A DNA stretch of 63,865 bases, counting the filler, from Licmophora abbreviata (taxonomy: Eukaryota), in NCBI GenBank assembly GCA_900291995.1. It is 22 parts of 22 records of this genome, joined end to end, with 100 filler letters (N's around TTAATTAATTAA, not from the genome) between each part and the next. Parts side by side here need not be neighbours in the genome. Positions count along the whole stretch, not along the records: positions 56,654 to 58,144 come from OLMU01006192.1; positions 58,245 to 61,298 come from OLMU01006193.1; positions 61,399 to 63,865 come from OLMU01006194.1; 19 more parts are not named here. One strand, written 5' to 3'. Positions 1-63,865 of the stretch are shown here, piece by piece. The position numbers and the translations under genes are program-made. Below the pieces are notes generated by a model. The model was not told where the DNA came from. It made no database searches and was given only the letters and a program-made list of their open reading frames with translations. Position 1 is the stretch's first letter, and each line of letters starts with the position of its first letter.

Positions 1-2666
1 AGGAGATACGAGGCATCAGGAGAGCACTTCTTAGCGACGCAACAGAAAGTGCAGTTCAAAGCGAGGTAACAGAGCGATGGGTTGGTAAATACGATCCGCC
101 AATGATTGGTAACTCGACCTTCTCCAATCATATGGACCCATTGACGCCGCTAAAACGGGAGGGTTTCACGGTTGTTGCGCATGAGCACTTCCCATGTATG
201 TACGATTCTTCTGAAGACCTGCACGTATATGGAATGATGGCGGCGTTGCGCGAAGCAGGGCATCGAGTTCTTCCAGTGTTTGGAAGTCTGACATCGTGCG
301 TTGGCGTTGACGAAAGCAAAGCGTTACTCGACCTTGGAATCGATGTTGTATACGTGATTGATCCTGTCCAAAATGCAGATGCCCAGGACGGTCGTCTTGG
401 TATTTTCTTCGTGGAGCTGATCGACATGCCCAGCTTGACTTTCGAGCTGATCGATCTTGTGTTCGCCACGCTTGTCATTGACTTCATGAGTCAGGAGCAA
501 AATGATCTTCCGCTTCTGGCCGAGCGGCTGCGGTACGTTGTTGGGCCAGATGTCGACTTCGTTCTGGTGACTTTCGGTGCCAGCTGGCTCCTCGAAAAGG
601 AATGGGACGCATACCGTCGTGTTGGGCTTCTACACATTGATCATCTGTGCCAAGTAGGAGTCATGGGCGGTGTGGGAATGGAACTTCTAGAGGCGCTTAC
701 GGACACGCCAATGTCGTCCATGTCCAACATCAATTTGTTTCTACCGCACGAAAGAGACTTTTCGATGGCAGCAGGAGGAGGCATTGTCTATACCGGATCC
801 GATACGGAGTCGATGTTCTGGTTCTTGAAGGCTTGGCAGTCGAGTCCAGATAGCGATGGCAGCCGCTCAATTGTTAAAGAGCATGAACGGACCCGGTTGT
901 TTCTGGTTGGCAATGAAGCCCTCGACAACTTGGAGAGCATAGCAGACTTGGCTATGAAGGCTGGGCTGTATCCAATACTGAGCGCTGATCTCTCTTTGTT
1001 AGAAATGAGTTCTCAAGGGACCCCGTTGGTCCTCATTAATCCAGTTCCAAGACCAGAGTTGGTGAGCGATCTACAGTTGGCGACGAGCGTCGAGATGATA
1101 AGCTCTGGTTTGACCATGGTGAGCACATCGCCAGGTGTGAACGCCTTGCTCCAGGAACTTGGCGCCGCCATCGACCTTCCCTCCATGGTGATATGTGATG
1201 ACCCTGTGGAATTTGCCGAAACTGTCCGCTCGTTAACGAAGAAAACCCAAATGCCACTCGCGAACCAACTCAGCACCAAGACTCTCTCTCGGGATCTGAA
1301 TCGCGTTTTTGAGTCTTTGAAAGAGCAGAAGAGCCGACGCGGCAACGATGAAAGCAGGAAGGCGATCCAGCCCGATGCTGCAAATCTTACCAAGCCAAAT
1401 CTGGCCTTGAGTCGCTATGCAATGGAAGTAGCAAAGGAAGCCGACCTCGTTGCTGTACTACGCGACAAGTTCACAAGCACGGAAGATGTAGTAGACAAAT
1501 CGGCCTCGGAGTGGAGTTTGCAAGTGACGCCATCAATTTCAGTGTTGAAAGAACCAGTAACGCTGTATGCTTCGATAGGCCCACGTATTCCGATGCTTGT
1601 GGAGGCTTTCCTTGACGGCCACCTGCTGACTCTGTCGTGGGAAGTTCGATTCCCGATTCGTCTGATACCTCAGGACCTACTGCCGGGCGCTCACGTGCTT
1701 GAATTGCGTGTGATGGACTGGACGGGTGAGACTGTGCATACTTGCAAAGTGAATTTCTCCAGCTCCACCTATCCGTTCCTCTCGCCCGTATCTCCGTTCT
1801 TTGATAATCGCACTCTTGCGGAGGCTGACGTGCTCATACATCCGCAGTCCTCCTTGTTGGTTCGAACGCTATTGAGTCAGAGTACGGGGTCCGCAAAGCG
1901 TGACCGGGAGCTCGACCAGAAGGATCCAGCAATATCAGCTGGGGCATCGATTTTCAGATTCGACGCAGACTCTTACTCGGCTGAGATGGCAACCGCCAAT
2001 GCTGGTGCGGAGCTGTCACATGTGTTTGTTCGCGGGGACATCAACCGAACGGAACGTGTCATTGTGGCCCCCTTGCCATCCATTAACACATGGGAGACAG
2101 AAGTCAAGATTCCTCGTCTTGCTCTGCTGGAGAAACACACCGATAAGATGTGGTTTTTCAACAAATTGAGTCTACTAAAGCAAAATCGCGGTTTGACGAG
2201 TTGGGAAGCGGAGGAGGTGCTGATCGTAGAGAATCAGAGTGAGACAATTGGCTACATTGAGAGAGAAGCACCTCAACTATTGCCGCTGGGTCTAATTGGA
2301 CTCGATGAAGTGGGCAAGTATTCTTCGGTGCAGCATGCGATTTGCCTAAGTGTGCATCACGAGAAAGCAGGAGTGCTGCCCGTTGGCACTCATTTTCAGT
2401 TCCTGGCTGATAGCCCGCTCATAAAGTACGTATCGTCTGAGCCATTGGCAGTGTCGGACGCCATCGAACGATATGGCTTGGTTGTGTGCGAGCACCATCA
2501 GCATCCGGACAAGGAGGCTGTATTCGTTTACTTCGAGCAGCGTCGAGGCTACGACGATGACGCCTGGCACAATCTTGTACTACTAGACAAGATGAGTCGA
2601 TTCTTCCCGGCTTTTCCGTGGCATCGTCTGCGTGCCACAACACTTGACTTCGCTCGACCACAGTGA
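1..2666 (+). CDS. Large protein, probably 5'-truncated, with a degenerate GT-B/GT4-like glycosyltransferase region, an Ig-like segment and an unknown C-terminal domain
   Basis: The frame is open from nt 3, upstream of the listed ATG at 102. GGGIVYTG..FWFL..LFLVG..LINP..VEMISSGLTMVST..DDPVEFAETVRSL follows the GT4 C-terminal pattern. LLPGAHVLELRVMD looks Ig-like. Confidence 0.45.
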   Translation, partial: EIRGIRRALLSDATESAVQSEVTERWVGKYDPPMIGNSTFSNHMDPLTPLKREGFTVVAHEHFPCMYDSSEDLHVYGMMAALREAGHRVLPVFGSLTSCVGVDESKALLDLGIDVVYVIDPVQNADAQDGRLGIFFVELIDMPSLTFELIDLVFATLVIDFMSQEQNDLPLLAERLRYVVGPDVDFVLVTFGASWLLEKEWDAYRRVGLLHIDHLCQVGVMGGVGMELLEALTDTPMSSMSNINLFLPHERDFSMAAGGGIVYTGSDTESMFWFLKAWQSSPDSDGSRSIVKEHERTRLFLVGNEALDNLESIADLAMKAGLYPILSADLSLLEMSSQGTPLVLINPVPRPELVSDLQLATSVEMISSGLTMVSTSPGVNALLQELGAAIDLPSMVICDDPVEFAETVRSLTKKTQMPLANQLSTKTLSRDLNRVFESLKEQKSRRGNDESRKAIQPDAANLTKPNLALSRYAMEVAKEADLVAVLRDKFTSTEDVVDKSASEWSLQVTPSISVLKEPVTLYASIGPRIPMLVEAFLDGHLLTLSWEVRFPIRLIPQDLLPGAHVLELRVMDWTGETVHTCKVNFSSSTYPFLSPVSPFFDNRTLAEADVLIHPQSSLLVRTLLSQSTGSAKRDRELDQKDPAISAGASIFRFDADSYSAEMATANAGAELSHVFVRGDINRTERVIVAPLPSINTWETEVKIPRLALLEKHTDKMWFFNKLSLLKQNRGLTSWEAEEVLIVENQSETIGYIEREAPQLLPLGLIGLDEVGKYSSVQHAICLSVHHEKAGVLPVGTHFQFLADSPLIKYVSSEPLAVSDAIERYGLVVCEHHQHPDKEAVFVYFEQRRGYDDDAWHNLVLLDKMSRFFPAFPWHRLRATTLDFARPQ

Positions 2667-3450
2667 GTCTTATAGTCTACATTCAATTGCTCGGAGGGTG
2701 GCAGACTACACATTGGAAAGTAAAAGGAAATCTGCTTTACTCTAGTCTTGTAGGATAGCTTGTGATGAGCGACATGAGGATGATCGATGCTGGTGCAATG
2801 GTACCTGCAAGACCCAATCTCAGGTTTGCAATTCTCTTGGTGTTCGCGGATTCTTTGTTGGGAATCACTAACCCGACCCATGTAGAATGGTCGATCCGAC
2901 CTGGATTCTTCGCCATATCGCGTATGACTTAGATAGCAAGCAGGAAACCTTGATACGCTCCTAGTATTCTCTACTGGTCGACCAGGCGTAGTCTACCGGG
3001 ACGAGGCATGGAAAAAAAATTGGCTGCGGCGAAGGCTCTACAGCGTACCAACATTCAAGAGACCAATCGAAAATGAGTGAGAACGATAGGAACAGACAAC
3101 CCGAACATGGATGAACACAAAACGTACTACTTTAGAGGACTTGTTTCCCCTTTCATATTACCGAAACGCGCTGTGGAGAATGATAGCTAAGACTTAGACT
3201 ACTACGAGTACTCGGGAGTACTCGGAGTACGAAATACGAGTATACCTGGTTCCAGCCTGTTTTATAGGTCTGCGAGGTCGTGGTCCAGCAAAAACATTCA
3301 TTAGTCATCTTTCCGGCGGCGACGAGACGAGAGAGCAACGAGATGACGACGCCGAGCGCGACTTCACAGACCCAATCGTCGTAGTGTCGGTGACTGCCTT
3401 GCTTTCTGTGTCTTATCCGTACAGTATCAGACACACCATCGACCGGTACG

Positions 3451-4314
3451 ATGTCGAAGACCGTTCCTCGTCGCCGTAAGCAGCCAACGGAAGAGGGTAG
3501 TTTCACAGCGGCGCTCCTTTCATCGTCCGATGCCGTCTTGCGTGCTCCAGAAGACAAAGTTCACGCATCACCGAACAATAGGAAGACTTCACGCTTCATT
3601 TACCTTCTTGCAGTGATCTCTTGGATGTTACTTTCGGTTGGCGTCATTCTCATTGGAGCTGAATTCGAGCAACGCCATATTCTGGAACGAACCAAGGTGG
3701 CATCGTCGACTATGGAATTGTACACGGGCGACTCGAGGGTCTGTGCGGGGAACGCGGCGGGGGGATCGTCAAAGTCTTCCTTTCGAACCTACAGTTCTGC
3801 CGATGTCGTACCATCTTCCGAGACTATCGTTCACTGTGGAGCTTGTTCGCAGTGCAGTTCCATGCATGACATGTCCATTTATGCGGGAACTACCAAAACT
3901 CTCACGGACGGCGCCACCTGGTGTAGTACCAAGGGATTTCTCACCTCCCTTTTTCTTTGGCGAGGCCTCGACGTCTATCGAAGGACTGCTTCCGAATGTT
4001 TGAAAGAATCAGTCGGCTTTACGGAACCCTGTCAAGAGTGTTGGTTGGACGATATGGAATGTAGTATCCAACAGTGTATCTTTACGTGCTTGAAGAGTGT
4101 CTACTTGCTACGCGAGTTCAAAAACAAGGCAGACGGGTCGCTTAACAAGTGCTTGGAGTGTGATGAAAAACTTTGTGGGCCTGACTTTTTGAAATGCAGT
4201 GGAAGCAATCGACGGCGGCAGGGGATTCAATCGGATATTGCACGCGACGGAGCCGAGATTTGTACGTCCGTAACGTGGGATTGGAAGAAGCATGATGGTC
4301 ACCACGGTGGTTAG
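3451..4314 (+). CDS. Type II membrane protein with a Cys-rich luminal domain, function unknown
   Basis: 287-aa ORF with one TM (FIYLLAVISWMLLSVGVILIG), then HCGACSQCS, CQECW, CIFTC, CLECDEKLCG and CSGSNRRRQGIQSDI. Confidence 0.7.
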   Translation: MSKTVPRRRKQPTEEGSFTAALLSSSDAVLRAPEDKVHASPNNRKTSRFIYLLAVISWMLLSVGVILIGAEFEQRHILERTKVASSTMELYTGDSRVCAGNAAGGSSKSSFRTYSSADVVPSSETIVHCGACSQCSSMHDMSIYAGTTKTLTDGATWCSTKGFLTSLFLWRGLDVYRRTASECLKESVGFTEPCQECWLDDMECSIQQCIFTCLKSVYLLREFKNKADGSLNKCLECDEKLCGPDFLKCSGSNRRRQGIQSDIARDGAEICTSVTWDWKKHDGHHGG

Positions 4315-4601
4315 ACTGTGAAGACATTACAAGCATGTTGTGGCACTACTACGTGTAATGTGCTACTACCCTGGTACTGCTAAAGAGAGACGTAGACACT
4401 AGGACGAAATCGACTCTACGAGCAAGTATAGATGGGACAGGGACGCTATCGCTAACCATCAATTCTACTTCTCTACCTCTAGACTACGATCCTCCTTCCT
4501 CCATCAAACCTTTCCATCTCTCAGACATGCTCTCCCACGAATCTCTCCGTTTCGACATTTTGTTTCCCCCCCTGCGTACCTCCCACACATAACTACGCAC
4601 T

Positions 4602-5842
<1,241 letters not shown>

Positions 5843-6447
5843 TGTGTGGCTGCGCGCATGAATTGACCCACCCGCTTGCGCAGGATGAATCCCATTTCGA
5901 TTGCTGTACGATCCGATCTCACTTTCCCCGAGTCTTGCTCTCTCTCTCTCTCTTTGTATGTATACTCACATGGTAGATCTTTTGGCTTGAGAACTTGAAG
6001 TAGACTAGAAGTCTAGAGATTTCGACGGCGAAAGATGAGAATGCAAACGGCTTTTTTGTGAGGTGCAGACGGCGTGTTCCCAACCGCTCGAAAGATTGCA
6101 ATGATTGTTTAACAGTTAAGGTGAATTTTGATATGAGTAATACAAGAAACGAGGTCCTTTGGATGAGATCCAAGGAGCCAATCGAGACGGTTAAGTCCGG
6201 TTGGCAAAATGTTCTCTAGATCCAAAAGATCGCGTTGTACTATAGATTTCGTGTAGGTTCTACCTACGTACACTTTGGTACTAGAATGTCTCACCAGCAA
6301 TCGGAAGAAAGATCGAGACCGGTAGATTGATTCGAAGCCCTCAATCTGAGGGTCGTTCTTTTAACGACTGCAGACAAACCACGAGCATGAGCAAGCCGAA
6401 GACGACGATAACGAAAATCAACAAGCAACAACGAGCAACAGGCAGCT

Positions 6448-7143
6448 ATGATTTCTCCCGCCCCCCAGAAGAAGACGAAAATAATGACCTCGACGGCCGA
6501 AGCGCCCGACAATGAATGGCCCGAAGCCTGGCTCATGGTGGACGAGGAAAAACCTCAAGGCGATCTTCCTACCAGCGCACCCTACAAGGACCAGTGTGCC
6601 GAAAATCGACGCGATCCCAACGTTCCCGTCGCGGTCGAGGATATGCGCAAACTCGGTATCCACTATTGGAAGATGGATGCCGACTCGTACGAGTATCCGG
6701 TCAAATCAGTGCCGTGGGACCCCAAGGACGCCGTCGACCCCAAATTGAAACAGCTTCGCGACGAACGAGGCTACTCCTATGCCGATATCATTACCATCCA
6801 TCCCGATCATCTTCCCGAGTACGAGAAGAAACTCAAAATGTTCTTTGAGGAACACATTCATGATGCGGAAGAGATTCGGTTCGTCCTCGGAGGCAGTGGC
6901 TACTTTGACGTTCGCGATTTGAACGACGAGTGGGTCAGGATGCTGGTGAAAAAGGGTGATTTGCTCAGCATTCCGGAAGGAATCTACCATCGTTTCACCT
7001 GCGATCACAACAATATCATTCATGCCATGCGCTTGTTTGTGGGGCATCCCATCTGGACTCCCTTCAACAGGCCTTCAGAGGACCACCCGTCGCGAAAGAA
7101 GTATGTCGAGCAATACCAGGATGAGAAGAAGGAACTAGAGTGA
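6448..7143 (+). CDS. ADI1: Acireductone dioxygenase (ARD/ARD', methionine salvage)
   Basis: Cupin metal motifs FFEEHIHDAEEIRFVLGGSGYFDVRD and GIYHRFT, plus AMRLF..PIWTP. Confidence 0.93.
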   Translation: MISPAPQKKTKIMTSTAEAPDNEWPEAWLMVDEEKPQGDLPTSAPYKDQCAENRRDPNVPVAVEDMRKLGIHYWKMDADSYEYPVKSVPWDPKDAVDPKLKQLRDERGYSYADIITIHPDHLPEYEKKLKMFFEEHIHDAEEIRFVLGGSGYFDVRDLNDEWVRMLVKKGDLLSIPEGIYHRFTCDHNNIIHAMRLFVGHPIWTPFNRPSEDHPSRKKYVEQYQDEKKELE

Positions 7144-7350
7144 TGGATGGGTGTATGTAATTCTTGTGAAGACGCCTTAATGAAAGTGCAAAGTCATTTG
7201 CTCTTAGCATGCACGATAACCGGAGAATCGTACGTTTGTACGTATATCAAAACCAGTTGTCTTTTTTTAGAGCTACCTGGCAAGCGAGAACGAATCAATC
7301 GCTCTTGCCGTCATCGCTTTCTTTCTGCCGATTGACTTCATAGTATTCTT

Positions 7351-7930
7351 TTATTGCACCACTTGCACTTCATATGTATGAAAGTGCATTAGAAATGCGA
7401 CTGGCGGGTCATACTCGTCGGCATATTGTCCAGGCGCAAACTTGACTTGAATTGGAGTCTGAGCGCTAATGTCTTCCACAGAGTATACTTTCGTCACGAC
7501 TCCCATGATGCCTGAAGGAATCAAGAGGTGCTTGTTGTTGCTGCTCCTTGATGGCGTATCATCATCATCATCATCAGCATGGATGGAGGCAGCAGCGGCA
7601 ATAAACTGTTTGGTGTCTTCATCGAACGCACCAAAGCCTTTTGGAGGTACCTGGTAGGCTTTGAGGCCCTCCTTAGCAACCACTTTCACTACACAGCCAA
7701 CGGTTATCTCCTTGTCATTGATGTCTGTTTGTTGGACCATACTGAGATGATGATGATGATGATGATGGACCTCGACGACTGCGCGGATGACTATGACTTC
7801 TAGTAGTACCAACCGCAGATCCCACCATCGTGTGGCTGCCTAAACTCGATATGACGGAGAAGGCGGAGCTCGTATCGCATCTGAGCAGTATGAGTAGCAG
7901 GGCGGCCTGCATTGCGATCCAGGCAACCAT
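7351..7930 (-). CDS. Ferredoxin-thioredoxin reductase variable subunit-like protein, plastid-targeted, with an apparent frameshift near 7745-7770
   Basis: The mature part VGCVVKV..GIMGVV..ISAQTPIQVKF..FLMHFHTYEV resembles FTR-V (ISANLPVLVKF..FKAHFRPDEV). A signal peptide with SSAF (MVAWIAMQAALLLILLRCDTSSAF) lies upstream in another frame. Confidence 0.65.
7745..7767. repeat. (GAT)n trinucleotide microsatellite
   Basis: gatgatgatgatgatgatgatg read directly. Confidence 0.85.
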
Positions 7931-8244
7931 GGGTAGAAGAGTGATGAACTTGCGACTTTTTGTATTGGATTGCGTCATGTATGTGGTCGTCGTAAGTCGA
8001 GGGAATCTAAAAAAATGCAATGAAACAGAGTCGTCTGCAGTCAGAGGATTCAGTTGTGACTGTAGTGAGTTGCAAACTCGTCTTGCGCCGATGACTGTGA
8101 TGCAGTTGTTGTCTTGCCCGCGGCGCTGTCTTCCGATCTTCCGATTTAGATGTTGTGTCGCAAACAAAATCTCGAAATTGAGAAAAGAGTGATGATGGAG
8201 GGGAACACGTACTCGTGTCTCATAACCTCATCAGAAAAATACTT

Positions 8245-8374
8245 CCACGTGGAGCTTATGCAAAAACTGAAAAACTGTATGATCACGGACACCGGCCAGA
8301 GCATACAGTGACGTCGCGTGGACAAAAGGCGACAAAAAATCAAAAATCATAAAATCATCCCACAAAACTGACGT
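8245..8374. promoter_or_regulatory. Candidate bZIP-type elements in a divergent promoter: G-box CCACGTGG and two TGACGT
   Basis: CCACGTGG at 8245-8252 and TGACGT at 8309-8314 and 8369-8374, between two head-to-head plastid-protein genes. Confidence 0.3.
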
Positions 8375-8382
8375 CCGCGACC

Positions 8383-9462
8383 ATGATGCGACGAACAGCC
8401 TCTCTCGCTTTCTTGCTTCTCATTGTTGGGGGTCCCGTGATCGATGCATTCGGCAGCTTCACTAGTGTAATCAGTCGATCCCGGTGGCTTCTGCGGATGT
8501 CGTTCGACCCTTCGNNNNNNNNNNNNNNNNNNNNNNNNNNNNNNNNNNNNNNNNNNNNTTAATTAATTAANNNNNNNNNNNNNNNNNNNNNNNNNNNNNN
8601 NNNNNNNNNNNNNNCTGATGATGCGGAGCACTCGCCTAGATGATGCTATTTTTACTAGGAGCAGTAATAGTGGTGCACAAGATCCGACAGCAGTCCGAAC
8701 GGCGTCTCTGGCACCGAGATTCTTTCGACTGCGCAATGATATTTCGAGAGTCGCTGCGGGAATGCTACTAGTCGTATCATCGCTCGTCACGCCCTTATCC
8801 TCCGCACGAGCGGATGAGTATGGCATCGAGGTCGAGGCCCCCACGCTCTTTACAGGCGAAAGTGTCATGGTACGTTCGTTGTAGTGGTGGAGAAACTGTG
8901 CAAGAAATGATACCGTACCTGGTCTCTTCGTATTACTGACAAACATTCTTCTTCTTCTATCGCCGGACAGATCTGCAAAAAGCGCGGTCCCCTCGGTGCA
9001 TGTATCGAGACTGCGGTACGAACTGAAGCAAACGACAATGATCAGGCCAAAAAGTACTTTCGGGATCCTCCTGTATCTGGAAAAGAGAGTCTCCAATCGT
9101 CGCAGAAACAACAGCAATCGGAAGCGGACGCCGGCAACGCTCTCATTGCCAAATTACGACAGCAGACCGAAGACAATCGGGAACAGAATGACTTGATTGT
9201 ACGACAAAAGACTTTATTGAATGATCAATCGGCGTCCTTTGGACCCTTTGACAAACAAGTGGTCATCTTGAATACCGATGGCAAGACCTTTACGCTGTTG
9301 CAGAATCCGCAAGCGATGCGGTTGAAACAAGCGGGATTCATCCAAGATCGCAAGTTTGTCAAACAGCCGACGAGTGCCGAACTGGAGGAGGCCATGAGTG
9401 CGGGTGAGGATGGTGGAGGCATAGGCGGTGCGATTCAAGGACTCTTTGGAGGTGGGTCCTGA
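8383..9462 (+). CDS. Uncharacterised plastid protein, probably thylakoid-lumen; spans a gap and has one intron (8870-8970)
   Basis: Signal peptide MMRRTASLAFLLLIVGGPVIDAF. After the gap, a hydrophobic stretch ends in ARA-DEYG. The spliced exon reads ICKKRGPLGACIET..NDQSASFGPF..stop at 9462. Confidence 0.7.
8515..8614. other. Artificial scaffold spacer N44-TTAATTAATTAA-N44, first of 21. The others start at 21812, 24340, 25629, 27304, 28951, 30350, 32826, 34193, 36622, 38719, 41017, 42551, 45699, 48588, 50561, 53302, 55035, 56554, 58145 and 61299.
   Basis: Identical 100-nt blocks with a six-frame stop linker. Confidence 0.97.
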
Positions 9463-9652
9463 GATCGTGTCAGTGGCTAGAGTAGATGTTTCCACATATT
9501 GGAATGTTATGGGTTGCTAGTTGTGCTAGATTCATTCGCTGCTACCAGACAGCCGTACGAGCCTAGTGCTGATTATACTCGTGGAAGCCGTGGAAGCTCT
9601 CCCTCGAGACAACCACAATCAATACTAGGTTACCTCTTCTCTATCGGCCATG

Positions 9653-11165
9653 TCACGAGTCTGACTTGGGCCATCGCGAAGGCGGATCCCACTTCAAGTA
9701 GTCCGGATTGCACAAACGAAACTTCTTGTTTTGCGACAAGTAGTCCTCAAGAATGTCTTGCTTGACGTACACAACGTGTTGTCCTTTCCAGCATTTGATC
9801 ATGTCCAGCGATTGCAGCGTCGAGATGATATCCTCCGTCTTGATGCCCGTAATGTATGACATGTCCTTGATACTAAGGCTTTCTGGTTTCTTCTTGTTTT
9901 GACTCTTGCCCGAGAGGAGGTGCATCAAAACGTACGTCCAATACGACCGATAGCTGATCTTCCCGAGATCGCTTAGAGGCTTCTCAGGCGACCCTGTCGT
10001 TTCTTCTCGCTTGGTGAGCTCGTAGCTGAGCGAAATGATGAACTTGCCGTATCCCAGTTGTTGATACTGCGGAAAGCAGAGGATGCACGCGAGATTGTAG
10101 TCTTCCGCTGATACTTTTTCTGTAACGAATTTAGTAGAGAAATAGCAGGAGCAGTCGAGCAAATGATTGAATCAGAAGTTCCTCTTAATCTTCCCTTTTT
10201 CAGGTTCTAATCCACTCACCCTTGCTAAAGTATCCGACCAAGTGGCTTCCATACTCGTCTACTTGGCAGACAATGTAGAATAGAAACGGGTCAACATCGT
10301 AGTACAAGGTCTTGTGATCCAGAAAGAGCTTGGCCAAGAGACACAAGTTCTGACAATACACGCGAGCCTCCTTGCCATCCACCTCGTAGACACTGACGTT
10401 GTCGTGACGATAAATCTCCGTTCCCGGTGGACGTCTCTTTGGACACGTACTGCGGTGATAGGAAAAGGTTCGCGAATGCTTCATGTATTTCAAGCAGTAT
10501 TCACACACGTACAAAATCTCGCTTTGTGCATAGTCCGCTGGATATGGTGAGTAGTACCACGATTCCACTAGCCATCCTCCCATGTAAATCTTTTCAATGT
10601 TCTTCACTCTAGTCACCTCTTCATGTTCCTTTTCCAATTGAGCAAGCGTGGGGTCACCGGAGGCGTGCCAGTTACCACCCGTCAAGCGAAACGCGGAAGG
10701 ATTGGAAGCGACGCCATCAGAATCTTGTTTCTGGTCCGGGGCGATGGCCGCGGCCGGACCGGTCTTGGCCGGCAACGAGCCGCGCCGACGACGGCGTACG
10801 GCGTTCGCACCACCGCCCTCTGCCTCGTCGTCCTCCTCACTGTTGGGGTCCTTTTCGCCCTTGACCAACGTCTCCAGGATGAACTTCTCTTTCGATATCC
10901 ACTCATCCAATCGGCGGTCGTGATGCACGTAGTGCACGTAGTACTCGTTTTCCTCCTCGATTGTTTCGTCCTTTTCGGCCGAATCTGCTGGTTTCTTTTT
11001 GAGACTTTCGTCTGTGGACAATGCCGCACTCTTGCGTTTCTTGATGGGACGCGTTTCGATGATGACGGCCTCCAGTGTTTGAGATCCGTCCCGCCACAAA
11101 ACCTGGCACCGATCACCTGTTTCGAGAGTTACGAGCGGCACTGTGGTTTCTTTAGAAGCCTCCAT
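9653..11165 (-). CDS. MYST-family histone acetyltransferase (Esa1/Tip60/MOF-like), intron 10219-10120
   Basis: Tudor-knot YYVHY..DRRLDEW, C2HC finger CEYCLKY..H...C, CQNLCLLAKLFLDHKTLYYDVDPF, YNLACIL..PQYQQLGYG and GSPEKPLSDLG. Confidence 0.95.
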
Positions 11166-11673
11166 AGCGAATACAGATTACAGCAAAGAAGACGAAGGCA
11201 ACGGGGACGTCTAGGCGATCGGGGCGACGTCAATCAAGGCTGTTCGAGGCCATGAGTGCACTGAACACGTGAACACGGGGTGCTGTCGGTTGTGGGCGGT
11301 TGATTTTTCGAGCCACAAGATTGTCAGAGGCTTTTATGTATTTGAAGTCGATAATGGCGTAGCGAAACTGATACAGTTCCAATCTTTAATACTATAGTTA
11401 TAACTTTGAATATATAAACGCGTCTTTCTTTATTGAGTCACTCACACAGCAGGAATGTATATTACAAATGTATACGACAATGAAGCCCCCTTAAATTATA
11501 ACGATCGTGATGTGGGATTGAAATGCAGATGATCGTGGCAAGGAAAGGAACAAACTGCAAAAAGTGAGTTGGTACTCGTGATTGCCATGGTACTGCAACC
11601 ATTCATCGTATTTTGATCCGGATTGTGGTCAAGCAGCAGTCTACTTTCCGCGTTTGACCAGATACCATTCCCG

Positions 11674-13074
11674 ATGCAGCGATCACTGGCCGTTCTCCTA
11701 CTGCTCCTGTCATCTCTCCATCTCGCTATTGCTCTGGGCTTGGAGGAGTTGCTCGAAAACAACCCAGATCGGTTCGACAAAACAGGTGACCGCGGTGGTG
11801 GTCCAGGACGAAGGCCACGGCCTAGCCGAGTCGATGACGAGAAACCTTCAAAAGCAGCAATTCAGCAACAGATTGACAGAGCCAAGAGAGATATTCAGCT
11901 ACTCATAGCCAGCGATCCGAAAATGGCCCCGAAATTCATTCGACTCGGCTTTCACGATTGCGTTGGCGGGTGCGATGGATGTGTCGATCTCGACGAGGCC
12001 GACAACAACGGACTTGACATTCCCATCGATGCACTACATGCGATAGTGGAAACGCACGTCAACACGACTTTGGAAATCTCCCGGGCCGATATTTGGGTGC
12101 TAGCCGCGCTCACAGCGGCCGAAATGACGCAGCGACTCGTTCAGTTTCCCATGACGCAACACGGCCGCGTCGATTGCGAAGATACCTTCCAGGCAGAGCG
12201 GCAGCGATGCAGAAACAAACATGGTGAAATGGTTGCATGCGACGCCAAACATGGTCCACATCGTCAGTTGCCCATGTCGGATATTACGACGCACGGCATT
12301 CTCAAGTTCTTTCGTGTCGAGTTTGGGTTTCTTCCGGATGAAGTGGTAGCATTGATGGGAGCACATAGCATAGGTTTTGCGAAGCGTCAGCATTCGGGTT
12401 TTGAGGGACAGGATGGCTGGACACCGCAAAATCTGGCTCTGAACAATCATTTCTATATCAGTTTGAGTATGTACCACGGTGTGTCGTTTTTGTGGCTTAT
12501 CGTGTTCCTGCTATGTCTATCGCAAAGCTCACGTTTGAATGCGTTGTCTCATTGAACGCTCAGCCCAGGCGCCTTGGAAGCAAATTAAGATTGACAACTC
12601 GGACATTGACGGGATTCCTGATCGGTTCCAGTGGGTAAAAGACGATGATAGAAGACATATGGGAGCAAACGAGGGCGACGACACGACATCTCAACAGATT
12701 CATTCCAACTTACGTGGACTTCAATCCCCGCCTTCTACAAATACAACTGCGAGCTCATTGCAGGTACCCCGCTCCGTTGATGGGCGCGGAGATGATATTT
12801 TCATGCTGAATGCGGACATTGCGCTTGCATGGGACTTCAGAAACGATTTCGACGAGCGTTCGGGGAAAGTGACATGCAAGCTGCAGCCGATGCCAAGAAG
12901 ACTTGTCCGTTTGCCTCTACATTCCACGTCGCGAACTTGTACATGCAAAATGAAGAAAAGTGGATGCAAGACTTCTTTCGTGTATATAACAAGATGCTTA
13001 ATCATGGGTATGCCAGAGAAGAGTGCCTGTCACCGCCTTGCAAACTAAAGCCAGCGCAGTTGCAAATGGAATGA
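11674..13074 (+). CDS. Heme peroxidase (peroxidase-catalase superfamily, APX/CcP-like) with signal peptide; intron 12467-12563; apparent frameshift near 12875-12890
   Basis: Distal motif PKFIRLGFHDCVGGCDG, SRADIW, proximal motif ALMGAHSIG and MLNADIAL. The C-terminal helix YMQNEEKWMQDFFRVYNKM is in a shifted frame. Confidence 0.85.
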
Positions 13075-13122
13075 TCGAGAGTCACAGCGATTTGGAAGCA
13101 GTACATCAGGAAGCTGTTTTCA

Positions 13123-14460
13123 TTACGACCAGTATTGCAGGTCTTGGTCTTTTGAAACACGCGTTTCCTGTGAATAGTAGACTCGATCCATAATGGATGC
13201 CAGATCGGCGTGATCGCCACCCTTGATTTCCAGCATCTGCGACAGTTCCGTGACAAATCGTGATCCAGGACTTGCCCTCCAATAGTGAGACTTCGTGTCG
13301 CGATAACAATGCGAAGAGTCATGACTCGATTGTCTTGGAGTAGGACGATTGTCGGGATAATCATAACTATTTTCGCGGCGGCCTATTTCCTTCTTCGGCA
13401 TGTCGTAGTCCGTCACTCTGCCGTCAAGTTCTCGATTGTGTTGTCGTTGTCTCTCCCTCTCTTCATACAGTCGCAGCTGTGGACGCAGTGCCGCATTTTC
13501 CGCTTCCAGTCGGCGCATCCTCCTCTCTTGAAGCTGCATGGCTCGGTACAGAATCTCATATTCGCGTTTCCAATGCAATTCTGTCACTGCTGTTGTTGAA
13601 TCAGTTGACATGGCAGGTCGAGTACGTGTAGACGGTAACGGAGCTGAAGATGATGGCTTCAATGGAGGGGTAGGAGAAAATAGAGAAAATGGAGGCGATT
13701 GAATGGGACATGGCGTCCGGGCAGTAGAGTGTATGTCGCCAGTGCTCATGACTGCGCTGTCTGGGGGGTGCTGTGGAGGAAGGTGCGGTGGAGAGTCGTC
13801 GTCTTCGTTTTCGAGTGTCACGACGCGATGCCGAGTCTTGGTGAAGTGTTTTGTAGAAGGAGAAGTGTCAGTCCGCAAACGTAGAGTCTTCTTCTGTCTT
13901 GATTCTTCTGGTGCCGAGCCGTTCAGTTCACGTGGAACACTGCTTTTGGATGATGTCGAAGCCCAGGTAGTATGAATTGGAGACTGTGGCGTGGACCCTC
14001 GACGTGGCGGCTCCGTCCTGTCGACCTCACGAGCAACAACAAAGGGAGCAGTAGACTTTGAGATCGTTGACAAATGCTTCTCTGACGTCGACAGGAGTGA
14101 TATTGCTGGGACTGATGTGCTATCGTTTCGTGTGTCGCTTCTGGGCAGAGGAGCGTTGCGAGTGGGAGGCGTACGCAACAGCATTGAGCTGTCGACGTGA
14201 GCGTCTTTCTGTCGTCGACTCGTAAGCTTCGCAGTGGCATCTGAATACGCCGCAGGAGACACATTCCGGTCTAGGTTTGGCATTGCGGGCACCATGGGCT
14301 TTGTGGGCCGTCGTGATGGACTCTGTGGACGGCAATCTACCCAGGCTTCGACCTTCCGGCTTCGCGCCGCCGCATTCGCTACAGGACTGTGCTCCTCTTC
14401 TGAGGCATACCTCATCGCCTCCAGGAAGTCTTTTTCTGCTTCAAACGTCCCAGCTCGCAT
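13123..14460 (-). CDS. Hypothetical low-complexity S/P/T-rich protein with a coiled coil and a short C-terminal conserved-looking block
   Basis: Long ORF with coiled coil LQERRMRRLEAENAALR and C-terminal SPGSRFVTELSQMLEIKGGDHADLASIMDR. The 5' end is uncertain. Confidence 0.55.
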   Translation of the reverse strand: MRAGTFEAEKDFLEAMRYASEEEHSPVANAAARSRKVEAWVDCRPQSPSRRPTKPMVPAMPNLDRNVSPAAYSDATAKLTSRRQKDAHVDSSMLLRTPPTRNAPLPRSDTRNDSTSVPAISLLSTSEKHLSTISKSTAPFVVAREVDRTEPPRRGSTPQSPIHTTWASTSSKSSVPRELNGSAPEESRQKKTLRLRTDTSPSTKHFTKTRHRVVTLENEDDDSPPHLPPQHPPDSAVMSTGDIHSTARTPCPIQSPPFSLFSPTPPLKPSSSAPLPSTRTRPAMSTDSTTAVTELHWKREYEILYRAMQLQERRMRRLEAENAALRPQLRLYEERERQRQHNRELDGRVTDYDMPKKEIGRRENSYDYPDNRPTPRQSSHDSSHCYRDTKSHYWRASPGSRFVTELSQMLEIKGGDHADLASIMDRVYYSQETRVSKDQDLQYWS

Positions 14461-15155
14461 CTTCAATAAATCAATCGGTGGAGAAGCACGCTCCTAGCAG
14501 TGTGCCTGCGTCGCTGCGAGAGTCAGTCTTCTTCTGATCCATCGTCATGAAGCATCAGACCATCAGTCAGTCTATGTCTGAGCTTCTGACTCCTCAAGAA
14601 ACCGGAAACCAGGGACAAAAAATTTAAAAATTGAGAAAAAATCGAAAGACAAGTTCAAAAGTGCGAGCTCCAAGCAGGAGGAAGCGAAAGTTCGGTATTC
14701 GACTCGTTCGACTACCCTAGCTTTGTTCCCCACAGCACGAAGCCGTTCGTGAAGCCACGTTGTGGCCCACCGGACCAGTAGACTACCTGGGCCGAGAGAG
14801 GGTTAAAGACTGATTGATAAGTCACGGGCTCAACGGTGCGGTACTAGGTAAACTGGTGGGACCAGCTGGGCAAATTCTACAAGTATGAATGTAAAACAGA
14901 GAGTTGGGTAGAGGTAAAAATAGTTCTGAAAGAGCTGTGTTCATCGTTTGTACAGGCTCTCAAACTCAGAGCGTTTTTGCTCTTTCCCAGTCAACCGATT
15001 CAAAGTGAAAAGCAATCTTTCAGTTAGATAGCTTCTCCTGTTGTTGACTCCGTGCTCGTGGTAGTGGCTTTGCAGTGTGCCCAAAGCTGACCGTGGCTGT
15101 CACCTCATCTTCTTGAGACGTCAAGACTCGATAATGTCGGCTCACTTTTGTAGGT

Positions 15156-16129
15156 CTACCGGTGGGGTGACGAAGAAATGAAGTCAGCGAGCGCTTGCCG
15201 TGTCCAGTTCTCACTATTCTGGGTGACCTGATCAAACGAATAATCCCTCCAACGGAAACCGTCGTTGGTGCTGAGGAAGCTTCGCACGTAGGAATACCAA
15301 TCCACGTGCTCCTTTCGAAATTTAAGATTGATTTCTGGAACTTTCGCGGTGGCCACTCGCTTCTTGTGCTCTGGGTCGCCCATGACCTCCCAGTCACCTG
15401 TATTTTTCGCATACCAGCTGGAGCGCCAACGTTCTTGAACAGAGCGTTCCAGATTACCAAGCTCAGGTCATACGGCTTAAGTATTTTCCAAATTTGTCCA
15501 TGAACGTCTCTGATTCTCCTATCGGTCCTGTTCATCAGATGGCCATGGAATTGTTTCCAGTTCACCCAGCAGTGATTGGAACACACGCGTTGCATGCGTG
15601 GACGCTCTTGAAGAAATTCTCGACACCTTCGTCTGGCAGATCGAAGGATCAATTGTGCCAGTTGTTCTGGGGAGTTTTGCCAAGGTTCAGGTTTAAGTCG
15701 CAAGAAGTCTCTCTCTAGACGCCAGGCTGCTTGAGACTGCGCGGAATAGTTGAACAAAATTTCACCCAGAGAGACGTGACAGTCCATGCCATTGAGAACG
15801 TTGTGCGCGATAAAAGTGGATGATGATCGCTTCATGGTGACGACAGCGATTAGCGAAACTGGTACATCTTCTAGTTCAATCAGGCTCGCGTTTCTCGTGG
15901 AGAGGGTCGATACCGGTACCTGTAGAGCGCTGATCCACGGTAGCGACGTATCCAATTCAGCCGAGTCGCGCAAGACCTTCTGGGAGCTACTGCCGTTCTT
16001 GAATGCGGCGAGGCCTGCCAAAGTAGCAGTTGTATCACTGGGCTTTTCGATCCGAGCTGCGTACCGGTAATTCAATACTACTAGTGCTACAACGGTGACA
16101 AGGAAGAAAGCACGACACGCTCTCAGCAT
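15156..16129 (-). CDS. Type II membrane sulfotransferase-like protein (Stf0-like), apparent 1-nt frameshift near 15450
   Basis: N-terminal TM anchor and a PAPS-loop-like VVTMKRSSSTF. Restoring the frame gives LVI(L)ERSVQERWRSSWYAKNTGDW (3'-PB-like), ending at stop 15156. Confidence 0.6.
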
Positions 16130-16593
16130 TTCAAGTACCAGTACCGCGATGCATTCGACGCGACGATGATGAATGAGCGGGAGGAGGGAGGGAGTTCAGA
16201 GTGTTCCGGTTCCTTGTGTTCAATGTGTGTGGCCAAAAAATCTTGCAAGAAGTTTGTGTTTCAAACTATTTCTCACTCGTGACTCGACTCACTCACTCTC
16301 CGGACTGAAACAATCAATCAATCAAATTTCAAATTGAAATTAGCGCTCAGTCTGACCCAACACGTGGAGGCTGGCCGTTGCGCCAAAACGAAATCGAAAA
16401 TGAAATCTTTCAGTTTGGGGTCGAACAATTGAATGTGACAATGAGCCGCAGCCGAGGGTAGCGCTTTGTTTACTGTTGCGACTGAGTTGATCGACTCGTT
16501 TTCTCAATTGGAACCCACTCCCAGTAAAGTTGCTGCAGAATGAGCTCTTCGATCTCTCAAAGACCTGACAGGATACCGGTACTCCTACGAGTG

Positions 16594-18719
16594 ATGGATT
16601 TCCTCGTTGTCTCACTGCTGATCGGAGCGTCGCAGCTCGCTTCCGGATTTACCTCCACGTCGGAAAGAGTTTCCGTGTGTAATAGTAGAGGGATCACTGC
16701 ACCATCACGAATCTTATCCTTTTCATCAGGGACTCCTCATCCTGCGTTTCTAGCAGTGCAGAACACTCAAAGCGGACAAGCCTTGTTGTCCTCATCACAG
16801 AAGCTCAGGCTCCATCTATCCGCAGCCTCTTCTCCCAACGACGATGACGACCTTGAGGCCGTTCAATCGCTCTTTTCGAAGTACTGCGATACTGACGGAC
16901 TCATGACAAAAAAGACCTTGATGAAGATTGATACCATTGCAGACATGTTGGTAAGAATTCTTCTATTTCCTTCTGTTCCTTAATGTTTCATGACGACGAC
17001 CCAGGATGATCATACTGCTCTAGAATTACTCCGCAAAACACAGTGCAGGAAAACAATTGGTTTACTTTTGCAACATGAGGTCGTTCTTCATGCTTCACCC
17101 GAGAGGAAGGAAGGAAACTTTGAGATACTGGTGTTGTTTCTTTGACTTTTGTCTGCTCACAAACGCATCGCTCTTGTACTCTACTACTTTCAATTGCTCA
17201 CACATGCCGGTGATGACTCCAGGCCACGGAGGATTTGCTCTACGACGAATTGACCGATATTTGGAATGCAGCGCCCAAATTCCCTTCGGACAACAATCGG
17301 ATGGACGTCGATTCGTTCATTCAAGTCTTTAGAGATATCGATGACTTGTTTGAAGATGACGATGAGGGTGTAGATGATTCTACTCCTACTGTTGCTTCTG
17401 GTGATAGCAGCGAGCTAGATGATGGTTTCCGTACGCTTCCTGATGATAGAGAAGAAGAGGAACTGAAGAGCGCCTTTGCGACCTTGTGCAACAAGGATGA
17501 GCTTCTGGATAAGCAAACCTTTCGCGCGTGGACTGAAATTGGAAAACTATTAGAGGAGGGTCTCTTGGGACAAGACGAATTTGAGGAATTGTGGAGCGAT
17601 GCAACCAAGGTGGTATTGGGTGGCAGCGATGAACTTGGACTGGATCTAAAAGGGTTTCTGAGTATCAATGCGGCTTTGGACGACTTGTTCGTCTTTGACG
17701 ACGACGAAGGTGAAGACGACAGTGGGGGTGAGGGCGAAGGCGAGGGAGAGGTTGCTTATGACTCGACTCTCACTGACATGGTCGTTGTTGGTGAAGATCT
17801 GTCGCCGGTTGCATTGTTTGCTGATTTGGCCAATGAGGATAACCTCGTTGGCCGAAAAGAGCTGAACCGATGGTCCGAGCTCCAACAGATGCTGTCAGAT
17901 GAATCCCTGCTGCCACTGGAACTTCAAAATATCTTTGACGATGTAACGAAAGCGGATGGGACCGACAATATGCTAGACCAAGCTGGATTCATCGCTTTGT
18001 GGGAAGCGATCGATGCTTTGTTTGAAGACGTCGACGGCGATGACGACGAAGAAGTGCCAGGCCCGCCTCCTCAATCCAAGAACACGCAAGAGAATGAAGC
18101 CAAGAGTATCCTGCTATCGCTGCTTGACGAACTTAACAGTGATGAGGAGCGGCTACCATGCGGGTTGGAGTCAACAGAGCGCGAGGAATTGCAAGTACAA
18201 CGAATCGTATCGGCGTTGGAAGAGTCTCCGTCGAACGTTATTCAACAAACGCAGGGCAACGTGGGCTTGTCGGATCTAGAGGGAGACTGGGATCTGCTCT
18301 ACTCGAGCTCCTCGGCGATGAGGTTCAACAAGGGTTTGAGTGGGCTCGGGGGCAGCGTTCCAAACGGGAAGTTTGGTGGCCTTGTGCAGAAACTGCAGGC
18401 ATCAAAATACTTGACAGATGTTGAGTATATTGAGCGAATCGATGTGAACCCATCTTCAGGGTCGTTCGATGTTCGAGTCTCAGGTGTTTGGGATCTACGA
18501 ACAAGCGTATCCTTATTCACAGGGGCGCCTTCAACCGTTCTTACTGTGGAACCAGACCAAGTCAGGTACGGACCGACTTCGACTAAAGCGGATCATTGGA
18601 AGAGCCTTGGGCCTCTCAATATGCTGGATGTCACATACCTTGACAATGACTTGCGCGTAATGAGAGGGAACACTGCAACTGATGCTATCTTTGTCTTTCG
18701 AAGGTCGTCTTCCTCATGA
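16594..18719 (+). CDS. Plastid protein with about four acidic EF-hand-like repeats and a C-terminal PAP/fibrillin domain; intron 16951-17222
   Basis: Signal peptide with ASGF. Repeats end in IDDLFEDDD, LDDLFVFDDD and IDALFEDVD. Fibrillin motifs LEGDWDLLYSS and LDVTYLDNDLRVMRG..IFVFRR. Confidence 0.8.
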
Positions 18720-18776
18720 CGCCAGCACATCTCGTGATGAAGTAGATTGTTATGAATGCTTACAATAGCTACAGAG

Positions 18777-21700
18777 TTATCGCCAGCGCTTCTTCTCTCT
18801 GAATTCTTGTAGTGTTTCCGATGCGACAATGAGCCGACCCGCGTTCAACGGATCTTGATGTCCCTTAATGTCGTACTCTTCCTGCAAGACTCTTTGAACA
18901 GTGGGCAGGAGAATGGGCTTGTGTTCACTCCCCTTGCCTTTGCCGACGATGATGATAAGATCTGTGGTAGCATCGTGCTCAGGATTGCGGTCTTCCAGAA
19001 GCGACTCGATGACACTTCGAATGGCGGCGCTCGTCATGGCGGCGGAGAATCGGTGAAGATCCTATATTTGGACGCAATGAGTTGAAATTTCGGTGAGAGC
19101 ATAGTTCAAAAGAAACGATGACAGGCGCAACAACACAGGTCGTGCCATACCAGGGCTCGCAAGGGACTCTTGCCAGGGCCTCTCGTTATCTTCCACGGTG
19201 ACACTATGCGATTGCGGACGCCGTCTTCGTACGTGCTCTGTGAAAGCTCCTTCTGTCCTGCCTTATCTAAGGCCACCAGAAGACTATTAAGAGTGACAAA
19301 GTTAGGCATGACGACGCCACCTGCATCCAGCATGCGATAGTACAGTTCCGTCGCTTCTACCCAAGCACCTCCCTTTTCACAAGCGCTGATTGCTGCATTG
19401 AAACAGTAAAGATTCAGTAGCTCGTTCTTCTTTGCTTCTTGTCCTTTCTCGTTCATCATCGACTGAAGAACTCCGAGAGCGCGCTGCCACTGACCTGCAG
19501 CTTCACAGGCGCTAATAACAGATGAGTAGGTCTGTGGATCTGGCTGCAAACCTTCTTCCTTCATTCGTCTGAGCAAGGATAGAGCACACTCCCACCACTC
19601 AAAGCCGTTCGGGTCCTCGTCCTCGTCTGGATACCAGTCATCTCGCAGCAGGCGTCGTCGCTTGTCATGCTCCGCTTGATTGCATGCAATGACAGCTTTT
19701 CGGTATGTCCGTTCGTCGGGAGATATGCCGAAGAGTTGGTTCATGTCACTGAGTAGTCGAAGCGCTACGCTCGGCTGACCTGCTCGTCCGCATGCTGCGA
19801 TTAGAGCGTTGAAGGCCGCCATGGACACCAGGGCCCCCTCGCTGCCAAACTTGCTCGGTCGTGCGTACAGCTCCGCTAGATTAAGAGCTTCTTCCCACTG
19901 GTCCGCCTTACAGCATGCCAGAATAGCGTAGCTGAGGGACTTGGGGTCCACTCGAGCTGGTCCTTTGCATCCTTCCACGATATCGCTCGTGTGAAGGATG
20001 GACAGAGCCTCTTCCCATCGCGGGGGCGTCGCCTGGCCGCAAGCATACAACACAGCACGCAGGCAATACGAGTCGGCAGGACCTTCGATCATGTAAAAGA
20101 CACGCATTGCATCATCAAAACATGACTGAGATCCATACAATCGAATAGCTGTCTCTATAATTGCCCCACCAAGTTTTGTTTGCAGTTCAACGGGATGCAT
20201 CTTGTCGAGCACCTGTTCGAGCATATTAACTTTGGCGACACGGGTCTCGTTGGAGTGACGAATCGCAGATGCAAGCCTTTGAAATGTAACTTTGTTGTGG
20301 TGTAAACCAAGTTCCTTCATTTCTTCCCACAATTGGGTGGCCTCTTTTCCACGACCACACACTGCCAAGGCCGAAATGGCCCCGTTGTAAGAAACGACGT
20401 TCGGTTGGCAGCCAGCGGACCTCATTTCCTCCAGTAAAGACAAAGCTGTCTCATGGCCACCCTTAGCACGCTCTGCCGTCCAAATAGCGGCTGAGTACAT
20501 GAACACGTTCGACTCTATTCCATCGTGCCGTGCCATGTCAAGAAATGCAAGAGCCGTTTTGACATCCGGTGGGTCGGCTTTCCGACACGCTGTAATGGCA
20601 TGCGTGTACGAAATGCTTGTGGGAGGTACGACACCTCGTCGGTGTCGTCGCGAGTCTCTCATCTGAACCAATGAAAACAAACGGCGGTCGCGAGTCAACA
20701 AGCGGACAAAATAGCTTGCCTGACAAACACACATACCGGTACGCACCTCCTTGACGATCGCACGCGCCTCGGCTGGGTCGGCGCACGCGGCAAGGACCGC
20801 ATTGTAGCTAATAACGTCTGGCGCCAACGGTTCTTTCGTAGATGCATCCAGAATATCGCCTGACTTGAGTCGTTCCAGAAGCATTCTCGCAGAGTGGTAG
20901 TTTCTCGACTTGGCACATGCATCCAACACAATATTGATAGCGACAAGATCAGGTGCGACAGGTTGTAATATTACAGACAAGTTGTTCCCATGCTCCAACT
21001 CAATCTCTTGGCCAGCAAGCATACCGTCGAACAAAATACGAATTGCTTCTTCCTCTTTGCCCTGTTTGGCCAAGCAAGTTAGCAGTGAGCTGACATGATA
21101 TGTGTTCACGGTCTGGTTGTGCCGGTGCATGCCTTGCAGGATGCTGAGGGATTCGCGGTAATCTCCAGATAGAGAACACGCATACAAAGCGGCCGAAAAG
21201 ACTCGCCCAAGGTCAGTATTCTGATTGATGAAACTTGCATTTTGAAGAGCTTCCTCAAGCAACGACAGTGCTATTCGCACTTGACCTGCCTTGGCGCATA
21301 CTCGTAGCAAGTGAGCAAAGGTTTCGCTGTTTGGGGTGGTCCGTTGCCGTTTCATATCCAAATGCAGCTGAAGAGCGGTCTGCCAGGATAACGACGCGTC
21401 GTCGTTTTTCCTCACATCATCATCCCTGTTGCTCATACATGCCCCAATCGCAGCATTGTATACCTCTACCGTCCACAGTGCCGAAGGATATGTTGTCCCG
21501 AGTCGCTGCCTCCATCGTTGTACCTCTGCGGCCCCGCCGTCGACGGACCGAAAGAGTGCCGCAAAAGTATACGACGTGGGTGTAATGACGTCGTTTTTCA
21601 ACAGAATTTCTTCTTCAAACAATCGAATCGCTTCTCGCTTCCATTTCTTCGTCGTAGAAGACCCTAGGATCGACATGGCTGCGGTGTAGATGTAACTTGT

Positions 21701-21811
21701 CGGCCGCGCCACCTTTCGAACAAACAGAAGGATTGTTTTGTATGCACGTCGTTTTCCTAGCGCTCGAACAAAGTCTGTTTCTTCTCGTGGTGAAAGGTTC
21801 CAGTGCACACT
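18777..21811 (-). CDS. PPR-Smr protein, 5' end lost in the gap; introns 20746-20663 and 19150-19062
   Basis: Many PPR repeats (PNVVSYNGAISALA, PDPQTYSSVISACEAAGQWQRAL). The last exon encodes an Smr domain: DLHRFSAAM..LIIIVGKGKGS..NAGRLIV. Confidence 0.9.
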
Positions 21812-21911
21812 NNNNNNNNNNNNNNNNNNNNNNNNNNNNNNNNNNNNNNNNNNNNTTAATTAATTAANNNNNNNNNNNNNNNNNNNNNNNNNNNNNNNNN
21901 NNNNNNNNNNN

Positions 21912-24299
21912 CATACCTATGCCCACCACTTGAACAGGATCGCCGTTGCCATCGCTACCGCCCTGGGGGGAAACTCTCCGTAGAATGACGTCGTCAGGCC
22001 ATGCCAATGCTGCGGGTGCTCCATTCTCCACGTCGTTCTGAACTCGTCCCTCGCCACTTCTGCCACTTGTTCCGTTAGACACTCTTGTCCTTTCGTCTCG
22101 ATTCCTTCCAACGACGATTCCAGATTGTTGGGCGGCATTGATGATATGGATAATATTTCCTAGTTGAGTCGCTGGATCCATCAAATCTCCGAGCTGCAAA
22201 CGTGACGCCAGTCCTTCAAGCATGTCGCTTACCCGCCCAAGGTCCCCAATTGATGGTTCCGTAGAGCCACCTTCGGGTGGCATCAGCTTCCTTGACAAGC
22301 TGTCGAGTCGATCAACTTCTCTCCATTCTGAAATTTCGTTGAGTCCAACCCTTGTCAGTGTGTCGGCTACGAACGGGTAATGTGCAATGAGTTTGTACGC
22401 AGTACTCCTCTGCAGACTTGGAGCGTAGTTCATAACACGTAGAAGCTGGAGAAGCTTTCTCATGATGGAATGATCACCGACTAGGATAGCTTGGTTCATG
22501 TTCACGGTTGCATCGCGTCCATCTCGTGCTCCACGGTCTCGTCGAAGCTGAAGAAGATCCATCGACTTCAGAACTCCGGGATTGTCGTAGATCTGACGAT
22601 CCTCTGGTTCAAACACAAGAAGAGCCAGTATGCGACAGAAGTGTGCTAGCTGGCGACAACTAAAATTCCCCCAAAGCTGATACAAATCTGGTATATTACC
22701 AAGGAAGAAAGTAGGCGGAACTGGTGGACACCCAGATGACCCAGGCGCAGCATGCGAGTCAGCTTGATCGTCTTCACCTCCTCGTCCTGGCATTTGCAAG
22801 ACGGACTGAATACTCAGTATCTCTTCGATAAGCATCGCAGCTGCATCAAACATTGAATCGTGTGTCAGCAGTGTAAATAGAAATGGGGTGAAATCGCCGT
22901 CGTCCAGGATGAGTCCATCCTCCACCACGCTTGGCAGTACAAATATCAGTTCTCGGAGTGTTGTCAAGACTTCGTTCCAGCACCTAGACAATTTGATATT
23001 CGCCATTTCTTGGCTCACATCGCGTGCGTCATTAGTCTCTCCGACTTTCTCGCCCACAAACGCAGGCTCGCGAAACAAACGAAGCAACAACTCGACTCCT
23101 CCCGCCAGAACGAAGGAGTCGCGCTCGAGGCCAAGCCTACCTCCTCCAGCGTGAAACTGAGACGCTGAGGGCGGAAGTGATGGGTCTTCTATAGAGCGAA
23201 CTCGATTTCCTTCGGAGCTGTCTCTCGCTGAATCGCCAATGAGACGTGAGGCTAGTCCCGAGACAACAGATTGCGTTTCCGTCCAGTCGCCTCGGTAAAG
23301 GGCATCCTCAAGCAAGCCCATTTCGGACAAAATACCCCCAGAAGATTGTTCGAAAGCCCCCAGCAGGGTTTCACCTCCGAGCAAGCGCAGCCGATTAGGC
23401 CGCGTGAGTGACCGCGTCAACCCAGGCCTCCCCGTCATCTGCAAATTGAAACAAGGTATCGAAACGGTGAGGAAAACAGACAAAAGCATTGACAAGAACG
23501 GGAGAGTGCGTGGACACACCTCGCGCGCCATGAGTGAAAGCGCAACGTTAGGACCAGCTTTTCCAGTGTTCTGCATGTGACTTTGCGTCTGAAGATGAGC
23601 ATCCACAGTCGGCGTGTCGGTAGCTGGTGTTTGTTTACCTTGCGCCGCATTGAGAATACGTGCCAAGGTTCCGCCATGCGCGGTAGCGCGACTGCTAAAT
23701 GTGCCTGTCAAGCTGACACTTATGTGTAGGTCTGGAAACTCTGGCGCAGTCAGCACGGGGACAGCCGATGTGTGTCCTGCAAGCAACGTTTCCACACTGC
23801 GCCCCATCCATTCGAATTTCTCGGTGCCGATTGGTGGTACAAAGTCGTCCAAAAGTGCAGATCCTGGTATGCCGGGATCCAGCTCAGAAGTTCTGTTCTC
23901 AGCTGGACCTGTCTCCGTGGCACTGGCATTATTGTTTGCTGACAAGAAAATGCTGGGAAGCCAGGAATCGCTTCTCGTAATATCCACTCGCGTTCTTTGC
24001 ATTGTGGCAGCGCCCGGCAGATCATCCGTGCCCAGAACGGCTTCCGACACATCGGACGGACAAATGATATCGCCAATATCGGCTGGACAAACCACTCGAG
24101 TCGCCATCGCCGCTATATCCATGAAGGAGCTCGAGGATGTCACACCGCCACTCGTTTCGCCCTGGAGCCGCAGTGACGTCTCATCTACACGGCCCGAGCC
24201 GAGGTGTCCTGTAGCCGCCCCTACCATGGCACCTACTTCTGCGTGCGACAGCAACGATGGATCTTGGTCATTCCAATGATCTTCCGACCTCTGTGCCAT
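21912..24299 (-). CDS. TRPC4AP: TRPC4-associated protein (TRUSS)-like, 3'-truncated by the gap; probable intron 23519-23439
   Basis: FLFTLLT...FDAAAMLIEEIL..IPDLYQLWGNFSCRQLAHFCRILALLVFE..NQAIL parallels the TRPC4AP core as recalled. Confidence 0.7.
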
Positions 24300-24761
24300 G
24301 ACAGGCCATGGTGAATCCTCTCTATGGGCAGTCGGTGATNNNNNNNNNNNNNNNNNNNNNNNNNNNNNNNNNNNNNNNNNNNNTTAATTAATTAANNNNN
24401 NNNNNNNNNNNNNNNNNNNNNNNNNNNNNNNNNNNNNNNTCTTCTTCAAGGCCGTTGACACGCGCGATGCCCCTCTGCCTGTCGCGCGGATGCAGATCGC
24501 CTCACAGACTTTTCTCATGGCGCACTTTGATTGGTTGAAACATGTCCGGCCTGTACGTGTCACCAAAAGATTGGAAACTTCAAGATCCGATCGAATTCCC
24601 AGAGACAGTCGTTCGCTCATGATGGTTCGGATCCTGCCGTCGCCGTGTGTCGACTGTGCCTGTAGAAGTCACTCTTGTCATCTTCCAATAAGCCCTGAAT
24701 AGTGTCTAGCTTCAAGACTGAAAAAATTGGATACGTATCGGACGTCTTGAAGGGAAAAATC

Positions 24762-25628
24762 ATGTTTCGAGTTTCATCGACTCGAGCACTCTTCCTTCCG
24801 GATCACAATCTCGTCAGGTCATCTCTTCGTCGATGTAGGCGGTATCAGAGTGGTTTCTCTAGGTTTCGACCGAACCAACATGTCAATTCCTCGCAGCTTA
24901 GGCCACTCAGTTCTCTTGTGATTTGCAGTGGACCTCTGTACTACTATTTCTCGGTGCCTACCACCACCAGTCTCGAAAACCATCAGACGGCACTTTCCGA
25001 ACACACGTCTCTTCGCAGTATCGCGAAAGCAGAGAGCGAGCCAAGCACGTTGCTTCGCAAAGTCCAAAAAGCTGTTCGATTGATTACGCGTTTCTTCAAA
25101 CTCCTGTTAGCCCTGTCTCCGATGCTGGCCTTGTATCCTGTACAACGGCTCCTCACGTCTCGTCGTGCTCGTGAAGACAATGGTGATACTCCCACCGATG
25201 TTCATGACATTATCTTGCTGGGGTCAGATGAGCCCCCTGGTGGATTCTTGGAGTGGTATTTGAATCTGTGTTTGCAGTGTACGGAGTGGAGTGGAGTTGC
25301 CGTGGTCAAGTTGATGCAGTGGGCCGGTTCTCGACCTGATCTGTTTGGAAACGAGTTCTGTGCCGTCTTTTCGCAACTACAAGATGAAACGACGCCTCAT
25401 CGATGGAAACATACCGAAAAGGCCATGCGAGAAGCCTATGGGGAGAATTGGAACGAAAAAATCGAGCTGCAGCATGTGCTGGGTAGTGGATGTATTGGAC
25501 AGGTGTACAAGGGGGTGACAAAGAGTCGAAACGGACCCGATAAACTAGTGGCGGTAAAAGGTGAGGACAACAGAAAGGAGGATACAGTAGTGTCGAACGC
25601 AATACATTATCTTATCATCTTGCTTTCT
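24762..25628 (+). CDS. ABC1/UbiB atypical kinase (ADCK2-like), N-terminal part
   Basis: VKLMQWAGSRPDLF..FSQLQD..H, LGSGCIGQVYKG and VAVK, then a GT donor at 25561. The N-terminus is mitochondrial-type and Arg/Ser-rich. Confidence 0.85.
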
Positions 25629-25728
25629 NNNNNNNNNNNNNNNNNNNNNNNNNNNNNNNNNNNNNNNNNNNNTTAATTAATTAANNNNNNNNNNNNNNNN
25701 NNNNNNNNNNNNNNNNNNNNNNNNNNNN

Positions 25729-26088
25729 GGCTCGTTTGAGGGATTGCTGGTGTCGCTTGACTGAATCAGGATCCAGGTTTTTGCCGTCCCAGTTGCTTAC
25801 TACTCTTCCTCCTGTCGTGGCTGTTTCTTGTCCACCTTCGACTTTCTGTCCATCTTTATAGACCCATCGTCCTCCTTTAGAAGAGTGGGGTGTAATAATT
25901 CTCAAATAGGCAATCCGTTGTCCAGCTTCGTGCAGTCTATCATCGATCGTTTCGTGCTCAGCTAGGGGTCTTCGAAATTCGGTTCGCATTCGCTCGAGTG
26001 TCTTTGTATTTTGCTCTTTGGGCATATTTTGAATCAGTCGTACCAGTGTCTTATACGTATTCTGTATCTTGTAGCCGCTGCTGCTCAT
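25729..26088 (-). CDS. Small LYR-like protein, 3'-truncated
   Basis: TYKTLVRLIQNMP..RMRTEFRR..AGQRIAYLRIITP resembles the LYR three-helix pattern. The tail is NLDPDSVKRH. Confidence 0.5.
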
Positions 26089-26355
26089 GGCGGCAGTAAC
26101 AGAGGGCGGCATGGTTGATGGAGGAGAGAGGACGGCGGTCAACTGACTTTTTCTTGTGGTTTGTGGTTGTTGCTTGTTCCCATTTTCAATTTCCCCCATC
26201 GCGCGATCTCGCCGCGCGCGTTGCCGGCTATCCTCCCTGTACCACTTTTCTGGCTTTCGAACTTCGATGTGATGTGATGTTGGTGATGTTCCACAAAGAT
26301 GCAGCATCGCATGTTCGCGTCTGTGGCAGCAACAACAACACGCATCCACGGGACC

Positions 26356-26709
26356 ATGAGCACGATCCAAAACGTCAGCCAGGAGCTATTTGAACAGACG
26401 GCGGCCATCGTGGGCAATAAAAGCATTCCAACGGTCCGAGCGTCTTCGACTGCTGAAAAATTCCGGTTCTACGGTCTATACAAGCGTGGAGCTGTCGGCA
26501 AGTTGCAGCCGCCGTACGACCAAGAAGATACAGATACCGATTCTCGTCCTCATAGTCGACCGGGCATGTTCAGCTTTGAAGCTCGGAGCAAGTACGATGC
26601 GTGGCTAGAGGCGGATAAACTGTCCAAGCAGGAGGCGCGAACTGAGTATGTCAAACTGGCGGAATCTATTGTCGGAGCTCCAGTGACAGATTTAATTGCT
26701 GGAAAGTAA
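26356..26709 (+). CDS. ACBP: Acyl-CoA-binding protein
   Basis: FYGLYKRGAVG..RPGMFSFEARSKYDAW..SKQEARTEYV. Confidence 0.88.
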   Translation: MSTIQNVSQELFEQTAAIVGNKSIPTVRASSTAEKFRFYGLYKRGAVGKLQPPYDQEDTDTDSRPHSRPGMFSFEARSKYDAWLEADKLSKQEARTEYVKLAESIVGAPVTDLIAGK

Positions 26710-26772
26710 TCGCTGATCGCATACGATTAGTCGGTTGGAAAGATTCCACAAGAGTATAATGTCTAAATGAAT

Positions 26773-27303
26773 CTACTTCTTGTAATCAGCTGGCATCTCA
26801 CCGCACTCGGCAATCACAACATCGACTTCTGGCTTATCGTTTGCACCCTTGGAAACTGCTTCAATCTTCCGAACAATGTCCATGCCCTCCACCACATGGC
26901 CAAATACGACGTGCTTGTTATCGAGATGCGGAGTATCACGACTCGTGATGAAAAACTGGCTGCCGTTGGTCCCAGGTCCTGCGTTCGCCATCGAGCTGTG
27001 TCGCGTAGTGGGGAAGAGTAGATATGGAACATTAGAAAGTGAGTGGGGTCCCTCCCGTTCGATGGGCAAGTGTGCTCTCTTTTCGTGATTACTTACAGTT
27101 GTCCTCCATGCGTATGCTTGATGACAAAGTTTTCATCCTCAAACTTTTCGCCGTAGATACTGTCAGTGCGAAAGATTGCGAAGAGCGAGAGAAAGATCAG
27201 TGAGTATCGCTGATTTGCAAGGAATAATGGTGCCATCGATTGCTGATCGGCGACGAGTTTCGGACACATTGCTGCCTACCTTTGGCCTCCAGTGCCATCC
27301 CCT
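26773..27303 (-). CDS. Second cyclophilin (3' part, at least 3 exons)
   Basis: GDGTGGQ / [20 protein letters not shown] / [32 protein letters not shown]. Confidence 0.92.
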
Positions 27304-27403
27304 NNNNNNNNNNNNNNNNNNNNNNNNNNNNNNNNNNNNNNNNNNNNTTAATTAATTAANNNNNNNNNNNNNNNNNNNNNNNNNNNNNNNNNNNNNNNNN
27401 NNN

Positions 27404-27596
27404 GCCTGAAACGATGGACTCAACCTGGTTTTATCCGATTGGAAGCACTGTACTTCACAAGCAGCTGGGTGCAGGCCAGGTTCTTCCGCCGCCGCCCAGC
27501 AAAAACGGGGAGTTGCTAGTCAGAGTGCAGTTTCAGAATGGTGACAAGCACGATTTCCCGGCGGATGGGATGGACCTTCATCTCAATTTTTCGTAG
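27404..27596 (+). CDS. C-terminal fragment of an unknown protein (small SH3/Tudor-like beta domain)
   Basis: YPIGSTVLHKQLGAGQV..VRVQF. The frame is open from the gap to the stop at 27596. Confidence 0.45.
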
Positions 27597-27769
27597 GATC
27601 TACCATGGCGCTGTGTGTAATGATGTGGCTTCTTTCCTTTCCACGTAAGCTAGACGTAAACTGTAGCACGATGTGTACCGACTTGGGCCCCCACAGAAGC
27701 AAGCCTACTCGAGTAGTAGTTTTCAGACACCAGCACCGTCTGCGAGGTAAAGACAGGGCAACATTTTCG

Positions 27770-28201
27770 TCATTGCTCAGATTTTAGGATTCTTTCGATC
27801 TCTATCCGGAAATCTCGGAGCCCTGCGCATTGGAGATACATTTTGAGCCGCTTGTCCCCATCTCTCTCCTCTTGCGGTTCTTCGTCTGGACGTTTGGTGC
27901 GGTGCGGCTTATCGCTGGTGTCTTTCTTGCGCTTCTTATCTTTCGATTGCGTCATGTCATGAACGACTTGCGCTTCTTGCCCCGATCGCTGCCGAATCAC
28001 ATGTTTCGCTTGGTAGCCTTTCCCTACTTCGGTATTCTGGAACTGTCGCAGATCCACGGCAGCAGACTCTTGCGCGCCCGCAGGGCGGTCCCGCAGCTGT
28101 TGGCTGCGATGTTCCAGTTCGAGCTCGTCTCCAGCCCAACCAGCTCGGGTTTTCAAGACGCCGGCTGGAATCTCAGGTCCCCCAGAGTCATCAGATTTCA
28201 T
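27770..28201 (-). CDS. Hypothetical small hydrophilic protein with an NLS-like motif (KDKKRKK)
   Basis: 143-aa ATG-initiated ORF with plausible composition. Confidence 0.55.
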   Translation of the reverse strand: MKSDDSGGPEIPAGVLKTRAGWAGDELELEHRSQQLRDRPAGAQESAAVDLRQFQNTEVGKGYQAKHVIRQRSGQEAQVVHDMTQSKDKKRKKDTSDKPHRTKRPDEEPQEERDGDKRLKMYLQCAGLRDFRIEIERILKSEQ

Positions 28202-28715
28202 TGGCTTTGTATGGGCTTGGTAAAATGGAAAGAAGAGGCGAATTGAATGACTGGACCTAGTCTATGATGGGACGAGGCGGGGACAGGCTAAGCTTCATCG
28301 GCATTCATCGTGACGTTTTGGCAGTTTGGAAGTGATTTTGGAGCTTTCTAGTTTTGGCATTTTTGGATTACATAGATTTTGGCGATCCCCGAGAGGGATG
28401 GCCAGACAGACATGGATGTTCATGCGCACGCACGAAAAATGAAAAATCGGATGTGGCTGTGGATGGCATGCAAACTCGCAAATCCCATCGTGAGAGGTAG
28501 GTGGCTGTCAGCACTTTGAAATTGCTTCCGAAAGTTTTCTTTGTTTTCAAACGCGGAGTAGTAGGAATTGTTCACCCAAACCTCCTCGTCTCCACCGGAA
28601 GCATAAAGCACACGCGCGGCAATCCTGATCACAGTTGTTCAACACCAGCCGACCATTGCTTTGGACAACCCTTATTACTATTCGTTGCCATTTGCTTGCT
28701 TCGTCCATAAGAACC

Positions 28716-29292
28716 ATGTTGAAACTCCTTTTGTTATCGCTCTTCTTCGTTTGGGCCGCCGCCGCGCCTCAAAAAACCTCGAGAAACTCCCTGTACGACT
28801 CGTCCAGCCAGTTTCGTCGCCAGCTCGAGAGCTGCAACCTTTGCCCAAAAAGCTACCAAGGCGATCCCAGCTGCAACGGATTCAAGATCAAGGACAACAA
28901 CTTTTGGGATGATTATCCACAAGAAAAGGACGGAATGGACGATACGAGCGNNNNNNNNNNNNNNNNNNNNNNNNNNNNNNNNNNNNNNNNNNNNTTAATT
29001 AATTAANNNNNNNNNNNNNNNNNNNNNNNNNNNNNNNNNNNNNNNNNNNNGTGAAGGCCAGTGCTGCAAGGACTACCCCGTTGGATACTGTGAGTCGAAT
29101 CTTGTGATTTCACTCGTTTCCGCTTGATCAATTGCATCTCTCTTCTCACTCTTTCATTTCCTACTAATATCAGACATTGCTTTCGCTATCGGTATTGGTG
29201 GTGTTCTTGCGATTGCCTTGTTTGTGATCTACAAGTGTTACTGTGCGGGTGGAGATGAAGCGCCGCCCGTCAAGGCTGAAGAAGAGGAATAG
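28716..29292 (+). CDS. Small type I membrane protein with a Cys-rich ectodomain; spans a gap; intron 29090-29173
   Basis: Signal peptide MLKLLLLSLFFVWAAA, then RRQL and CNLC..C. After the gap: EGQCCKDY, TM IAFAIGIGGVLAIALFVIY and an acidic tail. Confidence 0.6.
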
Positions 29293-30514
29293 CCTGTGGG
29301 TAATGTTGAAGACCTTTTGATGATCAGCTGAACACAGTTGTTGAATGAAAGAAACTCTAGCGGTTCAGACAGGTGCCTCCGAGCGAGTCAAAATATACTT
29401 AGTTTGAGGTTCCTTACTAGCTCATCTCTTCGCTAGTTATTGCTTGCTAGATTCGTAGCATTTCTCGCATGCATCAAGCGCCTGTAAGCCTTCTGTACCC
29501 TACTCTTCAAGATTGGTTCGATTCTTGTCAGCTTAGCTAGTTGCGCTTGCTAGCATCCTCCTTTTAATCTCCCGATTACCACATCCACTCGCAGCCCTGC
29601 GCCGCTGTGGGTTCGGGTGCAGGCGGTGGGCATACCCAAGCACCACTGCTACGAAGGATAGATTGAACCGTGAGTTGTGATTTGGATCCTTTCGATCGTG
29701 AACCGGATCGTAACAGACCCTCGATCTACCATAACGTAAGCATTCTCGGTCCCACCAGGATTATGATCTTGTACGTTGTCTATGATGGAGGCCTAAGACG
29801 GCGCAATCAGCCCGTAAAATCAGTTGCCAAGGTTAAGTACCAAGAAAAGAGCGGAACCCGTACCCAGGTAAGTATGAATATACGATTGCACTTTGATACA
29901 CCGGAACTATCTCACTTCGAAGTTGTGGTAGAGGTCAAGTGCACATCAGCCGGTCGAGCGAAGAAGCCAGTTTGAAAAAAGGTGATCAGGTGTCGCTTAT
30001 GGTTCCTTCGGAGTGTTAGAAATCCTTAAGTATTTTGAGGGACGTACATTTCGTGTAGACCTTCGTATATACGTGTTGACTACGTCATTTTTATCAGTAT
30101 TCAATCATGAAGGTACTAAAAGACCACGTGGCTTCTTGTTGAACAACGAGATCACAACCCTCTTCTAGTTACAACCCGAACAAACGAGATGACGAAGGCG
30201 GCTCCTTGGTGATGCAGTAATCTTTCCGTGCGTCTTCGATCCGTCTCAAAGCCATTCGATCATTATCGTTTCCAAACACAGCCGTAGAACACGAATTCAT
30301 CTTCAGCCCTGCGACGATGCTCGAGGTGAAACCCAACATAGGGACGAACNNNNNNNNNNNNNNNNNNNNNNNNNNNNNNNNNNNNNNNNNNNNTTAATTA
30401 ATTAANNNNNNNNNNNNNNNNNNNNNNNNNNNNNNNNNNNNNNNNNNNNCTGCTTGTTCCGCGACTCCGAATTTAGAACAGTCAACTTCGAATACTAGAA
30501 TTGAAGTCAAGGCG

Positions 30515-33500
30515 ATGGGATCGACCGGGGCATCTTGGGACGAGGCGTGGGAGTGGACTCACCGCGTAGATATGCCTGTTTTAGGGGTGACATACAGTCG
30601 AGGAAGACTTCTCATCGCTGCCTGGAATGCGAAAGCAAGTGAACTTATGGGCTACCCAGCTCACGAGGTACTGAATTCTCCATTGAATTCCATCGTGGAC
30701 GACAGTGAAAGCATCGAGAGGAGAGAGGCGCTAACACAGTCCCTGGAGAATGCCCTAGGCGGCCGGGAAGCTGCGCCTTGTACCATCCAGATCCGGGGCC
30801 AGGCTCCTTACGCCTTTCGCATCAAGCCATCGGCCCAGAGAAATAATGATGGCAAGATCATCGGGGCTGTCTGTTTTGCCGAACAAGTCCGTTTATGTCC
30901 CTCGGAGAATCAGCTGCAAAACAGAACGATCGAAGTTGCCGATGGTTCCTCGGCCGGGTGTGATGAATCACACCTGCGCTTGCTTGTAGACTCGGCGAAC
31001 GCAGCCATTGTAGGAATCGACCTCGATGGGCTCGTCACAGAGTGGAACGATGCCACGGCGGAAATCATGAGATACACAGAAGCGGAAGCGATTCGAAAGC
31101 CTTTCCTGGAATCCTTCATCGACGAGTCATCTAGAGAGAAAGTTCGGGAAGTGATTGACAATGCGCTGACGGGTCATCGCTCATCAAACGTTCAGATTGA
31201 TATACACAGTCGACACGGCGAAGAGCATCATCTCCTTGTAAATGCTTCTGCACTGGTGGAGAGCGATGAGAGCATTCAAGGTGTTGTCATAATCGCTCAG
31301 AATGTCACAGAGACTACCATGCACGATCGGGCTGTGGCCTCCATGGCGGAGGAGCTCCGGCAGCTCGTTGAGTCATCCAACGCTGCAGTCTTTGGCGTGG
31401 ACCGGGACGGCGATGTCAACGAGTGGAACGACAAGACGGCCGAGATCACTGGCTTCACCAAAGATGAAGCCTTCGACAAGCATTTTGTAAACACCTTCGT
31501 ATTTCCGTCCTTCCGCCAGTCTGTGCAAGAAGTACTGGAAAATGCGCTAAGAGGCAAGGCCACATCCAACTATGAGCTCGAGTTCAAGGCAAAGGATGGT
31601 AACGTTCATAGCCTATTGATGAATGCCTCGCCTCGAAGAGATATATACAATCATGTTGTCGGTGTTGTTGGAGTTGCTCAAGATATCACCGAGGCGAGGC
31701 AGCATGATCGAGCTGTGGAGGCCATGGCACAGGAACTCCGACAGCTTGTTCAAACGTCGAATGCTCCCATCTTTGGGATCGATGTTCATGGAAACGTGAA
31801 TGAATGGAACGATAAGATGGCGGAAATTACTGGCTTTTCTTGTGAACATGCCGTTAATGAACCTCTTGTGGAGAAATTCATTGTTCCGGGTCTAAGACGG
31901 TCGGTCCAGGGAGTGCTGGACAGCGCACTAAGCGGCAGAGGAACATCCAACTACGAGCTTGAGTTTTGTACCCAGTCCAACGACATTCGAGTATTGCTTG
32001 TGAATGCAACAACGCGTCGCGATACCGAGAGTAACATCATCGGTGTTGTTGGTGTTGCTCAGGACATTACCGAAGCTGTTCAGAGAGATCGTGCGGTGGC
32101 TGGAATGGCGAACGAGCTGCGTCAACTGATCGACTCAGCGAATGCACCGATCTTTGGTATCGACTGCGATGGAAATATCAATGAATGGAACAACAAAACG
32201 GCCCAAATCACAGGTTTCTCCAAGGAGGAAGCGTTTGACGAGCCGCTCGTAACAAGATTCATCGCAAAGTCTCATCAGAAATCAGTGCAGGAGGTGATGG
32301 ACCAAGCCTTACTTGGGAAAGAGACCTCCAACTACGAAGTCGAGTTCATGACCAAGTCGAGTGAAACAACAAGATTCTTGCTGGTCAATGCTACCACTCG
32401 GCGTGATCCAGAGAATAATGTTGTCGGCGGTAAGTTTGCATGAGTCACTACTTGTGGGTCGTCCTTCACTTGTATCGGTATGCTCAACGAGCTCCGCCCC
32501 GATTGTTCTTCATCAGTTGTTGGAGTTGCCCAGGATGTCACGGATGACAGAAAACATGCTCAGGAACTTCGAGACATGCAATACTGCCGAGCATCGCAAG
32601 AGGCAAAGGTTGAGACGGAACGGAACATGACCGCTTACTTCGCTCACGAACTCCGCAATCCGCTCGGTGCTATTGATAGCGCGCTGAGCGCCATGCCGGA
32701 TGCTCTACCCAAGCCGGTCCAAGATCTCGTCAGTGCCATGCAGCTATGCACGGGGTTCATGTCGTCTATCATGAACAATCTGCTCGACGTAAGAAAGATG
32801 GAGGAAGGGAAGATGACTCTTCATTNNNNNNNNNNNNNNNNNNNNNNNNNNNNNNNNNNNNNNNNNNNNTTAATTAATTAANNNNNNNNNNNNNNNNNNN
32901 NNNNNNNNNNNNNNNNNNNNNNNNNAAGTTTATGAAACGAGTGAATACAAGAGGCAAAGACTGGGTCCTGGGCGACGCACATCGAATTCAACAGGTCATG
33001 ACTAATGTTGTTACAAACGCCATCAAGTACACCCTATCGGGAAGCATTACTCTGATTATTGAATGGGATGGTGATAGCGTTCGTTTTGAGTGTGCCGACA
33101 CTGGCCCTGGAATCCCCAAGAGCGAGCAAAAGAAACTGTTTGAACGCTTCGTTCAACGAGGTGGTGCGCCGGGAACTGGACTAGGCTTGGCGATCGCGAA
33201 ACATCTCGTCGATTTGACTGGGGGAACGATTTGTTTCATTAGCGATCCCAGTGTGAAGGCAGGCACGTCATGCGTTGTTACGATGCCACTGCCCACATGT
33301 GACCCTCCCGAGGGCACAGCGAAGAGTGAAGAAGAGATGCAGATGATTGAGGAGCCACTCAATATTCTCATCGTTGATGACGTCAAGATGAACCGTATGC
33401 TGCTCAAGCGACGTTTTTTGAAGAGTATTGCGCCGAACTCGACCATTACGGAAGCGTCAACCGGCGAAGAATCGCTCAAGGTTTGCGGTCAAGAGAAGTT

Positions 33501-33744
33501 TGACTTGATTGTCGTTGATCAGTACATGGAAGAGGCGGGTGGAGTCATGGTAGGGACTGACGTCGTGTTTGCTATGAGGAGAATGCGGATTCAGTCTGTC
33601 ATTATTGGTTGTTCAGGGAACGACATGGATGACCAGTTCTACGAGGCTGGGGCCGACATGGTTTGGAAAAAGCCGTTGCCTTCCAACCAGGAAATTATTG
33701 AGCACCTGAACTCTTCCCTCGCCAAGAGACGACGATTAGCGTAA
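30515..33744 (+). CDS. Soluble hybrid sensor histidine kinase: 5 PAS, HisKA, HATPase, receiver; intron 32430-32516; spans a gap
   Basis: PAS repeats (ANAPIFGID.DGNINEWN). H-box FAHELRNPL, N-box NVVTNAIKYT, G1 DTGPGI, G2 GTGLGLAI. REC domain ILIVDD..IVVDQYM..KKP. Confidence 0.93.
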
Positions 33745-34292
33745 TGGAAGTGTCATACGTATGCTTTATACAGATATGTGTCAATTTTCAATTTATATGT
33801 ATGATCGGCAATGTCATAAGCTGCTCTCCTGCAATTGTTATGATCCTGGTACCTTCTATGAGGGCTGATGCTGGTGTGATGGTACCGTTGTAGGATGAAC
33901 AAACTGTCGAAGCCTTTCGTGTGAGACTTCGGACTTAAAACTTGTCGATCTCCGATTGGATTCCTCATTCGATTGATTTGATTCATCATTCATTCCCAGT
34001 CACGAGCTCTGTAGAAATGGCACGAGCTACTCAATACCGTTTCCACAAGAATGTATCTTCGTATCTTTCTTTCTCGATACAGTAACCTTTCGTCACACTT
34101 TTACCCCATGCTGCGGTACCGGCGGTATATACCCACTCACAATGGCGACTATGGACCATAAAGTGACCCAGTTCTACCGAGGCATCTTTGCANNNNNNNN
34201 NNNNNNNNNNNNNNNNNNNNNNNNNNNNNNNNNNNNTTAATTAATTAANNNNNNNNNNNNNNNNNNNNNNNNNNNNNNNNNNNNNNNNNNNN

Positions 34293-34847
34293 ATGCAGAC
34301 GGCTCCCATGCAGTTTTGTCACAAGTATTGTCGCGCCAATAAGCCGGACGACGTGCCTGCGGATCAGCAGGGCTTTATGAAACTTCTGCACAAAACCTGG
34401 TTCGAGCTCTACCATCGCAGCCGTGGAGGTCGACCGGACTCTAGTGGATTCGAGCATGTGTTTGTTGGAGAAGTCAAAGACGGCAAAGTGTCTGGCTTTC
34501 ATAATTGGCTTATGCTTTATATGGAAGAGAAGAAAGGAGCGCTGGACTACAGGGGTTATATCTACCCGCGTGGCCGCAACAACGCCGAGGTCAACGAGGA
34601 CGATCATATCTTGACTGTCCAATTCGCGTGGAACGGTGTGGAAAAAGCTGTTGGAACGTCTTTCATTGGAGTATCGCCTGAGTTTGAAATGGCATTGTAC
34701 ACGACATGCTTCCTTGTCGGGCAGCAAGAGAACAAGGTGGCATTGAACACGGGACATGACGAGTTTGAGCTCAACATCAAGTGCTACACGATGGCTCGCG
34801 ACAAGATTGGTACCAGCTTTCCGGAGGCCCTTGCTCATTACGATTAG
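34293..34847 (+). CDS. ENDOU: Uridylate-specific endoribonuclease (EndoU/XendoU family), 5'-truncated
   Basis: SSGFEHVFVGEVK..SGFHNW..DYRGYI..FIGVSPEFEMALYT. Confidence 0.92.
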   Translation: MQTAPMQFCHKYCRANKPDDVPADQQGFMKLLHKTWFELYHRSRGGRPDSSGFEHVFVGEVKDGKVSGFHNWLMLYMEEKKGALDYRGYIYPRGRNNAEVNEDDHILTVQFAWNGVEKAVGTSFIGVSPEFEMALYTTCFLVGQQENKVALNTGHDEFELNIKCYTMARDKIGTSFPEALAHYD

Positions 34848-35092
34848 ATTGGTTGGAGCTCGAGGCATGTTGGCGGCCTAGCATGAATACACTTTCAACT
34901 TCTGTTAACACACAATTAGCTATAAGTAATGCCGAGAGCCCCGGGGCCAGAGAGCGAGGTCTGAGTCGGTTCGAGGTCAGTTACGTTTGAAACGAACGTA
35001 GGACCCGGACTTTGAAGTTTGCGCTCGACACGTGACAAGAACGTCACTCTCATTACGAGTAGATTATTTTTTTGGTCTCTCTCGGCACCACG

Positions 35093-36202
35093 ATGGCGAA
35101 AGTAAATGAGCTCACCGCCGCTTGCTCGATCATTTTGCTCGCTTGGGCTTTTCTCACTGTCACCTGCTTCACTGTGGAGCGGCCTGTGGCGTCGCGAGGG
35201 GTCTCTGTATCGAAACTTGCCCTTCAAAATGATGACTTTGAAATAGATTCCTTAAAACGACGCGAGGCGGTCATTGGATCGCTAACGACAGCTGCGACAC
35301 TCTGGACGACTCCCTTCTTAGCAGTTGCTGAGGAGCAGCCCTGCTTAGACTGTCTTCTGGACCTGCCGACTCCCACCGACGATCATGTTCGAATATTTTT
35401 GACGCGCCATGGTCAAACCGAAAATAATCGGTTGCGACTGGTCCAGGGAGCCCGAGTCGACCCTCCAATTAACGAGAATGGAATTGCAATGGCCAATAGA
35501 ATAGGCATAGCATTTTCTAGACTCCAGGATGAATGCCCTAACATCTTTTTCCACTCGCGCCTCTTACGTGCTCAGCAGACGGCCCAGGTTGCTTCGTCGG
35601 GGACAAAGCGAAATGTTGACATAAAACCTCTAGATGCCTTGGCTGAAGTTGACTTTGGTCCGCTCGCAGAAGGAAAGCAGGTTTCAGAAGTGCGTACTGA
35701 AATGATGCGTACGTATGGGGCATGGGCTGCAGGGTTTATTGATACGAGGCCCGACGGTGGCGGTGAAAGCGGAAGAGAGGTGAGTTGCTTAGCTAGTCTA
35801 GTCACAATATTGCAGTCGGACAGAGACTCCACTGACATGTCTTCGTGTCTATACGAATAGGTTTTGACTCGCGCATCGACAGCATTGCGATCCTTGGTAG
35901 ACGAAGCAAATGCCAATGGTGGCTCGGTGGTTGCTGTGACGCACTCTACTTATCTGCGCACATTACTCGCTACGATGCTTGACTTGCCTCTTGCACAGGC
36001 CGCTACATTAGAGCAAAAGAACGGATGTATCAATGTATTAGATCTGAAGCGCGATGGTTCTTTTAGGACCATTGGGCCGAAGAGCAAGCTCCTGGGAGGA
36101 GTTCTGTCGGCAGCTCCGAGCTCATTTTCCCTGGAGATTCCGAGAGGAAAGGTCGTGCGAATCAACGAAAAGCGGCATCTGGAGGGTATTCCACTGTCTT
36201 AG
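35093..36202 (+). CDS. Histidine phosphatase / phosphoglycerate mutase family protein, plastid-targeted; intron 35780-35860
   Basis: RHGQT, RAQQTA, LAEVDFG, GGESG and VAVTHS motifs. The N-terminus has a signal peptide followed by RR, a hydrophobic stretch and AVA. Confidence 0.88.
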
Positions 36203-36721
36203 AAAGACGCTAAAAGGTCCGTGATGTGCCGATAAAATGTGTAGATACCAAGGCCCCAAGTAGGATATGGAAATGCAAGCCGATCGTGTGTCTTGTAGCG
36301 AGGGTACCAGTTCCTATCCATTTGAGTATCATACAAGCAGTTTTCAAGGCACTGACTCACTCGACTCTGTCGCTCTCTGAATGCATGTCCACAATAGATC
36401 GGACACACCTACCTGACGTACTCATTTGCCGTATAGTTCCAGTAGGATGCTACGTACTGACATTTCTCCGGTGTCTGACTGACTCATCGTGTTTCCAACC
36501 GCTCGATCGCAAAGCGATGATGTGATGGGTGGTGCCGTGTGGCAGCGACCATGACACCACACACCGTTGCGGCCAGTTCAACGACGTTCGCAACCACTCG
36601 TAGGAAGTAAGAAGCCTAGACNNNNNNNNNNNNNNNNNNNNNNNNNNNNNNNNNNNNNNNNNNNNTTAATTAATTAANNNNNNNNNNNNNNNNNNNNNNN
36701 NNNNNNNNNNNNNNNNNNNNN

Positions 36722-37107
36722 CTCGTAATCTGCTCTCTGGATTCTGTAAGATCCAGCCGCTTGTCGATCATGGGAAAGTGTTGCAGGAACAAGGAGGATT
36801 TCCAGGTCCAGACGACTACATTCCGGCGTTGGACCTTGTGGTGCGTCACTCTTGCCGCAAGAACTGGTTCCACATAGTCCATGAGAACTTGAAGTTCGAT
36901 GATCTGGATCTCAACCACGATGGTGTCCTAGATCGATATGAAGTGAAGAAGATGATGGAGAGATATCTAGGTCATGAACCGGCTGATTTCGTGGTGGACA
37001 ACATGATTGCCAGCATAGATAAAGACGAAAATGGGGTGATCGACGTTGGCGAACTCAGCCATCTGATAGCCACAATGGAGAGAGAAGAGCAATGGAGGAA
37101 ATTCTAA
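36722..37107 (+). CDS. C-terminal fragment with two EF-hands (possibly a 5'-nucleotidase/EF-hand protein)
   Basis: Canonical loops DLNHDGVLDRYE and DKDENGVIDVGE. The parent family is tentative. Confidence 0.75.
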
Positions 37108-37182
37108 TTTGCGCAAGATTTCGACCTTGTAGATCTTAGGTGGATAGCATTCTTGTAGTGACAGTCTTGGTTTGTCAATAGC

Positions 37183-38335
37183 TTAAACCTCGACGTTTTC
37201 GCATGCGGCAGTCTTGTCGAAGCGCTTCAGGATACCGGCAGTCACCTTGCCGGGTCCAAGCTCCACGGCTCGTTCGAATCCCTTGCTGAGTACACTATCC
37301 ATGGTGTTTTCCCACAATACCGGGGACGTGACTTGGGTGGCGAGGAGCTTCTTGATTTCAGCAGGGTCCGAATGAGGGCTGGCGTCGACGTTACTGATAA
37401 CGGGAATACGGGGCTTCTGAATCTCGATTCCGGCAAGGACCTCCTCCAGTGATGCGACTGCAGGCTTCATAAAATCGGTGTGGAATGCACCTGCGACTGC
37501 CAGCTTGACAGTCATGCGGGCCTTGAACTCAGGCTTCGCCAATTCAGCCGCCGCGTCGCATGCGGCGGCGGCTCCACTAATGGCGTAGTTGCCGTTACAC
37601 AAAAAGTTGGCGATCCGGATTGACTCGCCGCTCTTCTCAGCTGCCATCTCGCACAGCTCCGCGACCTTGTCCTTCCCAAGACCAATCACAGACACCATAC
37701 CAGAGTCAGTGGCATCGGAAGCTTTCTGCATTGCTTCGCCACGAGCCTTGGTGATCTTGACTCCATCGGCAAACGAGATAGCATCGGCAAAACACAAAGC
37801 CGAGTACTCTCCCAAGCTGAGTCCCATGGCACAGGTGGCAGCATTAACGGCGTCTTCTCCCTGCTCTTGTCGGAGCTTCTCGACGGCCGCCATGCTAGCA
37901 ACGAAAATGGCAGGCTGAGACACTTCGGTCGAGTCCAAGAGCTCCTTGGGGCCCTCCGTACACCTCTGAAGCAAGTCGTATCCCAAGATTTCGCTTGCTT
38001 CGTCAAACAAAGCCTTGGCGGTAGGTACCTCCTTGCAGACGTCGCCGCACATTCCGACGAACTGAGCTCCCTGACCAGGGAACATGAAAGCAACCTTTGC
38101 AATAGTGACGAGGGTAAAACGAGTTGAGATTCAGATGGATGCAGAGTGATGATCCTAGAAGTGAAGCAAACCTTGCCATGCCACGCACCTTGGAGGAGTA
38201 CTCGTCGAAATCATTGTCACTGGAGGACAGTGCTGTCATCGCGCGTCGTCCCAACGCCGTCCTCGCTCCTGGAGCGAATCCGGCTGCCATGCGGGCAGTC
38301 AAGAGCCACATTCCAACCGAGAAAAGTCGAGCCAT
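37183..38335 (-). CDS. fabD: Plastid malonyl-CoA:ACP transacylase; intron 38188-38095
   Basis: FMFPGQGAQ, SQPAIF, catalytic GLSLGEY, VAGAFHT and ELGPGKV. The presequence ends in AAGFAP. Confidence 0.95.
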
Positions 38336-38818
38336 GCTGAGGTTGTTTAGTGTGCTGCCTTTGCAGTATCCAATGTGCTTACAAGAATGGATGTGAAGCG
38401 TCCACCGAGAGCAACAACGCGGTCCGCTTCGTGGGAAACGTCGTCGGTGTTCGAGTACGTCATCTCATCGCATCTTGGGTTTTCCTAGCGTCTTTTCAAC
38501 AAACTTGAAACTTCCTAATAATCATGTGTACCTGGTAAGTTCTTAAGCCAGGTTCTTTTCGTACGCTAGAAAAATACGTCAGTGTGTCCGAGCACCTCAC
38601 AGTTCTACTTTGCAGGTACCGTGCAAATTCAAGTCTGATGAAACACTGTCTGACTTGGGCTATGTACACATACGAGTATACTTTGCGCGCAACATCTTGA
38701 AACAATCTCGACACGCCGNNNNNNNNNNNNNNNNNNNNNNNNNNNNNNNNNNNNNNNNNNNNTTAATTAATTAANNNNNNNNNNNNNNNNNNNNNNNNNN
38801 NNNNNNNNNNNNNNNNNN

Positions 38819-39158
38819 ACCCGAATCTATTGCCATTGCCAAGTCGCGATTTCCTCACTGCGAGTTTCGACTGGAGGACGCGCTCACGGAACAGGGCATG
38901 AAGCAGTTGTGTGGAGAGTGTCGGACAATACTGGGGTTGGAGACCGCACCATCGGTGATTGCGATCGATATAAATGGCAATCGGGAACTGCCGGCCGTCT
39001 TGCAGTGTTTGGAAAACGTACTGAGTTGGTCCATGTGGCGCAATGAAAAAATAGACGAGGAGGAGTATCCATTGAAGAAGGAACCCTCGACACCGCGACT
39101 GGTGATTGTCAAGTCACGTCAGTTGTATGCGAAACTCAAAGCATCTAGAAGTCCATGA
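38819..39158 (+). CDS. C-terminal fragment of an unknown protein
   Basis: Open frame from the gap to the stop at 39158: VIAIDINGNRELPAVLQC..PRLVIVKSRQLY. Confidence 0.45.
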
Positions 39159-39180
39159 CACAATCGTGGGACGCTTACAT

Positions 39181-40317
39181 TTACATGTGATAGACTAGTT
39201 GTCGTCGCATCGAATCCCACTCGTGCGCTTCCACCGCCTCACCCTCAATCAGCTTGCGCGCCGCGCAGCACTTGACGAGAACAAGATTTTCGTCGAGTCG
39301 ATTCGGATGCAACAGGGTGCGCGCATTTTTGCGCCAGACGACCCATTTCTGACAGTCCTCCGAAGACTTCTTCTTTTCCATTGTCTCTTGATAGACACAG
39401 CATAGACAGGAAGGAGGCTGAACGAATCCGAGGCGGGCAAAGAAACACATTTCGACAAAGAGCTTTTCGAGCTCATCTTCGTTCTTGACCACATCCGAGT
39501 CCCAGACTTGTTGAGTTTCGACAATGGAGTTTGTAGTCATGCGACTAGTAGACGTGAAAGTTCTTTCCGTAGCAATAGGTGACGCAGGAGCCTTGCCTTG
39601 CTGTTCTGCTTCTTGCCGGACGGGAGGACTTTCCATTTCTAGACTCGACGAATGATTGCTGTGCAACACTCCAAGTTCCGTCTCTGCAAGAGGAGCGTCG
39701 TCGCCACCAGCAGTGCTTGGTCCCATCATTTTACGAAATAGACTACGACTGGTTGTCTTTCGCTTGAATGTAGGTTGCTGAAACTGGGACGAATCAGTCT
39801 GCTGCTGTCGCACATGATACTGTTTGTAGGCCTCTTCTAGCAAGCGCTCCACATGCAGTGCTGGAGACTCGCCCGCAGCAGCAGCGTTGTTGTCGTTGGC
39901 ACCGCCGAAAGCATCATTGCCACCACGACTTTCCAGTAGCTGCAGATACGTCTGTTCCTCTCGAGCGCTTATGATTCCGCGACGCTTGTAGTCCGCAATA
40001 CGAGGCATGAGCTTGAGCCCAAGTTCTGTGGGTGGAGACAGGGGGAGATTGCTCACTGATGAAGAAGCAAGTAGCTTCTTTTTGCCATTTTTGCGACGAC
40101 GAAATCGATCCACAATGCCATTGGATCCATTGCTGTGATGACCACTACTGCTAGTGCTGTGCGGAGAGACAGTGTCCTGTGGCGGCGGCGACGGTGACTT
40201 CTTACTACTAGCGTGTGAACTAGTACCGGTACCAGTGGTCGGCTTGTTGGTGGCCACAGTCAGGCCTCGCGTTCCTCGTTTCAGGAAGCGTTGCCGGCGA
40301 GAGTTTGACGTATACAT
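39181..40317 (-). CDS. Hypothetical protein: disordered N-terminus and a C-terminal Cys/Trp-rich domain
   Basis: Long ORF ending in LFVEMCFFARLGFVQPPSCLCC..CQKWVVWRK..LHP..VKCCAAR..WD. Confidence 0.65.
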   Translation of the reverse strand: MYTSNSRRQRFLKRGTRGLTVATNKPTTGTGTSSHASSKKSPSPPPQDTVSPHSTSSSGHHSNGSNGIVDRFRRRKNGKKKLLASSSVSNLPLSPPTELGLKLMPRIADYKRRGIISAREEQTYLQLLESRGGNDAFGGANDNNAAAAGESPALHVERLLEEAYKQYHVRQQQTDSSQFQQPTFKRKTTSRSLFRKMMGPSTAGGDDAPLAETELGVLHSNHSSSLEMESPPVRQEAEQQGKAPASPIATERTFTSTSRMTTNSIVETQQVWDSDVVKNEDELEKLFVEMCFFARLGFVQPPSCLCCVYQETMEKKKSSEDCQKWVVWRKNARTLLHPNRLDENLVLVKCCAARKLIEGEAVEAHEWDSMRRQLVYHM

Positions 40318-40636
40318 GGTGTTTTGAAAGGAAACGGATTGAATCACACAAGACGAGGAGAGCTTTGTTCTCGTTCCACGATCTTCCTCACCATCATCAT
40401 CGTGATGGGCGATGGATCGACACGAACAATCCCGCCCGAACGGCGGGAAAACGCTGCTTGAACTCCAACGGCTCTACCGTCTGTATCATACGAACACCGA
40501 CAACGGAAAGCATTGCTTTCTACGGCGTTTTGCGTAGAAGCTGGTACAAAAAAGCGAGTTCCGCAATATTTCCTTCACAGAACATTCAACATGAAATAAA
40601 TTCAGAGAACTTCGTTTTTAAAAATTATCAATTAAA

Positions 40637-41016
40637 GTGGATCGGCAGGAAGCTCCGCATTTGGCCGAATCCGTGCTGGAGAGGCTGTTGAATAAGGCCC
40701 GAAGTGAAGATGCGGGAGTGATGCCAGACGCTGTTGCTTTCAGCACTGTTATCAACGCGTGGGCGCAGAGTGGACTGCCTGGTGCCCATCGAAAGGCCGA
40801 GGCTGTTCTAGAGCGATCATACGAACTGTGGAAGAGCACCGGAAATTCTGCGTGTATGCCTAATACGATTGCATTCAATACAGTCCTGCATGCCTGGGCC
40901 AATAGCGGGGATGGCGGGACACCCGAGCGAGCCGATGCGATTCTGCAACGAATGTTGGATCTGTGCGGAAGAGGAATTGTGGACACCATGCCGAACGTTC
41001 GGACTTACAACACACT
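40637..41016 (+). CDS. PPR-repeat coding fragment (start unclear, truncated by the gap)
   Basis: PDAVAFSTVINAWAQS, PNTIAFNTVLHAWANS and PNVRTYNT. Confidence 0.8.
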
Positions 41017-41116
41017 NNNNNNNNNNNNNNNNNNNNNNNNNNNNNNNNNNNNNNNNNNNNTTAATTAATTAANNNNNNNNNNNNNNNNNNNNNNNNNNNN
41101 NNNNNNNNNNNNNNNN

Positions 41117-44014
41117 GACTCCATTTCGTGCACTTTCGTAGGCATTGTTCGAATATACATGCTTCCCGTCGGAACTACAACCCTCTTTGCCTCATGGCAT
41201 GACGATATCCAAGCGAGAGAAACCATGGGGATGCCGGCGAGGGAAGCTCTCATCGCCTTGACAGTCCTGCGTGCTGAGGTCAAATTCTCTTCATTTCCCT
41301 GATCTTTGACCGGCAATATGCAGACAGTCGTCCTGTGCGCATGAATTGACTCCGTCACTTTGATCTTGACTGAAGTGGGACGACGCGAAGTTTCAGTGAG
41401 TCACGAACGAATGAAAGTATCTGTTCAGGCAAAATACGTATCACTCGACAACTCTAGCATACCTTCAAAATCCCTGCTTTCCTTGCTGAGAGCCTCCAGA
41501 GTTGCCGCATCATAATCAGAAAGACTTGAAGCAACAACTGAAATAGCTTTTTTCTCCATTGCGGAAGAAAAACGGTGAGCATAGTGCACGTTCGCCAGTT
41601 GGCATTTTTCGTCGTTGTCTAAGTGAGGAAACTCATATGCCGGCGGCATTTCCGCTAATTGCCGGAGCTTTCCCGATTCCATTCGTCGCTTCTTCAAAGC
41701 TTTGGTCGATTTGGCTTTGATACGTTGCTTTGCCTTCTCTGTCTGCTCTGAGACGGGGCTCACCCTCATATTTTCCGCACTTTCGACGAGAGGCTTGCGC
41801 TTCCGGTTGGTAGTCTTCGGCGTGTTGTCCATGGCTTTTGACCTTCTTACTTGGTCGACATCGATCGCTGCATCAAAACCGTCGGATGCCAGCTGCTTGA
41901 GCAACGTCTCCGGAACCTCGTCCTTCGGCGAAGTCCGCAACCGTCGCGACTTGCGCTCATGTGTATACTCGTAATCCTGTTCGGGGATGCCTACTCCTTC
42001 AATCTCTTGCTCAACTGACACAAATGTAGCCTCGACGCTCCTCTCTTTCCCTCCCAGAATGTAGGCGACATCATACGAAAGCGAAACACCGTCGTTTTGC
42101 ACACGGACGATGCGTGCCACGCCGCCAGGCTTGTTGACTCCCGGCCACGTACGGCTTTGCACCGACACAATTGTTCCGACTTTGAGCAGCGGCGCTTGAC
42201 TTGGCTGTTGACTACTATGTGCGTCAAGGTATGCATCGGCCGAGGTGGTTTCTTCTGTATCCTCGCCAGCCGTGAAGAAGTCCTCCTCTTCGGAAGATGG
42301 GATGGGATCTAGTGAATTGCCGCCAAGGATGACAGGAGGCGCACTCATGCTTGAATCGACAGCATCAACTTCAGCTACCCCCGTTGCAGACTCTCGAGCA
42401 GCCACTTCTTCTCCAATACTTTTTCCTTCCGTGGCGGCTGCAGTTTCAGGCTCGTGCTGCGCCTCGTGATCTGCGACGACAAGACCAGACTGCACGCTTC
42501 CCGAAGCATTCACCGTCTCTCGCTCTTTGATCGCCACATCAACATTATCANNNNNNNNNNNNNNNNNNNNNNNNNNNNNNNNNNNNNNNNNNNNTTAATT
42601 AATTAANNNNNNNNNNNNNNNNNNNNNNNNNNNNNNNNNNNNNNNNNNNNGAAGCATTCACCGTCTCTCGCTCTTTGATCGCCACATCAACATTATCACC
42701 AGCCAGAATCTGAACTAACTGCTGATTTGCGACAATCGTCGTTATGTCCACTTGGGCCGTTGAGTCGTCCGTACCGGACTGACTCTCACGTGGAGTTGCA
42801 TTGTGCTTGTCATCCTGGGTTGACGTGTCACTCGTACCGTCTTTATCGTGCTCATCGATTGATCGCTCGTTGCGACCAGTCTCGGAAACACCCAGCGTTG
42901 CTTCAGCAGTAGTCGTCTCGCCGAGAAACTTTTCAACCTTGACGAGAACTTGGCTAGTGTCCACCTCCTCATCACCACTCACATCGTGCGAAAGGAGAGC
43001 GGATCCAGCCGAAGCTGCATCTGTACCGCTCTGGTCGCGTCGCGCACTTTCCGTCCCAGTTGAGCCTCCTCGGATTTCCAATTTTTTCTCTTCTTCTTGA
43101 CGCTCTTTCGGCTCGGGGGGACTCAAGAGCAAGTCTTGAGACGACGCAGGATCATCCAAATCTTCTTCATCCTCCTTTGTTTTGTCTCTTTCTTCGGACT
43201 GGCGCCTGTCTTCCTCTTCCAACATCCACTCCTCAGATCGATCCGCTGCTTCTCGGTCGCGCGAGTCTTGCAGGATTTGTGACAATAGTTGAGTACCGGT
43301 GGCTTCAACATCGTCGACTTTCTCACCAATGGGCGTATCCTTGTGAGACTCCTCTTTCTTCTTACTACCGACAGTGGTATGATCGGCGGCCGCTGCCGCG
43401 AGGACCATGGCCCGCTCCTGTTTCAATACCACATTGGCCCCCTCTCCCTCTGCATCCACAACCTGGTTCCACGTGTTGCAAATTTGATAGTGCAGATCAA
43501 CATCCGCAGCATCGTTGTCCTGTTCGACGGCATCACTACCCTCTTCCATGATACAACTATCACCCGGTGCAATCTGAGTCAACAATCCTTCGAGCTGTGG
43601 CTGGTAGGACAACGGGGCCCATCCCAGCTGCTGCAGCAAAGTCTTGTAAGCACGACACAATTGATGCAAATTGGTAGCATCCACCAGCGACCGTTTTGAC
43701 GCTGGCTGCTTGCAGGTAGGACAAAGAGTACAGCTAGGACTGGGACTGTTTCTCCACCACGCGACAATGCATTCGCGACAGTAGACATGAACGCAGGGCA
43801 AAAGGACGGGATCCGTCAATGTACTCTGACAGACGCTGCAGCGCAAGGACCGTCCCATTTGGTCGAGTTCGCGTTGGAGGGTCTGATACAGCGTCGTATG
43901 GGCTCTGGTCACGGACGAGGAAGAACTTGAGTTCATCATGGCGGTGCTTTGCGCAGTAGGATGGGACGAGACGGTTTGTTTGCACTGCGAGGACGGCGAC
44001 GAAGACGACGACAT
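41117..44014 (-). CDS. RING-finger, Tudor-like and BRCT protein (BRCA1/BARD1-like); spans the gap at 42551; intron 41462-41370; 3'-truncated
   Basis: C3HC4 RING CSVC..CVHVYCREC..CPTC. The contigs overlap by 48 identical nt in frame. BRCT-like RTVKAMRASLAGIPMVSLAWISSC. Confidence 0.78.
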
Positions 44015-44649
44015 GCTGCTTCTCTCCTCGCCGTGGTGTGTCAGTTTTCAGTTGTGATTTTCGATTTTCGGTACTCGTATGTTCATACATGCGTGAGACT
44101 CAATTTTCAATTTCTACGTCAATTTTGTACTGTCTCCACGTACGAAGCACACTTCAAAATGGCGCGCTCTTGTGCAAGCACAGCCACGGAGCAACTGTTT
44201 CGTCCGCGAAAGCAGTCGCACACTGGGACGACACAGCCAAACCAACACTAACTTTGACTCACACTCGTGACTGATGGCCACAGCCGGGACCGAAACATTG
44301 AAAAAGTCATTGTAGAGCACCAAATCTGGTCATTTCTCTGATTCGTATTTATTGATCTCAGCTGCACGACAGACCCAAAACCCATTATGACCCTCCGACC
44401 ATCTGTGACACATCAAAGACGACCGATCGCGCACAAAATGCAGTCACTAGTATCGCTTCAATTCACACTTTGTGTCGTCGCTCTCGTACCGGCGTGCTTC
44501 AGTCCACTTTCCCTCTTTACGAGTCAACGACGCAACCGGGCGCAAGTAGAAGCGTTCCTCTGCTCTGTATCCACGTGAGATCTCTGCACAAGCATCCACG
44601 TACATTCGAAAACAGTGCATCCCAGTGCAAGATCCACCGACATCGAAAT

Positions 44650-45698
44650 ATGACTTCCAAGAGAACGGGGGCATTCATTGAGGCATTGGCTTTTCTCTGG
44701 TTGGCCACCACCTTGCTATTACGCCATCCAGCAGAAGCTATCTCAGCATACTCCATTCGCAACAAAACACGAGAAGAGTCGGCTTCACAGAGAGCGATTT
44801 CCCCTAGGAACATCTCACCACGGACATTGTCAACAAATGCCATTTACAAGTACAGCTTTGGAACACAGGAACTAGCAGACGGGTATGAACCGGCAGCTAT
44901 CGCGAGCTCCGTGGGAGAGTTTTACTACTACAACTATCTCGGCAACGCATTCGCTCCACTGGTGTTTACGTCTCACTTGTGGGTGAAAAGTGACAGCCTG
45001 TTTTTCACGTTGGCACTCGACGACCCGACTCCTCGACTGTACGACGTCACTCTAGGATGGGCCGAGTACTACGCTGTAAACTGTGCCACAGGGAAACGTG
45101 TGTTTTCTGTAGCAGTCGGGTCGCAGATAGAAAATGACATTGACGTCTTCCAGCGAGCTGGCTGTCAGGTTCCTTACCGGTTTACGTTCAAGAATGTGCA
45201 GGCGACCGGTAGTTTGGATGTTGCGCTCTTCAAAAGCTCGGAGAACCCTTTCCTTTCTCTAATAGAGATACGACCGAGCGAGAACCCCAAGATTAGCTTC
45301 GGTGGGCCCTCCTTCCCAGATGGCTACATGCCCGCCAGAGATGATGGTATCGTCGCCAATTACTTCAACTACTCGGACGTTGTTGCAGGAGCACCAATCA
45401 GCGACACTAGCGACGACCTGGCCTACGCTAGTCACATCTATACATTCGATGCATCCCTCGACTACGTACTGACGCTTACGGCTGGGCAACGGTATGACAT
45501 TACTCTCGGATGGGCGGAGATATACGTTCCCAATTGTGTGGATGGGAAAAGGATATTTCTGGCATCAGTCAATCAGAGGCCACCCGTCGACATTGATGTC
45601 CATGCACTCGCTGGAGGGTGCAGGACAGCCTATCAGACAACGTTCTATGATGTACCAGCGGATCCAGACAACGGGACAATTGTGGTGAAGTTGAGGAG
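44650..45698 (+). CDS. Secreted protein with two malectin-like domains, 3' end runs into the gap
   Basis: Signal peptide. Two copies of YD(V/I)TLGWAE.Y..NC..GKR(V/I)F...V....DIDV...AG, the malectin pattern Y.V.L.FAE..G.R.F. Confidence 0.75.
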
Positions 45699-45798
45699 NN
45701 NNNNNNNNNNNNNNNNNNNNNNNNNNNNNNNNNNNNNNNNNNTTAATTAATTAANNNNNNNNNNNNNNNNNNNNNNNNNNNNNNNNNNNNNNNNNNNN

Positions 45799-47134
45799 CC
45801 ACCTCGCCCATGGAAGCACCGGATGGACCGCTTGACTCGAGGTTCCGGGGAATAGAGCCGACAGCCGTGTTGTCCACGCTTGCTGTCGGGGTTGAGGCAT
45901 CATGTCCAATGGGGAAACTTGTCCGTTGTCAGAAATGGGGAAGAATGCAGCCACAGAAGTCGAAACTCGCGGCCAAACCAGGTGCGGGCGAAACACAATC
46001 GGCCTCAGGCAGAATCCTTATTTTTTCAAGGTTTGGCCTGGAAGGTCAGACAAACTCCTTATCTTTTTCCAGGGAGGAGGCCTCTGTACCTCAGAACTGA
46101 GCTGCACCATTCTCCAAACCACCGAGAATGTCATTCTTGAGCCCATGTCCCCGGATGAAGGCATGTTCGATGTCAGAAGGGCAGATAACCCTTTTGCCGA
46201 CTGGACAATTGTGCACATTGGCTATTGTACTGGTGATGTTCATACTGGTGATAGCGTGAGTGGAGACTTTCACTTCAACGGCCGCGCCAACGTCAACGCC
46301 GTGTTGGACTGGACCTTTCGGAATGTTCCGAATCCGTCGCACCTCTTTATCGGTGGCTGCTCGGCGGGGTCCATTGGAGCTCAGTTTTGGACTCAACGCA
46401 TTCTGGATCACTACCACAAGTCTGCTGCGACCGCACCAATCACATCGACTGCCTACGATTCTGGTGTTGGGAATATTGGACAGGAATCGTATGAAGAAAT
46501 ACTGGCGAGCTGGAATTCCTGTTCAAGCACGGTTTTTGGATGGACATCGGAGCAATACAACCAATGCTTAAATGGGCAGCTTGATCTCACGGATGTGCAA
46601 CTGGAGGTACAGAAGAACTATCGTGACGTCCTATTTACGTTTGTGAATTACAAGGACGACTACCTTTACTACGATATCTTCCTTTGCGGGCTATTGGATC
46701 TCACTGATGCCGATGGTTGCTCACAGCGCGAGTCACTCCGCGCTATAGAAAATACACTCCGGATTTATACGGATGCTGCAAGCAAGGAGTCGAACAATGT
46801 CTTAACGTATTGGGTGAACCACAAGAATCACTGTCTTCTCCCATACAACCGTCTCTACAATCGAAGAGCCGATTTGGTGCTTGATGCGATGGGTGAATTG
46901 GCGGGACGGACACCAGAAACAGTAATTAAGGCATCCTGTTCTGTGTCGCCGGCACCGTCACCAGATATCGACTATGGGTGCGATCCTGTTTTAAAAAATG
47001 CAGTCTTTCGGGGGTCGCCGTCAATGGGAAAAGAGCTCATGCCACGGAACAACGACGAAACACAAGGTACGGACGGAGGAATCTGGGAAGGGGCAAGGTT
47101 TCTGCGGAGCAGGTTAGATAAATTTATACATTAG
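45799..47134 (+). CDS. Pectin acetylesterase/Notum-family carboxylesterase domain (probably the C-terminal part of the malectin gene); apparent frameshift near 45910
   Basis: LLIFFQGGGLC, NPFADWTIVHIGYCTGDVHTG, nucleophile GCSAG and a late HC motif. Confidence 0.85.
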
Positions 47135-47380
47135 AGAAGCGATCAAGAGATTGATATCGCCGTGGAAGGGTTCATCGTTATTTTGTAGGTTGTGCCTGTA
47201 TATGATCGAGCAAATGCAACAGGGGGCGAAAGACGCTTCAAATTTTCAAGTGTTTTCTGTTCCAAGAGAAAAGCTCGCGAGCTCGTATCCTTCATTTCGA
47301 ATTTTTTGAATTTTGAATTTTCGAATTTTCAGTTTCTCAACGCTCACATCATCTCGGCAACCTGACAATGGCCACGAATC

Positions 47381-48440
47381 ATGCCGTCTCCTGCTGCTGC
47401 GACATCAGAGTCGACCCGTAGTCATCATCAGGACTCCTCTCGTTTCACTTCATGGGTGTCACTTTCGATTCTTTCGGCTGTGTCTTTGGCAGCAGTGGTT
47501 TCCGACATTCGGAGCGACAACATTTCCAAAAACTCCGCCGAGACAAAGTGGATCCTTAGCGTCTGCAGCATCAGCTTGATCCTATCGTCTTTCTTGAGTG
47601 TTGCAACGCGCTTTGTTTCAGATGACTTCGCCTTGAAGAAGCCAGAATTATTTTCTGGCTTTTTGCTCTTGGTACTGTGGATTGCGGCTCTGCCTACCAT
47701 CATGGGCCCAAACAATGACTTCGCAATGTCAGGTATCTTTGTGGTGAATTCCAATCTTTACTTTGGCTCGTGGGGGTGTCTGGGATGCAGCTTGATGATT
47801 TGTGGGAATGTCTGCTCAGGGCAAATGAGTCATTCGGCAGAGCCGCTGCTGCTATCCAAGTGGTATGTCGTTGCGGCTGCCAGTGTGCTACTTCTCGCAT
47901 CCTCCATTGAGTTCCACGAATCCTACGAGGAAATTGGATGTTCGTCTAGTATTGGGAAAGAGCAGACCGAGTGCAAGAGGAATCTGTATGCGATTGCACT
48001 TGGTGCTATGGGCAGTCTCATGGCGTTGAGCGTGAGCGTTTTTGCAAAGTGCATATCGTCCTTGCGAGTGGAAACCGCCGTGGCATTCGTGCTTTTCCTG
48101 CTATATGCCGTTGGAGTAGGCTACATTACCTTTGGAGATGGGCCAGGAACAGGTCGTTGGCAATTTGTACTTTAGTACCTGGATTGGCTTCCTTGTGGTA
48201 TTGTTGATTTGCATCGAGGGTGTACGACAGTTGATGCAGGAACGAAGTGAGCAGTCATCGCAGGAATATAACAACGACGAGGACGACGAAGGAGGGGTGG
48301 TGATTGCTGAAGCAGAAGTGCAGAGTCATACAAATTATGATGACGAAGAACCCGAGGTTCATGTAGTAGTAGAGCCGGATGTCGGCAACGTCGTAATACC
48401 TACGGCACCTGCACAGTCTTTCGGTGGGCGGCCGCAATAG
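47381..48440 (+). CDS. Multi-pass membrane protein with duplicated 4-TM units ending in NLYF..W; apparent 1-nt frameshift near 48150
   Basis: The first half ends in NSNLYFGSW. The second-half GNLYFSTW and an acidic tail are in the adjacent frame. Confidence 0.7.
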
Positions 48441-48499
48441 AACTGACCAGCTTAACGAGCAAGGTGCTCAATTATTGGCTACGTGCCTTGCCATCTACG

Positions 48500-50278
48500 T
48501 CATAGAGCATTCTTCCACTGTTCAGGAAACAAGTCGTCAGGGATCATGATCTCATGCCGGAATGCGCTGGGAAGGTGCATATCTGACNNNNNNNNNNNNN
48601 NNNNNNNNNNNNNNNNNNNNNNNNNNNNNNNTTAATTAATTAANNNNNNNNNNNNNNNNNNNNNNNNNNNNNNNNNNNNNNNNNNNNTGATCTCATGCCG
48701 GAATGCGCTGGGAAGGTGCATATCTGACGTATACGGACGATCAACGAACTGAAAGGCTTCTCGGGGAATACGCTCCAGAGCAGCAAAGTCTTCGTCCTCC
48801 TCATCTTCCAATTCAGCAGTGTAAAACGACCTGCCCGTTGTATGCATTTCTCGCTTTACAATCTTGCATCGACTCAAGCCCTCATCCGCATCCCATAGAA
48901 ACTCGTTCAGTCTATCCGGATAGAACATTTTCCAACTCTTGGTGTGAAGAAAGGCATTGAGGCATTTCAGTTCCGTGTTTGCAGGATAAGGAGCCTCCAC
49001 CGCTTCAAAGACAGTCCGCAGTACAACCTCGTCCCGATTCAGCTCATTGGCTCCGCGATAGATCTCGCTCCACGGTGTCCACATTGCCACATGTTGAGTC
49101 CAGGCTTCTTCCCATTCTTGACCGTAGTCCATGAAGATCTCCTCGTCCATGCGAATATCTCTCGTGGCGACCAATTCCATCGCCAATCCCGCTTCATTCA
49201 TTTGTCCCTCGAGCTCATCGACAGTTCGATCAAGCCAGCCAGGATGGTGATTACTCTTGGCTGGATCTGCCCACTGCAATCGGACATTGGCAAGTGTTCG
49301 ATTGTGATTCACAAAGCCGTCGTGGACACCGTAGGGAAATAGCAGCAGCGTTGACTCTCTGTGTCCAAAACAGTAATTCAATAGGAGTTGCTTGCTACCA
49401 TCCTTCAATTCCATCCCCTCCACTACGACGTTGTTGTCATTCTGATTGTACATTTCCATGACAGCTCGGTCAGGAAAGTGCAGAAGAGGCATGAGTGCTA
49501 CCACTGTTCCTTTCCTCAGATTGCGAGAGGCGAAAGCCCCTCGTCCAGCTTGAGGCAACGTAGATTGACGTACGTGCATATTGTCCGCACACATTCCATG
49601 TTGTTCAAGCCATTCCTCAGATCTATCCAGATCCCTACCATGCTCCGGATTTGCTCGCTGGTTTTCCATGACTACGACTCTCTCGTGGTCTTGTCGACGA
49701 CGTAACCAGTCATCCCCATACTCTACAAACAATTCATCACCCGCCTCTACTCTTTCCCTTGCAATAGCCCGTCGATCATGATAGTGACTTATCGCCCCCG
49801 CGCCCGGATGTTCTCGTCGATTGAGGCCTGCGTCATTGACTCGAACCGGAGTCATTTCCACTTGATAGCGTCTATTTCTACTAGTAGCAGTAGTGCCATC
49901 GCCCAAGAGAGTATTGACGGCGGCTCCAAAGCCTGGACTGAGTCCCACCACACTGCTCGCGGAGGACTCACTGTCCATCCCCAAGTTCTTCCCATTCCAA
50001 CAGTAATCTGTCATCAGCAAACCTGGCGGAAAGTAGTGGACTGCATCCACGATGGGGATCACGAGTTCGCCGCTAGACGCAAAGGGTTCGCCGGGTTCAA
50101 AGTCTCGCCCCGCAAACAATCCCAAACCTGCTCCAGGGATCGTGGAAGGAGCCAACCAGAGACCGCAAGCATCCGTGGTGGTGTCGACGTTAGCGTCATT
50201 CAGAGAGCCGTCTTTGGGATGGCTTGCTTGGGCTGGATGAGACAAGACGAGCAGTATCAACACGGCATACTGCATCAT
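48500..50278 (-). CDS. Signal-peptide-bearing tandem SET-domain protein (diatom BacSET-type); the C-terminus continues across the gap
   Basis: Signal MMQYAVLILLVLSHPAQA. SET 1: APSTIPGAGLGLFA..GDELFVEYG. SET 2: STLPQAGRGAFA..VNH..ATRDI..EEIFMDYG. A 40-nt contig overlap completes AFRHEIMIPDDLFPEQWKNAL*. Confidence 0.85.
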
Positions 50279-50329
50279 CGAAGGGTTCTTGGCAACACGC
50301 CGTATTCTCATTCCTGGAGGATTTCTGGA

Positions 50330-50866
50330 TCTATCCGCTTTCCCATTCCGCTTCCAGGGCACCGAAAAAGGGACAGAGTCAGTCACTGCGTACGCGCCAA
50401 CAAACCGCCATGGACCGGCGCAGTGCCATACTTGTTGTGCCATTGTCAACGCAATGTTTTGTGCGGGAAGGTCTTGCCGACGACCGTAACAAACAGTCAA
50501 ACCCAAGTTCGCGCGGTGTGGCGTACTCCTATCATACTAGCATGATACTACGAGTAGAACNNNNNNNNNNNNNNNNNNNNNNNNNNNNNNNNNNNNNNNN
50601 NNNNTTAATTAATTAANNNNNNNNNNNNNNNNNNNNNNNNNNNNNNNNNNNNNNNNNNNNATCTATCCGCTTTCCCCTTCCGCTTCCAGGGCACCGAAAA
50701 AGGGACAGAGTCACTGTGTACGCGCCAACAAACCGCCATGGACCGGCGCAGTGCCATACGTTTTGTGCCATTGTCAACGCAATGTTTTGTGCGGGAAGGT
50801 CTTGCCGACGACCGTAACAAACAGTCAAACCCAAGTTCGCGCGGAGTATCATACTAGCATGATACT
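50330..50866. repeat. About 200-nt near-identical duplication on both sides of a gap (50330-50546 vs 50661-50866)
   Basis: Direct comparison shows a few SNPs and small indels. Confidence 0.85.
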
Positions 50867-52258
50867 AGAACAAGTGAGTGTTGTTGTGGAATGCGTCGTA
50901 TGATACCAGGCACAGTGTTCTTACTGTCCTACAGTATGCATCATTACACATATCTACATAACACGGGCGACGATAGGGTGCCGTGCTCATAGGAATGCTG
51001 ACGAATCTTGGCGTGATTCGGGATGCATCACGCGTGGTAGTCACGAGTTTCGAGTTGCGTGATGGCTGGGACCACGTGCCAGACGCCGCCCACGGTGAGA
51101 TGGACGCCGTCGGAGACGCTGCAAGGAGCGGGGTCAAGAACCTCATCACGACTTGTGGACTCTCAACTTGAATGGTATATCACTCTGGTACGACTTTCTT
51201 GTATCGTTGCTATGATTTACTATGCTATTGGGAGAGTAGTACCTGTAGTCTCTCATTCTTGGATTCCTAGCCAGTTGCGGGCTATTAACTTGCGGCTCCC
51301 TGCCTCTTGGGCTCTTCCATGTGTCACGTCGTTGCACCGTCCCTATCCTTTATTAATAATAATGATGATTCATGACCTGCTTGTGTGTGCGGTCGCAAGT
51401 CGTGCGGTGTCGTCGGCGACGAGGCGGCGCCGTCGACGATTCCGTCTGCTCTGCCGGTTCGTCATGCAGCAGCAGACAGCGGGCCGTTCCAGTAATACCA
51501 GGAATGAAATAGGAAGAGGAGACGCGGTTGCTGTTGGCACTCCCATGACGAGACTCGAATCTAGTTTCTGGCATGATAGTATCACCATGCTGGGTAGCGA
51601 GAGACCGCTTGGAGGAGGATGATACTGTGGTGAGGATGCTCCGCGACGAGGAAGAAGCAGTCGATCCGAGGGTTCTCAGGGACGCGCCTTTCTGTTTCAT
51701 TCGAAGTAACCCTGGAAGTCCTGAATCCGACACTAGAGGAAGCGATCCTTCTAGACTTCTCCTGGAGCCGCTGCGCTCGTTGCGTTGACTGAGATTCATC
51801 GTGAAGGGAGAGAGCAGTTGATGATGCCGACACGAAGAAGAAAAAAGTGGGAAGTTTTTATCACGATAGATTGGAGAGGTGAAGCGTCAAGACAAGGAAT
51901 GAAGATGCGGCATAATTGTGTGACATTCTGCGAGGCTTACCAGCTTAATCAAATGGGTCACAATGTAGTCTTGGGCCTTTTTACTTTATATAGCTTTATG
52001 CCAAAATGACTGGACTTTCTGGTCGTGACATCGAGCTCTCTGCAGCTCAGAAATGAGATGAAAAGCTCACACCTCACACCTCGCCCTCAAACCTCAAATC
52101 TCAAATCTCATCTCAGCACACTCACTCTCGACTTTGACCATGACGTTTCGAATGCTTGCCGCCGCCGTTTCTCTCTCTCCACGAATCTAGCCATTTTTGA
52201 ACTCTTTTGGATCTCTTTATGATATAGCTCTCAGAAATTAAAAGAGAGACGTCTGTCG

Positions 52259-54147
52259 ATGTCCAAAAACGAAGGAAATCGCCTACTATCCATTGACCGT
52301 CAATTTTGGCTAGTTTTGTTCATCACCGCGATGATGAGCCTGGTGTCGTGCCATGAAACAGCTGGGTGGTCCGCTCTTAGGAGGTCAAGCGCCTTTTTGC
52401 TTACAAATAGAGCTCCAAACCGAAAACACCCGGTGAGGAGAAGATCTCAAGCTTTCTCGTTCTGTCGAAATGTCCATCCAGTCCGTTTTGTTGCTGCTGC
52501 TCATAGCATTGGGTCGATACAGAGTCGAGGGCAACGCCAATCTTGCTTCTTCTCGACGGAATCTTCCATCTCTTCTTCTTTGTCAAGCTACTCCTATGAA
52601 GAATTCTCGCAGCTGGCAGCCGAAATTCGCAGACACGACGCTGTCTACTACAATGATATAGATTCTATTAAACTATCCGACGACGAGTTTGATGCTTTGG
52701 TGGAACTAGAGGGACAGCTGTGCGTACAGTATCCCGACTTTCTGAAGCGACTTGAGGATGAAAGTGGGTTGGGGTCCATGGCGACTCGCTATGGAGGACG
52801 GGTGGGGTCATCGCATATTGCGGTTGAAGAATCGTCTGATGAAACTACGGTTGCAAAGACATCAGTGCCGTCAACGATGCTCCTAGGCGACAAGCTGTCT
52901 CACATCGCACCGATGCTGTCATTGGACAACGTTCACAATACAGAACAGCTTCATCAGTGGGTACAAAGAATGCAAAGACGTCTTTTGAAGAGTGATGAAT
53001 CATTTATGAATAGTACCACGTCGATTGAACTTGTGACGGAACCCAAACTGGACGGCTTGTCCCTGTCTCTTCGATACGAGCGGGTGGGTGATGACCGCAC
53101 TGCCTATACGCATCAATGGGCGGCGACGCGCGGAGATGGTCGAGAGGGGCAGAATGTCACGATAGCTGCCTTGCAAGCGCTCGACCTGCCCATTCATCTG
53201 AATTGGGACTCACCCAATGCACCCGCACTGCTGGAAGTCCGCGGCGAAGTCGTGCTGCCGCTGTCCAAATTCAATGACCTGTCCTCCAACTTTTCGAATG
53301 CNNNNNNNNNNNNNNNNNNNNNNNNNNNNNNNNNNNNNNNNNNNNTTAATTAATTAANNNNNNNNNNNNNNNNNNNNNNNNNNNNNNNNNNNNNNNNNNN
53401 NTGTTCCTCCTCGTCCCTCGAGACGACTCAAACGTCACTCCGCAGGCCTTGCGTGAACAGATTGCAGAGTTGCCTGGGTGGGGACCCAAATCTGCTCAGA
53501 ATCTTGCCAGTAGTGCAGAACGAATCGCAAAGAGTGGAGTTTCCCTTGGCCGATTCATCTTTTCGTTAAACATCCGTCATGTCGGGCAATTCTCTTCCAA
53601 CCTGATTGCATCAAGCTATGGGTCAGCTGAAGCCTTCTTAGAAGCTGTCGAGGATGCATCTCAGATGAAGGGGTCAGAAGAACAAGCGCAGGCATTCTCA
53701 TTACTTGCAGGCAATGCTGAGACCGAAGGAACGAAGGGGGTTGGCCCAGTGCTCCTCTCTTCGCTCGTTACATTCTCCAAGCAATCTGAGCTCGTTGAGG
53801 CTGCGAAGGAGTTAGCTAGAGTGGCTTTGGTGCATGAGGCGCAACGACCGCGAGACACGCCGTCGACCTCGACAGAGGCGGACGACAAGTTGCCTTGGAA
53901 AGGATTGACGATCGTCTTTACTGGAGCGATGCCTGATATGCCGCGACAAATGGCCCAGGACCTTGCTCGCGAAATGGGGGCTAAAGGGACTCCAGGTACG
54001 GTCAGCAAGTCAACGGACATTGTTGTCGCCGGTGATAAAGGAGGGAAAAAGCTCGAGCAAGCCAAAAAGCTAGGACTCCGCATAATGGAGACAGAGGAAT
54101 TCCTCAACCTTGTAAAGCAGTTTCGAGAAGGCGAGAGCGGCAATTGA
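52259..54147 (+). CDS. ligA: NAD+-dependent DNA ligase with an organelle-targeting N-terminal extension; central part in the gap
   Basis: Domain Ia IRRHDAVYY..SDDEFDAL, HIAPMLSLDN, EPKLDGLS (KxDG), TRGDG and EVRGEV. HhH LPGWGPKSAQNL and LNIRHVG. BRCT VFTG..VSKSTDIVVAG..GKKLEQAKKLG. Confidence 0.93.
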
Positions 54148-54244
54148 ATTGCATTCTGCCTTCTAAAAGATACAACTTTCAACAATTTTGTTTAAAAAGT
54201 GGAACTCTGTCAAAGCAATCTATGCTTGCAAAGGATTTGGCGGT

Positions 54245-55034
54245 CTACGCAACTGATTTTCGAGAGCGAAGCGGCTGAATTTCGCTGTATCCTTCGCCCA
54301 GGGATGGGAGCGCCAGCGAGCTTCTCACAAGATTGCTCCTGGAAGTCGAGAGGGGTCGGAAGAACTGACTTTCCTGTATTTTTCTGTTGAAACGCTTGTT
54401 AACTCTCATCGCAACTACGAAACCGAAACACGATCCCATTACTGCAACCAGGAGGATGACCATGATCATCACGAGGATGCTGGGTCCGTAGTAAACCGAG
54501 CCATAGCCGTATTCGTCATCGTCTGGAACAAAATCGTCGTCTGTAATTGTTCGATTCAATTCCACAAGCTGAGCAATGCCCCCGAAATCACACGTCGCTC
54601 CGTCACTATAATGGGTTGCCCAGTACTCTCCAATAATGTGATCGGCCTCGTGCAATAGATCCGACCCTGAAAGTTTGTCCAGGTATGTATAATTCTTGAC
54701 GCCTTCGCTGTTCAATACGTACTTCACCCCATTTCGAACTGTCTTGTCGATCTGACCTCTCCTCAACACACACTTAAATTCCCCAGCGTCCTCGCTCCTA
54801 CAAGCGTTCTTAATCTTGTCATCATTGAGGTTCCCCCGCGTTATCCACCCTCGTTCGAGCGCTGCCATGTACGACCATTGGGGGCCGTACAAGTCCGTTC
54901 GGAAATTCCAGAAATAAAAGCCATGTCCCACAAGAGAAAATGCGTTGATCTTTTTATTCGCGAGATGCGTCATTACGTTATCAGTGTCATCGAGTCGTTT
55001 GGGCGCTTGAGGTGGCGCTTGGATCCAATCGCGA
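54245..55034 (-). CDS. GH5 exo-beta-1,3-glucanase-like protein, C-terminal part with a TM anchor
   Basis: GFYFWNFRT...QWSY is the GH5 C-terminal motif. It is followed by CDFGG and TM ILVMIMVILLVAVMGSCFGFVV. Confidence 0.72.
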
Positions 55035-55134
55035 NNNNNNNNNNNNNNNNNNNNNNNNNNNNNNNNNNNNNNNNNNNNTTAATTAATTAANNNNNNNNNN
55101 NNNNNNNNNNNNNNNNNNNNNNNNNNNNNNNNNN

Positions 55135-56553
55135 CTTACACATGACCGCGCCCCGGCCCAACGACAACGCACCCCCTGTGTGGCTGCGCATGTCGAAATG
55201 CACGGCATACGCCGCGTCCACCCAGGTTCGCAACACTCCGAGGTCATCAGCCCCAATGATACGCACATCGTCAATCGTTCCCTTCACATATTGCAAGACC
55301 CGCTTCAGTTTCGACCAATCCTGTGTCGTACTGCATGACACCCGCGTGGTGAGGAACGCCACTGCTGTAAGCAAATCGGGGCGCCCTCGCTGTGAGACAT
55401 AAAGTAACTTCGCCACCACACTATGAAAAACTTCCGCATCCTTCTGACCAAGTGGGGCGGCGCTCTTGTCAACCGCGAATAGTCCCTTGGCTCCTGGTGT
55501 GGTTGCAGTCCGAGCGACCGGCTCCCCAAAATCGTGTAGCGCTTCCACCAAGTACTCCTGCATGCCAATTGTAACAGTCCGATCGTCGTTGAACGTGATA
55601 TCCATCCCTAGGAACGTGTGCTTTCGTCCTCTGGTCACCGACATTTTCCCAAATTTGCACTCGATTGCGTCTATAATCTCTGTCACCACGTCCGGATCCA
55701 CGTGTGAAATCTTGTTGTCGTCAACGAACCAGCCGACGGTACACTGCTTTCCGTTGATGTCACAGTTTGCCACGCACGGGTCGTAAGGGTTCAGCACAAA
55801 CCCTCGCTCCTTTAGAGTGCTGGAGAACAACTCATACCATAGTAGTGCGGATTTCACACATCCGTACAGTGCCTTCAGCAGTTGTACATACAGCGTGTTC
55901 CTCCCATTCTCAACTGTGACGAATTCCTTGTACTTGGGGTCAACCGACTGCAGTATGTCTACTGCCTCCCCTGTCAACTTCAACACGACGAAATCGTCCA
56001 TATCTGCGTGCAGGTACGCTCCTTCAACGTCAGCAGTTGCCACGTCTCTACCTTCGTGTGCATCGATCATCAAGGACAACATGAGGGCGTCGTTCGAGAT
56101 GGTGGGGGATGTTGTCTCTGCGCGCGCGTAGAGTGCCTTCTGCGGTCGACCATCTGCACACGTCCTCCCTTTCAAGGTCCCATTCCTCTTTTCCTTGATC
56201 AGATTAATTGCTCGTAGCGCCTTGGTTCGCTCCTCCCTACTCAGGCTCCCCGCTGAGACTGGCTTGAAAACTCCTTTGTCGTTCAATTGGGCGAACTCCT
56301 TGAACATCGCGTCGATGGCTGCCTGCCCATGTTTCCGGATCCCTGCTGTCGCGGTCATCTGCGTCATCATGTGCCCACACACATAACGATGTACTGCTTC
56401 ACTGTCCTCATCAAGGTCATTGAAGGCTTCCTGCAACAACTGTACCCCGGTATCGTAACTGTGCCGGTCGTTCGATGCATCCATTTGATTCGCAAGACGG
56501 TGGTTGTAGTTTCGCTCCCTGTTTGGCCGCAGATTGTATCGACCCACTTCCGG
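55135..56553 (-). mobile_element. Ty1/copia (CoDi-like) LTR retrotransposon pol fragment: reverse transcriptase and start of RNase H
   Basis: KGRTCADG, DVEGAYL, LKALYG.VKSALLWY, FVDD, RPDL and WVDAAYAVH..RSHTG. The ORF is uninterrupted across the whole contig. Confidence 0.95.
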
Positions 56554-56994
56554 NNNNNNNNNNNNNNNNNNNNNNNNNNNNNNNNNNNNNNNNNNNNTTA
56601 ATTAATTAANNNNNNNNNNNNNNNNNNNNNNNNNNNNNNNNNNNNNNNNNNNNAGATATATGCAAATATTTAATCCTTGTGAAATATACGACTGATTCGA
56701 CTAATTCATTCTTCACAGTACTCGTACTTGATGGCGTATCATAGTCCTTGCGCGGCTGTTGATTGAACTTCAAAGTCCTCACCACCACTTCAAGATTGTA
56801 TTTTTGTAAGTTCAAAATCTCGTAGATTTCTACACTGACTGTACTACAGAACAGTTGAACCTCTCTTCAACTTCCTCTCACATTTTGCTGTCCTTATCAC
56901 AAGACAGCATTCACAATCGAAGCGCAGTGCCCTATTCGCACCAAAACAGCCTGTGACGACCCGTGAGTTGCCCGCATCCGCACTCTCTTTCAAC

Positions 56995-57870
56995 ATGATT
57001 CGCCTTTTCCAGACTGCACTCCTGCTCTCCTCGACATGCCCTAGTTATCTTACGTTTGGGTTCACGCCACCGCTGTCTCCTCTCGCGACGACCTTTACTC
57101 ATTCCCAGCGTCTGTCGGGAAAGGTGGGAGCTGCTGTATCGACTTCGACCACAGACTTGACTACGGACTATGTCCTCACAGCCAGTACTGTCGAACCAGA
57201 AAACCTAAATGCGGTTTCCATGCCGTCGCCCTATCGCTCTGCTTCCATCGCTTGGGCCGAGTTGAGGAGGAGCGAGATTCAGGAGCATCACGCGAGAAGT
57301 AGTACTTTCACAAGTAGTGAGAAGGCGGTGGCTGGACCTTTGACTCTTGAAGAAGAAGTGCCTCCCACAGTGTCCAAGGCCCAGCCTCGCGGCTTGGCAT
57401 ATTCGAAAGCCACCGTGCAATCAACGAGTGCGCCGTTCTTGTCGACCGATTCCATTGAGGAATCGGAGCAAGAGACAACAACAGAGCAAGGCCCCGAGCT
57501 TCGCGGACTGACCTATTCAAACCTCAGGCTAGCCTTGTTGGAGAAGAAACGAGGCATCGTCCCCCGTGGGCTAGCTTACTCCAAGGCGAGACTTGCCATG
57601 GTACAGAAGGGTTTGGCATGGAACGGAAGCACATTCCCTTCGCCGCCTCCCGCCGAAGACATCCTAGAGGAGGATGCTTCTGTGCCTGAAGCACGGGGCT
57701 TATCCTATTCAAACGCTCGATCTTCCGTTTCAAACCAGGATCAGATTGATACGATGGCGAGTGCTACCGTGGCGTCATCTCCCTCAATGGGTCAGGAGGA
57801 GGACCAAGCGACTTCTCAGCACGAAGAAGTCGAGAGCTTGATGCAAGTATACACCCGTGGCTACTATTAG
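56995..57870 (+). CDS. RGLxYS-repeat protein, copy A (plastid-type presequence, 4 motifs)
   Basis: N-terminus MIRLFQTALLLSSTCPSYLTFGFTPP. Motifs at 57388, 57502, 57565 and 57694. Confidence 0.75.
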   Translation: MIRLFQTALLLSSTCPSYLTFGFTPPLSPLATTFTHSQRLSGKVGAAVSTSTTDLTTDYVLTASTVEPENLNAVSMPSPYRSASIAWAELRRSEIQEHHARSSTFTSSEKAVAGPLTLEEEVPPTVSKAQPRGLAYSKATVQSTSAPFLSTDSIEESEQETTTEQGPELRGLTYSNLRLALLEKKRGIVPRGLAYSKARLAMVQKGLAWNGSTFPSPPPAEDILEEDASVPEARGLSYSNARSSVSNQDQIDTMASATVASSPSMGQEEDQATSQHEEVESLMQVYTRGYY

Positions 57871-57958
57871 GCTGACTGTCTGTACCGGTACACATCCCAG
57901 CAGAGAGAAGAAGTGCCACAGTACGTACCGGTAGGTTGCCCGGACATCAGGTACCGGT

Positions 57959-58431
57959 ACGTACGTGGGTAGCTAGGGTAACGGAGGAAGATTGACTCGC
58001 ACAGAGGTAATGCTAGCGTTGCGACTGTACATTCAGACAAGTCACACTCGTAGCCGTATCCATGGATTCATCAGCCGCTCCCGTCCTAGTAGCAGACTTG
58101 ATTCGTAGCCATGAACGTTCAATGTTGGACCAATTATCATTTTANNNNNNNNNNNNNNNNNNNNNNNNNNNNNNNNNNNNNNNNNNNNTTAATTAATTAA
58201 NNNNNNNNNNNNNNNNNNNNNNNNNNNNNNNNNNNNNNNNNNNNACGTACGTGGGTAGCTAGGGTAACGGAGGAAGATTGACTCGCACAGAGGTAATGCT
58301 AGCGTTGCGACTGTACATTCAGACAAGTCACACTCGTAGCCGTATCCATGGATTCATCAGCCGCTCCCGTCCTAGTAACAGACTTGATTCGTAGCCTTGA
58401 ACGTTCAATGTTGGACCAATTATCATTCTAT
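57959..58431. repeat. About 186-nt near-identical duplication flanking a gap (57959-58144 vs 58245-58430)
   Basis: Direct comparison shows about three substitutions. Confidence 0.88.
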
Positions 58432-58573
58432 AATCATGCTGTTGTACCAGCTTGCAGACCCTACACAACACATCGATCTAGGCATTGCCGTCCGCCGTCC
58501 GCGACATCATTCCCACCGGAGTTGAAGTTCAAAAGTGCCTCCGTAGCATTCTACGTATTGTCGGTACGTACTG

Positions 58574-58833
58574 GTACTGTGCTGACAGTCTTCAAGTTGA
58601 ACAACCGAAAACAATTCTGATGAGTTTCTAATTTGAAACTGCCTCCATCGTGGTCACTTGAGCTCATTCCTTTCTCATAGACATATCACAGTACTATGCT
58701 GCTGACAGTCTTCAAGTTGAAGCTCACACGTCGCACAACCGAAAACAATTCTCATTGAGTTTCAAATTGCCTTCGTCACTCTGCGTTCTTCGTCTTCGTC
58801 TTCGTTGAGATTCATTCCTTTCTCATAGACATA
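58574..58833 (+). repeat. Imperfect tandem duplication (two units of about 110-140 nt) immediately upstream of copy B
   Basis: gctgacagtcttcaagttgaa, acaaccgaaaacaattct and tcattcctttctcatagacata each occur twice, in the same order. Confidence 0.85.
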
Positions 58834-58859
58834 CAAGAATTGCGGTTGTACCAGGCAAA

Positions 58860-59933
58860 ATGCGTCTCTTTCAGGTTGCTGTGTTGCTTTCGGTGTGGCA
58901 TCGGCTGGTGGCGACGGCGTTCACTGTGACTCCCGAAGTCTCCTCGTTTCAAAGAAGGAAAACAAGAGGAACTCGGGTCGCGAGTTCTGCTTCTGACTCG
59001 TTCAACGGCTACGGCACAGTGAGTGTGGCACCGGACTCCAAGTATCCCGGAGGCAGCACTCCTCTCTATCCTGTGGTGCCACAGGCAAGAAGTGGCACGA
59101 CAGAAGGTGGTTCCTGGTATGGCGGTGCAGAGGTGCGAGAAATGTGCGAGATGCGCTTTGCTCCTCCTCCGATCCATGAGACTACGACAAGTAGTAGCAC
59201 GATGCCCCCATCTTCGTTCATGAATGAGGTGGAAACGGATCCCATGCATGCTGTTTCAACTACTTCTCTCGCGCGCACCGTTGAGTCTACTACTGCTCCC
59301 GTGCCCGCCCTTGCAACTTCCACTCCTCCCGTGCCCGCCGTACCTACTACTAAGCCTGTGGCAGAAGAGTTTGAGAAACCGGTACAGGCGGAGTCAGTCA
59401 CCCCCGTAGCACGGAAAATGACGCCAAAGGCAGACCACCTGATGCCTCGTGGCCTTGCATACTCGAAAGCCAACTTGCCAGCAAATAGTGCGACTTCTCC
59501 TCTTATCGAGAAACCGCTTCCCGTGGTGGCTACAGGGGAAGCACTAAAGATGGACAAGAATCTTTCGCGGGGTCTGGCCTATTCGAAGATCAGGATGGCT
59601 CTCTTGAAAAAGAAAAGAGCCCCCATTGCTGCATCCATCCCCCGCGGCCTGAAGTACTCCATGACCAGGCTTGCCATGATGAAGAAGAGTCAGGTAAAAA
59701 ACGGAAATCCTATTTCTTCTGCTTCCAATCCCGTCGACGATACAATGGAGGAGCCTCTTGAGACGGAAGCCGAGGAAGAAGCAATCCCGTTTCCTCGGGG
59801 CTTGTCCTATTCGAAGTTTAGGTCAAGCTTGTTCAAGAATGACAGCGCGAACAATCGCTCTACTAGTGGTACCCAGACCTATGACAAGGGTGCAGTATCA
59901 TATGAGTCCATGGGGAGTTTGATTGGCGCTTAA
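58860..59933 (+). CDS. RGLxYS-repeat protein, copy B (signal peptide ending ATAF, 4 motifs)
   Basis: N-terminus MRLFQVAVLLSVWHRLVATAFTV. Motifs at 59448, 59568, 59643 and 59796. Confidence 0.8.
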   Translation: MRLFQVAVLLSVWHRLVATAFTVTPEVSSFQRRKTRGTRVASSASDSFNGYGTVSVAPDSKYPGGSTPLYPVVPQARSGTTEGGSWYGGAEVREMCEMRFAPPPIHETTTSSSTMPPSSFMNEVETDPMHAVSTTSLARTVESTTAPVPALATSTPPVPAVPTTKPVAEEFEKPVQAESVTPVARKMTPKADHLMPRGLAYSKANLPANSATSPLIEKPLPVVATGEALKMDKNLSRGLAYSKIRMALLKKKRAPIAASIPRGLKYSMTRLAMMKKSQVKNGNPISSASNPVDDTMEEPLETEAEEEAIPFPRGLSYSKFRSSLFKNDSANNRSTSGTQTYDKGAVSYESMGSLIGA

Positions 59934-60772
59934 CGGAGTGAGTCACTGGGAGATACAACTGCAATTGTCCTGTGACTGCTGTCCGCCTCAGTTTGTAAAG
60001 CAAATCGTGGTCTGATGTGTGGTAGAGAGGCTGACAATGCAAGATAAGTTTGACATTTTGATATCTGAAAAGTAAAACGATAAATATAAGATAGATATGT
60101 CTGTACATTTGAACAACGCTACTACCGTTGTCTACTACAAGAGATCGACATACATACTTTTCGTCTGAAGCTAAAGAGCACACTACAATGCCTTGTGTGC
60201 TTCACCTGACAACTGGATAGCAAAATGTACCCAACGGATCGATTCTCAAACAAAGAACAAGCTTTGAAGCAAGCTTCTACCGGTACAGCCGCCACCCGAA
60301 ACCATCACGGGTTTCGACGGTACAACTGTCGTACGGCTGTACCGGTACCCATCCGCGATGCTCGGAGTCATAAGAAAGATGGCCGTTTGTCCAGAACAGA
60401 AAGAACGTGAGAAAGAAAACGGCGAACGTCGCCAGATTCGCTCGTTCCTATCATCCGTTGATCAACGGCAACGACCCATAGTATGCCCACGGCTATCGTA
60501 CGCTTATTGATTGCTCCATCGAATAAGTATCACAGAAAGCCGTTGCCTTCGCGAGCTGGCGACCGCGTCGCCCATTATCAGCGAACAACAAGAAGCAAGA
60601 AGCACCAACAGTCGTCCATCGCTTGGTGCTTCGTTCTCGGCCTCGCCAAATACGGCTTCTACCTATGAGTCCACCTCACAAAAATGCACACCTTCTTGCA
60701 AACGAACCAATCCTCGCCTCCCTTCGTTGAAGTACAACAACGAGACTAGCAACAAGAGCAACAGCCACCACC

Positions 60773-61298
60773 ATGCGTTCTATTCTCCTCTTTTGGTCGG
60801 GAATTGTCTTCTTTCAACTCCTCCTCAACGACTTTCAGGGTTCTGTTGCGTTTGCAGCCAAGCACAACTTTGACCTACGCGAGGAGCTGGACGGCACTCC
60901 ACAAACAACGAAAGAAGATGAAAACTACTGGTCGCGATTTCTTCAAGGTGCAGACCAAATGAGTGTACCGGTACGTGAGCCGTGACCAGCAGCCATGAAA
61001 AGTGAACGGTTTGTCTACAATCATGCTAGTGGCACTGCTACCATCGCTTTATTGCAACAATAGCCAGCCTCCTGAGCGACGACAACTCTCATCGTCCCGC
61101 AACTCACGCGCCCATCCTTTGCCATTCCCTTTCTTCGCAGACGATTCCTCCAACGCCAGGACCTACCCTTCAACCGATAGCTCCTCCGACCATTGACACA
61201 ACGCCTCCTGCGCCGACTCCGCCCCCAACGGGCGTACTAGATCTGTGTGAAGGGGTCACTTGTCCAGCAGGTCAAAGCTGCAATCCTTCTGACGGCAC
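60773..61298 (+). CDS. Secreted protein, 5' part: RFLQ site, Pro/Thr-rich linker, Cys-rich repeat; intron 60971-61140
   Basis: Signal peptide, then YWSRFLQ. The spliced exon reads TIPPTPGPTLQPIAPPT..DLCEGVTCPAGQSCNPSDG. Confidence 0.7.
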
Positions 61299-61398
61299 NN
61301 NNNNNNNNNNNNNNNNNNNNNNNNNNNNNNNNNNNNNNNNNNTTAATTAATTAANNNNNNNNNNNNNNNNNNNNNNNNNNNNNNNNNNNNNNNNNNNN

Positions 61399-61668
61399 GT
61401 TGGAAAAGAAACGAGTCTCCGTTCTCCGTGGTCTGACCTACTCCAAAGCCAGACTTGCCATGATCAAGGAAAATTTGGCACTAGATTCCGTCGAAGACTC
61501 AAAGGAGGAGGTACCTCTTGAGACAGAAGACGAGGAAGAAGCAATCCCGTCTCCTCGGGGCTTGTCCTATTCGAAGTTTAGATCAAGCTTGGCCAAGAAT
61601 GGCTCTAACACCCGTACGATAAGGATGCAGTATCGTATGAGCCCATGGGGAGTTTGATTGGCGCTTAG
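61399..61668 (+). CDS. RGLxYS-repeat protein, copy C (3' fragment; last codons frame-shifted relative to copy B)
   Basis: LRGLTYSKARLAM and SPRGLSYSKFRSSL. The coding end and 3' flank align with 59620-60160. Confidence 0.7.
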
Positions 61669-62401
61669 CGGAGTGAGACACTGGGAGATTGTTCTAGTCG
61701 CCTCTTGATTACCCGCTTCTGTTTGTAATACCAAGTCGGGGACCGGCGTCTGGTAGAGAGGCTGGCAAGACAAAGTTTTGAAATTTCGATATGTAAAAGA
61801 TAAGAGATAAATTATAAAAAAGTCTGTGCACTTGAACAATACTACCTTTGTCTACTGCAAGAGATTGACATACTTTTCCGAGCGAGTTGAGAGTACCGAT
61901 CCTATGCCGGTACCAGGTATGACACCTAGTACAAACCCGTTATCGAACCTCTCGCTCTTTTATCGATGAACGACGATCGAGTCAATCACGGGCCGAGTCA
62001 CAGTCATGTCAGTCACGAACGCGCGCGAGAGGTATTTTATTTGCCGTCTTTGCGCTACCCGGTACTTGTATCATACTTCGTTTGATATTACTAGTATACC
62101 TGGTACCGGTATGTACTCACGATTCAGGCTTGATCGCGCACGCCGTCCATGCGTTGAATCGAGTTTCCCGCAATTTTTCAGGAAAGCTCGATACCGGTAC
62201 AAGACTCTGGGCTCAAACAACTTATGCTCGTATTATGTCTTGTGAATAGAGAGTATTCTACAACAGTGTAGAGTGCAAGCGTTGAGCTCAAATATTTCGG
62301 CCTTCGAGAAGGAAATTTTAGCTCACAGATTTGTGTCCGTCGGAAGGAGACGCACAACCTTTCCCACTTTTCTCATGTAGACGAATTGTACTACCAAGAC
62401 G

Positions 62402-63865
62402 ATGTTGTTAAAGGGGACTTACCTAGCCTTTTTGGCGCTGCTGGGCAGTCCCGTTGTCTCTCTCGATGCAACGACGAAGAGTAGTTTGTCATCGGTCAAT
62501 TTGACAAGCCTGATTCAGCCCACTGGATGGTCCGGTACTTCCAAGTGCGAGAAGGACAACATGCTACCTATCACTATCACTACATCTCTCCTTCTTGAGT
62601 TTGTAGGCTTCGAAGGGCTCGTGATTCCTGCCGAAGTGAACGTCCTTGAACGTCAATTCGCCGAAACCTACGAAAAACTCACGAGCGACATGTGCGACTC
62701 AGGAACCTCTTTCACGATTGAGCAAGTCATCTTCTTGACTGGCGATAGCGATGAAGCCTTACAAGATCGCCGCTCCCTCACTGGGACTGGTGGTCTATCA
62801 TCATTCATCTATCCTGCTCGAGTTCAAGGCAGGTGCATCGGAAACGACTGTCCGGCCGTAAACATGCTCTTCCGTTCCAACACTGGAAACTCGAGGTCTC
62901 TCATGGAGGCTAGCTCGACGACGATGCAGTCTCACGTGATGGAGGGCTCTGACAGCATTGTCAAGGAGTCAACGACGGCAAAAGTCATGGACATTGACTC
63001 TGTCGACAGTGCAATTCGCGACCTGACGGGCTGCGGAATGTGTCAGGCTCCGACCGAACACCAATTCGTCCAGGCCTACAAAATCGACATTCGAGATCTC
63101 TACGACCAGAATGTGATTGGCAATGTTCAGGGTTTTAACAGCCTCATTTCTTTGACAGAAATAGAGTGTAGTGAAGAGGAGTCGGAGTTCGAAGACTTCC
63201 TTGACATCGACTACTTCGGTGACCCGGATCTGCTCACTCCCGGCGAGCTCGAGTCCTTGGCCATCCAGATCGTCGAAGATTACAACGTCTTAGCTCTCAA
63301 CCTCTGTGACCCATTCTTTCGTCGACTCGTGGCTGCAGACGTAACAGATCTTGTTGATGACGGCGACAGAAGGAGTCTTCGACAAAGCCGAAACTTGCAG
63401 AGGCGCTTCAGGCGCCGTTTCCGCCTACGAGGCCGCTGCCGTGGTTGTAGGAGGAGGAGATCTCGCGCATTTGACAACGCGGTACGACGTCTGGGTACTC
63501 CGACTGCAGACACATCTTCTTACCTTCACCGATCCCTCCAGGAGATTCCTGAAGCATTTATATGCGTGTGCGATCCAGCCCTCGCCAACGATCCCGCTGC
63601 ACAGAGAGCACCCTCGCTGGGTGACTTCACCGAAAAGTACACAGCAAGTGTAGAGGGACTTGACCTTGACGGCGTTGACACAGTGCTTGAAGTCGGGGAA
63701 GTTGCGGTGGAGGAATTTCCACCTACCATAGCTCCAAGCACAGCTGTCCCCACTCCCATGCCCACCTTAAGACCTACGCCACAGCCCACTCCCGAGCCAA
63801 CGCCTGAGCCAAGCCTCGAGCCAAGCGTCGATCCAACGCCTGCTCCAACGCCTGAGCCTAGCCTC
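62402..63865 (+). CDS. Large secreted protein (absent from the ORF track, runs off the window): two Cys-containing repeats with RxL sites, an Arg-rich segment and a PT/PS mucin-like tail
   Basis: Manual translation is open from ATG 62402 to the window end: MLLKGTYLAFLALLGSPVVS..MCDS..GRCIGNDC..APTEHQF..Y / LCDPFFR..GRCRGC..CVC..RAPSLGDF..Y / PTPQPTPEPTPEPS. Confidence 0.85.
   Translation, partial: MLLKGTYLAFLALLGSPVVSLDATTKSSLSSVNLTSLIQPTGWSGTSKCEKDNMLPITITTSLLLEFVGFEGLVIPAEVNVLERQFAETYEKLTSDMCDSGTSFTIEQVIFLTGDSDEALQDRRSLTGTGGLSSFIYPARVQGRCIGNDCPAVNMLFRSNTGNSRSLMEASSTTMQSHVMEGSDSIVKESTTAKVMDIDSVDSAIRDLTGCGMCQAPTEHQFVQAYKIDIRDLYDQNVIGNVQGFNSLISLTEIECSEEESEFEDFLDIDYFGDPDLLTPGELESLAIQIVEDYNVLALNLCDPFFRRLVAADVTDLVDDGDRRSLRQSRNLQRRFRRRFRLRGRCRGCRRRRSRAFDNAVRRLGTPTADTSSYLHRSLQEIPEAFICVCDPALANDPAAQRAPSLGDFTEKYTASVEGLDLDGVDTVLEVGEVAVEEFPPTIAPSTAVPTPMPTLRPTPQPTPEPTPEPSLEPSVDPTPAPTPEPSL

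Follow-up and report, generated by a model that had tools for sequence, protein, structure and literature searches.

Two intact neighboring genes and one truncated, frameshifted copy within the window (the whole 63,865-nucleotide stretch of the Licmophora abbreviata assembly GCA_900291995.1) are best explained as a lineage-restricted (orphan) diatom family whose products carry the repeated motif RGLxYS(K/N)xR. The two intact members, here called A and B, are genuine coding genes, the motif is under purifying selection, and the presequences suggest that both products are probably plastid bound. On balance, and with little better than even confidence, we favor a reading in which A and B are disordered stromal binders whose motifs act as docking peptides, which would make them candidate multivalent adaptors or scaffolds. 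The diatom origin of the DNA agrees with the best relatives of one neighboring gene, which bear diatom names.

The window consists of 22 contigs chained via 100-nt linkers (44 N + TTAATTAATTAA + 44 N), with A, B, and the truncated copy, C, located one each on three separate contigs:

56995..57870, + strand: gene A, one-exon ORF encoding 291 aa followed by a stop, on the contig at 56654-58144
57959..58144, no strand: 3' end of the A contig, duplicating 58245-58430, the B contig's 5' end (98.4% over 186 nt)
58145..58244, no strand: assembly linker between the A and B contigs (44 N + TTAATTAATTAA + 44 N)
58860..59933, + strand: gene B, one-exon ORF encoding 357 aa followed by a stop, on the contig at 58245-61298
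61299..61398, no strand: assembly linker or gap, in which any 5' half of C would lie
61400..61657, + strand: copy C, a 3' fragment of 85 codons that has its motifs at 61427-61444 and 61556-61573

ORFs A and B are confirmed at these coordinates and lengths. Gene A starts at the first ATG in the stop-to-stop frame 56839-57870, and its N terminus is homologous to that of B by sequence comparison. The 186-nt overlap between their contig ends, left unmerged, shows that A and B are neighbors. The tandem arrangement proposed earlier is thus supported for this pair; C is placed beside B by scaffold order alone, and a separate gene (start at 60773) intervenes. Likewise, the three same-strand paralogs that had been described reduce to two intact genes and a 3' piece that begins at a contig edge, beside the gap, and in which the loss of 22 nt compared with B changes the reading frame ahead of the conserved tail. 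C is 74% identical to B in DNA sequence, and the similarity continues into the 3' flank. At the protein level, A and B share 34% identity over 177 aa (E value of 1e-20), and B and C share 57% over 82 aa (E value of 6e-22). Marine metagenome contigs match B at 95 to 100% identity, with two indels within the ORF of 6 and 3 nt. A Copia-type reverse transcriptase fragment lies immediately upstream of A, and the neighboring genes D and E look secreted. With corrections on contigs, on copy C, and on amphipathicity (see below), the observation of motif-bearing ORFs is confirmed.

The motif copies in A and B are as follows:

57388..57405, + strand: A motif 1, PRGLAYSKA, residue 132
57502..57519, + strand: A motif 2, LRGLTYSNLR, residue 170, with predicted helix 173-184
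57565..57582, + strand: A motif 3, PRGLAYSKAR, residue 191, with predicted helix 191-210
57694..57711, + strand: A motif 4, ARGLSYSNAR, residue 234, behind an acidic 20-aa tract (net -6)
59448..59465, + strand: B motif 1, PRGLAYSKA, residue 197, K to N in one metagenome variant
59568..59585, + strand: B motif 2, SRGLAYSKIR, residue 237, within predicted helix 233-257
59643..59660, + strand: B motif 3, PRGLKYSMTR, residue 262, at the head of predicted helix 263-280
59796..59813, + strand: B motif 4, PRGLSYSKFR, residue 313, behind an acidic 20-aa tract (net -9)

These strings and their spacings (38/21/43 aa in A and 40/25/51 aa in B) are exactly those first reported. In a six-frame translation of the whole window, RGL.YS retrieved 10 matches (0.12 expected from composition), all of them in A, B, or C, and the RGL copies are the only RxL tripeptides in the three products (4, 4, and 2, respectively). 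Among the 45 pairs of the 10 copies, the five fixed residues (R, G, L, Y, and S) show no residue change, while 153 of the 225 codon comparisons differ synonymously and 72 have the same codon, which shows selection on the motif at the codon level. Overall dN/dS is 0.35 to 0.42, with dS saturated or high. The earlier claim of motifs maintained by selection between diverging spacers is thereby upheld; the spacers differ in length and show no sequence relationship to one another, and neither A nor B contains tandem repeats. The local charge is also patterned in all three copies: the 20 aa ahead of motif 4 have a net charge of -6 to -9, and motifs 2 and 3 have one of +4 to +7 in the two intact proteins; at the motif 3 copy of C, it is +2.

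Both proteins are largely disordered, as had been predicted: mean AF2 pLDDT values are 48.4 for B and 47.1 for A, and pLDDT falls below 50 for 238/357 and 186/291 residues, respectively. AF2 places an N-terminal helix in each protein (residues 3-11 in A and residues 2-21 in B, the latter with block pLDDT values of 86 and 77). Beyond the signal peptide, the only elements are two helices per protein (173-184 and 191-210 in A; 233-257 and 263-280 in B), located at motifs 2 and 3, with a pLDDT of 55 to 62. Their Eisenberg hydrophobic moment (0.06 to 0.34) does not exceed that of the remainder of the proteins; the amphipathic helices originally proposed are thus helical at low AlphaFold confidence only and not clearly amphipathic by this measure. 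The S/T/P/E richness was borne out, these residues making up 39.9% of the A sequence and 37.3% of the B sequence. The mature A protein is acidic (pI 4.7 to 5.0; net -11 to -13) and B is basic (pI 8.8 to 9.5), with lysine contents of 2.7% and 5.9%. Residues 140 to 170 of B, approximately, are Pro/Thr/Ala rich, which suits a secreted protein too and was counted against the plastid reading.

A search of 1.84 billion representatives returned no matches, PYCO1 included. Pfam gave no family match at E values up to 1, dehydrin/LEA included, in keeping with the earlier remark that the motif resembles no described family. Because these searches found no relative in other organisms, the conservation reported here is that among three paralogs of one genome. 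None of the listed runs with matching contigs is recorded as RNA, and one guessed RNA run spans just 59117-59399.

The presequences comprise two signal-peptide-like segments:

56995..57060, + strand: A residues 1-22, proposed cleavage between TFG and F
58860..58919, + strand: B residues 1-20, proposed cleavage between ATA and F

Around the proposed cleavage, the N termini read MIRLFQTALLLSSTCPSYLTFG and MRLFQVAVLLSVWHRLVATA, each followed by F. For scoring, we took the matrix of ASAFind (PMC4329603, supplementary file 8; transit-peptide cutoff of 2), applied without the SignalP step. The best sites fell at the two positions that had been proposed, after residue 22 in A (score of 6.36) and residue 20 in B (7.67), with transit-peptide scores of 5.57 and 4.66, which is in line with the plastid-type presequence originally described. 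Without SignalP, such scores carry limited weight, as any Phe contributes 3.25 points and unrelated ORFs of the window also pass 2 at a chance Phe. With Phe subtracted, the remainder is 2.32 for A and 1.41 for B, versus 0.96 to 1.09 at the best sites of D, HisPhos, and Malectin (signal-peptide-like, Phe after a small residue), a comparison weakened by ORFs without a signal-peptide-like N terminus that also exceed 1 at a chance Phe (ABC1, 1.94; orf47366, 1.66). Positions +1 to +25 contain 7 S/T, 2 K/R, and 0 D/E in A and 9 S/T, 5 K/R, and 1 D/E in B, where they are S/T/R rich. The F-T behind the cleavage site is common to both proteins, and the remaining presequence has diverged.

In the mechanism that we propose, the signal peptide would take both products into the endoplasmic reticulum, and the Phe and the transit-peptide-like stretch behind the cleavage site make onward transfer to the plastid stroma the most likely route. 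The conserved part is a module at the C terminus that spans roughly 140 aa and holds (P)RGLxYS(K/N/M)x(R) four times in fixed order; motifs 2 and 3 are predicted to head two adjacent basic helices separated by a short Pro-containing turn, and motif 4 lies behind the acidic tract. Most likely, each motif serves as a docking peptide for one common site on a partner. If so, a single molecule could occupy multiple sites on an oligomeric partner in the stroma, or bind multiple partner molecules, and would thus act as a multivalent adaptor or scaffold. Because a helix is predicted at just two of the four motifs, the sites might not all be equivalent. Rubisco is one of several candidate partners.

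The original prediction cast A and B as Rubisco linkers or pyrenoid-matrix organizers, with RGLxYS(K/N)xR as a new form ID Rubisco sticker and four stickers per chain cross-linking holoenzymes into a condensate. It is partly supported, in that its preconditions hold (diatom origin, presequence, disorder, motif selection, and no family match), but we regard the linker function itself as unlikely. Of the three criteria stated for FLIPPer, two describe A and B fully, namely, a largely disordered chain and a spacing of 20 to 120 residues (21 to 51 here), and the third, repeating structured elements, does so for the two predicted helical motifs. The presequence is plastid type by the ASAFind matrix, the short conserved motif combines Arg with an aromatic residue as other stickers do, and B is basic. 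Since known linkers lack cross-lineage sequence homology and PYCO1 reportedly does not occur in centric diatoms, an unrecognized linker would be expected in another diatom. However, mature A is acidic, unlike EPYC1 and PYCO1 (Phatr3_J49957; pI 10.03), the Rubisco linker of Phaeodactylum tricornutum, which are both described as positively charged, and motifs 2 and 3, only 21 to 25 residues apart and mostly helical, are closely set for bridging holoenzymes. KWSP, GTGYNP, EWxSMN, and W[RK]xx[LIVA], the last being the Chlamydomonas Rubisco-binding motif, do not occur in A, B, or C. The TGACG[TC] element, which is linked to the CO2 response, is absent upstream of A and B, although this is a weak point.

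There is a small but real chance that A and B are instead secretory-pathway pro-proteins (frustule, silica deposition vesicle, or extracellular) cut at four RGL sites, with the Phe being fortuitous. The predicted signal peptide (AF2 helix and ASAFind matrix), the S/T/P-rich composition, and the secreted-looking neighbors D and E would fit, as would RGL itself, which matches RXL, a proteolytic site described as characteristic of numerous biosilica-associated proteins in diatoms, and supplies every RxL in A and B. A bare cleavage site would not need the conservation of Y, S, K/N, and R beyond RxL, nor would a fortuitous Phe explain why both paralogs keep it together with 25 acid-poor, S/T-rich, positive residues. 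Lysine is also low, reaching at most 3 to 4 and never 5 per 14-aa window; thus, the pentalysine-cluster feature of silaffins is absent. We consider it quite unlikely that motifs 2 and 3 form a conditionally folding helix-turn-helix of a plastid protein that self-associates or acts on membrane or nucleic acid, comparable to stress-protective or membrane-shaping disordered proteins, with motifs 1 and 4 as degenerate duplicates. AF2 predicts a pair of adjacent helices in each protein, their low hydrophobic moment and hydrophobic residues on more than one face are as expected for packing rather than surface lying, and their strongly basic ends (KKKR and KK) could bind acidic lipids or RNA. Yet helix pLDDT is low, Pfam matches are lacking even for dehydrin/LEA, and the nonhelical motifs 1 and 4 show the same strict conservation as motifs 2 and 3, which favors a sequence-specific peptide role. 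That the ORFs are silent or decaying and functionless is very improbable: the RNA and homology searches, the state of copy C, and the Copia-type fragment point that way, but A and B are both long and intact, codons of the fixed motif residues differ only synonymously, dN/dS is 0.35 to 0.42 at saturated or high dS, and environmental variants of the B ORF carry in-frame indels only.

Comparison with known systems places the stromal multi-motif binders proposed here near several classes. RXL biosilica-associated proteins (silaffins, cingulins, and Silicanin-1) likewise have a signal peptide, S-rich low complexity, and RxL tripeptides. Their RXL domain adjoins the signal peptide and is removed, whereas in A and B, the RGL lies within a longer conserved motif far downstream (first at residue 132 or 197), lysine clusters are absent, and the presequence is plastid type. 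Diatom ASAFAP-type presequences (the ASAFind class) share with A and B an N-terminal helix of hydrophobic character, a position -1 occupied by a small residue and a position +1 occupied by Phe, S/T-rich, acid-poor, positively charged residues over the next 20 positions, and transit-peptide scores above the published cutoff; this is a targeting class that implies no function, and A and B were scored without its SignalP step. The EPYC1/CsLinker class of green-algal Rubisco linkers (FLIPPer definition) similarly presents a disordered chain with short repeating elements every 20 to 120 residues, some helical, but has five to six equivalent helical stickers in near-identical repeats, versus two predicted helical motifs of four and no surrounding repeats in A and B, which also lack W[RK]xx[LIVA] and would face a different Rubisco type (form ID). 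PYCO1 has no sequence similarity to A and B; its stickers (KWSPRGGS, GTGYNP, and AAEWGSMNQ) are absent from A, B, and C, and its six ~80-aa tandem repeats contrast with four motifs separated by unrelated spacers of 21 to 51 aa and with the acidity of A. Rubisco binding by PYCO1 is established structurally, while A and B are known here from sequence and predictions. Like A and B, PYCO1 is a mostly disordered diatom protein of narrow lineage, targeted to the plastid (as the presequences predict for A and B), with several short conserved motifs that combine Arg/Lys with an aromatic residue.

With the window translated in all six frames, a search for RGL.YS returned 10 matches against 0.12 expected from composition, and all fell within three same-strand copies of one family (four each in A and B, two in C).

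56995-57870, + strand: gene A, 291 aa
58860-59933, + strand: gene B, 357 aa
61400-61657, + strand: copy C, an 85-codon 3' fragment

The RGLxYS(K/N)xR strings and spacings of the original prediction were exact in every case (38/21/43 residues between successive motifs in A and 40/25/51 in B, with motifs numbered 1 to 4 from the N terminus). Beyond the motif itself, no repeats were found at the DNA level or in the protein alignment. A and B are 34% identical, with the similarity restricted to their final ∼170 residues and first 11; for B and C, identity is 57% in protein and 74% in DNA. The A-B protein and B-C DNA values rule out the three copies as alleles or haplotigs. Judged by sequence divergence, the paralogs are old.

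When the 10 motif copies were compared in all 45 pairings, the fixed residues R, G, L, Y, and S showed no differences, whereas 153 of 225 codon comparisons at these five positions differed synonymously. These counts are direct evidence for conservation of the peptide motif and not of the DNA, and they uphold the proposal that the motif is under selection. Over whole alignments, dN/dS was 0.35-0.42. Chance ORFs were ruled out by codon analysis. Gene B was also found in marine metagenome contigs at 95-100% identity, with indels of 6 and 3 nt within the ORF and seven ORF substitutions (3 synonymous, 4 nonsynonymous). In one such contig, an A>C change at 59468 (codon 203 of B) replaces the motif 1 Lys with Asn, which is the K/N alternative that also distinguishes motifs between paralogs.

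The sequence TTAATTAATTAA occurs 21 times in the window, each copy within a 100-nt block; thus, the window is not continuous but consists of 22 contigs. Unmerged end overlaps were present in four neighboring contig pairs (48 nt at 100%, 41 nt at 100%, 222 nt at 91%, and 186 nt at 98.4%). Because of these four overlaps and a DNA ligase gene running across one junction, the contig order is meaningful. Since contig ends overlap unmerged, several of the "gaps" are failed merges, with heterozygosity probably the cause.

8515-8614, 21812-21911, and so on to 61299-61398: assembly linkers of the six-frame stop type, 44 N + TTAATTAATTAA + 44 N (12 nt between the N runs)
52223-53299 and 53404-54144, + strand: NAD-dependent DNA ligase, bacterial LigA-type, with adenylation, HhH, and BRCT domains, on two contigs
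56654-58144: contig mostly filled by gene A
58245-61298: contig bearing gene B
61399-63865: contig of which copy C occupies the first 258 nt only

The 186-nt overlap joins the contigs of A and B; the two genes share a strand and are therefore true neighbors, separated by about 0.7 kb. The scaffold alone positions C, and the start of another gene sits between B and C. Accordingly, the claim of three paralogs stands for A and B, which are intact, while C is a 258-nt contig-edge piece and not a full copy. Relative to B, C shows in-frame differences of 12, 27, 3, and 3 nt plus one 22-nt deletion, which shifts the frame immediately ahead of a tail about 94% DNA-identical to B; this similarity continues beyond the stop codon. 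C is damaged or misassembled.

Several other features lie around the family or elsewhere in the window.

30452-32440 and 32926-33741, + strand: hybrid sensor kinase, about five PAS domains, then HATPase and receiver on the next contig
55135-56553, - strand: fragment of a Copia-type reverse transcriptase (RVT_2, E 4.1e-16), on the contig immediately 5' of gene A
58580/58700 and 58664/58812, + strand: two exact 22-nt blocks, each duplicated, immediately 5' of the B start codon
60773-61298, + strand: gene D, between B and C, with its ATG at 60773 and running into a gap
62402-63865, + strand, open at the window end: gene E, with a signal peptide and two RRSL sites

The Copia-type fragment ends at contig edges on both sides. 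A third block upstream of B is repeated at 86% (58593/58727), and 58580-58833 is a ∼120- to 150-nt tandem duplication in the presumed promoter or 5' UTR. Gene D contains a 170-nt GT-AG intron (60971-61140), followed by a Pro/Thr-rich part and CEGVTCPAGQSCNPSDG; its signal peptide ends SVA/FAA with an ASAFind transit score of 4.34, yet an acidic stretch comes next. In gene E, a cluster rich in Arg and Cys (RRFRRRFRLRGRCRGCRRRRSR) is accompanied by a PTPEP-type tail; Pfam gave no match, and the product resembles a diatom protein that is secreted or sits at the cell surface. The long N-terminal extension of the DNA ligase suggests targeting to an organelle.

The single Pfam match listed for A, B, or C had an E value of 0.28 (11.7 bits versus a cutoff of 27), and no Pfam family exceeded its gathering score. 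A word-index search (5.8 billion clusters) yielded no relatives among 8000 candidates for B against proteins of 196-625 aa, and none among 10 candidates for B residues 185-340 against proteins of 30-195 aa. The module, the conserved C-terminal part of about 140 aa that bears the motifs, retrieved no proteins at E <= 0.001 when its profile was compared with 1,835,955,588 representatives. Two metagenome-contig scans gave 89 and 161 pattern matches, with no confirmed relatives. In the ESM Atlas, the best score for whole B was 0.75 and the module had no usable match; a profile search of PDB sequences reached a best E value of 0.55, and the motif strings appeared in none of 8.4 million full texts. 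With Pfam, profile, PDB, and full-text searches blank, the motif indeed matches no described family, as originally proposed.

A conserved neighboring ORF, fibrillin-like (17217-18716), had 415 relatives, the best 63% identical. Its named relatives were all diatoms (Odontella, Cylindrotheca, Seminavis, Bacillariaceae, and Helicotheca), and no entry from this genome was among the matches listed. Because the best match is 63% identical and the named relatives are diatoms, the window comes from a diatom that has no sequenced and annotated close relative. Given the distance of the nearest sampled diatom, fast-evolving disordered relatives of A, B, and C could lie beyond the reach of the searches, and "orphan" here means orphan in available data. 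Diatom genomes commonly encode disordered proteins of this orphan kind.

AF2 was run with a three-sequence alignment, and pLDDT was taken as a proxy for disorder. By this proxy, A and B are largely disordered, as anticipated: mean pLDDT was 48.4 for B and 47.1 for A, with 238/357 and 186/291 residues, respectively, below 50. Beyond the signal peptide, the only elements that AF2 predicted were two helices in each protein (B 233-257 and 263-280; A 173-184 and 191-210), corresponding to motifs 2 and 3 at pLDDT 55-62, while motifs 1 and 4 were nonhelical. The motif 2 and 3 helices are basic in both proteins (net +4 to +7 per 20 residues). Their suggested amphipathicity was not clearly seen, with hydrophobic moments of 0.06-0.34 that do not stand out. 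Ahead of motif 4, every copy carries an acidic tract (net charge, -6 to -9), and the pI is 4.7-5.0 for mature A (acidic) and 8.8-9.5 for B (mildly basic). Complex prediction for two copies of B residues 189-335 gave no answer (score 0.00) and speaks neither for nor against self-binding.

Gruber et al. 2015 (PMC4329603) recognize diatom plastid presequences by three features: a signal peptide that SignalP scores as positive, F/W/Y/L at +1, and, over the 20 residues that follow, a matrix score greater than 2. We used the ASAFind matrix alone (supplementary file 8 of PMC4329603), with a transit-peptide cutoff of 2. The top cleavage site fell after G22 in A (TFG/F; site score 6.36, transit-peptide score 5.57) and after A20 in B (ATA/F; 7.67 and 4.66, respectively), with Phe at +1 in both. 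The predicted plastid-type presequence is thus borne out as to Phe and a matrix score above 2, but the score is not strong by itself because Phe alone contributes 3.25, and other window ORFs also exceed 2 after a chance Phe. With Phe subtracted, the transit score was 2.32 for A and 1.41 for B versus 0.96-1.09 at the best-scoring site of the other three signal-peptide-like N termini of the window; window ORFs without a signal peptide reached 1.66-1.94 after a chance Phe. The 25 residues past the cleavage site of A and B contain 7-9 S/T, 2-5 K/R, and 0-1 D/E. The top hydrophobic 9-mer of each protein lies at residues 4-12 (Kyte-Doolittle mean, 1.64 in A and 2.28 in B), and AF2 models the N terminus of each as a helix, at high confidence only for B. 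On these features, A and B are probably imported into the plastid. One further ORF has a presequence in the style of B and is likely a within-window example of a plastid presequence.

35063-35857, + strand: histidine-phosphatase-family ORF, N terminus …LLAWA/FLTVTC/FTVERP…

A, B, and C form a real motif family that is under selection, apparently unique, and plausibly addressed to the plastid. Because four invariant six-residue cores sit in drifting disordered sequence, the motif has the character of a multivalent docking motif. We infer that A and B most likely act as stromal multivalent adaptors, with each motif serving as a short linear docking motif. RGL also fits RXL, described as a proteolytic site of diatom biosilica proteins (PMC5525289, PMC9650480), and A and B might then be secretory instead. 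That alternative is weakened on several counts: the conserved motif is longer than RxL, and the first RxL is far from the signal peptide (residue 132 in A and 197 in B), whereas RXL biosilica proteins, as described there, have an RXL domain directly behind the signal peptide. Lysine clusters are likewise absent from A, B, and C; silaffin-like proteins are described as having 5 Lys in 12-14 residues, compared with a maximum per 14-aa window of 3 in A and C and 4 in B.

If docking in the stroma is the function, Rubisco would be one candidate partner; for most diatoms, the packing of this enzyme into the pyrenoid is still unexplained. The regions upstream of A, B, and D contain no TGACG[TC], the CO2-responsive element (window-wide rate, 1.11 per kb), which is a weak test. 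Among the sequencing runs listed as carrying the genes, none is registered as RNA; one that may be RNA contributed three small contigs, confined to 59117-59399, which does not decide A/B transcription. Rubisco linkers are described as having a common architecture but not a common sequence (PMC13655443). The FLIPPer criteria are a largely disordered protein and repeating structured elements spaced 20-120 residues apart (PMC11570498). A and B are disordered by the pLDDT proxy, their spacing of 21-51 lies within that range, and only two of the four motifs are predicted to be helical, at pLDDT 55-62. We nevertheless consider it unlikely that A and B are pyrenoid Rubisco linkers. Similarly improbable is that RGLxYS(K/N)xR is a sticker, not seen before, that binds form ID (red-type) Rubisco or a different component of the pyrenoid in diatoms of a lineage without PYCO1. 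Were the sticker reading true, basic B and acidic A would jointly determine how multivalent the Rubisco condensate is and how its charges balance, and would represent a third independently evolved linker solution within diatoms. With a partner other than Rubisco, a four-fold docking motif in a disordered stromal protein would still be a sign that secondary plastids have a new interaction module. Short-motif, fast-evolving disordered proteins escape homology searches; thus, A and B, which were detected from raw sequence and have a motif under measurable selection, offer a concrete candidate testable with peptides, although follow-up is limited by the fragmentary assembly and a species without close sequenced relatives.

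According to a Thalassiosira pseudonana study (bioRxiv preprint), PYCO1 is not widely conserved and is absent from centric diatoms, and no repeat linker was found in the pyrenoid proteome of that species. The module of A and B showed no sequence homology to PYCO1 in the profile search of the 1,835,955,588 representatives or in the word-index searches. KWSP, from the repeated small-subunit sticker KWSPR/Q of PYCO1, and its self-association motif GTGYNP do not occur in A, B, or C, nor do any of the known sticker strings. PYCO1, as described in PMC10288592, has six ∼80-aa tandem repeats and is cationic, with a pI of about 10, whereas A and B have no tandem repeats and A is acidic; A and B also differ from PYCO1 in their predicted 21- to 25-residue helical pair.
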